Assembly (NCBI GenBank): GCA_000004985.1
Contig: GG738859.1
Reading direction: 5' to 3' (one strand)
Source of the DNA: Naegleria gruberi
Taxonomy: Eukaryota
Length of the DNA stretch: 64,000 nucleotides
A program made the translations under genes and the position numbers. The notes under the pieces were generated by a model. That model saw nothing but the letters and a program-made list of their open reading frames with translations. It was not told the DNA's origin and did no database searches. Below, one piece after another: positions 1 to 64,000 of the stretch (positions are counted from its first letter, which is position 1; the number at the start of each line of letters is the position of its first letter).

Positions 1-408
1 GAATTTGTTAACAAGGTTGTCTCAATTAGTGGGCGTGCAATAGCTCATGCAAGTGAAATTTTGAAACAGGACAGAGAGATAGTGTTAGCTGCTGTTTCTC
101 AAAATGGAAATGCATTGGCTTATGTTAATCATTTTAAGGATGATATGCAAGTGGTACTACGAGCAGTTGAGTCCAATGGTGATTCATTCCAGTTTGCCGA
201 TCCCAAATTACAAGGTGATAAAGAGTTTGTTTTACAGGTTGTGAAACAAAACGCAAAAGCCCTTTTATTTGCATCATCCAAGTTAAAAGCCGATAGGAAT
301 TTTATTTTGAAAATTGTGCAAACTAATGTATTCGCCTACCCTTACATTGGAGAGTACTTTAAAAACGATGAAGAAATTAAAGCAGTTTGGCAAAGTGCAT
401 CTCAATAA
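1..408 (+). CDS. DUF4116-repeat protein, C-terminal part (5' end lies upstream of window)
   Basis: Frame is open from nt 1 and stops with TAA at 406-408. It has three tandem ~35-aa repeats of the DUF4116 type (REIVLAAVSQNGNALAYV / MQVVLRAVESNGDSFQFA / KEFVLQVVKQNAKALLFA). The same repeat family recurs at 24154-25605. Confidence 0.6.
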   Translation, partial: EFVNKVVSISGRAIAHASEILKQDREIVLAAVSQNGNALAYVNHFKDDMQVVLRAVESNGDSFQFADPKLQGDKEFVLQVVKQNAKALLFASSKLKADRNFILKIVQTNVFAYPYIGEYFKNDEEIKAVWQSASQ

Positions 409-416
409 ATATGGTT

Positions 417-2921
417 TTAATGATGTGTTAATATTGAAATGTCAGCGAGGGGTGAAAAGTATTCAACTTGCGCCAAAAGTTTTTGCTTCATAATTGATTC
501 TTTGATGGCATTCATCTTATTTGATTCTGAATTTTCTAGCCAGTATGGATGCTCAATAATTTGCTCAATGGTGATTCGCTCTGCAGGATTCCAGGTAAAT
601 ATTCTTGAAATGAGATCGAGAGCCACCTCTGAGCAAGAATCCAAAGCGAAACTAAATGAATTTCTTTTAGATTGGAGTGTTCTTTCATTCATCTCGAAAA
701 TAATTCTTTCCTTCTCCTTTTCGTTAATTCCTTCCATATTGGAAAAACTGAACAAGGGTGAATGTGGTTGTCTTGGAATGGAAATGTCTTCAATTAGTTT
801 TCTCAACTCATCACATTTCCCTAATACCTTGAATTGATTAAGTGGTAGTAAGTGCTCACTCACTATAAGGCCGAATATAGAATTCCTCTCCTTATTTTCC
901 TTCCTAGATAGATACATTAACTCTGTAAGTATAACTCCAATAGTCCAAATATTTTGCTTTGAAATGATAGAGCTGATATTTCTCTCTGGGACTAAAGCAT
1001 TGGTACACATCATTAACAGAATTTCAGGAGCCCAATATCTCAATGACAATCTTGGCAGCAACTCCAAGTTATTGTTATTTTCCAAATCAGTAAAATCTAC
1101 CAGAACTTCAGTGTCATGTCTTTGTTTGGAAATAAGTAAGTTAGTATCTGGGTTGAGTAAAAGATTATTTGGGAATGAATTGCTGACCTTTTTGAGGAGC
1201 TTGAGCATGAATGAATTTACATCTTCTAAAGTAAAATCTGAATGCAATAAGCTATCCAAATAGTCAGTCAGATATGCTGAGGAATTTTCAATTTCAGATG
1301 GAAGATTCATTTCCACCGAGTTAGGAGTTACTGTTGGTGACTCAAAACTTCTGTGTGCGATGAAATTCTGAATTAATTCATACATTGTCTCTAGATTATA
1401 ATATTTACACCAATCCAATACATTGAATCCCATCTTGTCTCTTTCCATTGGGTTGTATCCTAGTTTGAGTAGTTCATAAACTTGATTGTACATTTCTCGT
1501 GCAGAAAAATGATGCAATAAAGAGTGGCCGTTGTAATCTCGTTTCAGCTTGAATTCTTCAAACTTTTCAGTGGAATCCATTGGAGACATTTCAAATTGAT
1601 CAAACAAGTTCATTGAATCCATTTCATTAACCGATGATTGGTTCTCGAGTACTCCAGATGTCAACTCGTCCAAATCATCTAAAAAGTTATCTTCATCTCT
1701 GACTTCTTGTAGTGATGCATTTTGCCCCAAACCAATAGAGTTTTCCTCTCCAAAGAATTGAAAATCCAATCCACCATTATCGCAAGTCAAAATCTCATGG
1801 TGGCCATACATTAGTTTTACAATGCATTCTAAATTATTTTCCTTAATTATTGGAGTGTAGCTAAATATTTCCAAATCGTGTCTTAAACCTTCCTGAAGTG
1901 GTGTTAATATATGTTTTCTTGTGATGTTATATACATTGGATGGATTGGCCTTTTCAATAAAGCAAATTGTAGTTGGAAGAGAAAATGGAGAAAATAAATG
2001 AGTAATAAGGGACGACTTCATCAGTAAATCATTCTCATTGAGTGAGACATAAATTACAAAGTGGGTAGATATTTTGCTGTGAGCCCTCGAAGGTGACATG
2101 CTCAAGAGTTGCAATTTCAATTCAGGTTGGGGAAGATGTGCTTTTGGTTGAGTAAGACCAAAAGGTGGGAAATTTGGGAATGGTTGTAAAAAGCTCATGT
2201 CCATCTTTGGAACCATTGAAGAGAGAGGTTGAGTGAACAAATCTCTCTTTCTTTTCTTAGCCATTGGATCATTTGCATCATCAGATGAGTTATTATCATT
2301 TACAAGGAGTGGAGGAAAAGATGAATTTGATGAGCTATCTGAGCTTCCAATAAATGATGAAGGTGTGGTGGTAATATCCATGGATGATGTAGCTGCCACT
2401 GGATTCTTTTCTCTATTGCATTCAAACTCATCAATTACTGTTTCAGTAACCCAGGCATATTTGTTCGTCCCAATTTCAACTCCATATGTATTAAGCCTGT
2501 CTTGACCAACTCTCCTACTCGATCTCTCATTAACAATCATGACACCAATACTTCCTAATACTTTGATAGGTCTATTCGAATAGATGGTTGGATGTCCATT
2601 CACATTCGATTTTTGAAAACTAATCACCTTGCCAATTTCATATTTGTGCCCATTAAATCCTCCAATAATTGTCCTATTCTTACTACATTGACCCTCTGAA
2701 TCAATAACAACTGGTTGATTCTTATACATTTGTTCTTCCGAGGATGTTGAACATGATGAAGACTTTTTCTTCTTTTTCTTCTTTACCTTCTCGTCCTTCA
2801 TTGGTTTCATATCCAAATCATCTTCCTTTTTAATATTCAATGTTGAATCAATCATGGTTGCTAGTGATGCTAGACTTTCATCCGATGATTTGTTGTTGAT
2901 CAATTGTTGTTGTGATTCCAT
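417..2921 (-). CDS. large hypothetical nuclear-type protein (834 aa) with C-terminal degenerate protein-kinase-like region, ankyrin-like repeat, poly-Lys tract and KKRKR NLS
   Basis: Single 2505-nt ORF with ATG at 2919-2921 and stop TAA (reverse complement of 417-419). The C-terminus has kinase subdomain VIII-XI-like motifs (RYWAPEIL, IWTIGVIL, HPYW). The catalytic-loop and DFG equivalents are altered (NLLLNPDTN, VDFTD), so it is a probable pseudokinase. A K9 tract and an S/N-rich linker are present. Confidence 0.4.
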   Translation of the reverse strand: MESQQQLINNKSSDESLASLATMIDSTLNIKKEDDLDMKPMKDEKVKKKKKKKSSSCSTSSEEQMYKNQPVVIDSEGQCSKNRTIIGGFNGHKYEIGKVISFQKSNVNGHPTIYSNRPIKVLGSIGVMIVNERSSRRVGQDRLNTYGVEIGTNKYAWVTETVIDEFECNREKNPVAATSSMDITTTPSSFIGSSDSSSNSSFPPLLVNDNNSSDDANDPMAKKRKRDLFTQPLSSMVPKMDMSFLQPFPNFPPFGLTQPKAHLPQPELKLQLLSMSPSRAHSKISTHFVIYVSLNENDLLMKSSLITHLFSPFSLPTTICFIEKANPSNVYNITRKHILTPLQEGLRHDLEIFSYTPIIKENNLECIVKLMYGHHEILTCDNGGLDFQFFGEENSIGLGQNASLQEVRDEDNFLDDLDELTSGVLENQSSVNEMDSMNLFDQFEMSPMDSTEKFEEFKLKRDYNGHSLLHHFSAREMYNQVYELLKLGYNPMERDKMGFNVLDWCKYYNLETMYELIQNFIAHRSFESPTVTPNSVEMNLPSEIENSSAYLTDYLDSLLHSDFTLEDVNSFMLKLLKKVSNSFPNNLLLNPDTNLLISKQRHDTEVLVDFTDLENNNNLELLPRLSLRYWAPEILLMMCTNALVPERNISSIISKQNIWTIGVILTELMYLSRKENKERNSIFGLIVSEHLLPLNQFKVLGKCDELRKLIEDISIPRQPHSPLFSFSNMEGINEKEKERIIFEMNERTLQSKRNSFSFALDSCSEVALDLISRIFTWNPAERITIEQIIEHPYWLENSESNKMNAIKESIMKQKLLAQVEYFSPLADISILTHH

Positions 2922-3279
2922 TGAACAATCCGAAATGACAACTCAATTCTTTACAATTTACTAAACTATTTTGCACCGATATTATCAATTTACTATTATC
3001 ATGCACTTTTCAAACTCTAACTGAAGATCTTAAAAGTGATTTCTCTTGTTTTTTTTCTCAATGTTCTCCAATTGCAACGAATGATGGATGCAGCAGAGTT
3101 CATCATGTTCATCCATTCAATATTCCGAAACTCTAAAAATTGGAACAACAAGAACGCAATCATGATGATGATTCACAAGGAATTTGATTGAAAAGACCTA
3201 ATTGTTTTGATTTGGGAGTAATTATTATATTAACAAATCACTCTCTAATCAATTTGATATAAAAAGCAAAATCAAAAAA

Positions 3280-6200
3280 ATGATTCAATCATCAGCAAGG
3301 AATCTTTCAAAACATTTGATGAGGAGTGGAGGTGTTGCTTTTAAACGTACAACCCTCTCCGAATTGGATAAAAAAGTAATTCTGATTAGACAATTGGTGG
3401 ATAGATTTTATTATTCGCAAAATAGAGAGTTTGGTCAGGATTTGTCCCTTGTTGGATTAAAGAATCAAAAGATTAATTTATCTGCTAACATGATGACAAA
3501 TAGTAGTAGTACGAATAATAATTCACGTTCCTATTCATCTTCTACATCACCATCCGAGAAGAAAATTCTACTTGTCGATGGTACTCCACTTGTTGTGAGA
3601 GCTTACTTTGGAACACCTCCTCTGACTTCGTAAGTGATTTTATTGCTTTTCATCAAATGGTTCGAATAATATACAAATAGATCTAATGGAACTCCAACTA
3701 ATGCAATTTTAACATTTGCAAAGAGTTTAATTGCCATTCTGAAATCGGATGAATTTGATCATGTGGCTATCTTTTTCGATTCTGGAAAACCTTCAATAAG
3801 GAAATCAATTTCATCTGATTATAAGGCAAACAGAAAACCAACTGAAGATGTAAGTTATGACCTAGCTTTAGGAGATTCTTAAAATGTTTAGAATTTGAAA
3901 AAACAATTTCCAATCTGTAAATTATTAGCCGAAAAGATGGGCCTAAAAGTGATAAGCAAGGACGGATTTGAAGCAGATGATCTCATTGCTACAGTAGCCA
4001 GACAAGCAAAGGATGAAAAGTTTAATTCAATTGTTGTGGTTTCCTCTGATAAGGATCTTCACTGCCTTTCGGATACAAATTTAACTCTTCTTGACCCAAT
4101 GACAAAGAAGAAATTAACAATGGACGATATAATTGGAAAGTATGAATTGCCTCCAAAGTTGATTCCAGAGTTTTTGGCACTTGTTGGTGACACTGCAGAC
4201 AATATTAAGGGTGTTAAAGGTATTGGAAAGAAGAAGGCAGTTTCACTGTTGGAACAATATGGATCAATTTCTGAAATTTTGAATAATTTGGACGATGAAA
4301 ATATGGAAAAGAAGTCAAGAGAGGCCATCAAGAGTAATATTGATGACCTTAAATTATCCTTGAGGTTAGTTGCTTTGGACGAAGAAGTTCCTTTGGATTA
4401 TTCTTTACAAGATTTCCAAGTTGACCAATCCTCACTGGATTTTTCACAAAACGAAGAGGTATGTTTATATAATAATGTTCACCATTTACAAACAATCGTC
4501 AGCTCATTAAAATGTTAGAGGATTTGGAAATTAATTCAGTCATTAAACAATTAAAGAAGGAAACAGATAAGAAGGAAAAAACTACAAAATCCAAATCTAA
4601 AAAGAAGGAAGTTATAGAATCTGTTGTACTCAGTGAAGAAATGTCCTCTGCAGATGTAGCCTCCTTAAAATTATCCCACGTCTCGGATGACTCTAAAATT
4701 GGTAAGATTGTCAAAGCATCAGAGTACAATATTATTCTGAATGAGAAAGAGTTAGACTCTTTCATTGAACAGGTGAAGATATCAGGAGTAAGTTTGCAAC
4801 AATTTTCAACATACTGACATAATTTAGAATGTTTGTTTCTCAACGGAAATTTGTCTATTAAGCTTACATAATCCTGTAATGGCTGGTATATCATTCTGCA
4901 TTAGTCCAGGACAAGCATACTATCTTCCATTTTTCAAGGGTGGAAAGGTTGAATTTTTAGATTCTGTAAATATTCTAAAGGAAAGTCCAATACTTTCAAA
5001 GGTTAGGACAGAAATTATGGAAAATCCAAACATTCTCAAGATTGGCCACAATATCAAGTATCATATCAAAATGCTTGCAAACTATGGAGTTACAGGTAAG
5101 TTTTAAATTTATTTATTATTTACTAATATTCAATAGTGAAAAACTTTGACGATATCATGGTAATGTCTTATGTTTTAAATTGTGGTAAACATGGTCATGA
5201 AATGGATGAAATTGTAGAAAATGTCTTGTTACTCGATCCTAAGGAACATATCATTCCAGAGAAAGAAGTGCTTGGCATTGGTAAAAAGAAGGTTACCCTT
5301 ATGGAGGCAGATATTGTCAGTGTTGTTCATTTTGCATGCCAACATGCTGACTTGACTAAACAAGCATATGATGTTTTAAAGTCAGCCCTAGATAAGAGTC
5401 CTAAACTTACTCAATTTTACGAAGGTATCGAAAAACCTCTTGTTGAAACACTTGCAGGTATTGAAATGAAGGGAGTTTTTATGGATGAACCTGCCCTTGT
5501 GAAGATGGAAAACGAATATAGAGAAAAGATCAAAGCCATTGGAAATAAGATAAGAGAAGATGCAGGATATCCAACTATTGATGAAGATATTGAAATCCCT
5601 ACTTCAGAAGAGGAAATTGAAAGTATGATCATTGAAATGGATGAAATGAAACAAGAAGCTTCTGAAGAATTCAATATTAATTCAAATAGACAATTGGGAC
5701 AAGTGATATTCGAAAAATTGGGAATTGGTACAAAGTTAAGAAAAAAGACCAAAGTTGGAGATTATATTTTGAATGCTGAAGTTTTACAAAAACTTGCCGC
5801 AGAAGGACACAGCATTGCCAAGCATATTCTAGAATATAGGGCCTTAACCAAACTCTACAGTACATACATCTCTGGATTAAGACAACATATCAACCCATAC
5901 ACAAAGAGAATTCACACCACTTTCCAAAATGCCCTTACGGTTACTGGTAGATTGAGCTCAGTCATGCCAAACATTCAGAACATTCCTGTCAGAACAGCTG
6001 AAGGTAAACAAATAAGAAGATGTTTCATTTCTCCTTCTGATGATTATGTAATAATGAAGGTCGACTATTCACAGGTAGAGTTGAGAATTTTAGCCCATAT
6101 TGCCAATATTCCAGTGCTTAAGAATGCCTTTAAAGAAAATAAGGACGTTCACGCCATTACAGCCAGTCAAGTTTTCAATGTTCCACTCGATCAGGTCGAT

Positions 6201-6755
6201 AAGTCAACCAGAAATAAGGCCAAGGCCATTAACTTTGGTATTATCTATGGTATGAGTGAATTTGGTTTATCAAAGAGAATTGGAGTAGACACTCAAGCCG
6301 CCAAGTCATTTATTGAACAATACTTTAAGCAATATCCAGGTATTAAGAATTACATGACCAAGACTATTGAATTTTGTAGAAAACATGGTTATGTAAATAC
6401 TCTTTTCAACAGAAGATGTTGGATACCTGGTATTGAGGACCAAGGATTTGGAGGAAAATCATCTTTTGGTGAGAGAACAAGTATCAATACTCCAATCCAA
6501 GGTACCTCAGCTGATATCACAAAGATTGCAATGAACTCATTACACAAGGCATTCCAGGAGAAGGGATTGAGAACCAGAATGATTATTCAAGTTCATGATG
6601 AAATTGTTTTTGAAGTACCAAAGGATGAAGTGGAAACAGTCGAACCAATCATTAAGGAACTCATGGAAGGTGCAGCATTCTTTGGTGGAACAAACTTTAC
6701 GGTGCCACTAACCGTCGAAGCTACAGTTGACTCAAAATGGTTGGCAGATGAATAA
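3280..6755 (+). CDS. family A (bacterial Pol I-type) DNA polymerase with N-terminal 5'-3' exonuclease domain; 6 exons, ~1085 aa; N-terminal presequence
   Basis: Exons are 3280-3629, 3681-3849, 3892-4458, 4503-4787, 4828-5095 and 5137-6755. Introns are 51, 42, 44, 40 and 41 nt with GTAAGT/GTATGT donors, and splice phases are consistent. The N-terminus MIQSSARNLSKHLMRSGGVAFKRTT resembles an organellar presequence. The 5'-3' exonuclease (5' nuclease) domain is indicated by the motifs KKILLVDGTPLVVRAYFG, GFEADDLIATVA and LVGDTADNIKGVKGIGKK. The central region aligns to the Klenow 3'-5' exo domain but has Exo I altered (CFSTEI instead of FDTETD). Polymerase motifs are A DYSQVELRILAHI, B RNKAKAINFGIIYGMS and C QVHDEIVFE. 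An A7 run precedes the ATG. Confidence 0.85.
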
Positions 6756-6788
6756 ATAATAAATAATTTATTTCCTAGTAAAACTGGT
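6756..6788. promoter_or_regulatory. 33-bp convergent 3' spacer with AATAAA-type hexamers on both strands (shared poly(A) region of the Pol and SET genes)
   Basis: The sequence between the Pol stop TAA (6753-6755) and the SET stop (reverse complement of 6789-6791) is ataataaataatttatttcctagtaaaactggt. It carries AATAAA on the plus strand and TTTATT (= AATAAA on the minus strand). Confidence 0.4.
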
Positions 6789-9626
6789 TTAGGTTCTTGG
6801 TTTATGACTATTATATTTTCTCTTATTTGGTAAAGATGAGAGTCCTTCATAGGCTTTCACTTTGCTTATTCTTACATTGAATCTTCTCAACATTTCATAC
6901 TCATCTTCTTCACTTTCTGACTCGCTTTCAGATTCTTCTTCACTGCTACTGCTTTCCACAACTTTTCTTGGACGACCAACTTTTCTCTTTGTTTCACTTT
7001 GTTCATCCTTTCTTGGTCGACCAACTTTTCTTTTTGGTTCCTCCTCGTCCTTCTTGGTTTCTTTTTTCACGTTTTGTTGTTCGTCCTTTCTTGGTCTACC
7101 AACTTTTCTCTTTGGTGTTTCATCTTCGCTTTCAGAAGATGATTCTTCCTTAACTTTGGTATTGTGAACGATTCGTCTTGGCTTTGAATCTGCTGATTCT
7201 GATTTCACACTTGAACTACTACTACTAGTTGGCTTGGAAGATGTTGATTCCTTCTTAGTGACTACCTCTTTTGGTTTGGTTTCAGTTTCGTCCTTTCTTG
7301 GGCGACCAACCTTTCTCTTTGGAGCCTCTGGTTCTGGTGTTGTTTTTGCAGATGATGATGATGAAGAAGTAGAAGAAGGTTTTACAGGCTTTGGTTGAGA
7401 TATAGGTGTTTTTGGTGTGGTGAGAATTGGCTTGGCTGAACTAGTTGACTTTGATTCTTTCTTAACAGTACTAGGAGCAGGAGTTGTCTTCTTTTCAACC
7501 TTTTTCTCCTCTACCTTCTTTGGTCTTCCAACCTTTCTCTTTTCTTCCTCTACCCCTTTAGGAGTTGTAATAACAGAGTCACTCTTTCTTGGTCTACCAA
7601 CTTTTCGTTTAGCATCGGATCTAGCTTCTTTGTCATAGTCTGATTCTGATTCAGATTCACTGCTACTTTCCTCAACCTTTCTCTTTTTTGTTTGTTGTGT
7701 TTTCTTGTCTGTTGATTCATCCTTCTTTGGTCTTCCAACTTTTCGTTTGGCTTCAGATTTGGTTCCTTCAGTTCTAGCTTTAGACTTTTCCTTACTATCA
7801 CTACTTGAAGATGATTCAGATTTTCTTGGCCTACCCACTTTTCTCTTTTTCTCCTCTTCATCTGTATTCTTCTTTGGTCTGCCAACCTTTCTCTTTGATT
7901 TGCTCTTTTCATCATCAGATTCCTCATCATATGAAAGTTCAGAGTCTTCATCTTCCTCACTTTCGCTTTCAGATTCACTCTCCTCCATAGCTTTCTTTGG
8001 AGGTCTACCTCTTTTCTTTTTAGTTTCTTCTTCTGGTTTTTCTGCCTTCTTTTTGGCAGTTCTTGTCACTCTAGGTTGTGTTGTCTCAGTGAGTGATGTA
8101 GATATTCCAGCATTTTTACATCTTCTGGTTTTGAATTCGGTATGTCTCATTATTTCTCCTTTTTGAGCCTGTTCATACATTTTAGTCATGAGAGCTCGTT
8201 CGTACACAGTCAGACCAAACTCATCCAATTGTGGGGCATCATCCTTCTTTTGTGTCTCTTCTAATTGTCTTTCTATTGATAAAAATTGTCTGAAACGTTT
8301 CTTTTCAGTCTTTCTAATATTACGAATTAAAAAAGTATTTCCAAATTTTGCAGAGTCAATAACTTCTTTTGGAAGCTTTGAGCTGTCTTCCAATATTTTC
8401 AGTGTGTACAAAGTTCTTTGTTTGAATTTTGATTCAAGTTTGTGAGCTCTTAATTTTTTAGCTTGTTCACTATCCATTTGTGTTGATTTTTCCTTAGCTT
8501 CTAGCAAGGACATATCTTTTGATGTAATTGTTCCTCTGCAATTTGCACTTCCACAATAACATTTTTGGAAGGAAACACCATAACATTCCATTGCATAGTC
8601 AAAAGTAACTTCTTCTCCTTTTTCAATATCTCTAAGTGCAAAAACACCTATCCTAGATTGATGGCCAACTGTCCATTTTTGCAATACAGAGTTTGGATCA
8701 CAACTGTGATTAATAAACCTAGCATTATTACCCTTTTTTGAGGCATCAATAATTTGATTGGTACCAACTGAAAGGAAATAATAGTGGCGTTCACCATCAT
8801 AAGCTTCTTGTCTTTGTTTGTAAATTTTTTCATCTAATACTTCTCCTACATATTCAATAATAAAAGTTCCTTTTGAAATTTTCTCTTTAGCAAAAACTCC
8901 AAACCCCTTTTCACCAGCTCTTTTAACTTCTATTTTTTTCCAACTCTTTTTTTGAAATCTATTATTTGTGCATTTAGATCCACAACTACAATAGCCGATT
9001 ACACACTCCATGCACAATAATCTATTCACACAAAATTCACCACAGTGATCATCACCTGAAATATCTCCCTTTTTTGAAGGACCACAAGTACACATAATAA
9101 TGTCATCATCAAATAAATTTTTCCAGGCATAAACTGTACTATCACCTAAATAAATATTTTCATCAATCTTTTTAAATTGTCTGCTGTCGTAAGCTGCTTT
9201 TTCGTCATCTTCATCTTTTTGTTGATTTAATTCAATTTTCCTCTTCTTTTTTGGTAATTTAACTGTTTCTTCCGATGTTTTGTTTTTCTCATCCTTACTT
9301 TCAAGTCTATTATTTCCAGAAATAAATAATTCTTGTAATAACATGGCATCTTAAAAAATTAAATAAATTAAAATTAATAATAAATTACCTTCCATATCGT
9401 TCTTGGTATGTGATGCAATAGATTCTTGTTGTTCAACACCAGTAGATTTTTTATCATCTTTGTTTTCCTCTCCAGTTGATGACACTACATTTGATGATAC
9501 ACTATTTGGATTGGATAATTCTGATTGTTGGGTATTATCGCTTGGTGGAAGTATCTGATGATCTTCCGTCGTCCCTTCCTTGTTGGGCGATGATGACGAG
9601 GTTTGGCCACTTTCCGTTTGGCTCAT
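6789..9626 (-). CDS. SET-domain histone-lysine N-methyltransferase (AWS-SET-postSET, SET2/ASH1-like) with array of ~10 AT-hooks; 2 exons, ~932 aa
   Basis: On the minus strand the exons are 9389-9626 and 6789-9349, separated by a 39-nt intron (gtaattt...ttttaag) with consistent phase. The SET domain carries NHSCDPN and GEEVTFDY, and the post-SET motif is CYCGSANCRG. It is preceded by a Cys-rich AWS domain. The N-terminal two-thirds hold repeated KRKVGRPRK/KRKVGRPKK AT-hooks and S/E/D-rich acidic tracts. Confidence 0.85.
6950..8010. repeat. about 10 dispersed copies of a ~27-nt coding repeat (plus strand cttggtcgaccaacttttctctt and variants) encoding the AT-hook KRKVGRPRK
   Basis: Direct inspection finds copies at about 6961, 7012, 7088, 7303, 7524, 7594, 7728, 7835, 7876 and 7995, all inside the SET-gene coding region. 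Confidence 0.7.
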
Positions 9627-9974
9627 TTTTTTTAAAAATTATTTTTTAATATTTTTATTTGCAACTGATTGTAATATTAATCATTAATATTAATAATTAA
9701 TATTATTAATAGGATGATTTATTCTTTATTTAATTGAATTGAAATAGAAATTATTAGAAAATTTAATTCTCCATTATTGTCTATTTGTGATCAAAGATTG
9801 AAAGAATTATCCAATATTTCGAATTGAGCTATTGGATTATTTCAAATATCCAAGATCTTTTGGGTATGTATTTTGCCTGATGCTGTTCATTGTGCTCTTA
9901 CAGTTACATCCTTTGCATTTAGTTATGAATTGATTGAAATCTATACTTTCGACTAGTATGATAATTTGTAAAAA

Positions 9975-11315
9975 TTAATCGGTCATGTGATCACTAAAGA
10001 AATGTCTTGGAGTATCCTCAAGAACTAAATCTGTGGAAACTGTGCATGTATCTTTGAGGGTGTCATCAATAACTTGTTCCAATTCATCAGTCTTGGTCAT
10101 GGAGAGTGATTTGGTAATATTGGATGCAATCAATTTGACTGTTTCCATACTCTCTGGTGTATTCTTTACATATTGAGCTGTAATGTAGAGGAAAATGCTC
10201 ACAAAATTAAAGTAGATGGCCCAAGGGGACAGATCAGTTGTGAGAGCAAGATACAAATTGGCCACCAAACTCAATATCACTGCAATTTGTTTCTTCATAG
10301 AGTTGGTTTTCATCAACCAGTATGAACTGAGTGTTAATACTGCAGCACACAGAAATTCCTTCCAAATGAGTCCTAATATTCTCCAAATAAAATCTCCTTT
10401 TCGACCCTTTGAGGATGATCGTGATGATGCATTCCTATTACTACTATTAGTATTATTATTTGAATATCGATTGGAATAAATTTGTCTTGAATTTCTAATA
10501 TTTTGCAATAATTCTGATATTTTTCCACTTGGACTTGCAACGTTATCCAGCATGGAGGAGAGTGATCTTGTCTGACCAGTTTTAATATGTTTCAATTGAT
10601 TCAATAATATTCTACTCGTCCTATTTTTTGATGTCAATCCATACTTATTCAATGTTTCAATATTATTTAATAATTTTGATGAAGAATTTGCTGATCCAGT
10701 CAATCCACTAGGTTTGTTATTCTTGAAAATTGAAATATAAGTAAATGGATTCAAAATCGTCCCCTTATTTGAATATGCAAGTTCATAGAGTCTTCTTCCA
10801 ACAGCATATATCGAAATCAAAGTATTACTAACAATTAAAATTCTTCTAGTATATTTAATTGCATAGGAATGACTTTCATCCATCATACTTTCAACAATAA
10901 CTTTTAATTCTTCAATTTCCGATCGTAATTGTTCAATTTCAAAATCTATAAAACTCTTAGATGATGATTGTGCAAGAAGAGGAGAGGGTGAATAGGACCC
11001 GAGTGATGGTGATTGGTCCACCATAGCACCCATCGATGATGATGAACTGAAAGGAGGAATTGAGAGAGGAGTTGTAAATGGTGATGATGAATGCAAAAAA
11101 TTAGAATCCCTCGATGAAGTTCTAAAGTGTGATGATCTCTTGTTACTACTACTTGCACCATTAATACTATTACCACTACTATTACTTGCACCAACAACGG
11201 AGGAAATTAAAGAGTCAATCCCATTGCTACTAGGTGTTCTTTTTATGGTTGAAATGAATTCCTCCTCAATGCTGTCATTCTCTCTGGTTGGCAGAACAGA
11301 TCTGACTTTACGCAT
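9975..11315 (-). CDS. hypothetical S/N-rich protein with central coiled-coil and two C-terminal transmembrane helices (TMCC-like architecture), 446 aa
   Basis: Single ORF with ATG at 11313-11315. Features are an S/N-rich disordered N-terminus, a heptad region (EIEQLRSEIEELKVIVESM), and hydrophobic helices (ILGLIWKEFLCAAVLTLSSYWLM, IAVILSLVANLYLALTT). Confidence 0.45.
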   Translation of the reverse strand: MRKVRSVLPTRENDSIEEEFISTIKRTPSSNGIDSLISSVVGASNSSGNSINGASSSNKRSSHFRTSSRDSNFLHSSSPFTTPLSIPPFSSSSSMGAMVDQSPSLGSYSPSPLLAQSSSKSFIDFEIEQLRSEIEELKVIVESMMDESHSYAIKYTRRILIVSNTLISIYAVGRRLYELAYSNKGTILNPFTYISIFKNNKPSGLTGSANSSSKLLNNIETLNKYGLTSKNRTSRILLNQLKHIKTGQTRSLSSMLDNVASPSGKISELLQNIRNSRQIYSNRYSNNNTNSSNRNASSRSSSKGRKGDFIWRILGLIWKEFLCAAVLTLSSYWLMKTNSMKKQIAVILSLVANLYLALTTDLSPWAIYFNFVSIFLYITAQYVKNTPESMETVKLIASNITKSLSMTKTDELEQVIDDTLKDTCTVSTDLVLEDTPRHFFSDHMTD

Positions 11316-11566
11316 TTTTTTAGATTTTTATTATCTTTAATGCAAGTAAATTGATAAAGCAATACAATGGATTATTATAAAGCAAAAAGACAGTCCTATT
11401 AAAAAAGATTACCTTGTTCATATGAGCATTAGAGCAAACAATCCTTGAGTTACTGAAATTATCATTCTGAGTGGTTCGATTGAGAATTGTTTTTGGTTTG
11501 TTTGCCTTTGTATTTCACAATTTTGGCGCCACATAAAATACAACAAAACCAAACAGAAAAAAAACA
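11316..11566. promoter_or_regulatory. 251-bp divergent intergenic region (putative bidirectional promoter)
   Basis: It lies between the minus-strand ATG at 11315 and the plus-strand ATG at 11567. The plus-strand start has an aaaaaaaacaATG context. Confidence 0.35.
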
Positions 11567-13582
11567 ATGCAACAACAACATTACTCTTACAAACAACAAC
11601 AATTTGGAATTTTAATACTCTTAATTTTATTTATTATTAACCTTGTCGGAACTGTAAAATCACAAACCAATTCCACAGATACAATAGATTATGTTGTTAA
11701 TTGGGATAATGTTCCAACAACAGCACCAACAGTTACCAATCCACAACAAAAGTCATTTGGTTCCTGTGTTTGTGATGTAACTTTAAATCAATGTGATGTT
11801 AACTGTTGTTGTGATCCTGATTGCGCATATTCAATAGTAGAAAACTCCTTCTCAAAATGTCTGGTGCCTTACACAAAGAAGGATTTTAATTATTTGTGTG
11901 TCCAAAAAACATTAGTAACTTTTAGTAATTTGAACAATTTGAAAATTTCAACTAAGGAAGTGGTACAAGATGCTGGAACACCTCTTTTTTGTGTTTACTT
12001 TGAAGCAGGTTTGTTTTAACTTTCAACCTATTTTAACATTTTGAAAAAGCCTCTGTTGATGGGTTGTATTATGCTGTTGTTTCCGATTTGGATGCAACAT
12101 CTATTAAGAAGGTATTTGAAAAGTATGAAGCTTTAACTACTTACAGAACTAGCTACACACAAAAGTATATTTATGATGTGGCAGCTGTCAAAACAAACAC
12201 AAGAGTAACTATATTTCAAGATGGTGATAAAATTCCTTACACCATATCGGCTCCTTCAAGCAACACCTCTCAAGTAACTACAGTATCCTATTTCACTTTG
12301 CATAGAAGCTCTAATTCGGATGTTTGTGAAAAAACTTTTGTAAAATTTATGAGAAATAATGGAAAAGAAAATAAGTGTTCATGGATTCCATCAACTTTAG
12401 AAGATTTCAGAACAAAATGTCTAGGAGATTTTAGTGTGAGCTCATTTGTATCGAACTACTTTTCATATGGAGCAGCACCAGATAGCTATTCTCAATACAT
12501 AAAAGTGGAACTTTTGGAAATGATATCAGTAAGTTCAAGTGGTGCAGAAACGGTTCTCTCAACCATTCCAACAACTACCTATGCCTCCCAAACTTGCACA
12601 AATGCTGTAATTGGAGCAAAATATTATTTTGTTTTTACTAGTTCAGGATCAATTTCAAAAGCTTACGTTACCTTAAGAGTCAAAACTCTGGTCAATCCTT
12701 CATTTGTTGAATTGAAATCACAAGTGAACTATATCAATGGGGTACGTTTAAATTTTATGGCTTTTTTCTAACAATAATTCTCAGACTATTTCAGATTTCA
12801 GACAGGGTGTAATCAAACCAAAGAGTGGTAATCCAGGTTATATTCGTAAAAAGCCTGTACTTGCTGGTTACATGGTAACAAACTCGGTAAAGAATGCTAT
12901 CTATCAACACTACTTGGGTCTGACTGCACCAACTGGATATGATTGCAGCTCCAAGAGTAGTATTCTGTTTGATGTGGATGCTGTATTTTCGTGCAGTTTC
13001 ACTTACACTCTTTCACAATTGAAAGCAGCATGTTTGTCAAATACATTTTCCCAATTAGAATCAAATGCCACATATGTAGGAAGATATGGTAATGCTGACT
13101 ATACAAATACTAACGATTGGGTAGCCATAGTAGAAGATTCCAAACCAAGCTCTGTAAGTATTTTTCATATTGTAAATAGTATTAACCCTCATCTAAAGAC
13201 ATGGGACGAACTTACACAAACATGTAATAACATTGCGGCAGGAATCGAATATCAAATTGTTATATCCAAGTCGGGTTCTGTTCAAAACGAGCAATGGAAA
13301 GTGCAAGGCATACAAAGATCTCGTTACTCTCTCACTTGGACCTTCAGTGGGGACAATACGAAAACAAACACTTTTTGGATTGAAACCAGAGTGAAATATG
13401 TAAGAACTGAAAATCAAGAAACCATCCAAAAGAATTATCCAGCTCCTAACTTTTTACCATTCCTTCCAGAAGATGTTTTCTATCCGTTCTCACTCCTCTT
13501 ATCATCCTCTTCTCAACCATATCACTTGATTTCTCTTCTTCCTTTCCTCCTTGTTTCTATTGTTTCAATTTTAGTTTTGTAA
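11567..13582 (+). CDS. TCTN: Tectonic-family (DUF1619) protein, ciliary transition-zone component homolog; 3 exons, ~643 aa; signal peptide and C-terminal hydrophobic anchor
   Basis: Exons are 11567-12008, 12050-12741 and 12785-13582, with 41- and 43-nt introns (GTTTGT and GTACGT donors). The signal peptide is GILILLILFIINLVGTVKS. The Tectonic signature [20 protein letters not shown] (human TCTN1 [20 protein letters not shown]) and KSGNPGYIRKKPVLAGY (human LSGNPGYVVGLPLAAGF) are both present. The C-terminal hydrophobic stretch is LISLLPFLLVSIVSILVL. Confidence 0.7.
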
Positions 13583-13704
13583 ATGGAAATATGCAAATTC
13601 TCTTTCTTTCCATTCAGAATGTTAGTGCTGCAATTCACAGCCTCTCAATTACACTCCCAACACATTCTTCTGCTATTCGATAGAAACTTGGAATTCAAAA
13701 AAAA

Positions 13705-15600
13705 ATGCCAAGTGATGAACGTGAAGGAAAATACTCATCAACCAACGAGGTAGATAATAACCACTCTGATGAAGTAGAAAATAAATCAAAAATTCCAAAG
13801 TATGACAATGATGAACAAAACCCTTCATCAAATGTAAAAGAATTGGCGGAAAGAGGTAAAAACAAAGTTCTTGAAATGATGATGAAAATGGGCTATAAGG
13901 AAGGAGAAGGTTTAGGTAAATTCGGTCAAGGAAATGCCTCCGTCGTCAATCCACAGGTAAATACAGGTAGAGGAGGTCTCGGAACAATTGATGAAACCTC
14001 TAACTTGTCGAATGTTGTCGAAAGTAGTGATGGAACTTATAAATTACCTTCAAATTTTCAAGTTCAAAGACATGAAGCTGATCCAAAGATTTATAGTCAT
14101 AAGGAAGAATTTGAATGGATTGCATGCAAGGAGGAAAATAGAAAAATCTACTCTGGACCAAATGATCCAATTTACAAAATTGTCAAACCAGAGAGTGATA
14201 ATTTGGATCCATCCAAAATGGCACCAAACGATGCTAATGAAGGACAAAATCCATTCATTGATCCTGAAATTATGAAATCCATTTTCAAAACAAAAGCAGA
14301 CTTTGATGATTTACCACCGAAAATATTCCTCGATGCAAGATTGAGATCTAATCCATATGAAAAAATTGGTAAATCAATCTTTCAAAATAGAGCTGCTGTA
14401 AAATTGGCTAATATTGATTTAGTAACAGATTTGACCAGTGAAACATCCTTGCCAAGACTTGTAGAAGAAAATGGCGTTCTCTATTTTGCAGATATTTGTG
14501 CTGGTCCAGGTGGTTTTACAGAATATTTATACTATAGATATAAAACCTCTAAAGCTAAGGGTTGGGGTTTCACGCTTAAGAATGATAAGGATGATTGGAA
14601 GTTGGAAAAATTCAATAATGAATCTCCATGTTCAAACTTTGAGTTAAATTATGGTGTGGATGGCACAGGTGACATTACCAAAAATGAAAATATGCTTTGT
14701 CTTGATGATGCTGTAAATAGAGGAACAAATAATAGAGGATTGGCACTTGTGACTGCTGATGGAGGATTTTGTGTTGATGGTGTTGAGAACTCTCAAGAAT
14801 ACTTGACACAACAATTAGTTCTTTGCCAATTTTTGACTGCTCTTCTTACTTTGAGAAAGGGGGGATGTTTTGTTTGCAAATTATTCGATTTGAATACCTG
14901 GTTTTCTGCCTCTCTGATATATGTCATGTATCAATACTTTGAAAAGGTTACCATTTTCAAACCATTTTCATCGAGACCAGCAAACTCTGAAAGATACATT
15001 GTTTGCAAGGGAATGACAGAAAGAAAGCCTGAAATTATCAAGTTTCTTCTCCAAGCCAATACCAGACTTTCTGAACGGAAACCAATCAAATCACTTGTTG
15101 ATTGTGATGTAATGACTTCTGATAAGGAATTTGCTCAATTTATGACCACCTCTAATAATACCTTCTCAGAAAATCAAGATTATAATTTGAAACGATTGAA
15201 AATGGCAATTGAAGATAGGTATATTGATATTAAGGATCTTCAATACCAACTTCAACAATCATGTCTAAAAGAGTGGAATTTACCTGAATCAAGATCCAGA
15301 TCGTATAATAAGAGATCTTATGATAATTATAGAGGTAATAGGTCATATGACAGAGACAGGAATTATAGTGGTGGACGTGGAGGTTATGGTGGAAATCGTG
15401 ATAACAACAGATATGATAACAGAAATAATGATAGCAGATATGATAGACATGACAGAAGGGATAACAATGATTATTACAACAATAATGGTAGAAGCAATAA
15501 TAGTCGTAACTATGGAAGAGTAAATAATCATGACGACAGATATGAAAGAAGAGATTCCCATCATTCAAATTCATACAGAAATGACAGACATTACAGATAA
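13705..15600 (+). CDS. cap-specific mRNA ribose 2'-O-methyltransferase-like protein (G-patch + FtsJ/RrmJ methyltransferase, CMTR1-like) with R/D/N/Y-rich C-terminal tail, 631 aa
   Basis: Single ORF with ATG at 13705 after an A9 run. The G-patch is MMKMGYKEGEGLGKFGQGNASVVNPQVNTGRGGLG. The SAM-methyltransferase motif I is YFADICAGPGGFTEY and the fold is RrmJ-like. The last ~100 aa are RSYDNYRGNRSYDRDRNYSGGRGGYGGNRDNNRYDNRNN... low complexity. Confidence 0.7.
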   Translation: MPSDEREGKYSSTNEVDNNHSDEVENKSKIPKYDNDEQNPSSNVKELAERGKNKVLEMMMKMGYKEGEGLGKFGQGNASVVNPQVNTGRGGLGTIDETSNLSNVVESSDGTYKLPSNFQVQRHEADPKIYSHKEEFEWIACKEENRKIYSGPNDPIYKIVKPESDNLDPSKMAPNDANEGQNPFIDPEIMKSIFKTKADFDDLPPKIFLDARLRSNPYEKIGKSIFQNRAAVKLANIDLVTDLTSETSLPRLVEENGVLYFADICAGPGGFTEYLYYRYKTSKAKGWGFTLKNDKDDWKLEKFNNESPCSNFELNYGVDGTGDITKNENMLCLDDAVNRGTNNRGLALVTADGGFCVDGVENSQEYLTQQLVLCQFLTALLTLRKGGCFVCKLFDLNTWFSASLIYVMYQYFEKVTIFKPFSSRPANSERYIVCKGMTERKPEIIKFLLQANTRLSERKPIKSLVDCDVMTSDKEFAQFMTTSNNTFSENQDYNLKRLKMAIEDRYIDIKDLQYQLQQSCLKEWNLPESRSRSYNKRSYDNYRGNRSYDRDRNYSGGRGGYGGNRDNNRYDNRNNDSRYDRHDRRDNNDYYNNNGRSNNSRNYGRVNNHDDRYERRDSHHSNSYRNDRHYR

Positions 15601-15846
15601 ATTTACCTACTCAACCTTTTAAATGAAGTTTCTCTTGCCCTACAATGTTCATTTACAGTTTTCCAATCAATCACCATAGTCCTCTTCATCAAATAAATTA
15701 ATAATAATTTAATATTTAATTATTACTGTTATTGTTTATTATATTGTTCAAAGGAAAAAAGCAAGAAATGCCCAAGATTTATTTGTAAAGACCGTAAGAT
15801 GTGATCGGGAAGGAAGTAATTATGGTGTGTGGATAGAAGATTATGT

Positions 15847-16473
15847 TTACATTTCATATTCAGCAGCTTCCAATGTAGACAACAATGGTTCTAGGAGTTC
15901 CAAACCAATTTCAGCTTGACCTCTAACAGCATTGTCTCTGCTCTTCAGCAATTCCTTTTGAGCTTCAACTTCACGTCTAACGAGATTGACATCCAATTCA
16001 TCAAGTTTGTATGCTTCAGACAAGTTCAATTGAACAAAACCGTGATAGTAAACAAAAGCGAAACCACCAGCACTGAACCATTTAACAGTCTTTTCATCGT
16101 TATATTTGATTTTGATAAGTCCAGGATTAATTCTCATAACTTGAGTTCTGTGGTTAGGGAAGATACCATAGTCACCGAATTCAACAGTGGAGAGAGAAAT
16201 GTCATCAACTTTATCACTTCTGATGATGTAACTGTTGTTTGTACAGAGAGTGAGGGTAAGTTTTTTAGTTTGGATGGCTTCAGTCAAATCATCAGGGAGT
16301 GATTTAACGAAACGATTTGGAATGTAAGAAAAGGCATCTTCAATTTCTTGTTTATCCTTCTTCTTTTCAGAGGCGAAACGCTTTACAACATTGTTGCAAG
16401 CAACAGCCAAAATTTTCTTTGATGATTGGTTGTTGTTAACTCTGAGGAGTGGCTTGGTGATGTTCTTGAGCAT
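15847..16473 (-). CDS. mitochondrial F1 ATP synthase delta subunit (bacterial epsilon homolog) with presequence, 208 aa
   Basis: ATG at 16471-16473. The ~40-aa basic N-terminus (MLKNITKPLLRVNNNQSSKKILAVACNNVVKRF) precedes a beta-sandwich region (LTLTLCTNNSYII...QVMRINPGLIKIKY...WFSAGGFAFV) and a C-terminal helical hairpin. This is the pattern of yeast ATP16 and bovine delta. Confidence 0.55.
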   Translation of the reverse strand: MLKNITKPLLRVNNNQSSKKILAVACNNVVKRFASEKKKDKQEIEDAFSYIPNRFVKSLPDDLTEAIQTKKLTLTLCTNNSYIIRSDKVDDISLSTVEFGDYGIFPNHRTQVMRINPGLIKIKYNDEKTVKWFSAGGFAFVYYHGFVQLNLSEAYKLDELDVNLVRREVEAQKELLKSRDNAVRGQAEIGLELLEPLLSTLEAAEYEM

Positions 16474-16711
16474 TTTTTTCGATTTTTTAGCGCACAGGTT
16501 AGTTTACAAAATGGACACAAAAATGAGGTTTTTTATTAATATTTTCTCTCATTCACCATCATCATGTAGAATATTATTACTTTAATTTAAATAATAATAT
16601 TATTACAAATAGATGTACATGATGAAACTCTTGGTAAAAGAAGCCTCGGGTGAGCAATCTTGTTCATTTATTATGATGGTAATCTTTTTCTTCATCGCAA
16701 AGCTGAAAAAA
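16474..16711. promoter_or_regulatory. 238-bp divergent intergenic region between ATP synthase delta and MYST HAT genes
   Basis: Both flanking ATGs sit in A-rich contexts. The short ORFs here are spurious. Confidence 0.3.
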
Positions 16712-18074
16712 ATGCCAAAGAACAAAAGGGCAGCTGCCAGTAGCAGTGGAAGTACTAGTAAACCAACCGATTCAGAGAATGGTCTTCAGCAAGGATCAAA
16801 AGTGTTATGTAAATCGCTGAGAGACAATGAATACCGTAAGTGATTGTACTAGTTGATTGTGATCATAACAACGTTGACGACGGAAATTTTTATTGTTGTA
16901 TGATGATTATGTGGTAGATATGGCCGAAATTATCGAAATTAATGAAAAGAATGCCCAATTCTATGTTCACTACATTAATTGTATGTAGATTTTTATTATA
17001 ACAGCATTCCGATCATGTCATTAAATAGTTGATAAAAGATTGGATGAATGGGTTACTATTGATCGATTCAATTTGGATGAGGATGAAAGTGTTACAAAGA
17101 GAGATGAAGATACTAGAGTGGAACGTAAATTAACGAGAAATATGAAAAGACAATATAATGAATTACATAATGTGTCAACTGAGATTGATGTAGATAATGA
17201 TCCTGTGCAAGCAGCATTGGAAAAGGAACATGAGGAATTTACCAAAGTTAAAAACATTCAAAAAATTCAATTCGGAAAATATGAAGTTGAAACATGGTAT
17301 TTCTCACCATATCCAGAAGAATACTCAATGATTGATAAATTATACATATGTGAATTTTCTTTGAAATACATGAAGAGCAGGAGAACATATGAAAGACACA
17401 GAGACAAATGTACTTTAAAACATCCACCTGGTGACGAAATATATAGAAGTGGATCTCTAAGCTTTTTTGAAGTTGACGGAAAAAAACAAAAGATTTATTG
17501 CCAAAATTTGTGCTTGTTGGCTAAATTATTTTTGGATCACAAAACTCTCTACTTTGATGTAGAACCTTTCCTTTTCTATGTACTTTGTGAATGTGACGAG
17601 GAAGGATGTCACATGGTAGGATACTTTTCAAAGGAAAAACAAAGTGCTGACGGTAATAATTTGGCTTGTATTCTGACCTTACCTCCTCATCAAAGAAAAG
17701 GTTATAGTAAGATTTTAATTGGATTTTCATATGAATTATCTAAAATTGAAGGAAAGGAAGGAACTCCAGAAAGACCATTATCCGATCTAGGTAAAATCAG
17801 TTATCGTAGTTACTGGAAGAATGTTCTTCTTGACATTTTACAGGCTCATTCAGGTATTTCAATTAAGGAAATTTGTAAAATGACAGCCATCAAACAAGAA
17901 GATGTATTGACAACTTTGCAATCACTCAATTTACTCAAGTATTGGAAAGGTCAACACATTATTTCTGTTGCCCCTAAGATTCTCGAAGAGCACATGAAAA
18001 AGCAAAAGAGAGATGAAGTTAAGATTGATCCATCTAAGATTCACTGGAGTCCATATCCACTTTCTCAACAATAA
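16712..18074 (+). CDS. MYST-family histone acetyltransferase (Esa1/Tip60-like: chromo barrel + MYST zinc finger + acetyl-CoA binding domain); 3 exons, ~410 aa
   Basis: Exons are 16712-16835, 16918-16980 and 17029-18074, with 82- and 48-nt introns (GTAAGT and GTATGT donors). The chromo barrel is [12 protein letters not shown].../[28 protein letters not shown]. The MYST core carries the motifs [24 protein letters not shown] (C2HC finger), [42 protein letters not shown], and the acetyl-CoA site [25 protein letters not shown]. Confidence 0.9.
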
Positions 18075-18156
18075 ATATTTAACAATTGAGATAACAATCA
18101 TTTTGGTTAATTTTTTTTCACTCACAGAAGAATAAATTAACAAGTTTATAATTATT

Positions 18157-18891
18157 TTACACCAGTTTCACCTTTCCTTCAAAGAGTAAAGTTCTTATCA
18201 TTCTGTATTGAATGAAAAATATTGTTCCCTTAGGTAGTTCAAGTTCCAATTCATCTTCATCTTCATTGTTTGGATCAGCATTGAAAGGAGTGAGTGTCAC
18301 AGTACCTAAATCTTGTACAACTTCACAGAATAAATATTTAAACCAATCTGGTTCAACAAAAGGTACAATGTTATCCTTTCCTTGACCTTTTGAAGCAACA
18401 TCCACATTGGTTTGATTGATGAAACTATTATCGAAATAGGTAGATCTTAATTTAGAGAATTTTTGGAGGAACTTCCACTCTGAAGGTGTAACAATTTTCA
18501 AAGCTGAATGAATTTCCTCATCCGTACTTGTTTCCCAAGATAAGTCACTATTATTGATATTTTTGATTTCTGTTCTCTTTACATATTCACACAATGTTTC
18601 CAACTTGAATAGTCTTGTCCTCATCAGAGATGTTACTAAAAATTTCAATCTATTTAATTCTGTATTTCTAATAGAATATTCTTCCGTATAGACATCACTT
18701 TCCATGAGTTTTTCTTCCTCCGATTCAATCCTTGACTTGGCTCTTTCGACCATAGATTCAAGACGTTTTCCTCCAGGTAAAAGTTCGGGAGAGTTTTTTT
18801 CATTGACAAGCCAAATCCTCATATCCTCGAATACTTCGGCATCATCGCCACTCTCCATCATCAATTCGGCAGAATCTATTAGGCTTTGCAT
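18157..18891 (-). CDS. SLD5: GINS complex subunit SLD5 (GINS4), 244 aa
   Basis: ATG at 18889-18891. It matches SLD5 in WLVNEKNSPELL (human WMNEKFAPELL), LKFLVTSLMRTRLFKLE, and the C-terminal IQYRMIRTLLFEGKVKLV (human IRYKTIAPLVASGAVQLI). Confidence 0.75.
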   Translation of the reverse strand: MQSLIDSAELMMESGDDAEVFEDMRIWLVNEKNSPELLPGGKRLESMVERAKSRIESEEEKLMESDVYTEEYSIRNTELNRLKFLVTSLMRTRLFKLETLCEYVKRTEIKNINNSDLSWETSTDEEIHSALKIVTPSEWKFLQKFSKLRSTYFDNSFINQTNVDVASKGQGKDNIVPFVEPDWFKYLFCEVVQDLGTVTLTPFNADPNNEDEDELELELPKGTIFFIQYRMIRTLLFEGKVKLV

Positions 18892-19144
18892 TTTGTTATT
18901 ATTGTGATCTTTTTTTTATTTAATTTTTAAAATATTTTTTAACCTAGTTTTGGCGGGAATTTGGTGTTGGCATCTTTAAAATCATCTTGATTTGTGGCAA
19001 GAATATATTAATGTATTTCACAAAGTAGAACATTCAGGATTTTCATATGGGAAGCTGAAGCTATTGATTTGGTATTGAGATTTAGGAGGTTATTTTGTTT
19101 TTATTTGAGGGTAGATTGATATTTCACAAATTCATGAAGCAAAT

Positions 19145-19263
19145 GGCTACGGCCATATCACGATGAATGCACCTCATCCCGTCCGATTTGAGAAGTTAAG
19201 CATCGTCGAGCCACATCAGTACTGAGGTTGGAGACAACTTGGGAACCTGTGGTGCTGTAGTCT
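19145..19263 (+). rRNA. 5S ribosomal RNA gene (single copy in window, dispersed)
   Basis: The gene reads GGCTACGGCCATATCACGATGAATGCACCTCATCCCGTCCGATTTGAGAAGTTAAGCATCGTCGAGCCACATCAGTACTGAGGTTGGAGACAACTTGGGAACCTGTGGTGCTGTAGTC. The 5' and 3' ends pair to form helix I. Conserved box A and box C-like internal elements are present (CCGATCTCGTCTGATCTCGGAAGCTAAGC-type; GGGAGACC...GGGAA). Confidence 0.85.
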
Positions 19264-19268
19264 TTTTT
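19263..19268 (+). terminator. RNA polymerase III T-run terminator (TTTTTT) immediately 3' of the 5S gene
   Basis: The sequence tcttttttcg directly follows the 5S 3' helix strand. Confidence 0.6.
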
Positions 19269-19445
19269 CGTGAAATTTTTTATCTGAGTTTCCTGACCAA
19301 TGAATCTTCCAAGTGTCATTATTTCAAGAGTTTCGTTAAAATGTAAATTCATCTTTATGAGAATCATAAGAGGTCACCTCATACTGATGCTCCACTCTCA
19401 ATAAGGAGAAGAATAGATTTTATTATTGAATTATTCGTAAACTCT

Positions 19446-20093
19446 TTAGACAACTTGTTGATAGGAAGCCTTTCTTCTTCTGAGTACAAAGAAAATCAAT
19501 CCAGCACAACATCCAACACAACACAAAACTCCAATAATACCTCCAACAGATGCAACAGCAATCACAATTGCTGCAGTATTATCTTGTTGAGGAATGATGG
19601 TCAAATCAATAAAAACTCTTGCTGTGGCACCTTCATAGGATGGATTTCTCTTGACGAGAACTCTAATCTTACCCAAGTCGGTTCTTGGTAGAGTGACTAT
19701 ATTACCCTTTGATGATAGGTAGCCACTGTTTGGGAAGTAAAAGTAGAACATGTATTCTGCAATGGAAGGTGGAACATAGGCAGGGTTGGCTTTAACTTTT
19801 TCAACAAAGTCATTATATTGAGGTTCTGTTAAAAAGTAAACAGAAGCTCCATAGCCAGAGCTTGAATAATTCATTTTGAATTGATTATAGTCTGGACCTA
19901 CTTGACATTCCAATGCAATGGCATACTCATTGCTCCATGAAAATTTATAGTCCTTATCCACTGGTGTGCAAGGAGTTGCAACTTGTTGTTGTTGGCTTGT
20001 TGCAACCACAGTAGCATGTGAATTGTTCAACAAAAAGAGAATGGCAACAATTGAGAATAAGACTAAAGTGCAAGAGTTGAGTGGAGTATTCAT
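19446..20093 (-). CDS. type I membrane glycoprotein, LAMP-like topology, paralog A (215 aa)
   Basis: ATG at 20091-20093. It has a signal peptide, a luminal domain with conserved Cys and N-glycosylation sites, one C-terminal TM (IVIAVASVGGIIGVLCCVGCCAGLIFFVL) and a short basic tail RRRKASYQQVV ending in a YxxPhi-like motif. Confidence 0.55.
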   Translation of the reverse strand: MNTPLNSCTLVLFSIVAILFLLNNSHATVVATSQQQQVATPCTPVDKDYKFSWSNEYAIALECQVGPDYNQFKMNYSSSGYGASVYFLTEPQYNDFVEKVKANPAYVPPSIAEYMFYFYFPNSGYLSSKGNIVTLPRTDLGKIRVLVKRNPSYEGATARVFIDLTIIPQQDNTAAIVIAVASVGGIIGVLCCVGCCAGLIFFVLRRRKASYQQVV

Positions 20094-20631
20094 CAATGCA
20101 GCTTGTTTTTTTTAAGTGTTCACTTTAACACTCCGTGTAAGCAAGGTTATGAATCTTATAGGAGGTTACCATTTGAACATCATGCTAAGAATGGATATTT
20201 AAGAGATTGAATACGCAACATAAGCGTACAATTGGATCATCGAAGTAAAAAAGTGCAAAGCAACATGGTTTGAAACAGTTTACAACAAATGTCAATTCAA
20301 CTTATTAATACGACATTTCATGTTTTGAGGGAGAGTACATGAGTACATAATATCCTGTAATTGTTAGATTATTCAAAGAGACTTGGCATCTTTTTACTTG
20401 CAAGTAAAAACTTTCAAATTCATTTCTATTTAGTTTTCAAAAATTGGTTAATAGAAACTTCCTTTTCGCTTTTGAGCTTTCCAAACTATTATTCGAATCT
20501 ATAATATGTTACCAAGGATTAGTGAAATCAAACCTTTCATTGAAACCCTTTACAACGGTATAGATATTTTAAAAATAAATTTCAAAGAAGAGACGCTGCC
20601 AGATGTGTTACAAAAAGATAATAACATTCAT

Positions 20632-21297
20632 TTAAACTTGTTGATAAGCATCTGATACCATGGGTGTTGTCATTTGTTCATTGCTCATAGCAACTTTTCT
20701 TCTTTTAACCACAAACACAATGAATGCAATGGCACATGCTCCACAACACAACACTCCAATCAATCCTCCAACAACCATAACAGCAATCACAATCGATTTG
20801 GAATTGTTTTTTTGTGGAGTGATTAGCATTTCAAGATAAACACTGGATACTGAGGTTGTTGGTAAGGTTGGATTTCGTTTTACAAGAACTCTGATGGTGC
20901 CATAACCTTCATCTCTTGGCTTGGGGATGACATCACCTTTGGAAATCTTGTAGGAAGTATCAGAGTAGTAGAAGGAATGCAAAAATTCTGGCGGAAGGTA
21001 TTGTGGATTGGATTTCACATTTTCAAGAAAGGAAGAATATTGAGAATCTAATAGAACAAACACGGAAGAACCATATCCATAGGTTGAGAATGTAATTTTG
21101 AGTTCATTGCATTCAGAAGATACTTGACATTCCATTGCAATCGAATAATTGTTAGCATGTGAAAATTTAAAGGTTTCTTCCATATAACATGGTGTTGCAC
21201 TTTGACAATGAACAGTGGAGGAACTGATTAACAATAATTGGAGAGCAATCATTAACGCGAAAACCACTAACAGTAACGAATTGTTTGAAGTGTTCAT
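20632..21297 (-). CDS. type I membrane glycoprotein, LAMP-like topology, paralog B (221 aa)
   Basis: ATG at 21295-21297. It is colinear with paralog A: ATPC...FKFS...Y.IA.ECQV, GTIRVLVKRNP versus GKIRVLVKRNP, TM IVIAVMVVGGLIGVLCCGACAIAFIVFVV, and a tail KRRKVAMSNEQMTTPMVSDAYQQV ending in YQQV. Confidence 0.55.
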   Translation of the reverse strand: MNTSNNSLLLVVFALMIALQLLLISSSTVHCQSATPCYMEETFKFSHANNYSIAMECQVSSECNELKITFSTYGYGSSVFVLLDSQYSSFLENVKSNPQYLPPEFLHSFYYSDTSYKISKGDVIPKPRDEGYGTIRVLVKRNPTLPTTSVSSVYLEMLITPQKNNSKSIVIAVMVVGGLIGVLCCGACAIAFIVFVVKRRKVAMSNEQMTTPMVSDAYQQV

Positions 21298-21486
21298 AGT
21301 GTGTTTCTTTTTTTTTCTTGTTTTTATTCGATTCTCCTATTTAATCGAAAATGGACATGGTGCCCCTTTTATGAGATCATACATTCACTTATCTCTAAAA
21401 ACAAACACTTCTAAGCATTACTATCCATTGTAAAACTATCTACGAATTGAAATTTAATTAAATTTCAAATTCTGAAAAGAAAAAAA

Positions 21487-22818
21487 ATGAGAAAATTGCT
21501 TCTGGCCACTTCCGTGTTGGCTCTTGGTGCCGGAATGTCAATGGATCGTGGAATAAAATCCTTCATGCCATTTTCATCATCCTCATCATCAATGGATAAT
21601 AATAATACTTTGGAAGTTTCTAAAATGGTGATGGGAAGTAAAATGATTGTGGAAGCACAAAGTGCTGCTCCAATGACACCACCACCAACACCAGCACTTT
21701 CTCCTAGTAGTGGTAGTGCTACAACACCAGCATCATCGGAACAAAGTGGAGAATCAGCAGAAGGAGAAGGTTCTGGTGCTAGAAATCCTGGTAGAGTTTC
21801 ACCACAAGGATTACCTAGACAACAAGCTGGCGATAATCAATCAGCCACTCCAGCTGCAATTATGAGCAAATTGCCAGGTTATGTTAAGGCACATGCCAAG
21901 ACAAAGGAAAATCAACAATTATTCCAAACATTTTACGAGTTGGGAATACCAAGTGATAGAGAAATGCACATGTTTTCTGGATATATTTCAGCAACTGATA
22001 CTAGATTGAGAATTCCATCACTTGTTGCTTGGACCATTAAAGGACGTACTAGTGGAGGAAGTAAGGAAAGAAAATCCGATAGATCCAATTCTCAATTCCA
22101 TTCGAGTCCATACCTTCCAGAACCATTCAATGCTCAAAATTCTGACTATTCTGGAGAGGGATATGATAGAGGACACTTGTGTCCATGTGGAGATTTTTAT
22201 TATAGTATGGGACAAAAAGCTTTGGATGAAACATTCTACTTGTCACACAATGTAGTTCCACAAGATCCAAATAATAACAGATTTTATTGGCTTAGATTGG
22301 AAATGTTCACTAGAGGAATGGCCAAACAGTTCGATAATGTCCACGTATTGGCTGGTCCACTGTTTGTTCCAGAAGAGTCAGGAAAAAAAAAGTTTGTTCG
22401 TTATGAAGTCATTGGAGATAATAATGTTGCTGTTCCAACACACTTGTACAGAATTTTGGTTGGAGAGAAAAAGTCTGAAAACAAATTTTTCATTCAGGCC
22501 TTTATGATTCCAAATAAGCCAATTCCAAAATCAAAGCCAATTACCGATTTTATTGTTCCAGTTTCAGACATTGAAAAGCTCAGTGGTATGCAATTGTTAC
22601 ACAGAATTGAAAAGACAAGTACATTACCACTTTGTAAACATTTCCCATGCGAATTGAAAGCATGGCAAGAATTGGAAATGCAAAAGATTCTGTGGGATAA
22701 GAGTATGGATTCTAAGGAAAAGGTTGAAAATGAGTGGAATAAGCTCATCCAAGAAGGTTGGAAGCCAAGTCCACAAATTGTTCAACAATTCCAATCAAGA
22801 CTGTCTGATTTAAAGTAA
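21487..22818 (+). CDS. DNA/RNA non-specific endonuclease (EndoG/Nuc1-like) with N-terminal presequence and S/T-rich linker, 443 aa
   Basis: ATG at 21487 after an A8 run. The catalytic DRGH motif is in GYDRGHLCPCGDF, with NVVPQ and AGPLF motifs of the NUC/EndoG family. The N-terminus is MRKLLLATSVLALGAGMS. Confidence 0.8.
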   Translation: MRKLLLATSVLALGAGMSMDRGIKSFMPFSSSSSSMDNNNTLEVSKMVMGSKMIVEAQSAAPMTPPPTPALSPSSGSATTPASSEQSGESAEGEGSGARNPGRVSPQGLPRQQAGDNQSATPAAIMSKLPGYVKAHAKTKENQQLFQTFYELGIPSDREMHMFSGYISATDTRLRIPSLVAWTIKGRTSGGSKERKSDRSNSQFHSSPYLPEPFNAQNSDYSGEGYDRGHLCPCGDFYYSMGQKALDETFYLSHNVVPQDPNNNRFYWLRLEMFTRGMAKQFDNVHVLAGPLFVPEESGKKKFVRYEVIGDNNVAVPTHLYRILVGEKKSENKFFIQAFMIPNKPIPKSKPITDFIVPVSDIEKLSGMQLLHRIEKTSTLPLCKHFPCELKAWQELEMQKILWDKSMDSKEKVENEWNKLIQEGWKPSPQIVQQFQSRLSDLK

Positions 22819-22837
22819 ACATGTGTAAATGATTGGT

Positions 22838-24051
22838 TTATAAGTAAATTGTGCAAATCTTAATGTCCGATAGATGTGAATCAGTTCCCTGCACTACCTT
22901 ATCTAGAATGGATGTCATGAATAGAAAATGAATATTTTCATGGTTATTGTAATAGGCAAATGAAAAACTCTCACCACACATAATACTGGTTTTTCTTGGA
23001 AAGAGTATTTCTTTTGGTTTAGAAATTCTAACTGGTGTGGAGGTAGATGAAAATTCTTGAGTTCCAAGCTGATAATATGAGTTCTGCCCACCCACATAGA
23101 GAGAGCCTGATTCTCCAAGAAGCACGTAATGTCTCCAACCAGCTGAGAATGCTATCCATTTTCATTATAGAAAACTCAATTTAACTTTATAAACTTACAA
23201 ACAATTGGCTCATTAATATCAAGTTTTTTATAATAATTTCCAACATGTTTTCCAACTCCAAAAATTTCATTATTCTCCAATTGAACTATTGTACATAACC
23301 CTCCACAGGTAACATTACTAATTTTCTTTCCATGAAAAGGTATTGTAATTGGTTTAAAAAATTCGTTATTTCTTTCATTAGAAGAGGAGTATGAATTTGC
23401 ATCATTTAATCCACAACCATATAATTCAAATTCAGTAGCAATCACAGTGAATTGAGCACCCATTGCAATTTTTTCAACTTTGTTATAATCTTCAAATGAA
23501 ACAAGTGAAAGAGTTCCATACTTATCAATTCTAGTTCCATTTCCTAATTGTCCACAAGAATTCCATCCAGATCCATAAATCTTGCAGCCTATTTTCACAA
23601 AGAAATGTCCAGCACTAGCACTAGTATAAAACCCGTTAATCTCTTCATTCTCTTCTTTCTCAATTTTAACAAAACTATGTGATTTAGTTTCAAATCCACT
23701 CCAATAAATATTTCCACAATTTGTAATTACATAACTATTGATCTGAGAGCAGAAAGCATCCACAATCATCTCTCCCTTCTCAAGAAACGTTCCAACAGGA
23801 ATGATCTTTAGTGAGTCATCAGTTTTACTCGTACCAAACACTTGTCCGTTATGATTATTACCAATTCCGAATAATTGACCATCCTGCAACAATATCATAG
23901 TATGTTCCCTTCCACATGCAATCTTTTTAACTTTCGAAAGTGATGATTCATCATCATTGGGAAGGAGTGTAATTGGCGAGAAGGTTTTGCTTTTCGAAGA
24001 TTGACACGATTCACAAAATCTATTGGAGCCAGTGGAAAGAACATAGACCAT
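22838..24051 (-). CDS. RCC1-repeat (beta-propeller) protein; 2 exons, ~388 aa
   Basis: On the minus strand the exons are 23199-24051 and 22838-23151 with a 47-nt intron (GTAAGT donor). It has repeated G.N..GQLG blades (GIGNNHNGQVFG, GSGWNSCGQLGNG, VGGQNSYYQLGTQ). Confidence 0.7.
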
Positions 24052-24153
24052 TTTTTTGAAAGTTTACAAAGTGTTCATTGTTCAACCTCATGTTGTGATG
24101 TGTACTAATTTACTCTTGGAACAATCTTTTACAACAAGTATTGTTCATAAAAA
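24052..24153. promoter_or_regulatory. 102-bp divergent intergenic region (putative compact bidirectional promoter) between RCC1-like and DUF4116 genes
   Basis: It lies between the minus-strand ATG at 24051 and the plus-strand ATG at 24154, both with A-rich contexts. Confidence 0.35.
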
Positions 24154-25605
24154 ATGTTTCAAAATCTTCACGAGCAAGGGATAACAATTATTCTCGATGA
24201 TCAAATTGGATCGGAGAGGCTTTCTTTTAAATATAACCTCTCTCGATTCTATAATTTAGTAGTACATTTCACAGAGACAGCTCCAACACTGGCAACATTA
24301 TTGGAGGATGAACCCGAATTATTGCTAGAATCGATGAAGAGTTCTTCGACACCATTCATTCCCGATCAATATAAGAATGATTTAAATTTTCTGAGGAAGG
24401 CCTGTCGAATGAATTGTAGTTTGATAACAAATAATGATTTAATGCAAAATGATAAAGAGTGCTGCTTGATTACAGCATCTCAAAAAGGAGGTAAATTATT
24501 GCATTGTTGCAAAATCAAAGATCTAGATGTGATATTGCAAGCTTTCAAAGTTAATCCAAATGATATTTCATTCACATACGGATCAATGTTAATTAACACT
24601 CAAGAATATCAGGAATGGAAGAAACTGCAGGAACAGAAAAAAATTGCGCCAACCCACAAGACCAATCATAAAAAGGAAATTTTGGATGAAAAAGAAATAG
24701 TTCTCAATTCAGTTAATAAGAACGGAATGAACTTGAGAAAATTCCCATCATTTGCTTTGGATAGAGATGTTGTTCTAGCAGCCATAAAACAAAATGGTAC
24801 CATATTCCAAACAATTGATGAAAAGTGGAAAGAAGATTTGGAAATTGTGAGTACTGCAATAGATTCTGATCCCATGAATTTAAAATTCCTTCCAAATCAT
24901 TTCAAAAGTGACAGATCATTAGTGATGAAAGCAGTAACCAGCAATGGATTTGCTCTAAAATTTGCTGGTTCATCATTCCAAAGAGACAAGCAAATTGTTC
25001 TTTCCTCATTCACAAGTAATGGAAAAGCTGTAGAATTTGTACACAAGAGCCTGTGGTTAGATGAGGAAATTGTGAGATGTGCTTCTAGAAAAACTGGAAG
25101 ATGTCTATTTCATGCAAGTGAATGCATTAAATCCAATAAGGAACTAGCTCTCCAAATCATTCAAAAATTCCCAGAAGGATTCACCTACTTGAGTAATAGT
25201 TTGAAAACAGATAGGGACTTTATCTTATCAGCAATAGAGAAGAACCATTTAATTCTCTATCAAATCAGCCCCTTATTGAAACAAGATAACTCATTTCTAA
25301 TAGATGCCCTCAAACGAAACTCACTCATCTTTCCCAATTTACCTGAGAGTTTCCGATACGACCCCAATATGATCATTCTATCCTGCAAGAATTCTACTCA
25401 ACATCTGACATCTTTTCTGTATTACAAACAATCGCTCAGTCATAACTTTGACTTTGCATTACAATGTACTCAAATGAATGGTTCAGCTCTCAATTGCTTT
25501 AGTGATTTTTCACATAACGAGTTAAAATTACTTGCACTTGCTGCAGCTTCATCTTTCTTTCATCAGAAACACCCAAATTTTAAATTGCTTCTTCGTGATG
25601 ATTAG
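24154..25605 (+). CDS. DUF4116-repeat protein, 483 aa
   Basis: Single ORF with at least 7 tandem ~36-aa repeats (EKEIVLNSVNKNGMNLRKFP / DRDVVLAAIKQNGTIFQTI / DLEIVSTAIDSDPMNLKFL / DRSLVMKAVTSNGFALKFA / DKQIVLSSFTSNGKAVEFV ...). It belongs to the same family as the partial gene at 1-408. Confidence 0.65.
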   Translation: MFQNLHEQGITIILDDQIGSERLSFKYNLSRFYNLVVHFTETAPTLATLLEDEPELLLESMKSSSTPFIPDQYKNDLNFLRKACRMNCSLITNNDLMQNDKECCLITASQKGGKLLHCCKIKDLDVILQAFKVNPNDISFTYGSMLINTQEYQEWKKLQEQKKIAPTHKTNHKKEILDEKEIVLNSVNKNGMNLRKFPSFALDRDVVLAAIKQNGTIFQTIDEKWKEDLEIVSTAIDSDPMNLKFLPNHFKSDRSLVMKAVTSNGFALKFAGSSFQRDKQIVLSSFTSNGKAVEFVHKSLWLDEEIVRCASRKTGRCLFHASECIKSNKELALQIIQKFPEGFTYLSNSLKTDRDFILSAIEKNHLILYQISPLLKQDNSFLIDALKRNSLIFPNLPESFRYDPNMIILSCKNSTQHLTSFLYYKQSLSHNFDFALQCTQMNGSALNCFSDFSHNELKLLALAAASSFFHQKHPNFKLLLRDD

Positions 25606-25895
25606 ATTTCATTCCATGAATACACATTAAGGTGGTAACCTCCACAACTATTAACCATTCATCCGTACTAAAAAATCCTTCAAAAGAGAAAGCGTTGAGT
25701 TTATTCTACTGCAGTGAGGAGGTTATTTTTTCGTACACCAGTATATATTGAGGCTTCACGAAATTGATTGATAACCATTGCAATACAGACATTAAGTTTA
25801 CAACAAAGATTGCTTGCGTTTCAGAGGCCAAAAACTGCGCAACAAAAATCTCGCTGAGCCAACAGACCAAGCTAAATAAAAACAATTTAAAAAAA

Positions 25896-28800
25896 ATGCA
25901 CAAACTAAGCAAGGTCTTCAACGTTTCTTGCAATCATATTGCTAAACAGCAAGCCATTCGTCAATCTTGCTATAAAAAAACAAATATTATTTCATTGTTG
26001 GAAAAGGAAGGACGAAAGCAAGGATTCCATTGCACTGTTTTTAATTCAAGACTTAGAAAATATAGTGAATCGGGTGAAACACCAACAATTGGTATTCGTA
26101 GAGAAGATAAAAATGTTTGGGAACGTAGAGTACCTCTCACACCATCCCAATGTGAAGAATTGATCAAGGAACATGGTATTCGTATTGTAATTCAACCATC
26201 AACAACTCGTGCTTTTGGTGATGAAGAATATAGAGAAGCTGGCTGTGAGATTAATGAAGATTTGAGTATTGCCCAAACAATCTTGGCAGTTAAAGAAGTT
26301 CCAGCCCAATTATTAATTCCGAACAAGACTTACATGTTCTTCTCTCACACAATTAAAGGACAATGGTATAACATGAATATGTTGGACACTATTTTAGAAA
26401 AGAAAATTAGATTGATCGATTATGAACGTATTGTGAAGGAAGTTGAAATTCCAGGAACTGAAAAAACAGTAGAAGAAAGATTGGTAAGATTTGGTCCTTT
26501 TGCTGGTAATGCTGGTGTTATTGATACACTTCATATTCTCGGAGAAAGATTATTGACTCAATATGGATATACAAGTCCTTTCCTCAGCATTTCATATGCT
26601 AGAAATTACATTAGTCTTGAAATTTGTAAACATGCCTTGAATGAAATTGGCAGAAAGATTAGTCAATATGGTATCAACAAGGATTTATTCCCAATGACCT
26701 TTGTTATGACTGGTAAAGGTGGTTCTGTTTGTCATGGTATGAAGGAAATGATTCAACAATTGCAACCTCCAGAATTAACACACAAAACAGTTGAATTTTT
26801 GAGAACACCACAAGAATTGAGAGCTTTGTGGGAAAAGAAAGCTAGAGGTGAAGTAACCAAGGAAGATTGTAGAAAGATTTATATTTTAATTTGTGGTCCT
26901 GAATATATGGTTAAACACAAGTCACAAACTCAACCATTTGACAAGTATGATTACTATGCTAATCCACAAGATTACGAACCAATTTTCCACGAAACAATTA
27001 TTCCATACACTAAAGTTTTGTTAAACGGCATGTATTGGGATGCCAGATATCCAAGATTAATCACTAACAAGCAAGCTAAACAATTAATTGATCAAAATAG
27101 ATTCCCACTCATTTGTGTTGGTGATGTTTCTTGTGATCCTGGTGGTTCTGTTGAATTCTTGACTAAGACTACTACAATTTCCTCTCCTGTCTATGTAAAT
27201 AATATCAAGGAAGACAAGATTCTTGACGATACTGTAATTGGTGAAGGTGTTGCAATGCTTGCTGTTGACCACTTGCCAGCTGAATTCCCAAGATCTTCCA
27301 GTAGTTTGTTTGGTTCTCACCTTTTCCCATTCATTCCAGATCTTGCTAGATCATTTGTTACTATGAGTTCTCCATTAGAAACTCAAATGAAATATTTGCC
27401 AACTGAGCTCAGAAAGGCTGTAATTACATCAGGTGGTAAATTGACACCAAACTTTGAATATATTGACAAGATTAGAGGTCCAAGATCTAGCAGAGTTTTG
27501 ATTTTGGGATCAGGATATGTTGTTCCTCCAATTATTGACTACTTGATCGATAATCCAAGAGATATTGCCACCGTTACCGTTGCCTCTGATAAGATTTCTT
27601 CTGAATTCAAGAGCAAGTATTCTGATTCTAAGAAATCTGTTGAATTTGTTAGTAATCTCAATGTTACTAATGATAGTCAATTGCTTGCTGATTTGATTAG
27701 CAAATGTGATATTGTACTTTCATTGGTTCCAGCTCCACTCCATCCAATTGTTGCTCAACAATGTTTAAAGTATGAAAAACATCTCGTCACTGCCAGTTAT
27801 ATTAGTCCAGAAATGGAACAATTGAACGAACAAGCTAAAGAAAAGGGTTTGCTCTTCATTAATGAAATTGGTTTGGATCCTGGTATTGATCACATGTGTA
27901 TTATGAAGACTCTCGATCAAGTTGTTGGTCAAAGAGGTGGTAAGGTTGAAAGCTTCAAGAGCTTCTGTGGTGCTCTCCCAGCCCCTGAATCATCTGATAA
28001 TCCTCTTGGTTACAAGTTCAGTTGGTCTCCAATTGGTGTTTTGAGAGCTTCTCAAAATCCATGTTTATTCATGAAGGATGGTGAAGTTGTCAATGTTACT
28101 GATGGTAACAAGCTCACTTTCCTCAATGAAAAGGTTGACGTCAAGTTTAAGGGATTCAATTTTGAAGTTATTCCAAACAGAGATTCCCTCAAGTACATTT
28201 CCAAGTACAAGTATCTGAATGAAAAGGACTTGAAGACCATGATGAGAGGAACCCTCAGATTTGGTGGTTTCTGTGAAGTTTTCAGATTACTCACTCTTTT
28301 AGGATACCTCAATCAAAGCACTGTCATTCCAGCTGATGCCAAGACTTATCGTGATATTTTCTGTACTCAATTGGGTGTTCCAGTTTCTACTGATTTGAAG
28401 ACCATTTCTGCCAAGGTCACCAGTCTTTACAATGAAAAGATTGATGCCATGTTCTCTAACATTACTGACAAGTACCAACAAGCTATTTACAATAGACTTA
28501 AGGCTAACGCTCAAACTGATGTTTCTTTCGCTCTCAAGAGTGTAAAACAACTTGGTTTGCTTTCTACTGATTCATTTGGTGAAAAACCAAAGAGTGGATT
28601 ACTCCTTGATTTGATCTGTACTCACCTTGAAAAGGAACTTGCCCTCTCTGCTGATGACAAGGATCTCAACTTTATGGTCCATGAATTTATTGTAAACTAT
28701 GAAAAGGAAAATGTTAAGGAAAAGATTACCTCAACTGTTTGTGTTTATGGTGACAAGAAGGAAGGAACTGCCACAAGTAGAACTGTTGGTTTACCTGTTG

Positions 28801-28973
28801 CTATCACTGCTGTACTTGTTGCTAAGGAATCAGCTGCCCTTAAAAAGTCAGTTGGTGGAGGTGGTGTCATTGGTCCAACTTCAACACCACTTTTATATGA
28901 AGGAGTTTTGAGTAAGCTTGAACAACAAGGAATTACTGTCGAAGAAACTGTTGAACCATACGAAGAAATGTAA
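25896..28973 (+). CDS. AASS: bifunctional lysine-ketoglutarate reductase / saccharopine dehydrogenase (alpha-aminoadipic semialdehyde synthase, AASS-type), ~1025 aa, N-terminal presequence
   Basis: ATG at 25896 after an A-run; the ORF-track start at 25764 is a TTG. The N-terminal half is the AlaDH/PNT-like LKR domain (GIRREDKNVWERRVPLTPSQCEEL, VFFSHTIKGQ). The C-terminal half is saccharopine dehydrogenase (VLILGSGYVVPPIIDYL Rossmann fold, EIGLDPGIDHM). The whole protein is one uninterrupted ORF. Confidence 0.9.
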   Translation: MHKLSKVFNVSCNHIAKQQAIRQSCYKKTNIISLLEKEGRKQGFHCTVFNSRLRKYSESGETPTIGIRREDKNVWERRVPLTPSQCEELIKEHGIRIVIQPSTTRAFGDEEYREAGCEINEDLSIAQTILAVKEVPAQLLIPNKTYMFFSHTIKGQWYNMNMLDTILEKKIRLIDYERIVKEVEIPGTEKTVEERLVRFGPFAGNAGVIDTLHILGERLLTQYGYTSPFLSISYARNYISLEICKHALNEIGRKISQYGINKDLFPMTFVMTGKGGSVCHGMKEMIQQLQPPELTHKTVEFLRTPQELRALWEKKARGEVTKEDCRKIYILICGPEYMVKHKSQTQPFDKYDYYANPQDYEPIFHETIIPYTKVLLNGMYWDARYPRLITNKQAKQLIDQNRFPLICVGDVSCDPGGSVEFLTKTTTISSPVYVNNIKEDKILDDTVIGEGVAMLAVDHLPAEFPRSSSSLFGSHLFPFIPDLARSFVTMSSPLETQMKYLPTELRKAVITSGGKLTPNFEYIDKIRGPRSSRVLILGSGYVVPPIIDYLIDNPRDIATVTVASDKISSEFKSKYSDSKKSVEFVSNLNVTNDSQLLADLISKCDIVLSLVPAPLHPIVAQQCLKYEKHLVTASYISPEMEQLNEQAKEKGLLFINEIGLDPGIDHMCIMKTLDQVVGQRGGKVESFKSFCGALPAPESSDNPLGYKFSWSPIGVLRASQNPCLFMKDGEVVNVTDGNKLTFLNEKVDVKFKGFNFEVIPNRDSLKYISKYKYLNEKDLKTMMRGTLRFGGFCEVFRLLTLLGYLNQSTVIPADAKTYRDIFCTQLGVPVSTDLKTISAKVTSLYNEKIDAMFSNITDKYQQAIYNRLKANAQTDVSFALKSVKQLGLLSTDSFGEKPKSGLLLDLICTHLEKELALSADDKDLNFMVHEFIVNYEKENVKEKITSTVCVYGDKKEGTATSRTVGLPVAITAVLVAKESAALKKSVGGGGVIGPTSTPLLYEGVLSKLEQQGITVEETVEPYEEM

Positions 28974-28997
28974 TAAATTATTTAATGATTAATTGGA

Positions 28998-30230
28998 TTA
29001 TTTAAAGATTTCTAATTCGTGATTCTTACGAACAACGTGCAAAACTGGAATGAATGAGGATGGAAGTTGGTAGTCTGATCTTGTCAAAACCGTGATAAGT
29101 GGAGTGTTTAAATTCTTAATCTCAATGAAACGATTCTTTGAATTCTTTAAGGAGGTAGGATCTAAAAAGAAAACTTTCAAATTTGAGATCACGTAATCCT
29201 TTTCACATCCATAAGGGAATGCAGGTCCATTTGGAGGGAACATCATGTCCAATTGTTCTCTCACAGTTTGGTGTTCACTAAAAGTATGAATGAAATCTGT
29301 TTGATTGAATTCATCGTAGGCAAAGATAACAGAGAAGAATACTTCACCACTGTGTTCATCAATTTGGATACCTCCCAAAGGTCCATCACGAGTGTAGGTA
29401 TTCAATTGTTCAGATTCTAGCTCTGTATAATCTCCAATTTTGATTCCCTTTCTATTGGAGAGGAATTTCTTCAATTGTTGTATGGTTTGTTCTTGTTGTC
29501 TCTTCTTTTCTTGCTCTTCAGCTTTCTTTTCTTGCTCCTTTAAAAGTGCATCCTCGGCCTTCTTCATGAAATCCTCAAACAAGGCATGTTTTCCTTCAAT
29601 TTTAAGAGCCCTTTGACAATATTTGATAACTGGCTTGTATTTCTTTAAAGTCATGGCAGCTTTAGCAATTCTGAACATGGCTTTAGTATTCTTATTATCA
29701 ATTTTCAAAACTTCCTTTGCATCCACAATGGCATGTCCATAATTACCCATCAATGTAAAGATGTGTGATCTATTATTTAACAAGTCAATTTTCAATCTTG
29801 TGTCAGTAATTGGTTGCTCCAATCCTTCTGAATAATATCTGATAATATCCTTGTAGTACATTTCTGGATTTTTACTATCCTTCAACAAGTTATTTCCTTG
29901 ATTTTTAAAATTGGTTGCAATTTCATCTGGAGTACCATCATATCTAAGTTCAGCCAAAGCCATAGCAATTGGATTGTCCAAACCAATGTCATTCATCAAC
30001 AATGGATGGTCTCCTTTACACCAATCAGGTAATTCCTTTGGAACAACAGGAATCCAGTCATCATCATCGTCATCACCTTCCATTAATTCTTGATAAGTCA
30101 TTGGCTTCTTCTTGTTTGTTGCAGAGGCTTCAGGTGTAACAATATCTTCTACCAAAACCTCTTCGGTACTCTTTTCCGAAGTCGATGATGAAGAAGTGAG
30201 AGGAGTTGAAGTTTGTTCGTTATTACTCAT
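28998..30230 (-). CDS. TPR-repeat protein, TTC4/Cns1-like Hsp90 co-chaperone architecture (N-terminal TPRs + C-terminal wheel-like domain), 410 aa
   Basis: ATG at 30228-30230. It has an acidic stretch DDDDDDW, three TPR-like helical pairs (FKNQGNNLLKD..., MGNYGHAIVDAKEVLKIDNKNTKAMFRIAKAAMTLKKYKPVIKYCQRALKIEG) and a K/E coiled region. The conserved C-terminal region is IFAYDEFNQTDFIHTFSEHQTV...FFLDPTS. Confidence 0.5.
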   Translation of the reverse strand: MSNNEQTSTPLTSSSSTSEKSTEEVLVEDIVTPEASATNKKKPMTYQELMEGDDDDDDWIPVVPKELPDWCKGDHPLLMNDIGLDNPIAMALAELRYDGTPDEIATNFKNQGNNLLKDSKNPEMYYKDIIRYYSEGLEQPITDTRLKIDLLNNRSHIFTLMGNYGHAIVDAKEVLKIDNKNTKAMFRIAKAAMTLKKYKPVIKYCQRALKIEGKHALFEDFMKKAEDALLKEQEKKAEEQEKKRQQEQTIQQLKKFLSNRKGIKIGDYTELESEQLNTYTRDGPLGGIQIDEHSGEVFFSVIFAYDEFNQTDFIHTFSEHQTVREQLDMMFPPNGPAFPYGCEKDYVISNLKVFFLDPTSLKNSKNRFIEIKNLNTPLITVLTRSDYQLPSSFIPVLHVVRKNHELEIFK

Positions 30231-31005
30231 TTTTTTGCTTCAAATTGAGATGTGAATCAACGCTGATTGAAGCTTGGACTATTTATCCTCCAAGAAATTG
30301 TACCCAACCTTTGAAAATCTATTGGTAAGGTTTCTGCTCTTCAACTCAACTCAAACAACAATTTCATTTTGTGTTGTGTGCTTATTCAAAATAATTTCGA
30401 TATTTTTTAAAATTATTTATTTAAAACCACTTTGCCTTCATGATAATTCCCTCACAAAATAAATGAGCCAATTCATACCACGAAATTACTCCTAGAAAGC
30501 TCTGCCTATTCCTCACCTTCATGATTCATTCGAGTCAGAACGTTAATGATGAGTCGGAGGGTGTAAAAGCCACTCTGACAACACCATTCAAGTGTCGAGT
30601 TCTTCGGTGCTTGGTGGAGTTGTGTGAGGTTTGCGTGGGGTTTCATAATAAAGAATAAGCTCGTCATGGTGCATGATTGTGGGAAGTGTCTTTGGCATGG
30701 AACAAGAACACGATAATGTCTCCATATGCTTAGAACATATTCATCTTTTTATTTCCATGGTATATGAGTTGTTTTTCATTCTTTTAGGTTGTTCCTTTAA
30801 GGTTTGAACATCGTGTGTTGTGATGAATAATGTGCTTTTTAAAACCTTTAATTACAGCAGTAATGAAATGTAAAGATAATAACCAACATAACAATAAAAA
30901 AAAGTAGCACGTTGAGGACCTGAAGTGGTTTCTTTGATTTCCAATTGAATTCTTTTTGCCAACCAATTGCAACCACGTTGTTTTGTATATATACCGAGAG
31001 AGAAA

Positions 31006-31996
31006 ATGTGTTGTGGAGGAGAGAGTGATAAAACAAAAAACAACAATGAATGTAGTGTATCACCTCATCATGATGAAAATTTATTAATTAATAATATTAA
31101 TTGTGTGATGAATGTTGTTATATAATCTGTATCGGAACTAATAGTAAACATTAAAGTTGTAAATCCACAGCCATCAGCTTCTACAATAGCTGCTCGCACC
31201 ATTCAATCAAATTATGACGAATTATTTAAAGTAATTGTCATTGGAGACTCAAGTGTTGGAAAAACAAGTTTACTGAACAAGATGGTTGTAAGTTAATTTT
31301 GAAAATAATCGGAAAATAATTATTACAGTCAGGAACATTTACAGATTCGTTCATGCCAACTGTTGGAGTTGATTTGTAAGTTTTTTAAAAGAGAGGAATT
31401 TGACTGAAATTTCAATATTAAGGAAAGTGAGGTTTTTAACAATTGACGGTAAAAACATTAAACTCCAAATATGGGATACTGCCGGACAGGTATGTTTTAA
31501 AAAAATTGAAAATATTCAAAAATGTTTTAGGAAAGATATAGAAATTTAACAAAATCATACTATCGTGGAAGTGATGGTATTATACTTGTTTATGATATGT
31601 AAGTTTTTTTTTGAAATAGTTCAGTAATATATTGGTGAATTGGTCCATTCAAACATGCAACTGTTCAAATATGATAGAACCCAAGAAAAAACATTTAATA
31701 ACTTGAGTATTTGGTTGAATGAAGTTAAAAAGAACATTTTGGGAGTAAATAATGGAGATGCATTACCTATTGGAGCTGATCTTAATATTTTCATTATTGG
31801 AAACAAGACTGACTTGGAAACTGCTAGAAATGTATCAACAGATAAGGGCAAAAAGTTTGCAGAATCACTCCAAATTGATGCCATGTTTGAGGAAATTTCT
31901 TGTAAAACAACTGAATCCATTGAGGAGACTGTATTATGTAGATTGGCCAGAAGAATTCTCGAAACTCGTCAACGAGAAAAGAATGAAGAACGTTAA
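31006..31996 (+). CDS. Rab-family small GTPase lacking C-terminal Cys prenylation motif; 6 exons (first exon tentative), ~222 aa
   Basis: Exons 2-6 are well supported: 31171-31287, 31331-31377, 31425-31491, 31531-31598 and 31678-31996, with 39-79-nt introns, GTAAGT/GTATGT donors and consistent phases. They encode KVIVIGDSSVGKTSLLNKMV (G1), TVGVDL (switch I), WDTAGQERY (G3), YYRGSDGIILVYDIT, FIIGNKTDL (G4) and EISCKT (G5). The tentative first exon 31006-31056 (MCCGGESDKTKNNNECS, GTATCA donor) joins in frame. An alternative GTGATG donor lies at 31105. The protein ends ...ETRQREKNEER with no Cys. Confidence 0.75.
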
Positions 31997-32100
31997 TTGT
32001 AAATAAAATTATCATAAAACAAACCACTCGTACCGTCCTTTATTTTCAAATATTGATAATTTATTTTGGTGTGACTAGAAAATGATTTTTCAATTTCAAA

Positions 32101-33049
32101 GTGTCAACACCAACTTTTATTCCCCAACAACCAGTGGTCCGTCTACATGCTCTATTGAAGGAGAATCCAACTCTCTTGGATCAACAACAAACCATGCAAT
32201 TGATCAAGAATATTTTACAAAATATTGTTGCTCATCCGTACGATGATAAGTTTAGATCGATTAAATTGTCAAATCCAAAACTCTCTGAGAAGATTGTTCA
32301 AGTTAAAGGTGCTCTCGATATATTGTTATTGTGTGGTTTTTCTAGAGTGAGAGAAAATAATGAGGAATATATTAAATTGTATGATGCTGATGTTCAATCA
32401 ATAGAGGTGATGAAGAAGATTATTGAGACCTATGTAGGTATTGAAACATTTTAATGTAATCGAAACTAAATTTGTGGAATAATTATAGGAACAACGAAGA
32501 GAATTATTAACATTACCAAGTTTGGGCTCCCAACCATCAACATCTTCCAACAATTCCACAAATTCAACTCCTTCATTTGTTTTAGATGAGTCCTATACAA
32601 TTATTTTGCAATTCAGAAATTCTCAACATCAAGTCATTGAAGAAATGCTTTTTGAAAAGGAGAAATATGCAGGTCATTTAACATTGGGAGAAGTTGTCTT
32701 TCCACGAATGGAACAAAGACTTCGTGAACTGAACTGGCCAGGTTTCGCGTTATATGCCGAACATGAACCAGTTTATAGACATACTACTTTAGATGATTTG
32801 AATTATCAGAGAAAGAATCAAAAAATAACTTTACAATGTGAAGATCATAATTGTCAATATCGTGCTGTCTTGACGCCTGTAATTGAGAGTGAGGAATGTG
32901 TTGTTTGCTTTGAACCTTTAAATAATAGTAATAGAACTGGAGGATTATGTATGCATCGTTGTGCATGTAAGAATTGCTTTAAATTGTTGGATAAATGTCC
33001 AATTTGTAGAAAGACAATTGACCATAATAATAGAAGCAGACTTTTATAA
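32101..33049 (+). CDS. PUB-domain + C3HC4 RING-finger protein (putative E3 ubiquitin ligase); 2 exons joined in frame; 5' end/start codon unresolved
   Basis: Exon 1 (frame open from about 32086; first in-frame ATG at 32194) ends at 32433 (GTAGGT donor). A 55-nt intron follows, and exon 2 is 32489-33049. The PUB/PUG-like region is LLKENPTLLDQQQTMQLIKNILQNIVAHPYDDKFRSIKLSNPKLSEKIVQVKGALDILLLCGF. The RING is CVVCFEPLNNSNRTGGLCMHRCACKNCFKLLDKCPICRK. Confidence 0.55.
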
Positions 33050-33115
33050 ACACTCACTGTATAATATTTTCAAAAGTTGAATTCAATTGAATTTTAATTT
33101 ATTTTTTTTATTTCC

Positions 33116-33823
33116 TTATTTGCAAATGTTAACATTATTATTACCTCCAGAACAAGTATTGACCTTTCCATTGTAAGCACTTTCGAACCTAGTACATTGA
33201 GGAGCGTTATCGGTGGCTGGTTTGTATTTCAAAAAGGAATAGTCAGTAGAATTGCACTTGATAACTTCAGTACTATCAAACCAAGTCAAGCAAGTATTAA
33301 TTCTTGAAGCAAAGAAGCTGACAAGGAAATCATTACTTGTTCTTCCGCATTGATTTTCTTTTTCATTTGAATGGACTTGGTATTGCAAATTCCACAACAT
33401 GCTAACATTGAAATGATCAGAATAGAGAATAAAATCTGGCAATTTACCACATCCACTCACACTTCTATCATTGCATTGATGCAATGGATGGGTTTCATAT
33501 TCGAAACATTCAACACATCCTGGTCGACAGAGATTTTTAACATTTGCAGTAGAAGCATCACATTGATATTGAGAGTAACCGTATTGGTCTGGTGCTTTTT
33601 CAAAACATGATCCACTGAGTGGATATGAAGGATTGGCTGGTTTGACAATACTCAATCCTGACACTGACTGAATAGTACTTGGAGAACATTTAGAGTCGCC
33701 GAATGTAATGGTGTAGAAGAAGTTGCCTTCGAGTTCCCTGATACTTGTAGCACAAGCACAAAAGATAGCAAAGAATAGTACCGACAGAGTAATGGTGGCA
33801 ATGATGTTGGTGGTTGACTTCAT
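33116..33823 (-). CDS. cysteine-rich secreted protein (signal peptide, ~24 Cys), 235 aa, no recognisable family
   Basis: ATG at 33821-33823 after a T8 run on the plus strand (= A8 upstream on the minus strand). The signal peptide is MKSTTNIIATITLSVLFFAIFCACATS. The mature part is Cys/Asn-rich with N-glycosylation sites. Confidence 0.5.
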   Translation of the reverse strand: MKSTTNIIATITLSVLFFAIFCACATSIRELEGNFFYTITFGDSKCSPSTIQSVSGLSIVKPANPSYPLSGSCFEKAPDQYGYSQYQCDASTANVKNLCRPGCVECFEYETHPLHQCNDRSVSGCGKLPDFILYSDHFNVSMLWNLQYQVHSNEKENQCGRTSNDFLVSFFASRINTCLTWFDSTEVIKCNSTDYSFLKYKPATDNAPQCTRFESAYNGKVNTCSGGNNNVNICK

Positions 33824-34014
33824 TTTTTTTATGAATGTTAGTGTTTGTACTGGAACGAAGGCGGTAGACTAATATGTCGATTTCGGAATGTTTAGGTAGT
33901 CCAGTAGCGAATCTTACGACTAAACAGAATCTTGTAAACATTCTCATTGAAGAAGACACATTGTAGTGGTTTTAACAATGGTTGTAAATTCATAATAATT
34001 CAAAATCAAATGAT

Positions 34015-34365
34015 TTACTCGATTTGATCTTGTTCATATTGTTCATATTTTCTCTTTCTTTGTTTTTTTCTCTTTTCCAATAACCTTCCTAATCTGAAAA
34101 GTAATCTTTCTTCTTTATCTTTTGTAAATTTAATCAATTCATCATCACTTGATGGTTCCTGTTGATCCAGCTGCGAATATTCCTTCACCATTTCTTTTAA
34201 TTTGGTAATATAATTTTCTTCTTCTTCTTGTTCCGAATTGTTTACTCCATTATTATTATTATTTACAGATTTATTATTATCATTAGCATTTGATTTATCT
34301 TCCGATGTATTTTCATCTTCTCTCACAAAATTACTGAATAAATCCCCATCTACATTTGTTGTCAT
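34015..34365 (-). CDS. small acidic N/E/K-rich hypothetical protein (~116 aa)
   Basis: The real ATG is at 34363-34365 (MTTNVDGDLF...); the ORF-track start is a TTG. The composition is N-rich and acidic with a basic C-terminal patch KRKKQRKRK. The coding call is low-confidence. Confidence 0.3.
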   Translation of the reverse strand: MTTNVDGDLFSNFVREDENTSEDKSNANDNNKSVNNNNNGVNNSEQEEEENYITKLKEMVKEYSQLDQQEPSSDDELIKFTKDKEERLLFRLGRLLEKRKKQRKRKYEQYEQDQIE

Positions 34366-34564
34366 TTTTTTCAAATTTGATTTAAAAAAAGATTTAATAA
34401 TTGAAGGTGTTGTTGTAATAAGTTTACAAACAGAATACTTTCCTTAAACATATCAATGGAATGCTCACTTTTTAAAAAGTACGTCCACCCTTTCTTCAAA
34501 CTCTTACAATTGAATATCGGGAATTTAATAAGCTGATGTTTACAAAATAACAATCAAAAAAAAA

Positions 34565-35391
34565 ATGTCATCATCCACTTCATCTGTTGTTTCCATTCCA
34601 ACTTCAAACAAACTCGGAGATTGTCCAGGTTATGTTGCCAAACCACAAGAATCCACCACAATGGGTGTTATTATATTGCAAGAATGGTGGGGAGTTAACG
34701 ATCATATTAAAAGCAAGGGAATTAAAATTGCTGAAGAATTGAAGGCTATTACTATCATTCCGGATTTGTATAGAGGACAAGTTGCTACTGATCATGAACA
34801 TGCTGGACATTTAATGCACGGTTTGGATTGGCCTGGAGCAATTGCTGATATTTTGGGTGCTGCTAAATATTTGAGATCTGCTCATGGTTGTACAAAGATT
34901 GGTGTTACAGGTTTTTGTATGGGTATGTTTATAATTACTATTTAAATATTAATTAATTAATAATATTAATATTTATCATTATATATTTACTTGATATTAA
35001 AATTGATTGTAATCTTAATAATATTGGAAATAATAATCAAATATAAATAGGAGGAGCTTTAACTCTTGCAGCAACAGCATCACAAACCGATGGTACCATT
35101 AATGCAGCATCATGTTTCTATGGTATTCCACAAATGGATGTATCCAAGATTAATGTTCCTGTTATTGCTCACTTTGGTGAATTGGATGATATTAAGGGAT
35201 TTTCTGATGTTGAAGCAGCCAACAAATTGCAAGAATCATGGAAGCAAAATGGAGTTAATGGAACTGTCTACATCTATCCAGGTTGTAGCCATGCTTTCAC
35301 CAATAATACTAGACCAGAAGTTTTCAATGCTGAAGCTTATGCTCTTTCTTTTGAAAGAATGTATGATTTCTTTAGAACTAATCTCCAATAA
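34565..35391 (+). CDS. dienelactone hydrolase-family (carboxymethylenebutenolidase-like) alpha/beta hydrolase; 2 exons, ~232 aa
   Basis: Exons are 34565-34922 and 35051-35391, separated by a 128-nt ~90% AT intron (GTATGT donor, aaatag acceptor), and the phase restores the GFCMGG nucleophile elbow. The protein carries the family residues (ILQEWWGVNDHIK, PDLYRG, HAF). Confidence 0.8.
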
Positions 35392-35540
35392 TCTCATGTT
35401 TTTTCCAATGTACAATAAAGAGTAAACAATACTCTTACTTTAAAAGTTAAATACATACAACTATATTGAAATTTTCGATAGTGTATGATGCAAAATTAAA
35501 ACGAAACTCTTTTGTAAATTAAAAAAATTCATAAAAAAAA

Positions 35541-36383
35541 ATGAACAAGCAAATTTTAAGAAGGGATCAACGTAAAACCTCCAACCAACTCAGAGATATG
35601 CAAGTCGAGTTGGGAGTGTTGGGAAAAGCTGATGGAAGTGTTAAATTTTCTCAGGGAAATACCACAGTAATTTGTTCAGTTTGTGGACCGGAATCATCAA
35701 TGAAGGAAAAAGGAGATCAAGCTATTATTGATGTCATGTTTCAACCAAGAGATAAGAAGGCTTCGGAAGAGGAAAAAGAATATGAATTAATTATTAGACA
35801 AACATTGGAAAATGTGATTTTAACAAATATATATCCAAGAACTGTTATAACAATTTCGATTCAAGTGGTTCAATATGATGGATGTTTATTGAGTGCGAGT
35901 TTAAATGCTGCATCATTGGCTCTTCTTGATGCTGGAGTTGCTATGAAAACAACACTTGTTTCATCATCTTGTTCATATTTAAATAGTGGTGATTGTTTGT
36001 TGGATCCAACGAGAATTGAACAAGATTTTTCATCAATTTTACACAATGACGATTCATCATCATACATTCAATATTACAAGACATCATCAAAAGGACCAAA
36101 AGTTATTGTACCAAAAGGATTTGCCTTCTTTGTTTTTGATTCTGCTCCTCTCCGAAATCCATCTAAAACAGATTCTGATGACGATTCCTTTCTTGTCACC
36201 AGTATTACTGAAGGTTTATTAACAGATGAAGCTTTAAGAGAATGTATTTCATTAGCAAAAGAAGGAGCCTTGTCAGTTTATTCTCTCATTCGTTTAACTC
36301 TTGAAAGAAAGTCAACTACTCCTGTTTTACCTACAAATAAGGTTGTAGCTTCAAATAATTTCATAAAACCTAAGGATAATTAA
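35541..36383 (+). CDS. exosome complex RNase PH-like subunit (Rrp46/Mtr3-type), 280 aa
   Basis: ATG after an A9 run. The RNase PH domain 1 pattern is RRDQRKTSNQLRDMQVELGVLGKADGSVKFSQGNTTVICSVCGP...ASLNAASLALLDAGVAMK, followed by a C-terminal domain 2. Confidence 0.6.
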   Translation: MNKQILRRDQRKTSNQLRDMQVELGVLGKADGSVKFSQGNTTVICSVCGPESSMKEKGDQAIIDVMFQPRDKKASEEEKEYELIIRQTLENVILTNIYPRTVITISIQVVQYDGCLLSASLNAASLALLDAGVAMKTTLVSSSCSYLNSGDCLLDPTRIEQDFSSILHNDDSSSYIQYYKTSSKGPKVIVPKGFAFFVFDSAPLRNPSKTDSDDDSFLVTSITEGLLTDEALRECISLAKEGALSVYSLIRLTLERKSTTPVLPTNKVVASNNFIKPKDN

Positions 36384-36399
36384 GATTTTAGTAATTTAT

Positions 36400-39300
36400 T
36401 TAAAGTTCTTCTTCTTCGTCCATTGGGGTATTCTTGAAAGCGTTGGCATAAGCATAGAGGCCAATCAATTTCTTGCCTATCGTACCCATCTCACAAATAG
36501 TACACAATTCACCATCATATCTTGGTAAATAAGCAGCTCCACAATATGAGCAAGCAATCTTGTCACTTCCTTGATAAATTGGAGTGTGTGAAATATTACA
36601 AACAACAAATGGATTTCTATCGTCATAATTCAATTCAATCTTGTCGGTAGGTTTGCTTTCCTTTTGTTGGGCCACATAGGCTGCTTGCTTTTGGATCTTT
36701 TCTGGAGGTCCCATCTTAAGCAATCTATTAGCAAATGTAGCTGCTGTTACAAAGTTTTCAAGTTTGAAGCAAATAGCCATGGCAGAATTCAAACCTAACA
36801 TGATGTGATTATTTCTCAATTTACATCTAGTGAAATAAGCTGCAAGTTCGGCTGCTCTCTTTGAATCAGTGGTCATAATATCCTTTCTGTCTAATTCCAT
36901 TCTGAAAGCACTGACGTATTCACAACAAGTAGATAAAGTTTCCTTGAATTCTCTTTCATCCTTCTTTGATAAGATTGGAAGGAACAATAATTGTCTCATA
37001 ATTTCACGTAACATGTCCAAACCATTCTTGATTGTATTTTGATTCGATAAGGCATTGAGAGCGTCCTTCAACTTTAATTGCAACTCAGAAAGTGTTGGCA
37101 CTGCAAGTTTAGGAAGGGTATTCTCTCTGGATCTCTCATTTTCTGATTTACCAGCTTGAAGTGCTAATGGAATACTTGGTTGACATGATGGAGAAGGCAT
37201 TAAAAGATTAGAACCAGCATAAATAGAGAGGAATAATTCTTTGAGAGGAGCAAAATTCTTGATACCAACAGCCTTTTGGAGAATTTCAATGGCAGAATCA
37301 AATGAACCAGCTGCAATGTGATTACCTGGGAATTGAGAATTGACTGGCCACATATCCAAAACGTTTCTTCCAGCATTTGGAGGAACAAAATTGCTTGATT
37401 GAGATGTGGAAATTTGAGCATCAGCAGGAATATCAATGAGATCATAGTCATCAACATTGATTTGATCCTCACCCATTTCATCCAAGTCTGATGGTGGAGG
37501 AACAGATTTCTTGCTTGTTGTGGCTTGTTCCATTCCTGGAATTTCAATACTATCACCGAATTGGTCAAATTCAAGTTCATCAATTTCACCCAAAGATTGA
37601 CCAACATCACCATAATCAATTTCTTGAGTATGTAAAAGAGGCCAGTTACCACCAGCATTGATTGGTACAGGAGGAAGGAAGAGGGAAGGCTTAAAGTTGA
37701 ATTCTGGCATCTTGAAATCTTCTGAGAGGGATTTTTTGACTTCTTCAGCAAGAGCATCCAAACCGTGATTCTTGGCAGTCATATAAGCCAATGCACTTTG
37801 GCCAACACTTTGAAGAACCTTAACTCTTTCTTCAACGTCACCAAGGAAGAGAGCATTGTGGAATCTGGACATTACATCATTTCTGCTGTTGGCAATCTTG
37901 AGCATCAATTTGAGACTTTCTTGATTACCAGTAACACTGTGCAAGAAGGAGAGTCTTTCGACATTCTTTGTTCTTTGATAAGCCTTTTCGACAGCAGAAA
38001 CATCACCTTGGTTCAAAGCTTCCAATCCCAAACTGTTCCAACATTCCTTCTTGTCCAACTTTTGGGCAACTTCAGAGGCAGTCTTGATATCACCACATTC
38101 AAGGGCAAGATTGAATTTGGTACTTTCATCTTCAACAAATTTGAGAGCAATTTCAGGATAACCCTTTTGTTGGAGGTAAGCAATAATGGAATCTCCAAGA
38201 ATCTTGGCTTCACCAATAATCTTCTTAATGTCACCAGTTCTTCCTTGAGATAAGGCAAGTTTGAATCTGTATTCAGTTGCATCAATAGTGATAACCTTGA
38301 CAGTACCTTCTCTATCAATAATTGTAACATTATTATTTTCAATATGGGCAATATAAATTGGGAGATCCAAAGTCTTGATTGTACCAAAATCACCTGATGC
38401 CAAACAATACTTCATGTGATTCAATGTAGTATAAATGAAAACACCATCCTTATCGAAGGCACCACTCTTAATACGAATGGTTTCAACAGTTGTGCAGAAA
38501 GGCTGCAAGTTACTATCACATACAACAACCAAGTGTTTTCCGAGTAAAGCAACTTTAGAGTTATCATCAGACCAAACAACAAACTTGATACCAGCTGAAG
38601 CATGGCTGGAAACAATCTTTTGTTGTTCCAAATCATACAAATGAACTCTATCATCAGTTGTAAAGATCAATCTACCAGAAACTGCTGGGAAAATTCTCTT
38701 AATTGGTCCGACAGTAATTGGAAGTTCCTTAGATCTGTCAGATTGTGTACTGTGAATGAAAATCTTTCTATCCTTTGGATCTAAAGTAGCAAACTTTTGT
38801 AAACCAACAAAAGCAGCAAAGAGGGCCTTTCCTTTTCTAATTGGGTTTCTAATTGGAACTTCATCAGTTGGTCCCTTTTTAATTTCAAACAATTCATAAG
38901 AACCACCATCATGATCTGATGTGAGAATTCCATAAGTGTTGGTTGGGTCAATACAAAGATTTCTTGTTGATCCTGACCATGATTTTCTCAAAACAGCAGC
39001 TGGAGCATCCTTGCCACCTTTAACAACTCTCAAATTCTTTTCCTTCATATACATGAGACAATTCTTGGAAGCAGTGAAAGCTGGTCTTTCTCTTTCCAAT
39101 TTGAAAACAATAAGACCACCATCATGACCAGCAGCAATAAGATTTTGAGTTGGGTGAACATCCAAAACCCAGAATCTTTCATATTCTCTCTTATAACTTC
39201 TAATGAATTGTGATTTTCCAATATCATAAAATCGGAGAGTTTTATCCTCACTGGCAGAAATAATCATATCCTTCTTTTCATGGAAAACTGCACAAGAAAC

Positions 39301-40269
39301 ATTGTGACCATGTCCTGAGAATGTATCAACAGCCCAAGCTCTTTGATCACTAACTTTCCAAGTTCTTACAGTTCTGTCATCAGAAGCAGAAACAATCATG
39401 TCAGTTTTTGGATGGAAAACAGCATAGTTTACACCTCTATCGTGTCCATCAAGAACATATTTAACCATAGCATCTCCAGAGTTAAAGAATTCTTGATTCA
39501 ATTGTGTTAACTTGAGGAATTCATCTCCTGGGCTCATTCCAACATTAGCATTCTTTTGTTTAAGTGCTGAAATATCCCAAACTCTGATAGATTGATCCAA
39601 AGAAGCGGAAACAACAAGGTCTTGTTTTGGATGGAATGATGCACTCATAACATAGTGATTATGTCCAGGTAAGACTGAAATACAAGTACGTGATTGCCAA
39701 TTCCAAATACGAATAGTTTGGTCATCAGAAGCAGAAATAATCCAAGGCTATTTTGTTAATCCACATAATATTATTTAAATTGTATCAAATTATTATCATA
39801 CAACAATAGTAAATATGTTAATAAATAAACAATAATCAAAATGTTGATAATTACTTGTTCGCGGTGGAATTCTACAGTTCTAACGTAATCGTAATGTCCT
39901 GTGAGTGTAAATAAACATCTTCTTAATTTATAATTCCAAACTTTGATTTTATAATCATCACCACCACTGACAAAAAGTGGTTGAGTACTATGGAAGTCCA
40001 ATCCTCTAACCGGTCCTATTGTATTATCATATCAACAATTAATACACACACCATAGAGCATTAAACACAATAACAATAAAACAACTTTAGATTTTTACAT
40101 TATAAAAAATCTTACCTTCATGTTCAAGATACGAGTCAATCATGGTACCCATTCTATAATCCCACAATTGAATAGCACCAGTGTGCAAGCTGGCCAAGAT
40201 CCACGATCGCTTTGGGTGGAAACTTAAACCTTTTACACGTTGGCTCTTGGTCTCGAATTTGATGATCAT
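36400..40269 (-). CDS. COPA: coatomer (COPI) alpha subunit; 3 exons, ~1220 aa
   Basis: On the minus strand the exons are 40116-40269, 39855-40015 and 36400-39747, with 100- and 107-nt introns (GTAAG and GTAATT donors). It is collinear with human COPA from [52 protein letters not shown] / [53 protein letters not shown] / [20 protein letters not shown]... through the C-terminal [24 protein letters not shown] zinc-binding tail. Confidence 0.95.
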
Positions 40270-40651
40270 TTTTTTAATAAATATTTTTTAAAGGAGTCAT
40301 CATTACGTAAGCTTTATCGTCACCACCCATATGCAAAATAATTTGTTCTTATTGCGATATGAACGAGAGTATGATGATGATAATAGTGATGATGCTAATA
40401 TGATGACATCATTTCCATACAACAATATAATATTTTAACTTTTAACATTACAATACAGATGTATTATATCTAGAAATATAGTTTGATGAGTATAAATTGA
40501 AGAAAATGCAAGTTAGGGAAAAAACTAAGAGAAAGCATGGATGCATTAATTCAATGTATCGGAATAACAATCGATTCTCTCTGGTAGTACCCTTAACTTG
40601 TCATCACTTCAACTTGTCAAACTAAACACGTAAAAAGCAGCTATCAAAAAA

Positions 40652-42022
40652 ATGTCTAGATATTCACACAGTTTATTTCTTCTACTGCTAGTTATCATTT
40701 CTAGTTGTTTACTACTATTGACAACAACAACAGTTTTTATTCAACCAACTCATGCTTTCATTCCATCTTATTATGTCACCAAAACAACAACCGATGGTCA
40801 ACTTGTTCAAGTCAATTTATTGGAAGAAGAAATTGAACGTTTCTTTAAAAAATTAGGAACCTTCCCAGGTGTGGAATTTGATGAAATACTTTCTGAATAT
40901 TTCCCATCTCCTCAATATATAACCCCTGATAACTCTACTTCTGATTCTAAGATTCTCGTGAATAATATTCATGTCACTCTTCCATTAATTGAAAAACATT
41001 CTGGACCTGAGATTTTATCTAAATTTAGAGAGTTGCAACAGATTGTATTTGTTGGAAATGTTCATGATTTGGGTAAATGGTTTAATGTTGCAATGAAGAA
41101 GGATTATGAAACATTACACGTTGAATTCAATAAGGATGACATTATTTACTCAATTGACCAAACTGAAATGCCAAATAGATTGAATGCAAATTCTGGACAA
41201 AAGAGATCAACTATTTTTGATACTTTGAATTTGGAACCAGGAGTTGAACGTTTCCATGTTGCTTTCAGAAGAAAATTCCAATACATTCACAAGAATCATC
41301 TCCGTCTCCAAGCTGATGGTTTCACCTTAATGTTATGGGAAAGAAGTTCAGATCCAAATAAGAGACCATTCATTTTGAGAATGTGGCAAGAAGTTTATGA
41401 TCGTTCTCACTTTGTTTATCAGAATTTTGGTGAAAGACTCGTCACTCCATATGAACATGAACAAGAGACCAATTCTCGTTTCTTCCACATGTTGAATAGA
41501 ATGTACTCTCTTCATGAAAATGAGAGAGGAAATCCAAATTTTGGTATTACTGAAGATATGAATATTGGCTACACTCCAAAGAGAGTTTTAGAGAAAATGT
41601 TCCCACTCACTGAAGATGATAATAAGAAGATTAGAACTGACATGTTAAAGATTATGCAAGACAAGTTGGAATTTGCATTCCCAGTCAGTACTCAACCAGT
41701 ATTTGGATTTGCTTCTGCCAAGACAATGTACTCTGCACTCATGTCAAGCTCAAATCTTGAGAGAGCTTTCTTATTCCCAATGAGTCCAGTATTTTCCTAT
41801 AATAATGATCATGCTGTCATTCAAGTTTCTTATTTGATTTATCCAAAGAAGAAACAAGATGATTCAAGAGGTGATCCAGTTTCATGCCCTGCCATCATTC
41901 ATATGAGTTTGAATCATATTGACAAATTTACCAAATTACACTTTTATTTCGATCTTAATAGTTGTATTAATAAGTTATTCACAGGAAATGCTAAGAGCAA
42001 TTGGGTAACCATTGATATGTAA
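40652..42022 (+). CDS. secreted hypothetical protein (signal peptide), 456 aa, no recognisable domain
   Basis: ATG at 40652 after an A7 run. The signal peptide is LFLLLLVIISSCLLLLTTTTVFIQPTHA. The body is a long non-repetitive ORF with balanced composition. Confidence 0.5.
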   Translation: MSRYSHSLFLLLLVIISSCLLLLTTTTVFIQPTHAFIPSYYVTKTTTDGQLVQVNLLEEEIERFFKKLGTFPGVEFDEILSEYFPSPQYITPDNSTSDSKILVNNIHVTLPLIEKHSGPEILSKFRELQQIVFVGNVHDLGKWFNVAMKKDYETLHVEFNKDDIIYSIDQTEMPNRLNANSGQKRSTIFDTLNLEPGVERFHVAFRRKFQYIHKNHLRLQADGFTLMLWERSSDPNKRPFILRMWQEVYDRSHFVYQNFGERLVTPYEHEQETNSRFFHMLNRMYSLHENERGNPNFGITEDMNIGYTPKRVLEKMFPLTEDDNKKIRTDMLKIMQDKLEFAFPVSTQPVFGFASAKTMYSALMSSSNLERAFLFPMSPVFSYNNDHAVIQVSYLIYPKKKQDDSRGDPVSCPAIIHMSLNHIDKFTKLHFYFDLNSCINKLFTGNAKSNWVTIDM

Positions 42023-42135
42023 AATAGTCTAATTCTTATTTCACATCAAATCATTATAACTTGTAATAACAGCACTAGAATAGTGCTAATAATAATAATT
42101 GTGAGTGGAATAAATTAATAATTTATAGAATTATC

Positions 42136-42852
42136 ATGATGATTTACATCAGTGTGTTGTTAACCTCATCGTACTCTATTAAAAGTTTGATGTACAGCAG
42201 CGAGACAATTATTCTCAAACAGAGGATGACAAACCAATTTTGCTCAATCTTTCAAAACAAAATACATCTTAATATACCTTATACACTTGGCATAATGATC
42301 ATTCGTGATTCAACAGGAAGAAAACTACCCAGAAGATCCGAACGTATTCCCATCATTCAAGAGAGAGCAAGAAAGCAACAAGAATTCATGATGGAAATGT
42401 TCAGAAAGACAAAACATTTGTACCGACAATACAGACCCTATCCTTCCGAATTGATTGGTAAAGACAAACAAGTATTTGACACATCCACTGAGAGAAGGGA
42501 TAATATAGTAACTTTTAGAGTTGAGTATGATGAGTCTTTTAATTCAGCTACAGCAATTAATGAATCACTTATTTCGAAGCTTGACATGAATGTAGCTGAA
42601 TTAAGAGAGCTATTCCCTCAAGAAGAATCAGAAGAGACAGAGCCAAATAATGAGTCAACCATCAATGAAGTGGATTCATTCCAAATGCTGAATCAAGACT
42701 CAACAAGAATTCATTCCATTATTGAGTTGGCTCCCAATTCATTCAAGATTATTTATGAGGGAAAGGTTTCTTCGACTGAGGACTGTCTCTCATTCATTCA
42801 ACAAAGTTACGAGGCTTGTTATGATTTGAAAGATAAAATGGTGGATGACTAA
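42136..42852 (+). CDS. hypothetical acidic protein (238 aa); N-terminal ~35 codons dubious (start/intron unresolved)
   Basis: The ORF has the coding-like segment RSERIPIIQERARKQQEFMMEMFRKTKHLYRQYRPYPSELIGKDKQVFD...VEYDESF. The MMIYISVLLTSSYSIK N-terminus looks non-coding or intronic. Confidence 0.3.
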   Translation: MMIYISVLLTSSYSIKSLMYSSETIILKQRMTNQFCSIFQNKIHLNIPYTLGIMIIRDSTGRKLPRRSERIPIIQERARKQQEFMMEMFRKTKHLYRQYRPYPSELIGKDKQVFDTSTERRDNIVTFRVEYDESFNSATAINESLISKLDMNVAELRELFPQEESEETEPNNESTINEVDSFQMLNQDSTRIHSIIELAPNSFKIIYEGKVSSTEDCLSFIQQSYEACYDLKDKMVDD

Positions 42853-43209
42853 ATTTTTTTTAACGCGAACCACAACAATTTTCTTATTCAATGATAGTTG
42901 GAGAAGAGGGGTGAGCTTTTACAACTCAAAATTGTTTTTATGATGAATCAATAACATATTCTAACTTACCTACATTGTCCGAGCTCTTTAATGAGGATTC
43001 AGAATATCTGACCATAATGCACTTGCTGCATTTTGTTTTTTCTTGTTCATTAAGCAATAACAAAGTAAAGATGAGGAAGGAGGAGCTTTCTCAGTAAATC
43101 TTCAAGAAACCTCACTATCCAACCTCGGAGTTAAAATCTTGCCAGCTGGCTCGTTCTAAAAATTAAATAACAGGAAATTTAAATTTTCAATATTTTAAGG
43201 TTAATTTAT

Positions 43210-43884
43210 TTAGTTGAGTTCAGGCTTTTGATTAATGGCGACAACCTTATTTTGATACCACTTTTGCAAAGAACCTCTGTTGTTGATGTGCTTGGCGTGA
43301 ACACCCTTGGAGATGATATCCTTTGAAGCTTGGAGCTTGGCAATTTGTTCAGGAGTGTAGTTAGTGAAACCATACTTTCTAGAAACGAGGACCTTTTGTC
43401 TACCTGGGAACTTGAACTTAGCTCTTCTCAAAGCTTCACAAGCAGTCTTGACGTATTGTTCCTTGGTTCTGATGGAGATCAAGATTTGACCAATATCAAC
43501 TCTGGCAGTGGTACCCAATGGCTTACCGAAGGCACCTCTCATACCAGTTTGGAGACGATCCGCACCGGCACATGACAACATTTTGTTGATTCTGAGAACG
43601 TGATATGGGTGAACTCTGATTCTCAAGTGGAAACCGTCCTTGGTGGCAACCTTCAACATGTACTTGTTGGCAGCAATACGAGCAGCTTCAAGAGCTTCGT
43701 TGGTGATTTGTTCCTTTTCATCAGAGACGAGATGGACACAGTGACCGAAGAGAGTGTAGTCAGCCTTCTTTCTACCGGCATCATAAATTCTGATCTTTGG
43801 ATCAGGGACACCTCTACAGAAACGAGACTTAATGTATGGCTTACCCTTTTGCCATCTGTAACATCTAGCTGGTCTTCTACCCAT
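43210..43884 (-). CDS. RPL10: 60S ribosomal protein L10 (uL16/QM), 224 aa
   Basis: ATG at 43882-43884 ([35 protein letters not shown]...). It is near-identical to eukaryotic RPL10 throughout. Confidence 0.95.
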
Positions 43885-44349
43885 TTTTACTGTTAATGTA
43901 AGAGAGAACAATTCTCTAATAGTAATACAAACCTTTTGACTATTTTTTTTTCAACAATTTTTTTGGAGTGGATGACTGCAGTCTTTACAATGAAAATTTA
44001 TTGGCAAAAATGCAAGGTTATTTTTACTCTCATCAAATGCAAAGAAGGAATACATTTAGAAAAATATAGGTGAAAAGAAGACATGAGAGTGAGCACTATT
44101 TATTGATCAATAGGACGAAATTCCCAGAGATGAATCTATTAGTACTTCCTCTACATTGTATTACACACTCTGATTGAACGTAAAATTCAAACTTTAACTT
44201 TATTCTAGCTGAGAAGGATTTTTGTTCTTTTGGAATTAGTTGTGATAAATCATATGATGATCATCTACAATTTGATAATTTCGGAATTGTGTTTAAACAA
44301 TTAATTGGATGAGTGAGGAATTGATACGGAAATAATTGTTAAATTTTAA

Positions 44350-45003
44350 TCACTCTTTAACCTCTTGTTTTAATAATAATTGCATAATCATGGACTTGGT
44401 TGAAAATCTCTGAATTGGTCTCAACTCATAACTAGTATTATTAGCACCACCAATAATCATTGAAGTATCCAAATTATTCTCCTCACCAAAAACTTTCCAA
44501 TCCAAATGTTCATCCAAATCAGTCACACTCACATCCTTACAACACAATCTAACATTGAATGTTAATTCTTCACTATTCTCAATTTCTAAAGTGTGTAGCT
44601 CAATGAAGAAATTTCTCATTTGAATATAGAGTTGTGAAAATTCTTCATGACTGAATTTACTGACATCACTACTCGGTTGATTTAAAAACTTGAATTGAAA
44701 TATAAATTCTTTCAATAACAACGATTGATTTTTTGTTAGAATTTGAAAGAGAATCTTTTCAATCTTTCCCTGTTCCAAATACATTTTCAGAGACATGACA
44801 CATTCTCTAATATAATTCCTAACAAGTTTCGATTCACAAATAAAACATTGTTGATGTAAATAATCAGTCTTGTACTTTTTAAAGAATTTTTTCGGATAGA
44901 TTGAATAAACGTAGAGAATGGTATGGAAAATACTCTCCAAAAATTCAATCACAACCAGTATCAAATCTACATCCTGTGGTGTAATGTTATCACTTTTAAG
45001 CAT
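44350..45003 (-). CDS. REV7: HORMA-domain protein REV7/MAD2L2 (DNA polymerase zeta / shieldin accessory subunit), 217 aa
   Basis: ATG at 45001-45003. It aligns with human REV7 (DVDLILVVIEFLESIFHTILYVYSIYPKKFFKKYKTDYLHQQCFICESKLVRNYIRECVMSLKMYLEQGKIEKILFQILTKN versus [79 protein letters not shown]). Confidence 0.7.
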   Translation of the reverse strand: MLKSDNITPQDVDLILVVIEFLESIFHTILYVYSIYPKKFFKKYKTDYLHQQCFICESKLVRNYIRECVMSLKMYLEQGKIEKILFQILTKNQSLLLKEFIFQFKFLNQPSSDVSKFSHEEFSQLYIQMRNFFIELHTLEIENSEELTFNVRLCCKDVSVTDLDEHLDWKVFGEENNLDTSMIIGGANNTSYELRPIQRFSTKSMIMQLLLKQEVKE

Positions 45004-45083
45004 TTTTTTCAATACAATTTTTGTAATTCAAGTAGTTGCTAGATCGGTGTTATTCGAAAAAGAATATTTAGCAAAATGATTTA

Positions 45084-46739
45084 TTAATCAACAGTTGGCT
45101 TTGGAGTGTAACTCAAATTGGTAATCATTAACATGTCCAAAATACCCTTGAGTTGACATAATTTTTCTTGTGCTTGAATTTCTTGATTAATCTTCTTTCT
45201 CAAAGTTCTCAAAAGATTATCAACCTTTTCACTCAACCCCACAACTTGGCCATAATGTTTAAGAACAATTTGTGTGAAAGGAATGAGGGAGGTGGAAAAT
45301 CTAGGATCTCTAATGTGCATATTGATAAATTGTAAAACATTGGACAAACGTGTTTCATCCATAGCATTGATAGCATTCAAGGTTTCATTTCTAACTTCCA
45401 ATTCGGCAATCAAACTCATAACAATGACAGGTTGCTCCTTAAACTTGGTAACGGCCTTTTGCAAAGCAAGTTTGTAATTATATTTGGAGAGTTGAGACTT
45501 GAAGTGTAATAAATTTACAGATCTTTTTCCTGGTAAGAATATTTCTTCTTGCATTTCGAAAATTTGATTTAACAAGGCACTATTGACAAAGTTCTTATAG
45601 TTTTCCTTTGTCATTTCTTCTCTATAAATATCAGCTCTTAAAACTTTTCTATCAATTCTTTGAGATTTCAAAACTCTAGCAGGTCCATTCAATCCCAAAA
45701 CAATTTGTCTTTCATCTCTTGAAATGGCATTGGCCATAACTGGTCCATCAAATGAAATGTTGTGAATTTGATTATAATTTTCATCAATCTTGAAGAAACA
45801 TGTTAAATTATCCAAACCACTGGTCATTAAATAATTTCCACCACCTGATGCAAGTGAAAGGGATGTAATTGTTTTCTGGTGAGATCCATGCATGGTTAAC
45901 ATTTCCCTTCTTTGTAAAAGATCCCAAACTTTAAAGTAATTTCCACCACAACTGTACATGATTGGAGCAGTTGGATGTTTAACAACACACTCAACTGGAG
46001 CACCATGATCGAATTGCATGACACAAGCACTATTATCTGATTCTCTTACATCCCAAACCTTAATGAGATGGTCGTAAGCACCTGTTGCAAATAAATCTGG
46101 TGAAGAAGAAATATCATTGCTGCTTTCAGTTCCATTACTAAAGATACATCCTGCCTTGATGTAATCAGAGTGTCTTGAAAACTCTCTGACCTTCTTTCCT
46201 GAAATAATGTTAAATAATCTAGCAACACCATCATCACTACCTGCTAAAATATTGTCAGAATGTTGTTGAGAGAGGAATCTAGTTAATTGTATAGCTGTAT
46301 AATCATGTTCATTCTTTGAGCTTGTGAAAATAATTTTAATTGGTTGGTTCAATCTTTGTGCTGTCAATTCCTTGTCATAGGATTGAAAAAGTTTAACAAC
46401 ACCACTATTAGTACCAACTGCAAACAATAAACCATCTCCTGGTCTATAACTTGCACTATATAATTGAGAATCTCTTTGAAATTTAGTATATCGAATAATC
46501 TTTTTATATTCTTCATCAACTATTTGTACGGAATTTTTATGTGTGATGAGGAATTGTCGATTCCTTGTCGGATGAAATTCTATATGATTAACTAATCCAA
46601 AGTTCGAGCTATCAACAGGTGAGAACTCTGTAAAATTCTTCATTACATAGTTTTCATTTTGTGTTGTGTAGTTTCTGAGTCCATGACTCTCGTCCAATTC
46701 AATATTGGTTTGTTGTCGTGAAACTTTTTGAAGGAACAT
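45084..46739 (-). CDS. UTP15: U3 snoRNP / SSU processome protein UTP15 (WD40 + UTP15 C-terminal domain), 551 aa
   Basis: ATG at 46737-46739. The N-terminus has WD40 repeats, and the C-terminal domain matches UTP15 (VLQFINMHIRDPRFSTSLIPFTQIVLKHY versus human [29 protein letters not shown]). Confidence 0.8.
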   Translation of the reverse strand: MFLQKVSRQQTNIELDESHGLRNYTTQNENYVMKNFTEFSPVDSSNFGLVNHIEFHPTRNRQFLITHKNSVQIVDEEYKKIIRYTKFQRDSQLYSASYRPGDGLLFAVGTNSGVVKLFQSYDKELTAQRLNQPIKIIFTSSKNEHDYTAIQLTRFLSQQHSDNILAGSDDGVARLFNIISGKKVREFSRHSDYIKAGCIFSNGTESSNDISSSPDLFATGAYDHLIKVWDVRESDNSACVMQFDHGAPVECVVKHPTAPIMYSCGGNYFKVWDLLQRREMLTMHGSHQKTITSLSLASGGGNYLMTSGLDNLTCFFKIDENYNQIHNISFDGPVMANAISRDERQIVLGLNGPARVLKSQRIDRKVLRADIYREEMTKENYKNFVNSALLNQIFEMQEEIFLPGKRSVNLLHFKSQLSKYNYKLALQKAVTKFKEQPVIVMSLIAELEVRNETLNAINAMDETRLSNVLQFINMHIRDPRFSTSLIPFTQIVLKHYGQVVGLSEKVDNLLRTLRKKINQEIQAQEKLCQLKGILDMLMITNLSYTPKPTVD

Positions 46740-47278
46740 TTTTTTTTCAATTTTTGCAAGCTTTGAAATTTAATTTCTTCAACATTTTGAATGCATAATA
46801 CTATTGTTGGTTTGGCATGACTATGAATTTAAAAACAATTGTTCTTTCACCATCCTGGATTCAAATCATAATTATTTAATAATTAAATAATTTAATAGTT
46901 TGTAATTATTCAAAGCTATTCCTTCTTTAAATTGTTTTATTGCAGATGACCAGTTTCTCTCCTGATGAGCAGAGATATTATAATATTGGTTATCATTCTT
47001 GAAAAACAAGTTCGGAGATTAACAGACGATGACACTTACTATTCCTCAAAACAGAACAAAAAAAACGTTTTAAAATCATAAGCGTTTTCAAAGAGAGGAG
47101 AGATTAATTGGATATTTGCTCAGCATTTTGCCAACTAACGAGGCAAGAGCAAAGATTGTAAATAGTGGAGTGTGTTCTTATCTAGAGAGAATATTTTGGA
47201 AACAGCAGTGTTGTTTGTTAATCTACAATTTTGGAAAGATAATTTATATCAAAAAACAATTTGGATTTTATATTAAGG
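46740..47278. promoter_or_regulatory. 539-bp divergent intergenic region between UTP15 and the S/T-rich gene
   Basis: It is AT-rich and has no ORF. Both flanking starts sit in A-rich contexts. Confidence 0.3.
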
Positions 47279-49098
47279 ATGAGTGAGGATATTAATAATA
47301 GCTGTCTAGATGATACTAACAAAGCAAACAAATCGGGGTTTTTTGTGAGAAAGTATAGATTTTTGGATAATAGTTCAACTAATTCACCTCCTCATCAACA
47401 ACGATTGTCAACCTCTTTCAATGACTCTCTTTTATCTACCAATGAAAAGAGCTTGGTGGCCCTTTCAATCGAGAGTAGTATTTCGGAATGCATTCCAAAG
47501 AGTGAAGAAAACTCATCCGAGAGTGAATCATCATCAACAATGGAACCTCAATCCACTACATCACCTCAACAACAACCAACACCACCTAGAAAGACAGAGA
47601 TACCGAAATTAAAAGGTTTTCCAGCATCGGTTTTTAAACCTAGCCCAGCAAATCATCAACCTCATCATCATTTTAATTCTGCACGGGTTCAATCAGCCTC
47701 AAGTCGATCGAGTTATGCCTCAAAAGCCAATTCAAATCCCTCAACATATTTTAGCTCACTGGGGACAGCGAGAAATAATACAGAATCAAAAGCCTCTACA
47801 ACTACTGCACCCTACCCTAACAATACATCCAAACAAAGTGATCGATCCCTCGAGAGTTCACTATCTTCCACCACCTTTCAGTTTCATTCTGGGAAAAATC
47901 AGAGCCCTCCTAAAAAACCTCAATCTGCCACCACCTCGGGAAGAAAGAGTTTTAATACTGTTCAAGTTTCTTGGAAGGATGCAAGACAAACATTGAGAAA
48001 TAGTTTCAGTGCCTCCTACAACACCCCTAGGTCAACAAAGAAGTATAATAGCTTCATATCGGAGGAACCACAAGATTGTACTTATGATTCGTTCATGAGT
48101 ACGCCAAAACAAGCCACAACCATTTGTGGATCGGATTGTGATTCCTCAACAAATAGTATAGTAACAGCGAGCCCAATACCAAACATTCCTTCATATGATG
48201 ATGTTGTAAATCATATAGAGCTTGAGAATGACCTGCAGAGTGTTGAATCCTATCAGACGGGGACAACACTCAAAGAGGGAGTTTACTGGGATCAGTCAGA
48301 TTTATTGCTGAGGACTGGAATAATGGTGAGAGAACCACAGATGTCACCAAACTCTGAATACTTGTTAAATAGTACATACATGAAACTCAAAATGACTTCA
48401 CCAAGAGTTTACGAAGCTTTGGTGAAACAGATTGAAATCGAAGGACCTACAGAGAGGCTACCAAACAGTCCCATTGTGAAAGAAGTGGAGAAATTCTTTT
48501 ATCAAAAGTAAGTAGTAATTATCAATAACTTGAATCGTTAAATATTGAACCATTACTACTACTCAGAGAACAACCAAAAAAACAACTCGTTTATCCTCTT
48601 CTTCCACCTGTACAAGCAACTATTCCTGCTACCCCATCTTTTGAGAAACCTGGAGGTAAGGAAAGGAGAGAATCTAAAATGAGGCTCAGAGTGGAGAAGG
48701 AACTACTCAGATCCCAGCAAATGAATGAATTTAGAAACAAACAACGAATGCTATACAAGGAAGACTTGGAAATTTCTCGAGAACAAGAAATTGCCCAAAA
48801 CGAAATGTTTAAAAAACAAAAACTAAGGGATTTGAAGAAAAAGATGTCTGGATCACCCTTTCTCATTGATATGGAAGCTCATGCAAAAAAGACAGAGAAG
48901 GAAATAAAGAGAGCAGCTAAAATCAAGGAGAAACTAAGAGTGATGGAAAATAAGAAGAAGGAAGATTTACGAAAGTGTGAACTCATTGAACGAATAATAG
49001 AGAAGACCAAGGAGGACATTCACACCACTAGGAGAAATCTTATTGAGCACGAGAGGGAAATGAAAGTTATTATGAGTAGTACGAGATTAAACAAATGA
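47279..49098 (+). CDS. hypothetical S/T/P-rich protein with C-terminal K/E-rich coiled-coil; 2 exons, ~592 aa
   Basis: Exon 1 is 47279-48507 (ATG at 47279; the ORF-track start is a TTG), with a GTAAGT donor. A 59-nt intron follows, and exon 2 is 48567-49098 (phase 2/1 join gives ...FFYQK/EQPKK...). The C-terminus has the heptad RLRVEKELLRSQQMNEFRNKQRMLYKEDLEISREQEIAQNEMFKKQKLRDLKKK. Confidence 0.5.
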
Positions 49099-49122
49099 TT
49101 AGCTTGCATTCAATTAAAAAAA

Positions 49123-49533
49123 ATGGAAATTCGTTCCTTATATTGCTCTCTCTTAATGGACAAGAGAAGTACTGGTCATTTCAAGAAACCAAACTCTTCT
49201 GATCTAATTCGAAAATGTTTAAAAATTGGAAAGGAATGTGGTTTGAACATTGAGATATTGCCATCCAATGAAAGAGTACACAATCATTTGAGTGGAATGA
49301 TATCCAACCGTTTCTCCCTAAAATCCATTCTAACAATTAGAGTTTTAAATGGAAATTCCTATTCACACTTTTATAAGGCACTGCTGAAACAATTCAAAGG
49401 GTTGAAGGTTATGGTTGTGTTTGATGTGAAGAATTTGAAACTCTTGCAGGAGTTTGTCTCTTGCAATAATAGCAGTGTAAAATATTGTGGATTTGCTTCT
49501 ATCACAAATAATTCAAATCGAATAGATGAATAA
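49123..49533 (+). CDS. hypothetical protein, 136 aa
   Basis: ATG after an A7 run. The ORF is non-repetitive with no match I can name. Confidence 0.3.
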   Translation: MEIRSLYCSLLMDKRSTGHFKKPNSSDLIRKCLKIGKECGLNIEILPSNERVHNHLSGMISNRFSLKSILTIRVLNGNSYSHFYKALLKQFKGLKVMVVFDVKNLKLLQEFVSCNNSSVKYCGFASITNNSNRIDE

Positions 49534-49628
49534 ATAAGATTAATAGATCTCTATTATTTTAACTGAAATAGTTCTTAATATTTCATTGAGAATTTAGTTA
49601 TTCTATAACTATTATTGAGAATAAATTA

Positions 49629-50102
49629 TTATTGAGATAATTTATTCTTGATATCAGCTTTCCATTCATTGAGCATTTCTTCAGAATTTCCTTCAGCTTG
49701 ATCACCTTCTCTACATTCAACAAATGGACTCTTAATGGCACTCAATAACGTTTTGACATTTCTTGAAGCTTGTTGATAAGTTTCAGCATAATTTGAATTT
49801 CCATTTCCGAGAATTGAATATTCAAAATTTTCATGATTAAACAATTTACTAGCTGATGCACCAGTCATCCAATAGTGAAAATCAGTCATGGCATCTGGTG
49901 GTGATCCTTCAATTGATGTGCTAATAATGAAGAGGAACAAACTCTTCTTCTCCAATTTTTCATCATTTAAATACTTTTCAAAATTTTCGATAGAATCCAC
50001 AACACTTGATGATAATTGATCATTCAATTCAGTGGCCAAATATTCCGAAGTACCTGATTGTGAAGCATAGAGAATGTAAATAGTGTCAATATTTTGCGCC
50101 AT
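49629..50102 (-). CDS. stand-alone flavodoxin-like (FMN-binding) protein, ~157 aa
   Basis: The preferred ATG is at 50100-50102, which has an A7ATG context; an upstream in-frame ATG lies at 50123. The flavodoxin signatures are IYILYASQSGTSEYLATEL (phosphate-binding T/SxTGxT-like), FIISTSIEGSPPDAM and ILGNGNSNY. Confidence 0.6.
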   Translation of the reverse strand: MAQNIDTIYILYASQSGTSEYLATELNDQLSSSVVDSIENFEKYLNDEKLEKKSLFLFIISTSIEGSPPDAMTDFHYWMTGASASKLFNHENFEYSILGNGNSNYAETYQQASRNVKTLLSAIKSPFVECREGDQAEGNSEEMLNEWKADIKNKLSQ

Positions 50103-50294
50103 TTTTTTCAAGTTGACTTCCATTGGATTCTTATTCCAACACTATAAAGATTCTTTCAATTTTGAATTTTCTTATTACATACGTTTATCATTATTTCGAT
50201 TAATCTCTTCAATTAATAACAAGTTTTCTTTTCCGATAATTTTCTCAAACTCTGATGAAAAGAAAATCTTGATGAAAAAATCATTTTCAAAAAA

Positions 50295-52901
50295 ATGGAA
50301 AAGAATTGGAGTGAAACTTCGCTCGAGGATGGGCAGAATATAATACCATCGGATCAAGATATTCGGGTGGTGGAGAATTATTTTCAAAATGATAATAGTG
50401 CTGGTGAAGGAGCTAATCTTGTTGTTGGAGGTGCTGGAGAAGATAATAATTTGGAAATTACAAATCAGCAACAACATCATCATCATGTGATCAATCCGGG
50501 AACAACAATAACACCACCAACCTATTCAAATTTACAACATTATTTATTTCTATCACTTCCATTATGTAGTATTCAATTAAATAATTTACCAGATAATTTC
50601 GGAGGTATTTCACCAGTTACACAAAGTTTTACTAGTTCTTCCTCAGAATTTGAACAGAATAGACTCACTTTTAATGATGCTAATAGGGAAGTTGCAATTT
50701 ATAATAGCAAAAAGTTCATGTTATTTCCATTGATGAAGGGTGATATTATTACAAAAAGGTAGAGTACATTAATTTTGTAATGATTAATAATTTCTCAAGA
50801 CTTCCAACACTAGTTGACTTGAAGGGATTAATGCCAACTGCTGCAAAATCATCGAGTAAGAGAACCTTCTTTGCCATGCTGTATGAACAGAGAAGATTGG
50901 TCATATTTTCAGTTATTTCATCAGATTCTTCTAAACCACATAGCGCAGAATATTTCACTCACTTTGATTTGATGGAGAAAAAAACTAGACCAAATATTAT
51001 TTTGGATTTTCATTGGATTTCAGATTCTTATTTATTAGTTGTGTCGACATACTCAATTGATTTTATTAGTGTATGTATTTTAGTGATTGAAATATTGGAT
51101 TGATTTATAATTTGGAATTATTGGAAATAGGTTAAGGAAAAACACAAACCTGTAAAGACCTTGAAATCAATTTATGAGAATATTCGGTTCTGTAAATTCT
51201 CGCCAATTGATAACTTGTTGGTATTAGCTTTGGAGGGTAAAAATACAGCTCTCTATCCTTACATTATTACTCCAAGTGGCCAAATGAACAAATTGACAAA
51301 AGTTGAGCTAACAGAACTCAATATCGGAGATCATAAACCAATCAAGAGCTCTGAAACTTTCCTCGTTTCAATGTATGTAGTATAATTTGAGATGAATCAT
51401 TTTTGACATTCTATTTCAATACAACAGGTATGGTCGTTGCTGTCTCGTTTGCATATGCTCAGCCAATCATGAAATGCATATCTTCAAGTACAAGCCACAA
51501 AATGTTCAAGCTTTTGTACAACAAAGAATTTTCAATTTATTCTCTGGATCAAACATTGCATTGAATGTTGTTGATTCTCTCTTAATTGTTCACAACTTGG
51601 ATGATAAAACCTCAACTGCCTATGATGTTTTCACAAAACAAGATTACCCAGTCTCTCCTCCTCTTTCCATTTCTCCACATTATACTGTTAAGGATACACT
51701 GACACAGGCTGATATGCAAGTTGATGCTACTGATAGATTATGTAAGTATACGATTGGATTTATTTCCATATTGAGTCACTTTTGTAATTATATTATTAAT
51801 TTAACATTATGTTGAAATAGACAAATCCGATTCTTGGACCTACTGGTATCCAAATTATATCCTCGATAAGGAATTGGGTTATGTTTTCGAGCTTAAACTT
51901 TCCATCTCTCACATGCCAATCAATATGAGAAATAGAAAGGATTCTATAAAATTCCTATTCAGAAGAGTTAACAGTAAGGCTTTGCTCTTGACAACACTGA
52001 GAACTTTTATTGAATCTAAGAGTGAGGAGTTGAAGACTATATCAGAAATTTTAGAACTTGTTAACAAGTATTATTGGAATCAATTAGTTAAACTTGAAAC
52101 TGAAAAACAGGAAAAGTTTAGTGAAAAATTGAAACGTCTTTCCGTATTTACCAAACCTAAAGCTTTGGAATTTGTAGATATTAACATGCTCACAGAAATT
52201 GAAGAAGGTGATGAAATGCAAGAAACACAAATTAATACCATTGGTTATCCAATAATTATGCAATCAGACATGTACAAATTTGTATTTGTTCCAATTGATG
52301 AAGCAGGATCTCTATCTACCATAGAGCTAGTCTCAGTTTTGGTTGAATATGTCAGAGGACTGAAGAAGAGTAATGTGCCAGTTCACAATTTTATTCAAAA
52401 GTTGCTCATTGAACTGCTGGTGAAGGATAATAATTTTTCAATGTTGCATCAATTGATCCAATTCAAGGTCATTGGCGATAGTCAATTGACTGCATTGCAA
52501 ATGTTGCACATTTCCGAAAAGTATCCTCCAGCTTATCAAATTTCCCTTGATATTCTAAAGAGATTGAATGATTATGATTTGTTGTGTGAAGTTCTCCTTT
52601 CAAGGAAGGATGTTTCCAGAGTTTTAGAATTAATGATGGAAAATAGTGAAAAGCATCCATTCAAAATTTCCTACGCTCAAGTATTTGAAGCTGGTAAGTA
52701 GTGTTAAATAATAATTCAATAATTAATTTCACACAATTCAATACAGCTGTCTCCCAAAATAATCCAACTCTTTTCTATACCACTTATGAAATTTTGCAAA
52801 GAATTAACTTGAAACAAAGAAAAACCCTCCTCTTCTCACCTGAAGACAAATGCAAAGAGTATGATGATCTCTACGCTAAACTATTTGTCAATGTAAAATA
52901 A
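50295..52901 (+). CDS. RMC1: RMC1/Mic1-domain protein (regulator of MON1-CCZ1, C18orf8 homolog); 6 exons, ~761 aa
   Basis: Exons are 50295-50739, 50814-51070, 51131-51372, 51428-51741, 51821-52693 and 52747-52901, with 53-79-nt introns (GTGATA, GTATGT, GTATGT, GTAAGT and GTAAGT donors) and consistent phases. Strong matches to human RMC1 are HIFKYKPQNVQAFVQQRIFNLFSGSNIALNVVDSLLIVHNLDDKTS (HILKLNRTGKFALNVVDNLVVVHHQDTETS) and VLVEYVRGL...MLHQLIQFKVIGDSQLTALQMLHISEKYPPAYQISLDILKRL (MLHQFLQYHVLSDSKPLACLLLSLESFYPPAHQLSLDMLKRL). Confidence 0.8.
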
Positions 52902-52910
52902 AACTACTAT

Positions 52911-53924
52911 TTATACTAATACTCTGGAATGCTCTTTCGTTTCAGTATCATATTTGATCATGGCAATTTCCTTACTTTTTGGATAGTTGCCAGAGGTGAA
53001 ACTCAAACAGTTACCCACAATTGAGGAGCAGTACACACCTTTCGAGGAATCCACTGAGCTATGGAAGTGTCCATGGAATGTGGCAGCTGGTTCATGCTTT
53101 TCAATAAATCTTCTAAGTGCAATTGATCCACAATGGAAATCACTGATATTATCACAGCATGTATCTTTTGGAGGCATGTGACAGATCCATATTTGATTCT
53201 TACAATTTTCTTTAGAAAATGAATACCTCTCCTCAATTCTTTCCAATTCTCTTTCAATAGAAAAGGCCTTCACCAATTCACTATCATTTACATCAAATTT
53301 GAAATGATAAAATCCTTCCTTTCCTCTAAAATGTGAATCCTCACTTGGATTCTCCTCCAACAATTGTCGAGTATTTGCATATTCATTATTGAGAATAATA
53401 TCATGGAGTTGCTGAGCATCAAAAGTAGTATATCCTTTCGTTCTTATCACATAAGAATCAACATTCTGAGCCAAAGTATCCTTCACATCCTTTGTATCAA
53501 ATCTCTCAAAATCCTTCTTATGTCCCTTCATGAAAACAATCGATGAGTAGGCCATTATTTCCAAATCATCATTCACTCTCATCATTTCATTATACAACAC
53601 TACAATATTTGTCTCTTTTGTTTTTTCCTTCATAAACTCAACATCGGAATATAAATCAGCATTTCCAAAGCAAACATACACCTTTCCATGCTTGAATTGC
53701 TTCAATATTGGAAGTAGTTTGTCCTCAAAATAGACTCGATGCTTATCAATTCCCTTGTTACTATCGAGATGGGAATATTCATCTAAATTGGATTCCTTCT
53801 TATTCTTCAAATATAAATCACCTCCGATAATAACAGCATCCATCTGATGATCATTTGCATAATTGATCAATTTTTGATATTGGGTAAGATTGCCGTGTAG
53901 ATCTGAGGAGAAGAGTAATTTCAT
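52911..53924 (-). CDS. calcineurin-like metallophosphoesterase, 337 aa
   Basis: ATG at 53922-53924 after an A8 run. The N-terminal motifs are DLHGN and GGDLY, followed by GNAD (VCFGNADLY), with later His-containing motifs (CHMPP, HGHFH). Confidence 0.7.
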   Translation of the reverse strand: MKLLFSSDLHGNLTQYQKLINYANDHQMDAVIIGGDLYLKNKKESNLDEYSHLDSNKGIDKHRVYFEDKLLPILKQFKHGKVYVCFGNADLYSDVEFMKEKTKETNIVVLYNEMMRVNDDLEIMAYSSIVFMKGHKKDFERFDTKDVKDTLAQNVDSYVIRTKGYTTFDAQQLHDIILNNEYANTRQLLEENPSEDSHFRGKEGFYHFKFDVNDSELVKAFSIERELERIEERYSFSKENCKNQIWICHMPPKDTCCDNISDFHCGSIALRRFIEKHEPAATFHGHFHSSVDSSKGVYCSSIVGNCLSFTSGNYPKSKEIAMIKYDTETKEHSRVLV

Positions 53925-54021
53925 TTTTTTTGAATTGATTTTTAAAATATTCTTTACAATGATTGTAATGTTCCATGTTCACAAGTTTATTAGTGACCGG
54001 TATTTAAATAGTTTGTAAATT

Positions 54022-57000
54022 TTAAATTGTAGGAGGGTTTACATTTTCGAAAGATTCAAATGCTACAATTTCATCCATAACAAGCCAATAAAATGTAATA
54101 CCAAAGAAATCTCTCATTTTCCTCTTCTTATTGTCATTTCTTACAGCAATATAGAAAACTGTGGCAACTGCTTGTCTTGGAAATACTTTACTCTCATAGT
54201 CGTCCAATACTTCAACTGCCTTGTCATGATAATATTTGGTGAAATGTTTAACAATTTCACTAATTTCCAATTTTAGTTTGTAATGGTTCTTTCCACATCT
54301 GACCTCTAATTCCTTTGTATTGAAAAATCCTCCTAATAATTCAACTTCTGATGAGACAAAGTATTGTTGCATGAGCTTTCTCAAATCTGATTTGTACTCT
54401 TCATAAATTTCTAATGCTGCATTGTAGGCGTGCATTATATTTTCATCAAAATAATCCCAGTCGTCATCTATGAGCATTGTTTTGAGATTAGGAAGTTTGA
54501 TAAAGACAGCATCTAAAATTTCAAGATGAGGATCCAGTTTTATCTCTTGAATAGAATCTAGAATGCCAAGCTTTTTTCCGTGAACTGTTTTTTCAAAAAA
54601 GACAGCCTTATCATAAATACTTCCAATAACATCTTCAGAGTGATATGTTTTCTTACCAAAAACTCTTGGCATATAGTGAGGTCTACTGTTGGAGAAAAGT
54701 TCAGTAGGAAGTGGTTTTCTGACACCAGTTTTGGCATAGTCAACTTGATAACTGTGGTGTTTGGCCAATTTCAAACAAGGTTCACTTCTTAGCCCATCCC
54801 CCTCCTTATCGTAATGTTCCAAATGCAAGAATGCAACAACACCAAGGTTGTCATTAATAATGTACTCTGTTAAGAATTCTCTAATAACTCGATAGTCACA
54901 TCCGTCGTGCTTTTCTTCAGGTGGAAGTCCCTCATAATTCATTGGGGGATATTCCTCAAAATTAACTAGGAGTGGATCCCAAAATACTTGGAAAAAGTCG
55001 CCGTCATAGTCGCCTCCACTCATTTTGTTAGCTGCAGGTCTATTGCCTTTTTGGCTGAATACAATTACATCTCTAAGGTGTGATAATTTGCTAATCTTTT
55101 CTGGATCTGTAACAGCTTTGAACTTTCTAATGTCACCAGGGTGAAGGCATGGTGATCTTGTAATTGCTACAGTTCCACTCAAAGTGCCACCATTCACAAA
55201 ACAATTGTCATCATAAAGATCAGAGTCAGAGTTTTCCAATTCAGAAAGTTGGATAAATACTTCATCCTCTTCCAACACTCCATAAAAGTCCACAACTCCC
55301 ATCAATAAAAGAGCCTTGTCAAGAATAATTCTACCATTCTTGAGATCATTCAATCTGTTTCTGATCAAACTATCCTTGATATTGCAAAATACTGGTTCTA
55401 TTTGGTAAAAGAATTTAATGTCCTCTCCCGATTGCACAACTTTAGAAAAGTCGTATTGAGAATCCAAATAGTTGAGAGAGGCCACTTTCTTCATATTCTT
55501 TCCAACGATATTATCTTGTGATTTTCTCAACACTCTCCTCATATACTTCTTATCATTAAATAACTTTTTGATTTCTTCAAGATCTCTATCGAGTAGTTGT
55601 AAAAATACCGAATCTGATACCTTATTGGAACTCAATAAAGCAATCAATTGTCTATTCAAACTAGCAAATCTATTTCTTTTCGAGTAAGTAATCAGTTCAA
55701 ACTCGCTACTGGAGGAATCTATGAACTTTTCCTGACTCTTAGATAGGAGAAGATCCAAATCTGAATATAAATGAATATCAGGATCTACAACAACAACTCC
55801 CTTCAACCCTCCCATACGAAATTGGAATGCTGATGGTATGTATTCTTTGCCAGCAAATGAGATTTGGAATTTCTTGGTTAATTCTACAGCAAATTCTAGT
55901 GATATTCTTCCTACACCATCTGTAAACACATAATTGTTTCTGGTAATGTCTGGAATAATTTCATACTCTTTTGAGATGCCTTCATACGTGTGTGAAAAGC
56001 ATTGTCCAATTCTTGCTGCATACCTTGCTTTAACTTTGATATGAGAAAAATTACCAAGAGAATTGATAATATTTCTTGGGGTGAAACTTCCATTCGAATA
56101 AACGAACCAAGAACTGGAACATTGTTAGAAATGTTTGAAATAATATAAGACGTACCTGTGGGCTCTAAGTTGACTGGTAGAATAAGCAAGCATTTCATAT
56201 TTTCTGTTAAAAACTAGAAGGCCCTTCTTTAGCACAATCTCAATTCTCTCATGCAAGTTTGTAAATTTTTCAGCACTAAGTTTATGAAGATCTTCATCGC
56301 AGAATGTGATTCTCAAAAAGTGATCTTCATTCTTTTCCTTATATTTTCTCAAAACTCTATTACCACCCTCAACTGATTTGTCAAAAAATCTCCAACCTGT
56401 TGGTGTAATCATTACTTTACGAATATTGAAAAAGTTTGTATCAAAATCAATGAATGCCGTGTCATTATGTTTCAATTTTTGATCAGCTAACCGTTGATTG
56501 AAATGTTCTAGGAATTCAGATGGATAGATGTTTTTCTCATTCAATACTTCTCTCATGGCACGGTCAACCATTTCATAGTCATGATCTTTGTTAATATATC
56601 TTGTAATAGTGTCCACTATTGCTTCCAATCTTTCTCTATTGTGTAGAATTCCTGGTATCTTAGTATCTAAGCAAAACAGCAAATATACTGTATTGAAGGA
56701 AAAATTATGAAACAATGGAAAGTCCAAGCTTTCATCATATTGGAATGTATCGATTTGCTTCCTTTTGATTTTCTTATCTCTCATTACCAAAGGATATGGA
56801 TAATTATGACCCTTCAGTAGGGAACTCACATCAGATGAAACAGTGAGCAGTAGAGATCTACCCCATCTGAAATTGTTCAACCACATGGATGATATGCTAT
56901 CTTGTTGTGAATAGTCAGGAGCTGCCATTCTTGTACGAAATGCTTCATCAGGCCTCTTACGGTAGATGAATGGCACATTTCTAAGTTCAATGGCTAATTC

Positions 57001-58068
57001 TGTGACACCAACAATAACACGTCTCACATTCTCTCGCTTAATGTCCATCCAATAGTCATGATTAGAGTTGAATGTTGCTTGTAATTTAATATCACCAGTT
57101 GCAGACCAGTATACTAATGATACCTTTCTCTCCAATAATCCATGTCCTACTTGTTCCTTATTTACACATAAAAATGTTTCATGCTTATTGTCATCAAAAT
57201 TACCAATCTCCATATTTATCCAGTTTAACTCCACTGACCCATACTCCACTAAATCATTGGGTTTTTCAGATTTGGTTGTTGATTTTGATGATGTTACACT
57301 TTCTTCAATTATTACAGGTGGTCCAATAATCTGCACAGGTTGTTTCTTCTTTTCTTTGGCCTTATCCTTCTTTTGAGTTGGTTCCTTCTTTTCCTTTGGT
57401 TTTAGACTGGGAAAGTTATTTTCATTATCAAGGGCCACAGGTTTTGGTGGCTGATTGACAATTACAGGTTGATGAATATTGGTAACTGGTGGATTGTGAA
57501 TTCTATCATTATCATTCCTCCTATAATTGTTATTTCCTCCTTTATAATTATTATTGTCTCCTCTTTGCTCTTTATATTCTCGATTATTATTATTTCCTGA
57601 ATATTCCCTATGCTTACTCGATTTATCATTGTTATCATTGAAATTATTATTATTATTGTAATTATTATTTCCTCTATATTCTCTATTGTTGTTGCCATTA
57701 CGCGAGTATCTATCATTATTATCATTGTAATTCTTCTGATAATTATTATTGTAATTGTAATTATTATTTTGATAATAGCGATTAGGAGGAGGCTTCTTGC
57801 TATTATCATAACTGCTACCATTACTCGGATTGATTAAATCACCAGTAGTATTATTAATTATATAATTTCTCGCTTTGTTTTGTTGATAAAAAGCCTTTTT
57901 CTGAGATGATTCGGAAACATGTTCCTCTGAATCATTAATTATTAATTCCTCTTCATTATGATGAGAACTACTACTACTACTACTACTTGCTCCACCATTC
58001 CTAGTACTACTTGCTCCTCTATAAATCTGATAATGTTGCTGATTTGTCTTTTGATTGGGATTAAACAT
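54022..58068 (-). CDS. eukaryotic cellular RNA-dependent RNA polymerase (RDR family, RNAi pathway); 2 exons, ~1334 aa
   Basis: On the minus strand the exons are 56156-58068 and 54022-56113, with a 42-nt intron (GTACGT donor, ccag acceptor) and consistent phase. The catalytic signature SGGDYDGDFFQVFWD is the DxDGD motif of the RDR double-psi barrel. An extended RdRP core follows. The first ~200 aa are an N/Y/R-rich low-complexity region. Confidence 0.9.
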
Positions 58069-58665
58069 TTTTTTTATCTATTGAGCTTCAATTATCTTGT
58101 TGTTTCTTTGTCTTTGGATTATTGGACTAACGATATCATTTGTTTGGTTGATGTACAGTGTGGTAATTTGGATTTGTAAATCTTATAACAATGAGACAAC
58201 AAGCTGAAATAAATAATCACTCGATTTACTCCTTACCAAAGATTATTGAGTATAACAGTATAAGGGAGAGGTGGGAATGATGCAGTGTAAGTTATTTCTT
58301 CTTTGGAGTTTGGTTCTTTTTCATTCAACTTGATATTCGAATAATTGTTTGAGTCCTCAATACCATAACACATGGAAGAGAATTGCTTATTTATGTCACC
58401 AGTAACACAATGATGACAGCAAGGTGGCTTTGAACTTAATGCAATTGCTTGTTGATGTGTTTTGAAGCTATGGGAGTACTTGTAATCTCAAAATGGTACC
58501 TAACCCTAAATGGAAAAGATTGCAAAAAAGTGTTTTCTTATTTCTAAAAACAACTAATAAAGGACAACTGTTGATTATCTCCAACAATAATTGCGAGGAA
58601 GTTACGTTTGTTGCAACAATCAAGAAACATCAATCTCAAAAACAAACTAGAAAAAACAACAGAGA
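58069..58665. promoter_or_regulatory. 597-bp divergent intergenic region between RdRP and 7TM-RGS genes
   Basis: It has no convincing ORF; the track ORF at 58493-58756 starts with TTG and has poor composition. Confidence 0.3.
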
Positions 58666-60390
58666 ATGTCACTCACTGTTTATTCGAAACCATCATCATT
58701 ATTCGAAATTAATGAAATACTTAATACAGTTTCCTCCCTTTATGCTTCATCTTTAAATTCTACAACTAACACCTCAATGATACCATGTGATTTGCGGATT
58801 TTTGAAATGTCATACCTCTCAACAAAACCCAACATGACAGCACAAGATTATAACAATATTTGCCCCGACACAATATTCGTTCCAATAGTTGCATGGATTG
58901 AAATTGCAATCTTCATTCCCTTATTTCTTCTCTCATTTATTGGAATTATTTGGAAGAGAAAAAGTGGACACATACAGGCGAGGAATCTCTCTTGTCTAAT
59001 TCCCATACTCATTGCTTCCTTTTTCTCAACCATCTTCCCATCATTGAGGTGGGCCTTAGGGAGAGATCTCTTTCCGTGTGGTGTTTTAATTTTTATATTA
59101 TTTCACACGTCGTGGGCAATGATTCTACCGCCAATACTTAATATGTTTTCCTTTATTGTGAGACATGCCTTGTACAGGTTATTGACTGGGAATTTTAAGG
59201 ATTTGAGTGATCAGTTGGGAATGGATAGGAATTCATTAAAATTAGATGTTAAAAAACTTTCGAATACGATGGAGGAAATGCAACACGCAGCCGAGTCGGT
59301 CATGCAAAATTCGACATCGATAGGATCTGTCAGCACTTTGCAATCAAATTCCGATCTAACAGCCACAAAAAGCAAATCAAAAAGTGCTGATTTAGTGAGT
59401 ACTATTGGCTCTTTGGATTTTACTCCAAATGAAGTGAGATTATTCAAATTTTACAAGTTTTTATTAAGTGCCAAATTTCGAGTACTGACCTATTTGATTT
59501 GTTTTGTGATTCACATATCGTTGTGGTTGATTTTGGGCTTAATTCAATTGACCAATCCTGAGTCTGCCTCTCCATATTACAATACTGGAATTAACAATTT
59601 TTTTGGAGCTTGTACGATGCATTCAGGAACAGTGGCAGTTTTCTGTGGATTATTTGCATCTTACTTGGCTGCTCTGGTTGTCCTGCTCTTGATTTCCTTC
59701 TTCTTGGAGAAGGATACATGGGGAATCAAAATAGAAACTTCAGTAATGAGCATTCTCCTCCTCATTGCTGTCATTAATTATCTTGTCTGTCCATACATTA
59801 CCATTATAAGAACTTATACTGATTATTTCTTTCCGTATGGTCAATCGATGGTTATGTATTCCATCATTCAACTCTTTGTTTTTGTAACCATTCCACTGTG
59901 CAGATCCATAAAAGGAGATGGGATATTTCCAGAGGAAATTGCTTCCACAATGTTCGAAAGAATTCTCCTCAATAAGGAAACTTTCAAAATAGCCCTCGAT
60001 TTCAGCAGGAGATCCTACTGTTCAGAACCAGTCCTATGTTTCGACAATATTGAAAATTATAAGAAAGCTCGAAGAAAATCAAACAAGCTCAAAATTGCAC
60101 TTCACATTCTCAATACCCATCTGAAGAAAGGTGCTCCACTCGAGTTGAATATTGACAAGATTGAGGAACGATTCAAATCACTCCAAGAGAACATTTCCAA
60201 TCAGGATGAGAAGAAAATTGATGAAGAAGTTGGATTGTTGAGAATTCACTGTTTACAAGACATGTCTGAAATGATGTATCGATTGATTTTGAGTGATAAG
60301 GTAGTTAAAGAGGTGGCAATGATGAATTCTGGTAAAATTCCAGTGGATTCACTAAATTCACCAGTTTCGTCTGAACTTTCTAATGTTTAA
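58666..60390 (+). CDS. seven-transmembrane protein with C-terminal RGS (regulator of G-protein signalling) domain (AtRGS1-type architecture), 574 aa
   Basis: ATG at 58666. There are seven hydrophobic helices between residues ~70 and 400. The C-terminal RGS box is FKIALDFSRRSYCSEPVLCFDNIENYKK...ILNTHLKKGAPLELNIDKIEERF...MMYRLILSDKV (compare RGS4 [25 protein letters not shown]...EVNLD...DSYRRFLKS). Confidence 0.7.
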   Translation: MSLTVYSKPSSLFEINEILNTVSSLYASSLNSTTNTSMIPCDLRIFEMSYLSTKPNMTAQDYNNICPDTIFVPIVAWIEIAIFIPLFLLSFIGIIWKRKSGHIQARNLSCLIPILIASFFSTIFPSLRWALGRDLFPCGVLIFILFHTSWAMILPPILNMFSFIVRHALYRLLTGNFKDLSDQLGMDRNSLKLDVKKLSNTMEEMQHAAESVMQNSTSIGSVSTLQSNSDLTATKSKSKSADLVSTIGSLDFTPNEVRLFKFYKFLLSAKFRVLTYLICFVIHISLWLILGLIQLTNPESASPYYNTGINNFFGACTMHSGTVAVFCGLFASYLAALVVLLLISFFLEKDTWGIKIETSVMSILLLIAVINYLVCPYITIIRTYTDYFFPYGQSMVMYSIIQLFVFVTIPLCRSIKGDGIFPEEIASTMFERILLNKETFKIALDFSRRSYCSEPVLCFDNIENYKKARRKSNKLKIALHILNTHLKKGAPLELNIDKIEERFKSLQENISNQDEKKIDEEVGLLRIHCLQDMSEMMYRLILSDKVVKEVAMMNSGKIPVDSLNSPVSSELSNV

Positions 60391-60407
60391 TTTTGAGATT
60401 GAACAAA

Positions 60408-62807
60408 ATGTCACAAAGTGCCAACTTAAGAAAGTGTACCAGAAATGTTTCAATTTGTGGTGAATACGCGAGCGGAAAATCGACTCTCGCCCAATTACTA
60501 ATCAACCATGATTTAACAAACAATGTAAAAACACAAATTCTATTCGAAAGTACTTTCCAATCACAATTATATTCTACAAGTAAAAAATTAAATTCCTCTG
60601 ATCATCAAGAATATTCCATCAATTTATTGGATTGTCCTGGTAGGTTAGAATTAGTCTCCCAAGTCAGCACAAGTTTCAGATTGACCGATAGTTGCATAAT
60701 GTTATTCGATTCCACTTCAAAACTGGGGAAATATACAGAATTAATTACGAGACAAATTTCACAAGAGAATATTCCTCTTCTTATAATGTTAAACAAATTG
60801 GACGACTTGTTGATGGATTGCGATTTTAGTTTGGAAGAAATTTACAAATTATTATTGAAAATTATTGATTCGGTCAACTTGATGATTAGTACAAGTTGTA
60901 GTGATGTGAGTGGTGGTAAATTGAGTTTGGAAAATGTGGTGTTTGGATCTGTCAAGCAGGGATGGGCATTTACATTGAAAGATTTTGCCAAGTTTTATTC
61001 GAAACAATTAGGAATGAATCAAGAAGAATTGGTAGAGAAATTGTGGGGTGATTATTATTATGACACAGAAAATGGCCAATGGATGAATCAATCGAATGAA
61101 AATGTATTAGAAAGGGGGTTCTGTCAATTTATTTTGAAACCTATTCGAAATGTCTTATTGGCTTGTGGCGATTCACATTTTCATCAAGTAGAAGAATTGC
61201 TAAATCCTTTTGGAGTAACTCTTTCAGAATATGATGACCATTCAAAGAAAGAATTAACCAATTCAATCATCATGCAGAAATGGTTGCCAGCCAGTGATTC
61301 AATCCATGACTTGATTTGTAATAGTTTACCTTCTCCTGAAATGGCTCAACAATACAGAGCTCAAAATCTCTATTCTGGTTTACTTTCCGATAAATTTGGG
61401 TCAGCAATCAAGAATTGTGATCCAAATGGTCCTTTAATGATTCACATTTCTTCAAACAACATTGTAAATGGAAAGATTTATGCAGTGGGTAGAATATTTT
61501 CAGGATCTTTGAAATCAGACACATTAATTAGAATATTTTATTCAAAGGATGTATTTGAGGAAAAAGTGCTTGGTGGAATGGTAAATTTCAATGGTTTACT
61601 TGTTGAACCAATTGAAGAGGCAAGTTGTGAATTCAATTCGATTGTTGGACTGGTTGGAATTGAAAAGTATCTAACAAACAAGGGAGCTACCATTACTGAG
61701 AGCACAGAATTGGAAGCTAAATCATTTACTAGTGTGAATTCTCTCAATTTTCCAAAGATTAATATTTATGTGGAACCTAAAAAACAAGTTAATCTTCCTA
61801 AAATCATCAAAGGAATGGAACTGATTGCCAAATGTGATTCTTCAATTTCCCTATCTTTGGATGAAGAAACTGGAGAGAAAATACTAACAATATTGACTGA
61901 ATCTCATTTGAATTCAGTGCTAGATCAATTCCAACAACTATATCCAAATATTGAACTTGAATTGTCTGAACCAATATTAAAATATCAAGAAACTGTAACA
62001 ACTGAATCAGCCAATATAACGTTTGTGAAAACTCCAAACAAGCACAATAGATTATGGCTCACAGCTAAAACTCTCCAAGAAGAGATATCCAATTATATTG
62101 AATCAGGAAAATTACCAGAAGATTCTACGGAAAGAGCCAGAGTATTGAACGAGAGGTTTGGATGGGATCCTCTGGATGCCAGAAAGATTTGGTCATTCGG
62201 TAGAGATACTACTAGAAATATTGGAGCCAATGCAAATGCATTCGTCGATCAGACAAAAGGAGTTCAATACTTGAATGAGATTAGGGATTCGATTTGTCTT
62301 GGTTTCCATATTGCTGCACAAGAAGGTCCTTTATGCAATGAATTAATGCGAGGTGTTCGTTTCAATCTCAAAGATGTGACCCTGCATTGTGATGCTCTTC
62401 GTAGATCAACTGGGCAAATATCATCAGTAGCAAAGAGAGGTTGTTACGCCTCCATGTTAGATGCACAACCAACCCTAATGGAACCAACATTATTAATGGA
62501 ATTTAAATGTGGACAATCTCAATTGGGAACTCTCTTTTCAATTCTCAATGAAAGGAGAGGAATTGTGTTGGAACAGGAAAATTTCAAATCTTCAACCTTT
62601 GGAAAAGCTTATTTACCAGTTTCGGAATCGTTCGGAGTTGTGGACCATTTGAATAAGCTAAATATTTCTTCTCAATTCATTTTCGATCATTGGAAACCAA
62701 TTACTGCAAACTCAACTCGATTATTAGAAATTGTGAATAGAATTCGTCTCAGAAAAGGACTGCCCGAACAAGTTCCCACCTACACCGAACTAGTAGATAA
62801 ATTATAA
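60408..62807 (+). CDS. divergent elongation factor 2 (EF-2/EF-G superfamily) paralog with altered GTPase and diphthamide sites, 799 aa
   Basis: ATG at 60408 (the track start at 60393 is a TTG). It is collinear with eEF2 over the full length, for example KTPNKHNRLWLTAK, ARKIWSFG, TKGVQYLNEIRDSICLGFHIAAQEGPLCNELMRGVRFNLKDVTLHCDALRRSTGQ, KAYLPVSESFGV, FDHW and the C-terminal YTELVDKL. The G1 motif is GEYASGKST (eEF2 AHVDHGKST). The G3 motif is DCPGR (eEF2 DSPGH). The G4 motif is NKLD. Confidence 0.85.
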   Translation: MSQSANLRKCTRNVSICGEYASGKSTLAQLLINHDLTNNVKTQILFESTFQSQLYSTSKKLNSSDHQEYSINLLDCPGRLELVSQVSTSFRLTDSCIMLFDSTSKLGKYTELITRQISQENIPLLIMLNKLDDLLMDCDFSLEEIYKLLLKIIDSVNLMISTSCSDVSGGKLSLENVVFGSVKQGWAFTLKDFAKFYSKQLGMNQEELVEKLWGDYYYDTENGQWMNQSNENVLERGFCQFILKPIRNVLLACGDSHFHQVEELLNPFGVTLSEYDDHSKKELTNSIIMQKWLPASDSIHDLICNSLPSPEMAQQYRAQNLYSGLLSDKFGSAIKNCDPNGPLMIHISSNNIVNGKIYAVGRIFSGSLKSDTLIRIFYSKDVFEEKVLGGMVNFNGLLVEPIEEASCEFNSIVGLVGIEKYLTNKGATITESTELEAKSFTSVNSLNFPKINIYVEPKKQVNLPKIIKGMELIAKCDSSISLSLDEETGEKILTILTESHLNSVLDQFQQLYPNIELELSEPILKYQETVTTESANITFVKTPNKHNRLWLTAKTLQEEISNYIESGKLPEDSTERARVLNERFGWDPLDARKIWSFGRDTTRNIGANANAFVDQTKGVQYLNEIRDSICLGFHIAAQEGPLCNELMRGVRFNLKDVTLHCDALRRSTGQISSVAKRGCYASMLDAQPTLMEPTLLMEFKCGQSQLGTLFSILNERRGIVLEQENFKSSTFGKAYLPVSESFGVVDHLNKLNISSQFIFDHWKPITANSTRLLEIVNRIRLRKGLPEQVPTYTELVDKL

Positions 62808-62935
62808 CTCTGCCTACAGTTTCATCACAGGAATCTAGGAATGGACAAAGCCACAACAAACAAGAAACACTTTTTTATTCACTAAGACCAAATATTAAGG
62901 ATAATTAAACTGTGAATTGTCTCACTAATCATGCG

Positions 62936-63955
62936 TTAAAATTGATTCCTATTGGGTGTTTCCCAAAGTGGAATTTCTGTAAATTCGTTTGTGGGATCAA
63001 TCAGGATTGGAGTTTCGTTTCTAATAGATGGAGTCCAGTGAGAAATTTCAGATTTTATAGAATCTACTCTGAATTCCTCCTTTCGAACAATATCTACAGT
63101 ATTCACAGCTGCTTGAGATTTGGCATCTCTTTTAATGGTTTCAACAGTATCATTTGAGCTAGCTCTAATTTCTATCATGATATTATCCAAAGGACCAAAT
63201 GAAAACGTTACAAAAACACAAAATGATAACAAGGTTATTTTGTGGAAAAGAATGCATACGGGATAAATCTGAATAAATATTCCAAATGCAGCAGATCCTA
63301 CTATCAATGAAATCAAATTGAAAATTGCCATATAAAGTTGGCCAAATGTTAATAAAAGCAAATTTCTACATGATTTCTTACGTTGCTCTGTGATTGGAAA
63401 CTTTTGATTGAGTAATAACTTTCTGATAAGCAACACAACAATAGCCATATTTAGTAATGAGTAATAAATTGTTACTAAACTTGTAATTGAAATGTAAAGT
63501 CCAAACATGGCTTCACCAACTTGTTTGAAAATAAGAAAATCCGTTTCAGACAATAGCTTCCTGTCAGCGTCATAATATCTGAATATATTTGAAGAGATTA
63601 CAAAACCAACAATTATTACGAAAATCAAGTTGACTGTTACAATCAGCGAAATGCTCAATATTGTGATAAATCGTGAAATATAGTGTCTCTTCTTATTCAT
63701 TCTCATCCATTCATGTGATTTGTTAAAGAATAATTGATTTAAAATCTTTGTAATAAAACATTGGCAATTGACACAAGCAGCAATTGACAAGTAAAAGATA
63801 GATTGTTCCAATGATGAACTGACTACTATATAAATTACTTCCAAATCAAGTAGTAAACAAATACAAGTACCCAATCCAACAATTTGAAAAATTTCTTCCA
63901 ATATAAATAATGATAGAATTACTGAATAAAGTATTTTCTTATTGGAAACCATTTT
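62936..63955 (-). CDS. multi-pass (about 7 TM) membrane protein of unknown family, ~339 aa; start uncertain (may extend beyond window)
   Basis: The candidate ATG at 63953-63955 has an A-rich context (MVSNKKILYSVILSLF...). At least six long hydrophobic helices are separated by short loops, and the hydrophilic C-terminal tail is ISHWTPSIRNETPILIDPTNEF.... Confidence 0.45.
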   Translation of the reverse strand, partial: KMVSNKKILYSVILSLFILEEIFQIVGLGTCICLLLDLEVIYIVVSSSLEQSIFYLSIAACVNCQCFITKILNQLFFNKSHEWMRMNKKRHYISRFITILSISLIVTVNLIFVIIVGFVISSNIFRYYDADRKLLSETDFLIFKQVGEAMFGLYISITSLVTIYYSLLNMAIVVLLIRKLLLNQKFPITEQRKKSCRNLLLLTFGQLYMAIFNLISLIVGSAAFGIFIQIYPVCILFHKITLLSFCVFVTFSFGPLDNIMIEIRASSNDTVETIKRDAKSQAAVNTVDIVRKEEFRVDSIKSEISHWTPSIRNETPILIDPTNEFTEIPLWETPNRNQF

Positions 63956-64000
63956 CTTATAATTTAAAATAAAAATTGAAAGCATAAACAATGTTATGAT

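Follow-up and report, generated by a model that had tools for sequence, protein, structure and literature searches.

The locus at positions 3280-6755 of the window, the 64,000-nucleotide stretch of DNA analysed here, is very probably a nuclear gene of Naegleria, most probably of N. gruberi, that encodes rdxPolA, a DNA polymerase targeted to the mitochondrion and derived from a PolI of the alphaproteobacterial type. The rdxPolA family was defined by Harada et al. (2024, Mol Biol Evol 41:msae014; PMC10877234), who listed Discoba minus Euglenozoa, malawimonads and ancyromonads as its hosts, and the mitochondrial A-family DNA polymerase of Andalucia godoyi was described by Gray et al. (2020; PMC7050145). 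The family is therefore already published, the N. gruberi gene included, and the finding is confirmed rather than new. A first-pass annotation of the window had called the gene unusual, which is fair, though the family is in print.

The whole gene runs from an ATG to a TAA in six exons and five introns and encodes a 1085-aa PolI-type (rdxPolA) precursor; it lies, like all of its features given below, on the + strand. The start ATG at 3280 directly follows a run of seven A, the A7ATG start pointed out in the first-pass annotation, and is the first in-frame start past a stop. Exon 1 (3280-3629) holds codons 1-116 and 2 nt of the next, and the spliced ORF continues through exons 2 (3681-3849), 3 (3892-4458), 4 (4503-4787), 5 (4828-5095) and 6 (5137-6755, stop codon included). 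Removal of the introns yields a CDS of 3258 nt with no internal stop (1085 aa), and the reading frame of the unspliced locus is interrupted five times. The introns had been described as five of 40-51 nt with GTAAGT or GTATGT ends, and this is what was found: intron 1 (3630-3680; 51 nt, GTAAGT..TAG, phase 2), intron 2 (3850-3891; 42 nt, GTAAGT..TAG, phase 0), intron 3 (4459-4502; 44 nt, GTATGT..CAG, phase 0), intron 4 (4788-4827; 40 nt, GTAAGT..TAG, phase 0) and intron 5 (5096-5136; 41 nt, GTAAGT..TAG, phase 1), so that four of the five begin with GTAAGT, one begins with GTATGT, and all end in AG. The annotated N. fowleri orthologue also has six exons, and alignment showed that the column and phase of intron 1 and of each of the other four introns are the same in both species. 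Since N. fowleri shares this exon structure, the N-terminal exons are part of one gene with the rest.

The introns could also be examined through polymorphism, as an independent metagenome contig (L083) is 99.6% identical to the locus. The exons of the two differ at 3 of 3258 nt, all three differences being synonymous, and the introns at 6 of 218 nt, with 1-nt and 3-nt indels among the differences. The 3-nt deletion of L083 falls in intron 3 and the 1-nt deletion in intron 2; the latter would not be tolerated in a coding region. The conserved positions together with this polymorphism support the view that the five introns are real and are likely to be spliced. A prokaryote-style gene caller had broken the polymerase locus into separate ORFs on the metagenome contig, and the 539-aa product called there (P0121) is identical to the product of exon 6.

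The surroundings of the gene are eukaryotic. Synteny comparison showed that positions 516-22026 of the window are colinear with N. fowleri, and the neighbouring genes encode SET/AT-hook, MYST, EndoG, LKR/SDH, COPA, UTP15 and RdRP proteins. A protein search of a collection lacking N. gruberi proteins returned orthologues from N. fowleri (71% identity), N. lovaniensis (70%) and Willaertia (50%); the 70-71% orthologues and the synteny with these two Naegleria species identify the host as Naegleria, a heterolobosean (Discoba). Introns conserved in N. fowleri and syntenic neighbours bear out the earlier description of the gene as nuclear and eukaryotic, and because the introns match those of N. fowleri and the flanking genes are syntenic, the locus is not a bacterial contaminant. 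We rejected as exceedingly improbable that it is such a contaminant, or that misassembly had placed an unspliced bacterial polA in a eukaryotic scaffold: the protein does clear the bacterial PolI equivalog model and the prokaryote-style caller did split the metagenome locus into ORFs, but without splicing the frame is broken five times, canonical GTAAGT..AG introns occupy N. fowleri-conserved positions, the adjoining genes are eukaryotic and show synteny with N. fowleri, and the top bacterial identity is merely 35-38%.

The product had been taken for a bacterial Pol I-type polymerase, and profile and structure searches agreed. It scored 928 bits against the NCBIfam PolI equivalog NF004397 (cut-off 720) and 796 bits against TIGR00593 (cut-off 600). 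The best matches in a PDB search were Taq (1e-136) and Klenow (1e-123), the apicoplast PREX polymerase, Pol nu and Pol theta followed at about 1e-41 to 1e-44, and Pol gamma was absent among the 60 PDB matches listed. Four Pfam domains correspond to the N-terminal FEN/5'-3' exonuclease, the 3'-5' exo-like fold and the polymerase region recognized earlier, motifs A, B and C being present: 5_3_exonuc_N (PF02739; aa 95-257, E 1e-45), 5_3_exonuc (PF01367; aa 260-352, E 4e-26), DNA_pol_A_exo1 (PF01612; aa 437-580, E 2e-12, 47.6 bits against a cut-off of 23.6) and DNA_pol_A (PF00476; aa 706-1082, E 3e-143).

The first two of these make up the 5'-3' exonuclease/flap endonuclease domain (3562-4428, aa 95-352), which spans introns 1 and 2 and retains all nine 5'-nuclease carboxylates (E. 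coli D13, D63, E113, D115, D116, D138, D140, D185 and D188). The same site is intact in all heterolobosean sequences that cover the domain; within rdxPolA, the heteroloboseans differ in this from Andalucia, which has only a remnant (CMSDDEGED at the nine positions). The family A polymerase domain (5613-6743, aa 706-1082) carries motifs A (DYSQVELR), B (RNKAKAINFGIIYG) and C (QVHDE). All 12 of the catalytic or dNTP-binding residues checked are conserved, among them D856, E861, R905, K909, F913, Y917, H1033, D1034 and E1035, and no eukaryotic family member retrieved has a damaged polymerase site. Like bacterial PolI (E. coli PolA, Taq PolI), the protein is built of three domains, has its polymerase and 5'-nuclease sites intact and exceeds the equivalog cut-offs. 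Bacterial PolI, in contrast, has neither the introns of a nuclear gene nor a 94-aa presequence, and it also lacks two stretches of the window protein, a Lys-rich extra linker of about 40 aa (about aa 372-432) and an acidic insertion of about 30 aa (aa 691-722).

The central 3'-5' exonuclease-like domain (PF01612; 4725-5417, aa 437-640, spanning introns 4 and 5) has a degenerate site. Its Exo I motif, already singled out as altered, reads CFSTEI (4834-4851, aa 460-465) where E. coli has FDTETD. Among the Exo I/II/III residues (D355, E357, D424, Y497 and D501 in E. coli), E357 alone is retained (E464), and the others are replaced by S462, H536, F612 and H616, respectively. Three of the four exonuclease carboxylates are therefore replaced (D355S, D424H, D501H), the first-pass suggestion that proofreading may be lost fits these aligned residues, and the enzyme itself should not proofread. 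A dead 3'-5' exonuclease site is also found in Taq and Bst PolI, which do not proofread. In an alignment of 202 sequences, mostly bacterial PolI, DEDYD was present in 137 and the site was non-canonical in the rest. The closest alphaproteobacterial PolI enzymes retain DEDYD, and the site is degenerate in all eukaryotic family members retrieved, namely the window protein, about 15 other heteroloboseans and the jakobid Andalucia. To judge from the Discoba members retrieved, the loss of proofreading would be old in the rdxPolA family. Active-site status is not discussed in the main text of PMC10877234, and the three replaced carboxylates and the degeneracy across the eukaryotic members retrieved are details that go beyond that main text.

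We considered whether the altered residues form a novel conserved catalytic site and rejected this, as positions 355, 357 and 501 vary freely among heteroloboseans. Wide conservation among the altered positions is seen for His at 424 only, which lies within an 'HIK' motif in 12 of 16 heteroloboseans. The exo-like domain is 68-69% identical within Naegleria. Since the domain stays under constraint (68% identity, His at D424), it may have a structural or DNA-binding role. The reading in which the Discoba rdxPolA enzymes retrieved, having lost their proofreading carboxylates, would leave mtDNA to be copied without proofreading or with proofreading in trans (if rdxPolA is the sole mitochondrial replicase), and in which the exo-like domain may now serve in one of these ways, we hold as a whole to be quite possible, if somewhat short of probable.

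The polymerase is preceded by an N-terminal extension, a putative mitochondrial presequence (3280-3561, aa 1-94) recognized by its composition and poor conservation. In keeping with its earlier description as basic and hydroxylated, the 94-aa extension has a net charge of +8 and 24% Ser+Thr, with no acidic residue before position 28, and aa 5-23 form an amphipathic stretch. Among Naegleria species the extension is 15-27% identical, compared with 68-86% for the domains. We infer mitochondrial import of the product from these sequence features. Harada et al. assigned a MitoFates presequence of 95 aa to N. gruberi rdxPolA (XP_002679000.1), reported that it directs GFP to yeast mitochondria, and noted the protein in the N. 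gruberi mitochondrial proteome (PMC10877234). The published protein resembles the window product in domain plan, heterolobosean host and presequence length (94 aa here versus 95 aa published), and the grouping with Andalucia (99%) and affinity to alphaproteobacterial PolI described below are likewise those of rdxPolA, with no essential difference between the two. The window product is almost certainly that of the published N. gruberi rdxPolA gene. Its assignment to N. gruberi is indirect, drawing on the extension length (94/95 aa), which fits this protein alone, and on a GC content of 34%.

Other organellar polymerases were compared with the window protein. POP is likewise a nucleus-encoded, organelle-targeted polymerase of family A; its 3'-5' exonuclease is active and a 5'-nuclease domain is not known from it, and the window protein would show the reverse arrangement, with the 5'-nuclease live and the 3'-5' exonuclease dead as judged from their residues. 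Pol gamma proofreads, and it too is not known to carry a 5'-nuclease domain. An N-terminal 5'-3' exonuclease is, however, ascribed to POP proteins in PMC7050145. As a clade, POP stands apart, and its origin is unclear (PMC10877234, PMC7050145). The kinetoplastid PolIA and PolIB/C/D enzymes and the Pol gamma of animals and fungi are also mitochondrial and of family A but belong to different clades; Pol gamma is phage T3/T7-like (PMC7050145), and according to Harada et al. euglenozoans swapped rdxPolA for enzymes of these kinds (PMC10877234). The cryptoPolA enzymes, analysed alongside rdxPolA, derive from alphaproteobacterial PolI as well; unlike rdxPolA, they are plastid-localised, occur in cryptophytes only and are considered to have been acquired separately (PMC10877234). 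One could envisage that the window protein is an organellar polymerase of the POP, Pol gamma or kinetoplastid PolI type that merely resembles bacterial PolI, given that all are family A enzymes with a DNA_pol_A domain. However, the protein clears the full-length PolI equivalog models and has a complete 5'-nuclease domain, Taq and Klenow lead PREX, Pol nu and Pol theta by about 90 orders of magnitude in E-value, and the published global tree sets rdxPolA apart from POP and PolIA-D (PMC10877234). Based on the PolI models, the PDB ranking and a neighbour-joining tree, we rejected a POP, Pol gamma or kinetoplastid PolI identity, which has next to no probability left. Thus, in agreement with the first-pass annotation, the enzyme is PolI and neither POP nor Pol gamma, its N-terminal exons are part of one gene, and its introns are supported.

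We turn to the origin of this PolI. The closest matches in the protein search were from Naegleria and Willaertia, and a profile search added Acrasis, Percolomonas and the Andalucia godoyi 'mitochondrial A-family DNA polymerase'; its named bacterial matches were all alphaproteobacterial or labelled merely as Proteobacteria or as a Pseudomonadota MAG. Identity between the window protein and the nearest bacterial enzymes was 33-38%. About 73 of the 80 best loci among the matches listed in a GTDB scan were from Alphaproteobacteria; the peptide patterns used (INFGIIYG and [YF]EADDLIA) may favour that class, and the scan is supporting evidence only. A neighbour-joining tree was built from 402 polymerase-domain columns of 66 sequences with 200 bootstrap replicates and contained no malawimonad or ancyromonad members; such trees are crude, and capped distances were used. 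In this polymerase phylogeny, of the kind proposed in the first-pass annotation, the window protein groups with Andalucia, heteroloboseans and Andalucia being monophyletic in 99% of replicates, and then with alphaproteobacterial PolI to the exclusion of named non-alphaproteobacterial PolI (71.5% of replicates here, 71.5-72% across the neighbour-joining bootstraps). Alphaproteobacterial PolI was monophyletic without the eukaryotic clade in just 55% of replicates. When full-length sequences were used, the heterolobosean clade adjoined AT-rich, long-branch Pelagibacterales and an exo-less alphaproteobacterial MAG; we rejected these as a specific sister group, since the placement is likely due to compositional or long-branch attraction. 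The published affinity of rdxPolA to alphaproteobacterial PolI has an MLBP of 97%, and in the ML and Bayesian trees rdxPolA adjoins the sampled Alphaproteobacteria but lies outside them (PMC10877234).

Harada et al. proposed that rdxPolA descends from the PolI of the proto-mitochondrion (PMC10877234), and the ancient endosymbiont-related origin suggested in the first-pass annotation is probably correct. The gene could instead have been transferred laterally from an alphaproteobacterium, either prey or endosymbiont, and later have spread to, or been retained in, a few lineages. The patchy distribution of the family (Discoba minus Euglenozoa, malawimonads and ancyromonads) and the 55% value above are compatible with such a transfer, and Harada et al. 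themselves state that LGT cannot be excluded (PMC10877234). On the other hand, the heteroloboseans group with the jakobid Andalucia (99% of replicates) and share with it the degeneracy of the 3'-5' exonuclease site; therefore, any transfer took place before the jakobid-heterolobosean split, which excludes a recent HGT into Naegleria. Moreover, the published position beside the sampled Alphaproteobacteria is that expected of the mitochondrial ancestor (PMC10877234). We consider lateral transfer unlikely, though with appreciable weight, and favour proto-mitochondrial inheritance.

According to the model that these results suggest, the six-exon pre-mRNA would be spliced, as conserved intron positions and polymorphism imply, and the 1085-aa precursor would enter mitochondria through its basic, hydroxylated presequence of about 94 aa. 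The mature enzyme would synthesize mtDNA with its intact family A polymerase site, while the intact N-terminal 5'-nuclease would strip RNA primers and flaps by nick translation, and the central exo-like domain, with three of its four metal-binding carboxylates gone, would be retained as a conserved structural module. The enzyme might, however, be limited to the removal of primers, the filling of gaps and repair in the mitochondrion, with another polymerase replicating the bulk of mtDNA. The pairing of a 5'-nuclease with a polymerase is the classic design for nick translation and Okazaki processing (see PMC7050145 for the role of bacterial PolI), and an enzyme devoid of proofreading carboxylates would be odd as the sole replicase. 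Yet Harada et al., who treat rdxPolA as the mitochondrial DNAP, detected neither POP nor any other family A polymerase of organelles in the lineages that carry it (PMC10877234); furthermore, Gray et al. found no replicase of the Pol III type in Andalucia (PMC7050145). A role limited to primer removal, gap filling and repair is, in our judgement, the less favoured reading, perhaps one chance among several, and we lean towards the assignment of rdxPolA to mtDNA synthesis.

The rdxPolA family is the only case of an organellar DNA polymerase whose phylogenetic position leads back to the alphaproteobacterial surroundings of the mitochondrial ancestor, and it bears on how mtDNA was replicated in the last eukaryotic common ancestor, a case already in print. 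What is contributed here is a verified gene model of six exons, with the three active sites mapped residue by residue, a confirmation and no discovery. If rdxPolA is the only mitochondrial replicase in these lineages, their mtDNA would be copied either without proofreading or with proofreading in trans. A mitochondrial DnaQ-like DEDDh exonuclease was noted in Andalucia by Gray et al. (PMC7050145), and an enzyme of this kind is a candidate for the latter function. The result is also relevant to the fidelity of mtDNA in Naegleria, including the pathogen N. fowleri, the orthologue of which has the same active-site pattern.

Window 3280-6755 (+) consisted of a run of open reading frames in differing frames, interrupted by five short segments with GTAAGT or GTATGT at the 5' end and AG at the 3' end. 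The five introns, all on the plus strand, lie at 3630-3680 (51 nt), 3850-3891 (42 nt), 4459-4502 (44 nt), 4788-4827 (40 nt) and 5096-5136 (41 nt), and their removal left a coding sequence of 3258 nt (1085 aa) without an internal stop. A run of seven A immediately precedes the start ATG at 3280, the earliest in-frame start codon downstream of a stop. Pfam domains 5_3_exonuc_N (aa 95-257), 5_3_exonuc (aa 260-352), DNA_pol_A_exo1 (aa 437-580) and DNA_pol_A (aa 706-1082) were detected, and the protein exceeded the cut-offs of both NCBIfam DNA polymerase I equivalog models (928 bits against 720, and 796 against 600). The PolI domains, five introns and A7ATG start described in the first-pass annotation were all found at the coordinates it gave. 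Among solved structures, Taq polymerase ranked first (E 4e-136), followed by Klenow fragment (5e-123), with Pol nu, Pol theta and the apicoplast PREX polymerase as distant matches (about 1e-41 to 1e-44). Unlike bacterial PolI, the window protein has an added Lys-rich linker (about aa 372-432) and an acidic insertion (aa 691-722).

A separate N-terminal gene was excluded by the six-exon structure, which is common to the Naegleria fowleri orthologue. The exon-intron layout that we derived for the annotated N. fowleri gene includes introns of 89, 51, 57, 70 and 50 nt, and each of the five window introns shared alignment column and phase with its N. fowleri counterpart. Against bacterial contamination, the nearest proteins came from N. 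fowleri, N. lovaniensis and Willaertia magna, at 71%, 70% and 50% identity, and identity to bacterial PolI was 37-38% at most. Window 516-22026 was colinear with N. fowleri by tblastx, with a kinase-like gene upstream of the polymerase and genes for SET/AT-hook, ATP synthase delta, MYST acetyltransferase, SLD5 and EndoG proteins downstream in both. An ENA metagenome contig, L083 (ERZ929261, PRJEB11402, 8473 nt), was 99.6% identical to window 345-8812; the polymerase exons differed at 3 of 3258 positions, all synonymous, and the introns at 6 of 218, including 1-nt and 3-nt deletions, which is how five non-coding segments would be expected to behave. Elsewhere the window carries ordinary eukaryotic genes, such as those for LKR/SDH, COPA, UTP15, RdRP and an EF-G-like protein. 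Orthologues, synteny, shared introns, the independent contig and the eukaryotic neighbours together exclude contamination, and we conclude that the polymerase is encoded by a spliced nuclear gene. Prokaryote-style gene calling on L083 broke the polymerase into exon-sized ORFs, such as the 539-aa exon 6 product P0121, labelled only DNA_pol_A; in protein catalogues built from metagenomes, eukaryotic genes of this kind can thus be mistaken for short fragments of "bacterial" PolI.

Several other features of the window were recorded. The product of the convergent neighbour at 6789-9344 (-) combines an AWS/SET domain with numerous AT-hook repeats (KRKVGRPRK type). Only 33 nt separate the stop codon of this gene from that of the polymerase, so the two genes must almost meet, or overlap, at their 3' ends. 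Two blocks, at about 11000-15800 and 18900-21800, had no counterpart in the N. fowleri stretch compared; a tectonic-like ORF (12872-13582) lies in the first, together with a G-patch/FtsJ methyltransferase (13705-15600), and the second includes an ORF at 20632-21297. The orthologue of ATP synthase delta maps to about 15843-16437 (-). An EndoG-like nuclease (21487-22818, +) has about 150 residues ahead of its Endonuclease_NS domain and a bifunctional LKR/SDH ORF (25764-28973, +) about 110 ahead of its first domain, and presequences on both, as remarked in the first-pass annotation, are plausible. A 483-aa ORF of no known function at 24154-25605 (+) is built from DUF4116 repeats (210 bits over five matching stretches). 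Adjacent ORFs at 54022-55929 and 56125-58068 (-) match positions 162-581 and 1-91 of PF05183, the eukaryotic RNA-dependent RNA polymerase family, and are probably one RdRP gene with an intervening intron.

Searching with a profile built from the Klenow-like portions of three heterolobosean proteins recovered further members from Acrasis kona, Percolomonas and several metagenomic and EukProt fragments, as well as the Andalucia "mitochondrial A-family DNA polymerase"; the named bacterial matches among the top 120 were all alphaproteobacterial or labelled only Proteobacteria/Pseudomonadota. In neighbour-joining analysis (402 polymerase-domain columns, 200 bootstrap replicates), heteroloboseans and Andalucia were monophyletic in 99% of replicates, and this clade grouped with alphaproteobacterial PolI, to the exclusion of any named non-alpha PolI, in 71.5%. 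Alphaproteobacterial PolI was monophyletic without the eukaryotes in 55%, and the crude trees would be compatible with a eukaryotic clade that either is the sister group of Alphaproteobacteria or falls inside them. A full-length tree gave indications of long-branch attraction towards AT-rich lineages. Alphaproteobacteria supplied about 73 of the best 80 loci among the matches listed in a GTDB scan, a result that the search patterns may bias.

These crude results agree with the published topology of rdxPolA, a family A polymerase common to jakobids, heteroloboseans, Tsukubamonas, malawimonads and ancyromonads, which forms a fully supported clade joining alphaproteobacterial PolI with an MLBP of 97% (Harada et al. 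2024, PMC10877234). Gray et al. (2020, PMC7050145) first noted the type member, from Andalucia godoyi; its 5'-nuclease is reduced to a remnant, and the same study identified a DnaQ-like protein and a distinct mitochondrial 5'-3' exonuclease. The window gene belongs to this known, already published family and is almost certainly a gene that others have studied before. The earlier interpretation as a bacterial-PolI-type, probably organelle-targeted enzyme is supported.

The nuclease domain is preceded by 94 residues without counterpart in bacterial PolI. Their net charge is +8, the first acidic residue is at position 28, Ser+Thr make up 24%, and an amphipathic stretch lies close to the N-terminus. 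The heterolobosean orthologues each carry an extension of about 115-156 aa that is not conserved between them. Composition, charge and non-conservation would fit a mitochondrial presequence; the first-pass annotation had proposed a presequence and probable organelle targeting. The first 95 residues of N. gruberi XP_002679000.1 are a predicted MTS that sent GFP to yeast mitochondria, and the protein was found in the published N. gruberi mitochondrial proteome (PMC10877234). The published MTS length agrees with the window extension and with that of no other orthologue, which is the chief ground for regarding the window as probably N. gruberi.

We aligned the window protein with E. coli polA (NC_000913), whose residue numbering is used for the reference positions. 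All nine 5'-nuclease carboxylates (D13, D63, E113, D115, D116, D138, D140, D185 and D188) were present, as D100, D150, E200, D202, D203, D226, D228, D273 and D276, and all 12 polymerase residues (R668, D705, E710, H734, R754, K758, F762, Y766, Q849, H881, D882 and E883) were conserved. The 3'-5' exonuclease residues D355, E357, D424, Y497 and D501 correspond to S462, E464, H536, F612 and H616, only the glutamate being kept; the altered Exo I motif (CFSTEI) noted earlier is real, and the damage reaches Exo II and Exo III as well. By comparison with the Klenow mutants D355A/E357A and D424A, these replacements should abolish proofreading. Among Naegleria species the exo-like domain was 68-69% identical, similar to the 5'-nuclease domain (71-74%); identity was only 15-27% in the presequence and 38-45% in the linker.

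Exo I, II and III were scored, and found degenerate, in every eukaryotic member retrieved (P, E, A, F, R in Andalucia), whereas the nearest alphaproteobacterial PolI retained D, E, D, Y, D; the polymerase site was intact in all eukaryotic members. The nuclease domains have decayed differently within rdxPolA: the 3'-5' exo carboxylates are lost in both Andalucia and heteroloboseans, but the 5'-nuclease carboxylates are complete (9/9) in every heterolobosean sequence covering the domain and lost in Andalucia, which has CMSDDEGED at those positions. At the D424 position 12 of 16 heteroloboseans have His, within an HIK motif; the remaining exo positions vary, and thus there was no sign of a new catalytic constellation among the heteroloboseans scored. 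Bacterial PolI often has a dead exo site: in an alignment of 202 sequences, mostly bacterial PolI, 137 retained DEDYD. Taken alone, the loss in rdxPolA is therefore nothing exotic. Proofreading, motifs and catalytic residues go unmentioned in the main text of Harada et al. (PMC10877234). Although notable, the biology is already in print, and the apparent loss of proofreading residues across Discoba members would be the residual, modest new content; it gains interest if rdxPolA is the sole mitochondrial replicase.

Follow-up and report, generated by a model that had tools for sequence, protein, structure and literature searches.

We identify the gene at 11567-13582 as the single-copy Tectonic of Naegleria gruberi and propose, by homology, that its product is anchored to the membrane, faces the cell exterior and belongs to the MKS module, which gates the flagellar membrane, a reading to which we assign a probability of roughly 0.88. 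The gene lies within a window of 64 kb, by which we mean the whole stretch of DNA that was analysed, and its product is an ordinary member of its family whose Tectonic identity in this organism is already annotated and published. An earlier note on this DNA, made from the letters alone, had described a three-exon Tectonic gene and had taken it as the mark of a ciliated or flagellated source organism. The exon count was the sole error of observation in that description, as the gene comprises four exons separated by three very short introns (41, 43 and 45 nt), with the following layout.

11567..13582, + strand: Tectonic gene, from the ATG at 11567 to the TAA stop at 13580-13582
11567..12008, + strand: exon 1, codons 1-147 and the first base of codon 148
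12009..12049, + strand: intron 1, 41 nt, GT..AG, needed to join the reading frame
12050..12741, + strand: exon 2, bounded by splice sites, its spliced product matching the RefSeq protein
12742..12784, + strand: intron 2, 43 nt, GT..AG, obligatory for joining the frame
12785..13153, + strand: exon 3, bounded by splice sites, its spliced product likewise matching the RefSeq protein
13154..13198, + strand: intron 3, 45 nt, GTAAGT..AG, in frame and free of stops
13199..13582, + strand: exon 4, including the TAA stop

Exon 1 encodes the signal-like N-terminus together with most of the Cys-rich DUF1619_N domain, and the four exons join into a product of 628 aa. Because intron 3 is in frame and holds no stop codon, whether it is spliced is undecidable from the open reading frames alone, and the four-exon structure is instead established by two other observations. 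The intron 3 segment, if translated, would read VSIFHIVNSINPHLK, and an alignment places a 15-residue gap at exactly this position in all six of the six homologs compared; the 628-aa product that lacks it is, by exact look-up, identical to the RefSeq protein XP_002679001.1. The three-exon alternative, which reads through intron 3 to give a product of 643 aa, is ruled out by the same gap and by its absence from the record, as an exact look-up of the 643-aa sequence in the protein collection returned no match. Retention of intron 3 would merely add the 15 residues of VSIFHIVNSINPHLK.

The four-exon product corresponds to the N. gruberi entry XP_002679001.1 / EFC46257.1, the product of NAEGRDRAFT_65759, whose record sits on a scaffold of 530,355 bp, and UniProt lists the same protein (D2VA72) under the name 'Uncharacterized protein FM153'. 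The 'FM' of this label we take to stand for flagellar motility, after the gene set of that name in the paper on the N. gruberi genome (Fritz-Laylin et al. 2010, Cell), a set that reportedly consists of genes conserved only in flagellated eukaryotes. That the gene might be unannotated in N. gruberi was considered on the strength of a homology search in which none of the 29 matches was an N. gruberi entry, and was ruled out by the exact look-up. The RefSeq protein had been hidden in that search behind a 90%-identity cluster represented by a 236-aa ENA fragment, and such a cluster representative effect can make an annotated gene look unannotated. Publication, too, precedes this work, as the alignment of Tectonic1 orthologs in S1 Fig of Yee et al. 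2015 (PLoS Genet, PMC4635004) includes a sequence from N. gruberi. Machine-read from Naegleria position 611, that figure gives 'LISLPPFLVSIIVSILVL', which equals residues 611-628 of the present protein barring OCR errors.

Assignment to the Tectonic family is carried by two Pfam models, both of which span an intron of the gene.

11708..12054, + strand: PF25752 DUF1619_N, residues 48-149, spanning intron 1
12851..13402, + strand: PF07773 TCTN_DUF1619, residues 401-569, spanning intron 3, in the second beta-rich domain

In a scan of the 628-aa protein, PF25752 scored 43.1 bits (E 6.9e-11) and PF07773 scored 32.3 bits (E 1.6e-7, profile positions 9-153 of 155), and the curated Pfam cut-off, or gathering score, is 22 bits for each of the two models. 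The check that the earlier note had proposed, a search with DUF1619/TCTN profile HMMs, thus returned support from both. A homology search of 5.8 billion clustered protein sequences yielded the 29 matches mentioned above, each carrying PF25752, PF07773 or both. Those with names are all tectonic-1 or tectonic-3-like, the remainder being labelled hypothetical or unnamed; Saccoglossus tectonic-1 was matched at E 8.5e-21, and further matches comprise a tectonic-3-like protein of Pecten, vertebrate tectonic-1, chytrid proteins (one of them Tectonic-1) and Symbiodinium Tectonic-1. Two alignments were built, A1 with 7 sequences and A2 with 23, animal tectonic-1 proteins included, and in A2 identity to the relatives outside Naegleria is about 19-26%. 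The thought that a Cys-rich, low-complexity protein might resemble the DUF1619 models by chance draws on the modest score of the PF07773 match, 32.3 bits; its probability is negligible, and we regard it as already refuted by the agreement of two independent models above their curated cut-offs, by the E-value of 8.5e-21 to Saccoglossus tectonic-1 in a collection of 5.8 billion sequences, and by conserved columns distributed along the full length of the protein. Judged by its sequence, then, the protein is a true Tectonic (TCTN) homolog and chance likeness is excluded, so that the claim of a Tectonic homolog holds, with both Pfam models passed and the named relatives outside Naegleria being Tectonics.

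The closest relatives come from sister species. The N. lovaniensis ortholog, C9374_014165, is 55% identical over 98% of the N. gruberi query and the N. fowleri ortholog is 54% identical, both spanning 96-98% of the length. They share the domain order of the N. gruberi protein and lack the 15 intron-3 residues, and they differ from it in the signal region and the anchor, whose sequences have diverged. Hydrophobic tails terminate both orthologs in the alignment. These comparisons also bear on whether the locus could be a decaying or non-functional copy in which the motifs are mere relics, a view for which one might invoke the possibility of reading through the stop-free, 45-nt intron 3. Neither the gene structure nor its conservation lends this any support, as the frame of 628 codons is intact and interrupted by three canonical GT..AG introns, all signature residues are kept, and the protein is still 54-55% identical to its counterparts in two further Naegleria species across almost its whole length, with hydrophobic termini conserved; we consider such decay scarcely credible. 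The motifs and hydrophobic segments of the product are placed as follows.

11567..11659, + strand: predicted signal peptide region MQQQHYSYKQQQFGILILLILFIINLVGTVKS, residues 1-31, from Kyte-Doolittle hydropathy
11765..11824, + strand: Cys-rich signature beginning CxCD, residues 67-86, found as a regular-expression match
12824..12871, + strand: SGNPGY block SGNPGYIRKKPVLAGY, residues 392-407, found as a regular-expression match
13526..13579, + strand: C-terminal hydrophobic anchor LISLLPFLLVSIVSILVL, residues 611-628, from Kyte-Doolittle hydropathy

Both motifs that the earlier note had named, the Cys-rich motif at residues 67-86 and the SGNPGY...LAGY block at residues 392-407, are present. In the first of these, C67, C69, D70, C76, D77, C80-C82, D83 and C86 are invariant or at least 90% conserved in alignments A1 and A2, and in the second, G393, P395, G396, Y397 and P402 are invariant across the 23 sequences of A2. 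The residues of the signature and of the SGNPGY block are near-constant among the Naegleria, animal, chytrid and other protist homologs, and further cysteines over the full length are likewise invariant or at least 90% conserved in the 23-sequence alignment. When all 64 kb were translated in six frames, CCCDPDC and SGNPGY were each found a single time. Hydropathy was assessed by the Kyte-Doolittle scale in windows of 15 aa, a mean of at least 1.8 being taken as strongly hydrophobic, and over the whole protein such windows start only at residues 10-18 and 609-614. At starts 10-18 the window means are 2.0-3.2, with a hydrophobic core at about residues 13-28 that is followed by small residues (VGTVKS); from hydropathy alone, this segment fits a predicted signal peptide, and Tectonics are described as carriers of signal peptides (PMC4635004). 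At starts 609-614 the means are 2.1-2.9, and this tail runs right up to the stop codon, with SSSSQPYH immediately before it. Its hydropathy makes a GPI-attachment signal and a tail transmembrane helix both plausible. The two terminal segments therefore suit the signal peptide and C-terminal anchor that had been proposed, insofar as hydropathy can speak to them. The protein holds 18 cysteines and 4 N-glycosylation sequons, which, together with the restriction of hydrophobic segments to the termini, fits an extracellular protein.

Set against the family as a whole, which comprises vertebrate TCTN1/2/3, C. elegans TCTN-1 and Chlamydomonas TCTN1 and belongs to the MKS/B9/Tectonic transition-zone module, the N. 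gruberi protein shows both Pfam domains, the CxCD signature, the SGNPGY...P.LAG block and a signal-like N-terminus. Its C-terminal hydrophobic tail resembles that of the membrane-anchored members of the family, and, like most non-vertebrates, N. gruberi has a single gene for it. The tail differs in being the very last part of the protein and in being preceded by a Ser-rich stretch, which makes GPI attachment as plausible as a transmembrane helix.

Existing work on Tectonics gives a picture of what such a protein may do. In C. elegans, TCTN-1 is found at the transition zone and acts redundantly with the NPHP module in ciliogenesis (PMC4635004). In the mouse, Tctn1 is glycosylated and extracellular, and the tectonic complex hinders membrane proteins from diffusing passively across the transition zone, the ciliary necklace persisting without the complex (PMC10500017). 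A later paper (PMC12119803) credits the same study with loss of the necklace, which is at odds with that study's own text, and reports that retention of TCTN1-3 at the transition zone requires TMEM67. In Chlamydomonas, TCTN1 is found at the ciliary base, and only the full-length protein rescues the mutant and supports normal cilia (PMC12723291). By homology with the mouse, C. elegans and Chlamydomonas proteins, the N. gruberi Tectonic would be translocated into the ER and the secretory pathway, where it would become disulfide-bonded and N-glycosylated. It would then reach the flagellar transition zone and sit on the exterior side of the membrane, attached by a GPI anchor or by its tail helix. 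As a member of the MKS/B9/Tectonic module it would slow the lateral diffusion of membrane proteins, and this slowed diffusion would help to keep the composition of the flagellar membrane distinct. In Naegleria, such a function may be needed only during differentiation from amoeba to flagellate.

A different role is conceivable, in which this DUF1619-domain glycoprotein is secreted or sits at the cell surface and acts outside the flagellum, for example in adhesion or signalling at the surface of the amoeba. Such a role would suit its generic architecture, a Cys-rich and glycosylated ectodomain with a membrane anchor, though this is the sole Tectonic-type protein found for N. gruberi, every named match comes from a lineage with ciliated or flagellated stages, and the name FM153 is, to our knowledge, a flagellar-motility gene set label. 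Barker et al. 2014 likewise supply an argument on each side, noting that an organism may possess a transition-zone protein without that protein acting in the transition zone and that extraciliary roles are possible, and reporting that the family is limited to ciliated organisms (PMC4092220). Taken together, we judge a purely extraciliary function to be improbable and favor the role of the N. gruberi Tectonic at the flagellar transition zone.

The flagellate stage of N. gruberi is textbook knowledge. The organism is an amoeboflagellate that assembles its basal bodies and flagella de novo (reviewed in PMC3144413), and transition-zone complex proteins, with a conserved core that includes a single TCTN, are limited to ciliated organisms (Barker et al. 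2014, PMC4092220). Since Tectonic is limited to ciliated organisms and N. gruberi builds flagella, the source organism was correctly read from the gene as ciliated or flagellated. No other recognisably ciliary gene was found within the 64-kb window when about 55 ORFs and open frames were searched with Pfam. Ciliary genes are not known to cluster in eukaryotes, and their absence nearby is for that reason uninformative.

The surrounding DNA is densely occupied. The Tectonic gene is tightly packed between a divergent ORF at 9975-11315 (-), 251 bp upstream, and a G-patch and FtsJ methyltransferase gene at 13705-15600 (+), which begins 122 bp downstream of the Tectonic stop and has an architecture like that of a cap 2'-O-methyltransferase, with a long low-complexity tail rich in N, R, D and Y. 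Pfam families represented in the window are family-A DNA polymerase with 5'-3' exonuclease, SET/AWS, ATP synthase delta/epsilon, MYST acetyltransferase, GINS Sld5, NS endonuclease, RCC1, DUF4116, saccharopine dehydrogenase, TTC4, RNase PH, COPA, ribosomal L10e, HORMA, UTP15, RMC1, metallophosphatase, RdRP, RGS, EF-G-like GTPase, Ras, PUB, RING, dienelactone hydrolase and flavodoxin. The polymerase, of bacterial type, occupies two open frames at 3895-6755 (+) (DNA_pol_A 481 bits), and these probably make up an intron-containing gene whose product is a PolI-like enzyme targeted to an organelle. At 54022-58068 (-), two adjoining open frames match PF05183, the eukaryotic RdRP family, over profile positions 1-91 and then 162-581, and these are probably one RdRP gene interrupted by an intron. 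DUF4116 repeat proteins are encoded twice, at 1-405 (+) and at 24154-25605 (+); the latter ORF contains the N. gruberi protein XP_002679005.1 (24334-25605, 100% identity over 423 residues), which, together with the identity of the Tectonic product to XP_002679001.1, names the source organism directly. The RefSeq model XP_002679005.1 leaves out the first 60 codons that the open frame offers from its earliest in-frame ATG. A single 5S rRNA gene stands between protein-coding genes at 19145-19263 (+) (Rfam RF00001, 105 bits, full length), and tRNA genes are absent across the 64-kb window.

The fold of the Tectonic protein offers a further lead. Modelled in full by AlphaFold2, the protein has a mean pLDDT of 67.8, with the Cys-rich N-terminal third poorly modelled, a confident beta-rich body at about residues 200-570 and a terminal helix at residues 610-627; modelled alone, residues 200-572 reach a mean pLDDT of 83.5. 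The body falls into halves at residues ~200-387 and 388-572, the second overlapping the PF07773 match and the first located as follows.

12205..12811, + strand: first beta-rich domain, residues ~200-387, spanning intron 2, delimited by hhalign and AlphaFold2

An hhalign comparison of these halves (alignment A3) gave a probability of 96.5% (E 1e-9, 154 columns), and on the basis of this match we infer that the beta-rich body (12205-13402, residues ~200-572) is an internal tandem duplication of a domain of ~185 aa. PF07773 recognises only the second beta-rich copy, and the first domain on its own has no Pfam match even at E<=10. Searches of PDB sequences with the protein and with profile A2 (E<=10) retrieved no related structure. 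In all three fold searches, the top match was human Meckelin/TMEM67 (7fh1), and the Foldseek score to it is marginal (E 3.8e-3, probability 0.94) and no better with a cleaner query. That the top match should be another extracellular protein of the MKS module is suggestive, marginal as the score is. The paper describing the Meckelin structure calls its beta-sheet-rich domain 'previously uncharacterized' and does not mention Tectonic (PMC8565905). At the level of sequence, Meckelin, itself an MKS-module protein, and Tectonic show no similarity, and the N. gruberi protein lies outside the Meckelin (TMEM67) family, having no Meckelin Pfam match at E<=1 and hydrophobic segments at its termini only, whereas Meckelin has a seven-transmembrane domain and a coiled coil, neither of which is present here. 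It is a speculative proposal, and one that we think rather unlikely to hold in full, that the Tectonic body goes back to a tandem duplication of ancient date and that the duplicated beta-rich domain of ~185 aa is remotely homologous to the Meckelin/TMEM67 ectodomain.

As a marker, the Tectonic gene rightly identifies this DNA as coming from a flagellum-building eukaryote, and its importance beyond confirming the source is small. It is a useful positive control for the motif-based reading of raw sequence, and it illustrates how short in-frame introns escape a plain reading of open frames. For the family, the function of DUF1619 is still unannotated (PMC12723291), and it is on this function that the duplication and the Meckelin-like fold bear as leads. 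If the proposed relationship to Meckelin were true, the extracellular parts of the MKS module would share an origin and perhaps also the way in which they assemble on the exterior of the ciliary membrane.

What the first reader, a model, noticed from the sequence alone, without database searches (positions are those of the whole stretch)
19446..21297. Tandem pair of LAMP-like type I membrane glycoprotein paralogs with C-terminal YQQV sorting-type motif
Two same-strand genes about 540 bp apart encode colinear proteins. Both have a signal peptide, a ~150-aa luminal domain with conserved Cys and NxS/T sites, an identical-style TM helix rich in Gly/Cys (VGGxIGVLCC) and a short basic cytoplasmic tail. 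Both tails end in YQQV, and paralog A has a final extra V. A membrane-proximal basic patch followed by a terminal YxxPhi is the classic lysosomal/endosomal targeting configuration of LAMPs. These may be lineage-specific lysosome or phagosome membrane glycoproteins that arose by local duplication. The luminal domain has no homolog I recognise.
Basis: partly seen in the sequence, partly recalled or inferred. Interest (0 to 1): 0.55.

Follow-up and report, generated by a model that had tools for sequence, protein, structure and literature searches.

The report
Naegleria membrane proteins with LAMP-style tails
Two neighbouring Naegleria gruberi genes belong to a tiny, uncharacterised amoeba-specific family of single-pass membrane proteins whose cytoplasmic tails all end in a tyrosine sorting signal like that of animal lysosomal proteins, although the proteins are not related to LAMPs.

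Summary
Two intronless minus-strand genes lie 538 bp apart: A at 19446-20093 (XP_002679125) and B at 20632-21297 (XP_002679126). They encode colinear proteins of 215 and 221 aa that are 45% identical (E 1e-62). Each has an N-terminal signal-like segment, a luminal domain of about 140 aa, a hydrophobic segment of about 30 residues rich in Gly and Cys, and a basic tail ending in YQQV(V).

An exhaustive phmmer search of 1.84 billion representatives found only five clusters. These are A, B, a third N. gruberi paralogue, and two unnamed environmental proteins. All five end in YxxPhi (YQQVV, YQQV, YQTVL, YQSI, YVHI). Their tails differ in length (10-24 aa) and are otherwise unalignable. The chance rate is about 2% per protein, which argues for a selected adaptor-binding signal.

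The LAMP label fails for the rest of the protein:
- There is no Pfam hit.
- Each ectodomain carries only 0-2 N-glycosylation sequons, and none is conserved.

[quoted passage not shown] Localisation is untested. Interest is modest.

The parts
19446..20093 (-). Gene A: single-exon CDS including the stop codon. It encodes 215 aa and equals XP_002679125 / NAEGRDRAFT_65764.
   Evidence: The ORF is listed, which gives a TTG start one codon upstream. The ATG at 20093 gives a protein 100% identical to the NCBI entry.
20013..20093 (-). A residues 1-27: signal-peptide-like segment. The hydrophobic core is LVLFSIVAILFLL and the likely cleavage site is SHA|T.
   Evidence: The hydropathy maximum is 2.25. 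The -3/-1 small-residue rule was applied by reading. No dedicated signal-peptide predictor was available.
19575..20012 (-). A residues 28-173: luminal or extracellular domain. It is an eight-stranded jelly-roll beta-sandwich with one inserted helix (residues 90-102) and invariant Cys42 and Cys63.
19482..19574 (-). A residues 174-204: transmembrane helix AAIVIAVASVGGIIGVLCCVGCCAGLIFFVL. It is rich in Gly, Cys and small residues, and G185 is invariant in the family.
   Evidence: Hydropathy reaches 2.83. The model shows a helix over residues 172-210.
19449..19481 (-). A residues 205-215: cytosolic tail RRRKASYQQVV. The YQQV codons lie at 19452-19463.
20632..21297 (-). Gene B: single-exon CDS including the stop codon. 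It encodes 221 aa and equals XP_002679126 / NAEGRDRAFT_47897.
20797..21204 (-). B residues 32-167: luminal jelly-roll domain, homologous to that of A. Residues 1-31 (21205-21297) form the signal-like segment.
   Evidence: The BLASTP alignment is, hydropathy, and the family alignment.
20707..20796 (-). B residues 168-197: transmembrane helix SIVIAVMVVGGLIGVLCCGACAIAFIVFVV.
   Evidence: Hydropathy reaches 2.93.
20635..20706 (-). B residues 198-221: cytosolic tail KRRKVAMSNEQMTTPMVSDAYQQV. The YQQV codons lie at 20635-20646. Relative to A, about 13 residues are inserted between the basic cluster and the Tyr, yet the terminal motif is kept.

Best explanation
A and B are old tandem duplicates within a very small Naegleria/heterolobosean-restricted family of single-pass type I membrane proteins.

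Proposed architecture and pathway:
- A cleavable signal peptide directs the protein into the ER.
- A jelly-roll beta-sandwich of about 140 aa faces the lumen or the outside. It carries one conserved Cys pair that is probably a disulfide.
- The domain sits directly on a long TM helix of about 30 residues rich in small residues and Cys.
- The cytosolic tail starts with a basic cluster and ends in YxxPhi.

Proposed mechanism (inferred):
- The terminal YxxPhi is read by the mu subunits of clathrin-adaptor (AP) complexes. The proteins are therefore endocytosed and/or sorted from the TGN or endosomes into the endolysosomal or phagosomal system.
- Members with short tails (A, P0004, P0005; Tyr 6-7 residues from the start of the basic cluster) are the best candidates for lysosome or phagosome residents.
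- Members with long tails (B, P0003) may follow a different itinerary.
- The luminal domain more likely acts as a binding module than as a glycan shield.

The resemblance to LAMPs is confined to the tail and is convergent.

What is shown: gene structure, paralogy, hydropathy architecture, motif conservation, predicted fold, and absence of known domains. What is inferred: signal-peptide cleavage, the disulfide, AP binding, and the destination compartment.
For: - Paralogy: 45% identity, E 1e-62.
- Purifying selection on both copies: NG86 dN 0.42, dS 0.95, dN/dS 0.44.
- Near-identical alleles of both genes (1-2 aa changes; P0002 and P0008) are recorded from ENA/Logan, each with a longest contig of 2565 bp.
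- Architecture is supported by hydropathy and by the AF2 models.
- An exhaustive phmmer search of 1.84 billion representatives gave only five clusters.
- All five clusters end in Y-x-x-[VI] with 0-1 trailing residue, while tail length varies from 10 to 24 aa and the rest of the tail does not align. Y211 is one of only 11 invariant columns.
- The chance rate of such an ending is about 2% per protein.
- The basic cluster sits on the C-terminal side of the TM segment and no hydrophobic C-terminus follows it, so the tail is cytosolic and a GPI signal is excluded.
- N. gruberi has adaptor complexes: an AP-5 mu homologue (PMC3191125), a beta1/2 adaptin (PMC4022609) and TSET (PMC4031984). From my own knowledge of the genome paper (not read here), AP-1 to AP-4 are also present.
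- Hydrophobic spans of 26-31 residues are typical of post-Golgi membrane proteins. This rests on established knowledge (Sharpe, Stevens and Munro 2010) and was not tested here.
Against: - There are no localisation, expression or binding data for any member. No paper mentions the locus tags.
- Only five sequences support the conservation argument, and they share ancestry, so they are not independent.
- Spacing of the motif from the membrane is not conserved (6, 20, 15, 7 and 6 residues). This argues against a single strict lysosomal code.
- A C-terminal hydrophobic residue could serve other readers, such as ER export or PDZ-type binding.
- The n-regions of the A and B signal peptides carry no positive charge. 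No dedicated signal-peptide, TM or GPI predictor could be run.
- The AF2 models have only moderate confidence (mean pLDDT 70-73), and the fold matches are generic.
Confidence: 0.6

Rival explanations
1. The proteins are cell-surface receptors or adhesins, for example a lectin-like prey or substrate-binding module. They reside at the plasma membrane, and the YxxPhi serves only AP-2-mediated internalisation and turnover, not lysosomal residence.
For: - The hydrophobic span is long.
- The tails of B and P0003 place the Tyr 15-20 residues from the membrane, outside the LAMP-type spacing.
Against: - Three of the five members have the 6-7-residue spacing, and P0005 has Gly-Tyr. From my own knowledge, these features favour lysosomal delivery in animal cells.
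- No ligand-binding residues could be identified.
- All fold matches are generic, with 4-16% identity.
Confidence: 0.2
2. The proteins are luminal cargo receptors that cycle between the Golgi/TGN and endosomes. They would be functional analogues of p24/GOLD proteins, Vps10/sortilin or plant VSRs. The jelly-roll domain would bind soluble cargo such as hydrolases, and the tail would drive cycling.
For: - The overall size and layout resemble p24 proteins.
Against: - There is no sequence relationship to p24. Pfam EMP24_GP25L is not hit by any of the five members.
- hhalign against human TMED2 gives a probability of 0.2%.
- There is no coiled-coil stalk between the sandwich and the TM helix.
- There is no FF or KKxx tail motif.
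- Viral capsids, Ena pilins and CBMs score as well as GOLD domains, so the fold match is not specific.
Confidence: 0.12
3. The conserved C-terminus is not an AP signal. It could instead be a C-terminal-hydrophobic ER-export signal, a PDZ-type ligand, or a Tyr phosphorylation site used for signalling.
For: - All members end in V, I or L within the last one or two residues.
- From my own knowledge, a C-terminal Val acts as an ER-export signal in several animal type I proteins.
Against: - The invariant residue is the Tyr at -4 or -5, which these alternatives do not require.
- Four of the five members have Gln at Y+1, as I recall for LAMP-1 (YQTI) and TGN38 (YQRL).
- Classical PDZ class I and II consensus sequences are not met.
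Confidence: 0.06
4. The proteins are true LAMP-family homologues, or alternatively GPI-anchored surface proteins.
For: Only the tail resembles LAMPs, in length (A has 11 residues) and in the terminal YxxPhi.
Against: - There is no Lamp Pfam domain.
- There are only 0-2 non-conserved sequons per ectodomain.
- For the GPI alternative, the hydrophobic segment is followed by a basic cluster and 10-24 further residues.
Confidence: 0.02

Closest known systems
LAMP-1 / LAMP-2 (animal lysosome-associated membrane glycoproteins, Pfam PF01299)
   Same: Both are type I proteins with a single TM helix. Both have a very short basic cytosolic tail ending in YxxPhi at the extreme C-terminus. A has RRRKASYQQVV and P0005 has RKRRSGYVHI; by my recollection LAMP-1 has RKRSHAGYQTI. 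The Tyr lies 6-7 residues after the start of the basic cluster in three of the five members.
   Different: The luminal part is a single jelly roll of about 140 aa, not one or two LAMP domains. No Pfam hit was found and no LAMP structure is among the top fold matches. There are 0-2 non-conserved sequons, against roughly 16-20 N-glycans in LAMPs by my recollection. There is no mucin-like hinge. The similarity is therefore analogy in the tail only.
p24 / TMED proteins (EMP24_GP25L, GOLD domain) and GOLD-domain 7TM proteins (GPR180, TMEM87 and related)
   Different: No sequence similarity is detectable. There is no coiled-coil stalk. The tail carries YxxPhi rather than FF or KKxx COPI/COPII motifs. 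There is one TM helix, not seven. The fold match is no better than to capsids, CBMs, CUB or C1q domains.
Other lineage-specific YxxPhi-sorted endolysosomal type I proteins (for example endolyn/CD164, lysosomal acid phosphatase, TGN38)
   Same: They share the same design principle: an unrelated luminal domain, one TM helix, and a short tail with a tyrosine-based signal. The SDAYQQV of B resembles the SDYQRL of TGN38. This comparison is from my own knowledge and was not tested here.
   Different: There is no homology. The luminal domains are unrelated.
Trypanosoma brucei p67 (PMC8053727)
   Same: It is a lineage-specific type I glycoprotein of the terminal lysosome in another protist, as stated in the abstract seen.
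   Different: There is no homology. From my own knowledge, not tested here, p67 is a large processed glycoprotein that uses dileucine-type signals.

Membership tests
LAMP family (Pfam Lamp, PF01299) | A luminal LAMP domain detectable by sequence profile. | tested here: not met
   hmmscan against Pfam-A found no Lamp hit. A and B were scanned at E up to 1 and all five members at E up to 10.
LAMP family (Pfam Lamp, PF01299) | The LAMP-domain beta-prism fold. | tested here: not met
LAMP family (Pfam Lamp, PF01299) | A heavily N-glycosylated luminal region. | tested here: not met
   Each ectodomain has 0-2 NxS/T sequons, and none lies in a column shared by A and B. Actual glycosylation cannot be tested here.
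LAMP family (Pfam Lamp, PF01299) | A single TM helix plus a cytosolic tail of about 11 aa ending in (G)YxxPhi. | tested here: met
   A has an 11-aa tail (RRRKASYQQVV), P0004 has 11 aa (..PYQSI) and P0005 has 10 aa (..GYVHI). B (24 aa) and P0003 (20 aa) have longer tails.
Tyrosine-signal (YxxPhi) sorted type I membrane proteins (a functional class, not a homology family) | Type I topology: an N-terminal signal sequence, one TM helix and a cytosolic C-terminal tail. | tested here: met
   Hydropathy peaks lie at residues ~3-25 and 174-204 / 168-197. A basic cluster follows the second segment. The models show helices at these positions. Dedicated predictors were not available.
Tyrosine-signal (YxxPhi) sorted type I membrane proteins (a functional class, not a homology family) | A YxxPhi motif in the cytosolic tail that is conserved among relatives. 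| tested here: met
   Five of five family clusters have it. Tyr is invariant while the rest of the tail diverges. The chance rate is about 2%.
Tyrosine-signal (YxxPhi) sorted type I membrane proteins (a functional class, not a homology family) | Tyr-dependent binding to an AP mu subunit, and Tyr-dependent endocytosis or lysosomal delivery. | not testable with these tools
   This needs binding assays or localisation of wild-type and Y-to-A mutants. Only the presence of adaptor components in N. gruberi is documented.
p24 / TMED (Pfam EMP24_GP25L) | Sequence-detectable GOLD/EMP24 domain. | tested here: not met
   No Pfam hit was found. hhalign of the family profile against human TMED2 gave a probability of 0.2%. 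The TMED2 sequence was checked as a genuine p24 by its Pfam hit.
p24 / TMED (Pfam EMP24_GP25L) | GOLD-type beta-sandwich fold. | tested here: inconclusive
p24 / TMED (Pfam EMP24_GP25L) | A coiled-coil stalk between the GOLD domain and the TM helix, and a tail with FF and/or KKxx-type motifs. | tested here: not met
   The last beta strand ends at residue 168 and the TM helix starts at residue 172. The tails lack FF and KKxx motifs.
GPI-anchored surface proteins | A C-terminal hydrophobic signal with no hydrophilic cytosolic extension. | tested here: not met
   In all five members the hydrophobic segment is followed by a basic cluster and 10-24 residues in total.

The most novel reading that the evidence does not exclude
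Heterolobosean amoebae, which have no LAMP homologue detectable here, evolved their own small family of endolysosomal or phagosomal membrane proteins. In this family a jelly-roll luminal module is coupled to a convergently evolved LAMP/CD63-type tail: a basic cluster followed by a C-terminal (G/S/P)YxxPhi about 6-7 residues further on. The tandem pair A and B would represent a split into a short-tail lysosome-directed form and a long-tail form with a different itinerary. If this holds, these would be the first candidate resident membrane markers of the Naegleria lysosome or phagosome. It would also be evidence that spacing-dependent tyrosine sorting operates in Discoba.
Probability: 0.3. Interest if true: 0.45.

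Novelty: new variant of a known kind. Interest (0 to 1): 0.3.

Why it matters
Naegleria is a deep-branching eukaryote and the genus includes the brain-eating N. fowleri. Its phagocytic and lysosomal system is implicated in pathogenicity (PMC8296547). I am not aware of any defined resident membrane marker for these compartments, although I did not search for this specifically.

A lineage-specific family that carries a conserved LAMP-style tyrosine signal would offer three things:
- candidate organelle markers;
- a test of whether YxxPhi/AP sorting rules, including the effect of spacing from the membrane, apply outside animals, fungi and plants;
- an example of convergent tail evolution on an unrelated luminal scaffold.

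If the proteins turn out to be ordinary endocytosed surface proteins, the finding is routine annotation of an orphan family.

Tried and rejected
1. Pfam scans of A and B, and of all five members, gave only sub-threshold hits to the TM region, such as Podoplanin at E 0.1.
2. A PDB sequence-profile search gave only TM-segment matches, namely sodium channel beta subunits, HLA and syndecan.
3. Word-indexed homologue searches returned one protein with A alone and three with the family profile. They missed the B and P0005 clusters, which are in the collection. That tool is therefore insensitive here, and I did not spend the third search.
4. Metagenome scans found no further relative. The alignment of all five was too divergent to search with. 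The A+B alignment produced 172 pattern matches, none confirmed by tblastn. A degenerate GYG...Q[YF] DNA pattern gave one hit that contains a stop codon, so it is a chance match.
5. The afdb50 structure library was unavailable, so remote structural relatives in other protists could not be sought.
6. tblastn of all five members against the window found no third copy or pseudogene.
7. The p24/GOLD homology hypothesis was rejected by hhalign.
8. The GPI-anchor hypothesis was rejected on tail anatomy.
9. The LAMP homology hypothesis was rejected.
10. A literature search for the locus tags and accessions returned no papers. A search for Naegleria with tyrosine-based sorting returned nothing relevant.
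11. dN/dS is only roughly informative because dS is close to 1, which is near saturation.
12. Gene neighbours (SLD5, MYST acetyltransferase, an NS-type endonuclease, an RCC1 protein, a DUF4116 protein, 5S rRNA) give no functional hint.
Full report
**Source and gene models**

The window is Naegleria gruberi nuclear DNA. The protein encoded at 19449-20093 (minus strand) is 100% identical to an NCBI 'predicted protein [Naegleria gruberi]' on a 530-kb scaffold. It carries the accessions XP_002679125 / NAEGRDRAFT_65764. The protein at 20635-21297 (minus strand) is identical to XP_002679126 / NAEGRDRAFT_47897. Both genes are uninterrupted ORFs. For A the ORF lister starts at a TTG one codon upstream, but the annotated protein starts at the ATG at 20093. 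The stop of B (20632-20634) and the ATG of A are 538 bp apart.

**Checking the observation**

A (215 aa) and B (221 aa) align end to end with 45% identity and 67% positives, E 1e-62. The main features are:
- **N-terminus.** Kyte-Doolittle windows of 19 residues exceed 2.2 at residues ~3-25 of both proteins. This is signal-peptide-like, and small residues sit at plausible -3/-1 positions: SHA|T in A and VHC|Q in B.
- **TM segment.** Hydropathy exceeds 2.2 again at A174-204 and B168-197, reaching 2.8-2.9.
- **Shared motif.** The second segment contains VGG(I/L)IGVLCC in both.
- **Tails.** A basic cluster follows the TM segment. The tails are RRRKASYQQVV (A, 11 aa) and KRRKVAMSNEQMTTPMVSDAYQQV (B, 24 aa).

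So the coordinates, the paralogy, the hydrophobic architecture and the YQQV(V) endings are all as described.

One detail fails. N-glycosylation sequons are few. A has N75, plus N23 inside the signal region. B has N50 and N164, plus two sequons in the first five residues. None falls in an alignment column shared by A and B. 'Glycoprotein' and 'conserved NxS/T' are therefore not supported. Two cysteines (A C42 and C63) are invariant in the family. The extra Cys63 of B is Tyr in a 99%-identical allele, so it is not structural.

**How large is the family?**

An exhaustive phmmer search with B against 1.84 billion representatives (50% clusters of about 15 billion proteins) returned only five proteins at E up to 1e-3:

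| Protein | Identity | Source |
|---|---|---|
| P0002 | 99% allele of B | ENA, Logan |
| P0001 | = A | N. gruberi |
| P0003 | third paralogue, NAEGRDRAFT_65118 | N. gruberi, another scaffold |
| P0004 | unnamed, 196 aa | metagenome assemblies (ENA, JGI, Logan; contigs of 1.1-1.7 kb, about 38-40% GC) |
| P0005 | unnamed, 195 aa | ENA |

Other searches added nothing:
- Word-indexed searches found no further members.
- Two metagenome scans found nothing.
- No further copy lies in the window.
- No paper mentions the locus tags.

An allele of A (one substitution, V189I) and an allele of B (two substitutions) are recorded from ENA/Logan, each with a longest contig of 2565 bp. This may be a single contig carrying both genes, but that was not verified.

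The duplication is old. By the Nei-Gojobori method dS is 0.95 (near saturation), dN is 0.42, and dN/dS is 0.44 overall and 0.39 in the luminal domain. This is consistent with both copies being under purifying selection.

**The key result: the tails**

| Member | Tail | Residues from start of basic cluster to Tyr | Residues after Phi |
|---|---|---|---|
| A | RRRKASYQQVV | 6 | 1 |
| B | KRRKVAMSNEQMTTPMVSDAYQQV | 20 | 0 |
| P0003 | KKKILQRWLKRGGEEYQTVL | 15 | 1 |
| P0004 | KRRKNKPYQSI | 7 | 0 |
| P0005 | RKRRSGYVHI | 6 | 0 |

In the five-way alignment (mean column identity 48%) only 11 columns are invariant, and the tail Tyr is one of them. The sequence between the basic cluster and the Tyr varies from 6 to 20 residues and does not align.

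From the window's own amino-acid composition, the chance that a protein ends in YxxPhi with 0-1 trailing residue is about 2%. Only 3 of 56 window ORFs of at least 100 aa do so, and two of those are A and B. The third is a 1025-aa ORF with no evident membrane character.

The five proteins share ancestry and are not independent. Even so, the motif is retained at the very C-terminus through an insertion of about 13 residues in B and through wholesale divergence of the rest of the tail. This is good evidence that the motif itself is under selection.

Four of the five members have Gln at Y+1. From my own knowledge, the known signals of LAMP-1 (GYQTI), TGN38 (SDYQRL) and CD63 (GYEVM) look very similar. 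Spacing of 6-9 residues from the membrane favours lysosomal delivery in animal cells, and three members (A, P0004, P0005) fit that range.

**Topology**

The basic cluster lies on the C-terminal side of the long hydrophobic segment, and a further 6-20 hydrophilic residues follow it. The segment is therefore a membrane span with a cytosolic tail, not a GPI-attachment signal. Even if the N-terminal segment were not cleaved, the tail would still be cytosolic and the domain luminal. The caveat is that only hydropathy and AF2 helices were available, not dedicated predictors.

**The luminal domain**

- **Sequence.** No Pfam family matches any of the five members, even at E up to 10. Only weak matches to the TM region appear. 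A PDB sequence-profile search likewise matches only TM segments.
- **Model.** AlphaFold2 gave mean pLDDT 70 from the single sequence and 73 from the five-sequence alignment, with 77-89 over residues 41-170. The model is an eight-stranded beta-sandwich with one inserted helix at residues 90-102. That helix covers the most conserved stretch, LLTExQYxDF. The last strand ends at residue 168 and runs almost directly into the TM helix.
- **Foldseek.** No PDB match reached E 1e-3.

**What it most likely is and does**

The shown facts are a signal-like N-terminus, a jelly-roll ectodomain with a conserved Cys pair, a long TM segment rich in small residues and Cys, and a tail with a selected C-terminal YxxPhi. 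These define a type I membrane protein built to be recognised by the mu subunits of AP adaptor complexes.

N. gruberi has such machinery:
- an AP-5 mu homologue (PMC3191125);
- a beta1/2 adaptin (PMC4022609);
- TSET (PMC4031984);
- AP-1 to AP-4, according to the genome paper, which I cite from memory and did not read here.

I therefore commit to the following. These proteins traffic through the endocytic system by tyrosine-signal/AP sorting. The short-tail members (including A) are the best candidates for lysosome or phagosome residents. B is a diverged paralogue whose longer tail may alter adaptor preference or itinerary.

The hydrophobic spans of 26-31 residues fit a post-Golgi destination. 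This is an inference from the published correlation between TMD length and compartment.

Because sequons are sparse, a LAMP-like glycan-shield role is unlikely. A binding function for the jelly roll, whether lectin, cargo or ligand binding, is more plausible but remains unsupported by any specific residue evidence.

**Rival explanations**

- An endocytosed plasma-membrane receptor or adhesin.
- A Golgi-endosome cargo receptor analogous to GOLD proteins.
- A non-AP reader of the C-terminus.
- True LAMP homology or a GPI anchor. Both are effectively excluded.

**Comparison with known systems, and novelty**

The tail works like those of LAMP-1, CD63, endolyn and TGN38. Membership of the LAMP family fails on domain, fold and glycosylation. 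Membership of the p24 family fails on sequence, stalk and tail motifs.

The family consists of unnamed 'predicted proteins', has no Pfam model and no literature that I could find. It is best described as a new, lineage-restricted variant of a well-known design: a YxxPhi-sorted type I membrane protein.

Interest is modest. The finding gives candidate endolysosomal markers for Naegleria and a case of convergent tail evolution. Nothing about the mechanism would surprise a membrane-traffic specialist, and no functional data exist.

Noticed in passing
window 19145-19263 (+): A complete 5S rRNA gene (Rfam RF00001, 105 bits, E 4e-22) lies 183 bp beyond the stop codon of gene A, on the opposite strand, followed by a T-run. 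It is the only Rfam hit in the 64-kb window, so it is a solitary 5S copy embedded among protein-coding genes.
   Followed up: partly
window 21487-22818 (+): This gene is transcribed divergently from gene B, with only 189 bp between the two ATGs. It encodes a 443-aa DNA/RNA non-specific endonuclease (Pfam Endonuclease_NS, E 4e-47). By reading, it has a hydrophobic N-terminus and a Ser/Pro/Thr-rich linker, so it may be a secreted or organellar nuclease.
   Followed up: partly
window 21109-21111 (codon 63 of gene B): The reference allele of B has Cys63. A 99%-identical allele from another assembly (P0002) has Tyr at this position, as does paralogue A. A second difference is T147A. This Cys is therefore polymorphic and is not part of the conserved Cys pair.
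   Followed up: yes
window 24154-25605 (+): A 483-aa ORF carries five DUF4116 repeats (E 1.6e-63), a domain of unknown function.
   Followed up: no
window 15847-18891 and 23176-24051: The neighbouring genes are unrelated housekeeping genes. They are an ATP synthase delta/epsilon-like ORF, a MYST-family histone acetyltransferase (17040-18074 +), the GINS subunit SLD5 (18157-18891 -) and an RCC1-repeat protein (23176-24051 -). They give no functional context for the pair.
   Followed up: partly
window 25896-28973 (+): This is the only other window ORF of at least 100 aa that ends in YxxPhi (…VEPYEEM). It is a 1025-aa ORF with no evident membrane character by reading, and I take it as the chance background for the motif. 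It was not scanned against Pfam.
   Followed up: no
tool behaviour (versus 17, 19, 50): The word-indexed protein search did not return the cluster of B or P0005, even when both were rows of the query alignment and both are present in the collection. The absence of N. fowleri or other Naegleria orthologues from that tool's output should not be read as true absence.
   Followed up: partly

What the first reader, a model, noticed from the sequence alone, without database searches (positions are those of the whole stretch)
31006..31996. Canonical Rab GTPase core without C-terminal prenylation cysteines; candidate N-terminal MCCGG acylation exon
Exons 2-6 encode a bona fide Rab with all five G-boxes, but the protein terminates ...RRILETRQREKNEER with no CC/CXC/CAAX tail. 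Rabs normally need this tail to bind membranes. An upstream mini-exon in the correct frame and phase would add MCCGGESDK..., giving an N-terminal Cys-Cys-Gly that could be S-acylated. If this is right, the protein is an N-terminally anchored Rab-like GTPase. The first-exon assignment is tentative. Donor GTATCA lies at 31057, and an alternative donor GTGATG lies at 31105.
Basis: partly seen in the sequence, partly recalled or inferred. Interest (0 to 1): 0.55.

Follow-up and report, generated by a model that had tools for sequence, protein, structure and literature searches.

The report
Naegleria Rab with N-terminal cysteine anchor
This is a real Rab-type trafficking GTPase gene of the amoeba Naegleria gruberi that has lost the usual lipid-accepting cysteines at its tail and instead starts with a conserved Cys-Cys-Gly-Gly, so it is probably fixed to membranes by fatty acylation at the opposite end from normal Rabs.

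Summary
Window 31006-31996 (+) is a six-exon Naegleria gruberi gene encoding a Rab-family GTPase (Pfam Ras, E 1e-50; best solved relatives are Rab1A/B, then Rab8A and Ypt1). G1-G4 are canonical and G5 is SCK rather than SAK. The protein ends ...QREKNEER with no C-terminal cysteine.

The GenBank model (XP_002679007.1, "ran family small GTPase, partial") lacks the 5' exon. That exon is real. The syntenic orthologues start MCCGGE (N. lovaniensis) and MSCCGG (Willaertia magna). In Willaertia this N-terminus lies in the same exon as the start of the G domain. An environmental relative starts MSCCGK. None has a C-terminal Cys motif.

Intron 1 is refined but not settled. Three GT donors overlap in a decamer (GTAGTGTATC) shared by the two Naegleria species. 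The alternative donor at 31105 is unsupported. Every plausible model keeps MCCGGESDKTKNNNE.

The family is tiny: four sequences stand out among 5.8 billion proteins. It is not Rab5-derived and has no Gly2, unlike ARA6 and PfRab5B. S-acylation is inferred, not shown. I rate it a new variant of a known kind, of moderate interest.

The parts
31006..31051 (+). Exon 1 (coding mini-exon): ATG plus MCCGGESDKTKNNNE and the first base of the next codon. In the alternative model it runs to 31056 (…ECS).
   Evidence: The same start is seen in N. lovaniensis (L001 6001) and Willaertia (L002 6002). All three have an A-rich context before the ATG.
31009..31020 (+). Codons for Cys2-Cys3-Gly4-Gly5, the proposed S-acylation site.
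   Evidence: C-C-G is invariant in the four family members, inside an N-terminal extension that otherwise cannot be aligned.
31052..31144 (+). Intron 1, preferred model: 93 nt, GTAGTG...AATAG, phase 1. Alternative: 31057-31170, GTATCA...CACAG, phase 0. It contains the in-frame TAA at 31123-31125.
   Evidence: Enumeration of all open GT-AG combinations. The decamer GTAGTGTATC is shared with N. lovaniensis. The annotated N. lovaniensis model uses the equivalent GTAGTG donor.
31145..31287 (+). Exon 2: linker (L)NIKVVNPQPSASTIAARTIQSNYDELFK plus beta1 and the P-loop GDSSVGKT (31243-31266).
   Evidence: The segment 31145-31170 (NIKVVNPQ) matches N. lovaniensis QIKVGNVPQQ, mostly with synonymous third-position changes. 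The DNA score is reached by 31 of 1000 shuffles, which is modest support.
31329..31375 (+). Exon 3: SGTFTDSFMPTVGVD(L), covering switch I and the G2 Thr.
31423..31489 (+). Exon 4: KVRFLTIDGKNIKLQIWDTAGQ, containing G3 and the RabF2 motif.
   Evidence: The acceptor is 31422|31423, one base away from a naive reading (one search compared).
31531..31598 (+). Exon 5: ERYRNLTKSYYRGSDGIILVYD(I), covering switch II and the RabF3-F5 motifs.
31678..31996 (+). Exon 6: the rest of the G domain. It contains an 11-residue insertion GVNNGDALPIG (31742-31774), G4 NKTD (31802-31813), G5 SCK (31898-31906), helix alpha5 and the stop TAA (31994-31996). It has no hypervariable tail and no terminal Cys.
   Evidence: P0001 (GenBank XP_002679007.1) is 100% identical from SNYDELFK to the end.

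Best explanation
The locus is an intact six-exon gene of Naegleria gruberi for a lineage-restricted Rab paralogue. The paralogue is found in Naegleria, Willaertia and one environmental relative.

The G domain is a normal Rab switch. It has the P-loop, the switch I Thr, DTAGQ with the catalytic Gln, NKxD and the Rab-family motifs. The membrane-attachment module has moved to the other end of the protein. The C-terminal hypervariable tail and its geranylgeranylated cysteines are gone. A roughly 40-residue low-complexity N-terminal extension begins with Cys-Cys-Gly-Gly.

The most likely mechanism runs in three steps. First, the initiator Met is removed (Cys2 in Naegleria, Ser2 in Willaertia). Second, the two adjacent cysteines are S-acylated by DHHC acyltransferases, which tethers the G domain to a membrane through the flexible N-terminal linker. 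Third, membrane residence is governed by an acylation/deacylation cycle rather than by the Rab escort protein, RabGGTase and GDI, while GTP/GDP switching still controls effector binding.

Shown here: the gene structure, Rab identity, absence of a C-terminal Cys, and conservation and exon continuity of the N-terminal CCG(G).

Inferred: the lipidation, the membrane localisation and the independence from GDI.
For: Organism and gene: P0001 of N. gruberi is 100% identical over exons 2-6.

Rab identity:
- Pfam Ras E 1e-50.
- The best 60 PDB hits are all Rab, Ypt or Sec4 proteins, led by Rab1A at 157 bits.
- KLQIWDTAGQE and LVYDIT are identical to canonical Rabs.

N-terminus is real and constrained:
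- N. lovaniensis starts MCCGGE and Willaertia starts MSCCGG; the environmental P0045 starts MSCCGK.
- CCG is invariant while the rest of the extension is unalignable.
- In Willaertia and on the P0045 contig, the motif is contiguous with the G domain in one ORF.
- Neither Naegleria species has an in-frame ATG downstream of the intron-1 stop and before the P-loop.

Orthology:
- The neighbours are conserved: a TTC4/Cns1-like gene on the minus strand immediately upstream in all three species, and saccharopine dehydrogenase beyond it in the two Naegleria species.
- Ng+Nl+Wm form a clade with 100% bootstrap, and with P0045 added the support is 72%.

No C-terminal Cys in any member.

Precedents:
- ARA6 and PfRab5B are N-terminally acylated Rabs without prenyl cysteines (PMC3912013; PMC5869587).
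- An N-terminal CC pair alone suffices for membrane binding of GAP-43 (MLCCMRR, Cys3/4; PMC2994833).
- N-terminal Cys S-acylation without myristoylation anchors ARL15 (PMC13196370).
Against: - No transcript evidence was obtainable. The preferred 229-aa model was built afterwards and was not looked up.
- The intron-1 donors are all non-consensus (GTAGTG, GTGTAT, GTATCA, against GTAAGT or GTATGT in the other four introns).
- No lipidation predictor or experiment was available.
- The N-terminal stretch is neutral to acidic (ESDKTKNNNE). It lacks the basic or hydrophobic patch that often gives palmitoyl-only proteins their initial membrane affinity.
- No N. fowleri orthologue appeared in the protein searches, so the gene is dispensable in at least part of the genus or is unannotated there.
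- The N. lovaniensis assembly carries a 1-nt deletion in the P-loop codons. This could be a sequencing error or decay of that copy.
Confidence: 0.72

Rival explanations
1. The protein is a soluble, non-lipidated Rab-like GTPase, comparable to IFT27/RABL4 or RABL2. These lack prenylation sites and act in protein complexes, for example in flagellar transport during the Naegleria amoeba-to-flagellate switch. The N-terminal cysteines would then serve another role, such as redox sensing, metal binding or disulfide formation.
For: Rab-like GTPases without prenylation sites exist, for example RabL4/IFT27 (PMC3425129). No lipidation test was possible. The N-terminus is not basic or hydrophobic.
Against: The G domain is a typical group-I Rab and carries the canonical Rab family motifs, unlike the divergent RABL proteins. 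The best hits are Rab1 and Rab8 at 44-48% identity. The only invariant feature of a 35-60-residue extension that cannot otherwise be aligned is an adjacent CC at positions 2-3 or 3-4, which is the classic S-acylation arrangement. No N. fowleri orthologue was detected although that species also makes flagella.
Confidence: 0.13
2. In Naegleria species the exposed N-terminal Cys, after Met removal, acts as a Cys/Arg N-degron, as in RGS4/5 and the plant ERF-VII factors (MCGG...). Rab abundance would then depend on oxygen or nitric oxide. This could act instead of, or in competition with, acylation.
For: Both Naegleria proteins start with Met-Cys. N-terminal Cys oxidation and arginylation control the stability of Met-Cys proteins in plants and animals (PMC11199558).
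Against: Willaertia and P0045 start MSCC, so after Met removal the N-terminal residue would be Ser, not Cys. The conserved element is the CC pair, not a terminal Cys. Whether Naegleria has ADO/PCO-type oxidases or ATE1 was not examined.
Confidence: 0.05
3. The 5' mini-exon is a fortuitous ORF. The real gene is 5'-truncated, decaying, or uses a different unseen first exon.
For: The public N. gruberi model is 5'-partial. The exon-1 donors are non-consensus. The N. lovaniensis copy has a frameshift in the assembly.
Against: The same start peptide is found at the syntenic orthologues of two other species, and it is exon-continuous with the G domain in Willaertia. All catalytic motifs are intact in N. 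gruberi. ATG 31006 is the first ATG of its ORF and sits in an A-rich context shared by all three species.
Confidence: 0.04

Closest known systems
ARA6/RabF1 (land plants, charophytes) and Rab5B of Plasmodium and Toxoplasma
   Same: These are Rab-family GTPases that have lost the C-terminal geranylgeranylation cysteines and attach to membranes through N-terminal fatty acylation. They are lineage-specific, neofunctionalised paralogues (PMC3912013; PMC5869587).
   Different: Those proteins are Rab5-related and begin MGC: N-myristoylation on Gly2 plus palmitoylation. The Naegleria protein is closest to Rab1 and Rab8, with no Rab5 among the best 60 PDB hits. It has no Gly2 and carries an adjacent Cys pair only. 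Any anchor must therefore be S-acyl only, and the origin is independent.
Rab1/Ypt1 and Rab8/Sec4 (group I Rabs)
   Same: These are the best sequence relatives, at 44-48% identity over the whole G domain. The KLQIWDTAGQE and LVYDIT motifs are identical.
   Different: It is not an orthologue. It falls outside the Rab1 and Rab8 clades in the NJ tree. It has family-specific changes (ERYRNLTKSYYR, G5 SCK, one extra residue in alpha5), no hypervariable tail and no CC/CXC terminus.
GAP-43, ARL15 and ARL13B, which are anchored by N-terminal cysteines that are S-acylated without myristate
   Same: Cysteines near the N-terminus serve as the sole lipid acceptor. This is shown for GAP-43 (MLCCMRR, Cys3/4; PMC2994833) and for ARL15 (Cys17/22/23; PMC13196370).
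   Different: These are unrelated or only distantly related proteins. GAP-43 has a basic patch next to its CC pair, which the Naegleria sequence lacks.
Rheb variants with N-terminal S-palmitoylation (Zahonova et al. 2018)
   Same: They are an example of repeated evolutionary tinkering with the membrane-attachment module of a Ras-superfamily GTPase (PMC5869587).
   Different: [quoted passage not shown] This Rab has lost its C-terminal lipid site altogether.

Membership tests
Rab family (Ras superfamily) | Small-GTPase G domain with the G1-G5 nucleotide-binding motifs | tested here: met
   GDSSVGKT, T74, DTAGQ, NKTD and SCK are all present. Pfam Ras E 1e-50. G5 has Cys in place of the usual Ala in all three orthologues.
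Rab family (Ras superfamily) | Rab-specific RabF motifs around switch I/II (IGVDF, KLQIWDTAGQE, RFRSIT, YYRGA, LVYDIT). The motif definitions are recalled from Pereira-Leal & Seabra 2000. | tested here: met
   The protein has VGVDL, KLQIWDTAGQE, RYRNLT, YYRGS and LVYDIT in alignments with Rab1 and Rab8 sequences. All of the best 60 PDB hits are Rab, Ypt or Sec4 proteins.
Rab family (Ras superfamily) | C-terminal CC/CXC/CCXX(X) geranylgeranylation motif at the end of a hypervariable tail | tested here: not met
   The protein ends ...RQREKNEER. The last Cys lies in helix alpha5, 20 residues from the end. The same holds in N. lovaniensis, Willaertia and P0045.
Rab1 subfamily (orthologue of Rab1/Ypt1) | Groups with Rab1 sequences and shows high identity to them | tested here: not met
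   Identity to Rab1 proteins is only 44-48%. The profile score drops from 331-403 bits for family members to about 222 bits for Rab1s. The NJ tree places the family outside the Rab1, Rab8 and Rab18 clades. NJ on 179 columns is a coarse test.
ARA6/Rab5B-type N-terminally acylated Rabs | Gly2 N-myristoylation motif (MGxxxS/T) with a nearby Cys | tested here: not met
   Residue 2 is Cys (Naegleria) or Ser (Willaertia, P0045), and no member has Gly2.
ARA6/Rab5B-type N-terminally acylated Rabs | Rab5-group ancestry | tested here: not met
   No Rab5, Rab21 or Rab22 is among the best 60 PDB hits. The top hits are Rab1, Rab8, Rab3, Rab35, Rab2, Rab14 and Rab10.
ARA6/Rab5B-type N-terminally acylated Rabs | Loss of the C-terminal prenyl cysteines together with acylatable residues at the extreme N-terminus | tested here: met
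   This is a functional analogy only, because the two features above fail.
Ran family (the name given in GenBank) | Best similarity to Ran | tested here: not met
   All named top hits are Rabs, and no Ran is among the best 60 PDB hits or the 120 best database hits. The GenBank name is a misnomer.
S-acylated (palmitoylated) peripheral membrane proteins | Thioester-linked fatty acid on the cysteines, and membrane binding that depends on them | not testable with these tools
   Only the sequence prerequisite (a conserved, exposed N-terminal CC pair) could be shown. No predictor or experiment was available.

The most novel reading that the evidence does not exclude
A Rab whose membrane cycle is fully uncoupled from the REP, RabGGTase and GDI machinery. 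It would be anchored solely by a reversible di-S-acyl N-terminus, so that acyltransferase and thioesterase activity, rather than GDI extraction, sets where and how long the Rab sits on a membrane. In the two Naegleria species the exposed Met-Cys start could additionally compete between acylation and Cys N-degron oxidation, which would link Rab abundance to oxygen.
Probability: 0.15. Interest if true: 0.65.

Novelty: new variant of a known kind. Interest (0 to 1): 0.4.

Why it matters
Rabs are usually defined by C-terminal geranylgeranylation and GDI-mediated cycling. The few known exceptions (ARA6, apicomplexan Rab5B) are Rab5-derived and myristoylated.

This gene would be an independent, Rab1/8-like case in Heterolobosea that uses a Cys-Cys-only anchor. 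It adds to the evidence that the membrane-attachment modules of Ras-superfamily GTPases are swapped repeatedly in evolution.

It also corrects two public gene models. The N. gruberi entry is 5'-partial and misnamed "ran family". The N. lovaniensis entry lacks its P-loop.

The protein is a compact test case for how a Rab behaves without GDI. It is an incremental advance, not a paradigm change.

Tried and rejected
1. Exact-sequence look-up of the 222-aa and 238-aa models, to obtain transcript-derived proof. Neither is in the collection. The preferred 229-aa model was derived later and was not looked up.

2. In N. lovaniensis the same frame meets TGA before the equivalent GTGATG. The apparent intron similarity that includes GTGTGATG is not significant: 106 of 1000 shuffles reach the score.

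3. An intron-encoded box C/D snoRNA suggested by the GUGAUGA. Rfam gives only snR62 at 30.7 bits against a gathering score of 55, E 0.46. There is no D box and the match runs into exon 2. Rejected.

4. A global DNA alignment of the 5' regions misaligned the two ATGs because the introns differ in length (93 vs 201 nt). I replaced it with an enumeration of open GT-AG combinations and a codon-wise comparison.

5. One broad clade of N-acyl-motif Rabs. Nematostelium (MCCGG), Pharyngomonas (MGCG), P0334 (MGCGQSK), environmental MGNCF proteins and Nolandella (MGSKSSKK) do not group with the Naegleria family. I treat them as separate acquisitions.

I did not pursue it, because the sequence match to solved Rab1A covers the whole G domain.

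8. Literature searches found no description of this protein. Elias et al. 2012 (PMC3383260) is not held, so its supplementary Rab lists could not be checked.

9. Many top database hits are artificially fused tandem-Rab predictions with summed scores. I ignored them.

Full report
**What the window is.** The DNA has 31-38% G+C and short introns of 41-93 nt. The spliced product of exons 2-6 is 100% identical to GenBank XP_002679007.1/EFC46263.1, "ran family small GTPase, partial [Naegleria gruberi]" (P0001, 193 aa). The window is therefore Naegleria gruberi nuclear DNA. The public model starts at SNYDELFK and lacks a start codon.

**Checking the observation.** I rebuilt the gene from the sequence.
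- Exons 3-6 are 31329-31375, 31423-31489, 31531-31598 and 31678-31996.
- Their introns are 41-79 nt, with GTAAGT or GTATGT donors and AG acceptors.
- With exon 2 ending at 31287, they give a single ORF that ends ...RRILETRQREKNEER-TAA (31994-31996).
- The product matches Pfam Ras at E 1e-50 and solved Rab1A at E 3.5e-45 over the whole G domain.
- G1 GDSSVGKT, the switch I Thr, DTAGQ and NKTD are canonical.
- G5 is SCK, whereas other Rabs have SAK. This holds in the three named orthologues.
- There is no cysteine in the last 20 residues.
- ATG 31006 opens MCCGGESDK... and is the first ATG of its ORF.
- The same frame runs into one stop (31123-31125) and then stays open through the P-loop without any Met.

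**Is the MCCGG exon real?** Related sequences answer this.
- The two closest proteins in 5.8 billion sequences are from N. lovaniensis (P0002, starts MCCGGEQGS...) and Willaertia magna (P0004, starts MSCCGGSSS...).
- Both genes are syntenic with the window. A TTC4/Cns1-like TPR+Wheel gene lies on the opposite strand immediately upstream in all three species. In the two Naegleria species a saccharopine dehydrogenase gene lies beyond it.
- In Willaertia, MSCCGG..., the linker and YDELFKVIVVGDSS lie in one uninterrupted exon. The N-terminal Cys pair there cannot be an artefact of intron prediction.
- A fourth relative is an intron-free environmental contig (P0045/L003). It starts MSCCGKGK and shares family-specific residues: [ST]NYD, ERYRNLTKSYYR, a non-canonical G5, and one extra residue in alpha5.
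- In the four-way alignment, M, C, C and G are invariant while the following 30-55 residues cannot be aligned.
- None of the four has a C-terminal Cys motif. Willaertia's longer tail ends GCHSTSN.
- The N. gruberi and N. lovaniensis proteins stop at the same alignment position. The next gene (PUB domain 32101-32454 plus RING 32522-33049) starts about 100 nt after the stop.

**Intron 1.** N. gruberi and N. lovaniensis share the decamer GTAGTGTATC at the end of exon 1. It offers three overlapping GT donors: 31052, 31055 and 31057 in the window.
- The pair 31052 (GTAGTG, phase 1) with 31144|31145 gives 229 aa: ...NNNE-L-NIKVVNPQPSAS....
- The second pair mirrors the annotated N. lovaniensis splice, ...KKDE-I-QIKVGNVPQQQPQQSAS....
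- The extra segment differs between the species mostly at synonymous third positions (ATT/ATA, GTT/GTA, AAT/AAC, CAG/CAA). The DNA-level score is only modestly above chance, with 31 of 1000 shuffles reaching it.
- I prefer 31052/31145 but cannot exclude 31057/31171.
- The alternative donor at 31105 is not supported. The equivalent reading frame is closed in N. lovaniensis, and the local intron similarity is not significant.
- All plausible models keep MCCGGESDKTKNNNE.
- No transcript-derived copy of the 222-aa or 238-aa model was found. The 229-aa model was not looked up.

**What kind of Rab it is.**
- The best solved relatives are Rab1A/B (about 150-157 bits), then Rab8A, Ypt1, Sec4, Rab3, Rab35, Rab2, Rab14 and Rab10. 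No Rab5-group protein is in the top 60.
- Identity to canonical Rab1, Rab8 and Rab18 proteins is 44-48%.
- A profile of the four family members scores them at 331-403 bits and then drops to about 222 bits for ordinary Rab1s.
- An exhaustive HMMER pass over 1.84 billion representatives adds no further close relative.
- In an NJ tree (179 columns, 300 bootstraps), N. gruberi, N. lovaniensis and Willaertia group at 100%, and with P0045 at 72%. The group lies outside the Rab1, Rab8/10 and Rab18 clades.
- No N. fowleri protein appeared in any search.

The family is thus a narrow, fast-evolving, group-I Rab paralogue of vahlkampfiid amoebae.

**Mechanism.** What is shown is a normal Rab switch domain, no C-terminal hypervariable tail or prenyl acceptor, and a flexible extension of about 40 residues whose only conserved element is an adjacent Cys pair at positions 2-3 or 3-4.

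What follows from established knowledge:
- Rabs need lipid to act on membranes. RabGGTase/REP modifies C-terminal cysteines and GDI extracts the prenylated GDP form (PMC3425129 background).
- Adjacent N-terminal cysteines are classic DHHC substrates. They suffice to anchor GAP-43 (MLCCMRR, Cys3/4; PMC2994833).
- N-terminal Cys S-acylation without myristate anchors ARL15 (PMC13196370).

My inference is that the protein is di-S-acylated at Cys2/Cys3 and tethered by its N-terminus. It would be recycled by acylation and deacylation rather than by GDI. Because Willaertia and P0045 have Ser2, the common denominator is the CC pair and not a free N-terminal cysteine. This argues against N-palmitoylation or a Cys N-degron (PMC11199558) as the conserved function.

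Weak points of the inference:
- There is no direct lipidation evidence.
- There is no basic or hydrophobic patch next to the CC pair.
- The exon-1 donors are non-consensus.

**Comparison with the known.** Rabs that swapped C-terminal prenylation for N-terminal acylation are known. They are plant ARA6/RabF1 and apicomplexan Rab5B (PMC3912013; PMC5869587). Those are Rab5-derived and use Gly2 myristoylation plus palmitoylation. The present family fails both of those defining features (no Gly2, not Rab5-like), so it is an independent analogue rather than a member.

While scanning the hits I also saw other Rab1-like proteins with N-terminal acyl motifs and no C-terminal Cys:
- Nematostelium gracile, MCCGG
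- Pharyngomonas kirbyi, MGCGNSK
- an unidentified EukProt species, MGCGQSK
- environmental MGNCF proteins
- Nolandella, MGSKSSKK

They do not group with the Naegleria family. This suggests that the swap is recurrent among protists.

I found no paper describing this protein. The supplementary Rab catalogue of Elias et al. 2012 could not be consulted.

**Verdict.** The first-intron boundaries are refined but not settled. This is a new variant of a known kind, of moderate interest (0.4).

Noticed in passing
L001 about 6395-6410 (N. lovaniensis PYSW02000026.1): Compared with N. gruberi, the N. lovaniensis assembly lacks one base in the P-loop codons (GGAAAAAC-TCT). The annotated protein XP_044547324.1 therefore splices around the region and lacks VIVIGDSTTGKTSLLNK. 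This is either a homopolymer assembly error or a real frameshift.
   Followed up: partly
window 31171-31996 (GenBank XP_002679007.1): The public N. gruberi model is 5'-partial (it starts at SNYDELFK). It is named 'ran family small GTPase' although every close relative is a Rab.
   Followed up: yes
proteins P0080, P0038, P0334/P0340, P0025/P0121/P0209, P0263, P0251: Other Rab1-like proteins have N-terminal acylation motifs and no C-terminal Cys. They are Nematostelium gracile (MCCGG), Pharyngomonas kirbyi (MGCGNSK), an unidentified EukProt transcriptome (MGCGQSK), environmental MGNCF/MGNNCF proteins and Nolandella (MGSKSSKK). They do not cluster with the Naegleria family, so the anchor swap looks recurrent.
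   Followed up: partly
window 31742-31774: An 11-residue insertion (GVNNGDALPIG) lies between helix alpha3 and strand beta5. It is present in both Naegleria species but absent from Willaertia, P0045 and canonical Rabs.
   Followed up: no
window 31288-31677; L001 6424-6820; L002 6224-6708: Intron positions are poorly conserved among the three orthologues. Willaertia has no intron between the N-terminus and the G domain but has two inside the P-loop region. N. lovaniensis has introns flanking a 12-nt DTAG micro-exon and none at the YD|IT site used in N. gruberi.
   Followed up: no
window 19145-19263 (+): A 5S ribosomal RNA gene (Rfam RF00001, 105 bits, full length).
   Followed up: no
window 28998-30230 (-) and 25764-28973 (+): A TTC4/Cns1-like co-chaperone gene (TPR + Wheel domain) is divergently oriented to the Rab gene across a 775-bp intergenic region. 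Upstream of it lies a large gene that matches the N. lovaniensis neighbour annotated with AlaDh_PNT and saccharopine dehydrogenase domains. The order and orientation are conserved in N. lovaniensis, and in Willaertia for the TPR gene.
   Followed up: partly
window 32101-33049 (+): The downstream gene encodes a PUB domain (E 2e-19) followed, after a short intron, by a C3HC4 RING finger (E 2e-8). It starts only about 100 nt after the Rab stop codon.
   Followed up: partly
window 31101-31186 (+): A sub-threshold Rfam match to the box C/D snoRNA family snR62 (30.7 bits against a gathering score of 55, E 0.46), seeded by a GUGAUGA C-box-like heptamer in intron 1. It has no D box and overlaps exon 2, so it is judged to be chance.
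   Followed up: yes
L003 780-923: The environmental contig carrying P0045 repeats its own internal sequence (about 484-590) after the stop codon. This suggests an assembly chimera at its 3' end. The coding part is intact.
   Followed up: no

What the first reader, a model, noticed from the sequence alone, without database searches (positions are those of the whole stretch)
52899..52913. Convergent genes abut with only 8-33 bp between stop codons, forcing 3' transcript overlap
Five convergent pairs have stop codons only 8-33 bp apart, and a further pair is 66 bp apart. The 3' processing signals of one gene must therefore lie inside the coding region of its neighbour on the opposite strand, so mature mRNAs must overlap antisense at their 3' ends. 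This is an extreme degree of compaction for a genome that still has introns and about 1-kb genes. Combined with the RdRP gene, it predicts abundant natural antisense pairs and possibly endo-siRNA production or transcriptional interference as a regulatory layer. The stop-to-stop gaps are listed below.
- DUF4116 / pseudokinase (409-416): 8 bp.
- RMC1 / metallophosphatase (52902-52910): 9 bp.
- Exosome subunit / COPA (36384-36399): 16 bp.
- EndoG / RCC1 (22819-22837): 19 bp.
- LKR-SDH / TTC4 (28974-28997): 24 bp.
- Pol I / SET (6756-6788): 33 bp.
- PUB-RING / Cys-rich (33050-33115): 66 bp.
Basis: seen in the sequence. Interest (0 to 1): 0.65.

Follow-up and report, generated by a model that had tools for sequence, protein, structure and literature searches.

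The report
Tightly abutting convergent genes in Naegleria
In this Naegleria gruberi chromosome segment, real genes on opposite strands end only 8-33 bases apart, so their messenger RNAs must overlap by a few dozen bases; this is the normal compact layout of this group of amoebae, not a special regulatory device.

Summary
The window is Naegleria gruberi nuclear DNA. All seven stop-to-stop gaps (8, 9, 16, 19, 24, 33, 66 bp) sit at the stated coordinates, and all 14 flanking genes are real, with genuine C-termini.

The gaps are the short end of a continuum. The window has 12 convergent junctions (median 49.5 bp), which are shorter than tandem (159.5 bp) or divergent (304.5 bp) spacers. Annotated loci from N. 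lovaniensis, Willaertia magna, Acrasis kona and two environmental Naegleria contigs show the same pattern (median about 44 bp).

Published direct RNA sequencing of N. gruberi gives AAUAAA as the poly(A) signal, cleavage 15-20 nt downstream and a median 3' UTR of 39 nt (22 nt when the signal overlaps the stop codon). In this window such stop-embedded signals occur in 12 of 18 genes at tight convergent junctions, against 3 of 18 elsewhere.

I predict mature-mRNA overlaps of about 17-39 nt for the six pairs at or below 33 bp, and none required for the 66-bp pair. The main signal lies at each gene's own stop codon. Only the cleavage site and downstream element fall in the neighbour.

Two pairs are conserved across Naegleria species and two are not. 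An siRNA or regulatory role is untested. This is a known kind of feature, of modest interest.

The parts
52902..52910 (.). 9-bp spacer between the RMC1 stop (52899-52901, TAA) and the metallophosphatase stop (52911-52913, complement of TAA). This is the flagged junction.
50295..52901 (+). RMC1-like gene, multi-exon. The last intron is 52694-52746 (53 nt) and the last exon is 52747-52901.
   Evidence: Pfam RMC1_C in the penultimate exon. The spliced C-terminus continues the profile to position 246 of 248. Coding score.
52911..53924 (-). Metallophosphoesterase gene, a single exon of 337 aa.
   Evidence: Pfam. Its C-terminus is identical to the NCBI N. gruberi model and aligns to the last residue with the Willaertia and Acrasis orthologues.
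52897..52902 (+). AATAAA overlapping the RMC1 stop codon (a dual-use stop/poly(A) signal), preceded by TGTA.
52910..52915 (-). TATAAA overlapping the metallophosphatase stop codon, a candidate variant poly(A) signal.
   Evidence: TATAAA is depleted on the coding sense strand.
409..416 (.). 8-bp spacer between the DUF4116 gene (ends 408, +) and the kinase-like gene (417-2921, -).
404..409 (+). AATAAA overlapping the DUF4116 stop codon.
416..421 (-). ATTAAA overlapping the kinase-like gene's stop codon.
36384..36399 (.). 16-bp spacer between the RNase PH exosome subunit (35541-36383, +) and COPA (36400-40269, -; exons 40269-40108, 40016-39855, 39747-36400).
36395..36400 (-). AATAAA starting on the last base of the COPA stop codon.
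22819..22837 (.). 19-bp spacer between EndoG-like nuclease (21487-22818, +) and the RCC1-repeat gene (22838-24051, -; intron at about 23126-23175).
22814..22819 (+). AGTAAA overlapping the EndoG stop codon, a candidate variant signal.
22837..22842 (-). TATAAA overlapping the RCC1 stop codon, a candidate variant signal.
28974..28997 (.). 24-bp spacer between LKR-SDH (25896-28973, +) and TTC4 (28998-30230, -). It is an AT-rich near-palindrome that gives signal-like hexamers on both strands.
   Evidence: The pair is conserved in N. lovaniensis (28 bp) and in an environmental Naegleria contig (12 bp).
28972..28977 (+). AATAAA overlapping the LKR-SDH stop codon. A stop-overlapping AATAAA is also present in two other Naegleria species, in different registers.
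28981..28986 (-). ATTAAA in the spacer, 12 nt after the TTC4 stop.
6756..6788 (.). 33-bp spacer between the family-A DNA polymerase (ends 6755, +) and the SET-domain gene (6789-9344, -).
6751..6756 (+). AATAAA overlapping the polymerase stop codon. A second copy lies at 6758-6763.
6767..6772 (-). AATAAA in the spacer, 17 nt after the SET stop.
33050..33115 (.). 66-bp spacer between PUB-RING (ends 33049, +) and the Cys-rich gene (33116-34365, -). It is long enough that the mature mRNAs need not overlap.
54022..58068 (-). RNA-dependent RNA polymerase gene. It is intact and has one 42-nt in-frame intron (56114-56155) that contains a TAA.

Best explanation
These junctions are the ordinary 3'-end architecture of a compact heterolobosean genome.

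Convergent spacers carry no promoter, so they have shrunk to what 3'-end formation tolerates.

At most tight junctions the poly(A) signal is built into the stop codon. It is AAUAAA, or the variants AUUAAA, UAUAAA or AGUAAA, formed as NN-UAA-A. Cleavage then falls about 18-25 nt past the stop.

That point lies beyond the 8-33 bp spacer, inside the last few codons of the gene on the other strand. The two mature mRNAs are therefore complementary over roughly 17-39 nt at their 3' ends.

The A-rich signal of one strand reads as a U-rich tract on the other strand. This could serve as the downstream element for the partner.

Shown: the geometry, the reality of the genes, the hexamer positions, the strand bias of the hexamers, and the same spacing in relatives.

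Inferred: the actual cleavage sites, the co-expression of partners, and any role of the complementary U-rich tract. The overlap is most likely a tolerated by-product of compaction rather than a dedicated regulatory layer.
For: Identity: COPA, LKR-SDH and the metallophosphatase are 100% identical to N. gruberi proteins.

Geometry and gene reality.

Spacing by orientation: convergent spacers are the shortest class, p=4e-4.

Relatives show the same spacing. The annotated or verified convergent gaps in Willaertia, N. lovaniensis, Acrasis and two environmental Naegleria contigs are 5, 5, 12, 16, 20, 28, 31, 31, 34, 39, 48, 49, 56, 66... bp, with a median of 43.5 bp.

Published poly(A) mapping in N. 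gruberi (PMC11529991):
- AAUAAA is the top signal.
- Cleavage lies 15-20 nt downstream.
- The median 3' UTR is 39 nt, or 22 nt with a dual-use stop codon.
- There is a U-rich downstream element.

In the window:
- The base after the stop codon is A in 24 of 36 genes (p=4e-5).
- A signal-class hexamer overlaps the stop in 12 of 18 genes at convergent gaps under 100 bp, against 3 of 18 elsewhere (Fisher p=0.006).
- AATAAA, ATTAAA, TATAAA and AGTAAA are all depleted on the coding sense strand against a codon shuffle (z -5.2, -2.9, -3.1, -2.7). The antisense strand is not depleted.
- Predicted overlaps are 17-39 nt.
Against: - No transcript data for these genes could be reached, so every cleavage site is predicted from genome-wide medians.
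- RNase PH has no signal-class hexamer on its strand, and no AATAAA on its strand in any of the four Naegleria species compared. The simple hexamer rule is therefore incomplete.
- The variant-hexamer set was chosen after looking at the data, and n is only 36 genes.
- Two tight pairs (COPA/RNase PH and LKR-SDH/TTC4) are conserved across three or four Naegleria species. LKR-SDH/TTC4 survived an inversion of its block. This is compatible with some selective linkage and not only neutral compaction.
Confidence: 0.7

Rival explanations
1. Regulatory natural-antisense layer. The 3' overlaps form double-stranded RNA that RdRP, Dicer and Argonaute process into endo-siRNAs. Alternatively, convergent polymerases interfere with each other, so that partners regulate one another.
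For: - An intact RdRP gene lies in the window.
- Naegleria has Dicer and Argonaute homologues (PMC13315211).
- Predicted overlaps of 17-39 nt exist.
- Two pairs are conserved within the genus, one of them through an inversion.
- 3'-UTR-mediated interference between convergent genes is documented in yeast (PMC3900390).
Against: - There are no small-RNA or expression data.
- Functional RNAi is not demonstrated in Naegleria.
- The overlaps are short for Dicer substrates (my own knowledge).
- The stop-embedded signals act to minimise overlap rather than extend it.
- Partners are functionally unrelated housekeeping genes.
- RMC1/metallophosphatase and EndoG/RCC1 are not paired in N. lovaniensis, and RMC1/metallophosphatase is not paired in Willaertia or Acrasis either.
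Confidence: 0.13
2. No real overlap of mature mRNAs. Either cleavage happens within or at the edge of the spacers because 3' UTRs are ultrashort, or partners are never expressed in the same cell state, so complementary RNAs do not coexist.
For: - N. gruberi does make ultrashort 3' UTRs (median 22 nt with dual-use stops, PMC11529991).
- Two window genes have AATAAA inside the last 20 nt of coding sequence (DLH and flavodoxin), which predicts 3' UTRs of 5-15 nt.
Against: - For the 8-, 9-, 16- and 19-bp gaps the two UTRs together would have to be at most 8-19 nt.
- The hexamers there sit on the stop codon, not upstream of it.
- The published signal-to-cleavage distance is 15-20 nt.
- Most partners are housekeeping genes (COPA, exosome subunit, DNA polymerase, LKR-SDH) that are likely to be expressed together. 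This last point is inference.
Confidence: 0.12
3. Annotation artefact: one ORF of each pair is spurious, or its true stop lies elsewhere.
For: The Cys-rich gene and the C-terminal part of the SET gene have no Pfam support at their 3' ends.
Against: - Pfam domains for 13 of 14 genes, several reaching the last residues.
- 100% matches to deposited N. gruberi proteins through the C-terminus.
- Orthologue C-termini align to the end.
- The annotated frame scores best of six for all 14 ends.
Confidence: 0.03
4. Shared hairpin-type bidirectional terminators sit in the spacers.
For: The spacers at 6756-6788 and 28974-28997 are AT-rich near-palindromes.
Against: 80-nt windows centred on the 12 junctions fold no better than dinucleotide shuffles (mean z -0.5, none below -2.2). 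The near-palindromes are what two opposed AATAAA motifs produce by necessity.
Confidence: 0.02

Closest known systems
Overlapping transcription in compacted eukaryotic genomes (microsporidia and nucleomorphs; Williams et al. 2005, 'A high frequency of overlapping gene expression in compacted eukaryotic genomes', seen here only as a title in the search)
   Same: Tiny intergenic spacers force transcripts of adjacent genes to overlap. The overlap is seen as a by-product of compaction.
   Different: Naegleria is a free-living amoeba with a roughly 41-Mb genome (my own knowledge), canonical AAUAAA signalling and introns. The predicted overlaps are short 3'-3' overlaps, not multigene read-through transcripts.
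Convergent gene pairs with overlapping 3' UTRs in Saccharomyces cerevisiae (645 pairs, more than 20% of genes; PMC3900390)
   Same: Tail-to-tail protein-coding genes whose mature mRNAs are complementary at their 3' ends. This is a possible source of transcriptional interference.
   Different: Here several spacers are shorter than a single 3' UTR, so the overlap reaches into the partner's coding sequence. Naegleria, unlike budding yeast, keeps RdRP, Dicer and Argonaute homologues.
Dual-use stop codon / poly(A) signals in Giardia, Spironucleus and N. gruberi (PMC11529991)
   Same: AAUAAA overlapping the stop codon, giving 3' UTRs of about 22 nt. I found it here at RMC1, DUF4116, DNA polymerase, LKR-SDH and COPA, among others.
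   Different: That paper reports 11-13% of N. gruberi stops as dual-use and does not discuss gene orientation. In this window dual-use signals are concentrated at tight convergent junctions, and variant hexamers seem to be used in the same way. Both points rest on a small sample.
cis-natural antisense transcript pairs that yield nat-siRNAs in plants and animals (PMC3032780 and PMC1524920)
   Same: The tail-to-tail geometry, and the presence of RNAi-pathway genes in the genome.
   Different: There is no small-RNA evidence here. The overlaps are tens of nucleotides rather than hundreds.

Membership tests
Convergent (tail-to-tail) cis-natural antisense gene pair | Two genuine genes on opposite strands with their 3' ends facing each other. 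| tested here: met
Convergent (tail-to-tail) cis-natural antisense gene pair | Mature transcripts of the two genes overlap and are complementary. | not testable with these tools
   Predicted at 17-39 nt from hexamer positions plus published signal-to-cleavage distances. No transcript data were reachable.
Dual-use stop codon / poly(A) signal (PMC11529991) | An AAUAAA hexamer overlaps the stop codon. | tested here: met
   Nine of 36 window genes have it. Seven of the nine are at convergent gaps under 100 bp. With the variants the split is 12 of 18 against 3 of 18.
Dual-use stop codon / poly(A) signal (PMC11529991) | The 3' UTR is about 20 nt, ending 15-20 nt after the hexamer. | not testable with these tools
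   This needs the direct RNA reads. Only genome-wide medians are available.
nat-siRNA / endo-siRNA locus | Dicer-size small RNAs from both strands map to the overlap. | not testable with these tools
   No small-RNA data. RdRP is present, but that is not a defining feature.
Overlapping protein-coding genes (coding sequence overlapping coding sequence) | The coding sequences share nucleotides. | tested here: not met
   The stop codons are separated by 8-66 bp.
Hairpin-type bidirectional terminator | A stable stem-loop at the junction, beyond what composition gives. | tested here: not met
   Mean z -0.5 against dinucleotide shuffles.

The most novel reading that the evidence does not exclude
Tight convergent pairs in Naegleria are co-inherited 3'-end modules. 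Selection places the poly(A) signal inside the stop codon to cap the antisense overlap at about 20-40 nt. The A-rich signal of one gene doubles as the U-rich downstream element of its partner. The residual double-stranded overlap is used by the RdRP, Dicer and Argonaute machinery to cross-tune the partners. This would explain why COPA/RNase PH and LKR-SDH/TTC4 stay paired across the genus even through an inversion.
Probability: 0.1. Interest if true: 0.55.

Novelty: new member of a known kind. Interest (0 to 1): 0.27.

Why it matters
It documents, for a free-living discoban model organism, how far convergent genes can be packed while canonical AAUAAA-dependent 3'-end formation is kept.

The apparent solution is to put the signal in the stop codon and let cleavage fall in the neighbour's last codons. 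This affects three things:
- Annotation: UTRs of neighbours overlap, which creates ambiguity in unstranded RNA-seq.
- Transgene design in Naegleria: 3' flanks of only about 30-40 bp, partly coding for the neighbour, should carry the whole terminator.
- Small-RNA biology: these junctions are defined places to look if endogenous siRNAs exist in Naegleria.

It does not change any general principle.

Tried and rejected
- Looking up the window's own genes in the contig index to find RNA-derived contigs. EndoG and the deposited COPA model are not on record. The metallophosphatase hit only a genomic metagenome contig with the intron retained. No transcript ends could be obtained.
- The supplement of PMC11529991, which would hold the N. 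gruberi 3' UTR table, is not held. The N. gruberi genome paper is not held either.
- Literature searches for Naegleria convergent or antisense overlap, or small RNAs, found nothing specific.
- Hairpin terminator idea: rejected.
- The in-frame stop inside RdRP as a pseudogene or readthrough site: rejected, it lies in a 42-nt GT-AG intron.
- TGTAAA as a stop-embedded signal: rejected, because it is enriched rather than depleted in sense coding sequence.
- Strict one-partner-only asymmetry of canonical signals in tight pairs: no consistent rule.
- Conservation of the flagged RMC1/metallophosphatase pair: not conserved in Willaertia, N. lovaniensis or Acrasis.
Full report
**Origin of the window**

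The long ORF at 36400-39648(-) is 100% identical to the NCBI protein 'coatamer alpha subunit [Naegleria gruberi]' from a 530,355-bp scaffold. LKR-SDH and the metallophosphatase also match N. gruberi proteins at 100%. The window is 31-38% G+C. About 82% of it is coding, and it holds about 36 protein genes with short GT-AG introns of 42-53 nt.

**Checking the observation**

| Gap | Coordinates |
|---|---|
| 8 bp | 409-416 |
| 9 bp | 52902-52910 |
| 16 bp | 36384-36399 |
| 19 bp | 22819-22837 |
| 24 bp | 28974-28997 |
| 33 bp | 6756-6788 |
| 66 bp | 33050-33115 |

Pfam confirms DUF4116, protein kinase, DNA_pol_A, SET, Endonuclease_NS, RCC1, LKR/SDH domains, the TTC4 Wheel domain, PUB plus RING, RNase_PH, COPA, RMC1_C and Metallophos. 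Only the Cys-rich gene has no domain.

Several checks show that the stop codons are the real ones.
- Domain profiles run to within a few residues of the C-terminus for the DNA polymerase, LKR-SDH, TTC4 and COPA.
- The deposited N. gruberi COPA maps to 36403, directly before the stop.
- The metallophosphatase C-terminus equals the deposited model and aligns to the last residue with the Willaertia and Acrasis orthologues.
- The RMC1 last exon (52747-52901, after a 53-nt intron) continues the RMC1_C profile to position 246 of 248. The RCC1 last exon holds an RCC1 repeat.
- The RNase PH and TTC4 C-terminal peptides are conserved in other Naegleria species.
- A codon-usage score puts the annotated frame first of six for the last 50 codons of all 14 genes.

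The 'mis-called ORF' refutation therefore fails.

**Is this more than chance?**

The window has 12 convergent junctions: the seven listed plus MYST/SLD5 (82 bp), an unknown gene/flavodoxin (95 bp), EF-G-like/unknown (128 bp), FtsJ-G-patch/ATP synthase delta (246 bp) and unknown/uL16 (357 bp).

The median spacers are 49.5 bp for convergent junctions, 159.5 bp for tandem and 304.5 bp for divergent (Mann-Whitney p=4e-4). Six of 12 convergent spacers are at or below 33 bp, against 1 of 22 others (Fisher p=0.004). The listed pairs are the short end of a continuous distribution in which promoter-free spacers are the shortest.

**Relatives**

Annotated or sequence-verified convergent gaps in related genomes are as follows.

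| Source | Gaps |
|---|---|
| Willaertia magna | 5, 31, 39, 48, 56, 66 bp |
| N. lovaniensis | 16, 28, 31, 49 bp and larger |
| Acrasis kona | 5, 20, 126 bp |
| Environmental Naegleria contig L006 | 12 and 34 bp |
| Environmental Naegleria contig L007 | 30 bp |

The overall median is 43.5 bp. Tight convergent junctions are therefore a trait of the whole clade.

Partner identity is only partly conserved.
- COPA/RNase PH is kept at 16, 31, 34 and 30 bp in four Naegleria genomes.
- LKR-SDH/TTC4 is kept at 24, 28 and 12 bp in three. In N. lovaniensis the LKR-TTC4-Ras block is inverted relative to N. gruberi, with the pair intact.
- RMC1/metallophosphatase is not paired in N. lovaniensis, Willaertia or Acrasis. 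In Acrasis the metallophosphatase instead abuts a RasGEF gene at 20 bp.
- EndoG is not next to RCC1 in N. lovaniensis.
- In Willaertia, COPA is convergent with SLD5. LKR-SDH there faces a different, unannotated ORF at 32 bp.

**How it most likely works**

A 2024 nanopore direct RNA study of N. gruberi (PMC11529991) reports the following:
- AAUAAA is the top poly(A) signal and lies 15-20 nt upstream of cleavage.
- There is a UGUA upstream element and a U-rich downstream element.
- The median 3' UTR is 39 nt.
- 11-13% of stop codons overlap AAUAAA, and those 3' UTRs have a median of 22 nt.
- Only 1,238 AAUAAA hexamers occur in all coding sequence.

That paper does not discuss convergent genes or antisense.

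In this window:
- 34 of 36 stops are TAA, and the next base is A in 24 of 36 (p=4e-5).
- AATAAA overlaps the stop in 9 genes. Seven of these lie at convergent gaps under 100 bp.
- Against a codon-shuffle null, AATAAA is about ten-fold depleted on the coding sense strand (3 against 29.9, z -5.2).
- ATTAAA, TATAAA and AGTAAA are also depleted (z -2.9, -3.1, -2.7). This suggests they act as signals too.
- TGTAAA is enriched (z +3.8).
- The antisense strand is not depleted of AATAAA (49 against 38.7).

Counting these four hexamers, a signal overlaps the stop codon in 12 of 18 genes at tight convergent junctions, against 3 of 18 other genes (Fisher p=0.006). The hexamer set was chosen after seeing the data.

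At the flagged junction the + strand reads TGTA-AAATAAAA. This gives UGUA followed by AAUAAA, with the RMC1 stop inside the hexamer. The - strand has TATAAA over the metallophosphatase stop, followed by TTTTATTTT, which is the complement of the RMC1 signal.

Placing cleavage 17-21 nt after the hexamer gives the following predictions.

| Gap | Prediction |
|---|---|
| 8 bp | 28-36 nt overlap of the mature mRNAs |
| 9 bp | 27-35 nt overlap |
| 16 bp | COPA mRNA ends 6-10 nt inside RNase PH |
| 19 bp | 17-25 nt overlap |
| 24 bp | 31-39 nt overlap |
| 33 bp | 24-32 nt overlap |
| 66, 82, 95 bp | no overlap required |

The picture differs in detail. The main signal is at the gene's own stop codon or in the spacer. 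Only the cleavage site and the downstream U-rich zone lie in the neighbour's last codons. The stop-embedded signals keep the overlap small.

The junctions show no hairpin signal.

An endo-siRNA or interference layer remains pure prediction. RdRP is intact. RNAi in Naegleria is inferred only from Dicer and Argonaute homologues (PMC13315211). I could reach no small-RNA or transcript data.

**Comparison with what is known**

Overlapping transcription in compacted eukaryotic genomes is an established topic in the literature found. Overlapping 3' UTRs of convergent genes are well known, with 645 pairs in budding yeast (PMC3900390). Dual-use stop/poly(A) signals are already described for N. gruberi.

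My searches found no explicit description of 3'-overlapping convergent genes in Naegleria. I therefore file this as a new member of a known kind.

The one mildly new angle is the concentration of stop-embedded signals at tight convergent junctions, and their retention in different registers at LKR-SDH in three species. It rests on 36 genes and a choice made after the fact, and it needs a genome-wide test.

**Limits**

All cleavage sites are predictions. RNase PH has none of the four signal hexamers within 120 nt of its stop in N. gruberi, and no AATAAA on its strand near its stop in any of the four Naegleria species compared. Start codons of some multi-exon genes are approximate, which affects the tandem and divergent spacer values but not the convergent ones. 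One 'tandem' spacer (554 bp) in fact holds a 5S rRNA gene.

Noticed in passing
window 19145-19263 (+): A full-length 5S rRNA gene (Rfam RF00001, 105 bits). It sits between SLD5 and an unknown gene, in what I had counted as a 554-bp tandem spacer. It is a dispersed Pol III gene among Pol II genes.
   Followed up: no
window 60391-60407: Only 17 bp separate the stop of the RGS-domain gene (60388-60390) from the ATG of the next gene on the same strand (EF-G-like GTPase, 60408). The upstream 3' UTR and the downstream promoter and 5' UTR must therefore overlap coding sequence, or the two genes are co-transcribed. Annotated tandem gaps of 13-23 bp also occur in relatives, and a 49-bp tandem gap was read off from the corrected N. 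lovaniensis ORF.
   Followed up: partly
window 56114-56155 (-): The RdRP gene looks like two ORFs split by an in-frame TAA. The stop lies in a 42-nt GT-AG intron whose length is a multiple of three, so the gene is intact (54022-58068).
   Followed up: yes
whole window, coding regions: Strong strand asymmetry of AATAAA in coding sequence: 3 sense against 49 antisense in 40 kb. The codon-shuffle expectations are 29.9 and 38.7. A transcript running antisense into a neighbour would meet a canonical poly(A) signal about every 800 nt, against about every 13 kb in sense. TGTAAA is enriched in sense (29 against 14.7).
   Followed up: partly
window, all start codons: A very A-rich context precedes most ATGs, so the in-frame upstream translation often reads 'KK' before the Met. 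This looks like a strong Kozak-like AAAA(A/G)ATG preference.
   Followed up: no
L008 (N. lovaniensis PYSW02000026.1) compared with window 15.8-40.3 kb: Macro-synteny is preserved, but the LKR-SDH/TTC4/Ras block is inverted between the two species. The neighbours on the promoter side of LKR-SDH and RNase PH differ, while the two tight convergent pairs and two divergent pairs (TTC4/Ras and MYST/ATP synthase delta) are kept. The tandem adjacencies I could assess were not kept.
   Followed up: partly
L003 10001-11031 (N. lovaniensis): The deposited metallophosphatase model (P0123, 275 aa) ends in a frameshifted tail. The true conserved C-terminus is in a second ORF at 10696-11031. This points to a frameshift, a small intron or an annotation error in that genome.
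   Followed up: partly
L009 13099-14757 (-) (Willaertia magna JBEGDK010000153.1): An unannotated 552-aa ORF with a P-loop-like motif lies convergent to LKR-SDH, only 32 bp from its stop, in a stretch annotated as a 1.7-kb gap.
   Followed up: no
L005 (ENA ERZ929261, run ERR1078381, metagenome contig k127_418224): A 3.8-kb metagenome contig encodes the identical 337-aa metallophosphatase and the adjacent RMC1 exons. N. gruberi-like DNA is therefore present in that environmental sample.
   Followed up: no
window 19446-20093 (-) and 20632-21297 (-): Two adjacent small genes of unknown function (about 216 and 221 aa) have similar N-termini (MNT...N..LLV.F, signal-peptide-like). They end in similar sequence (...YQQVV*/...YQQV*), so they are probably tandem paralogues.
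   Followed up: no
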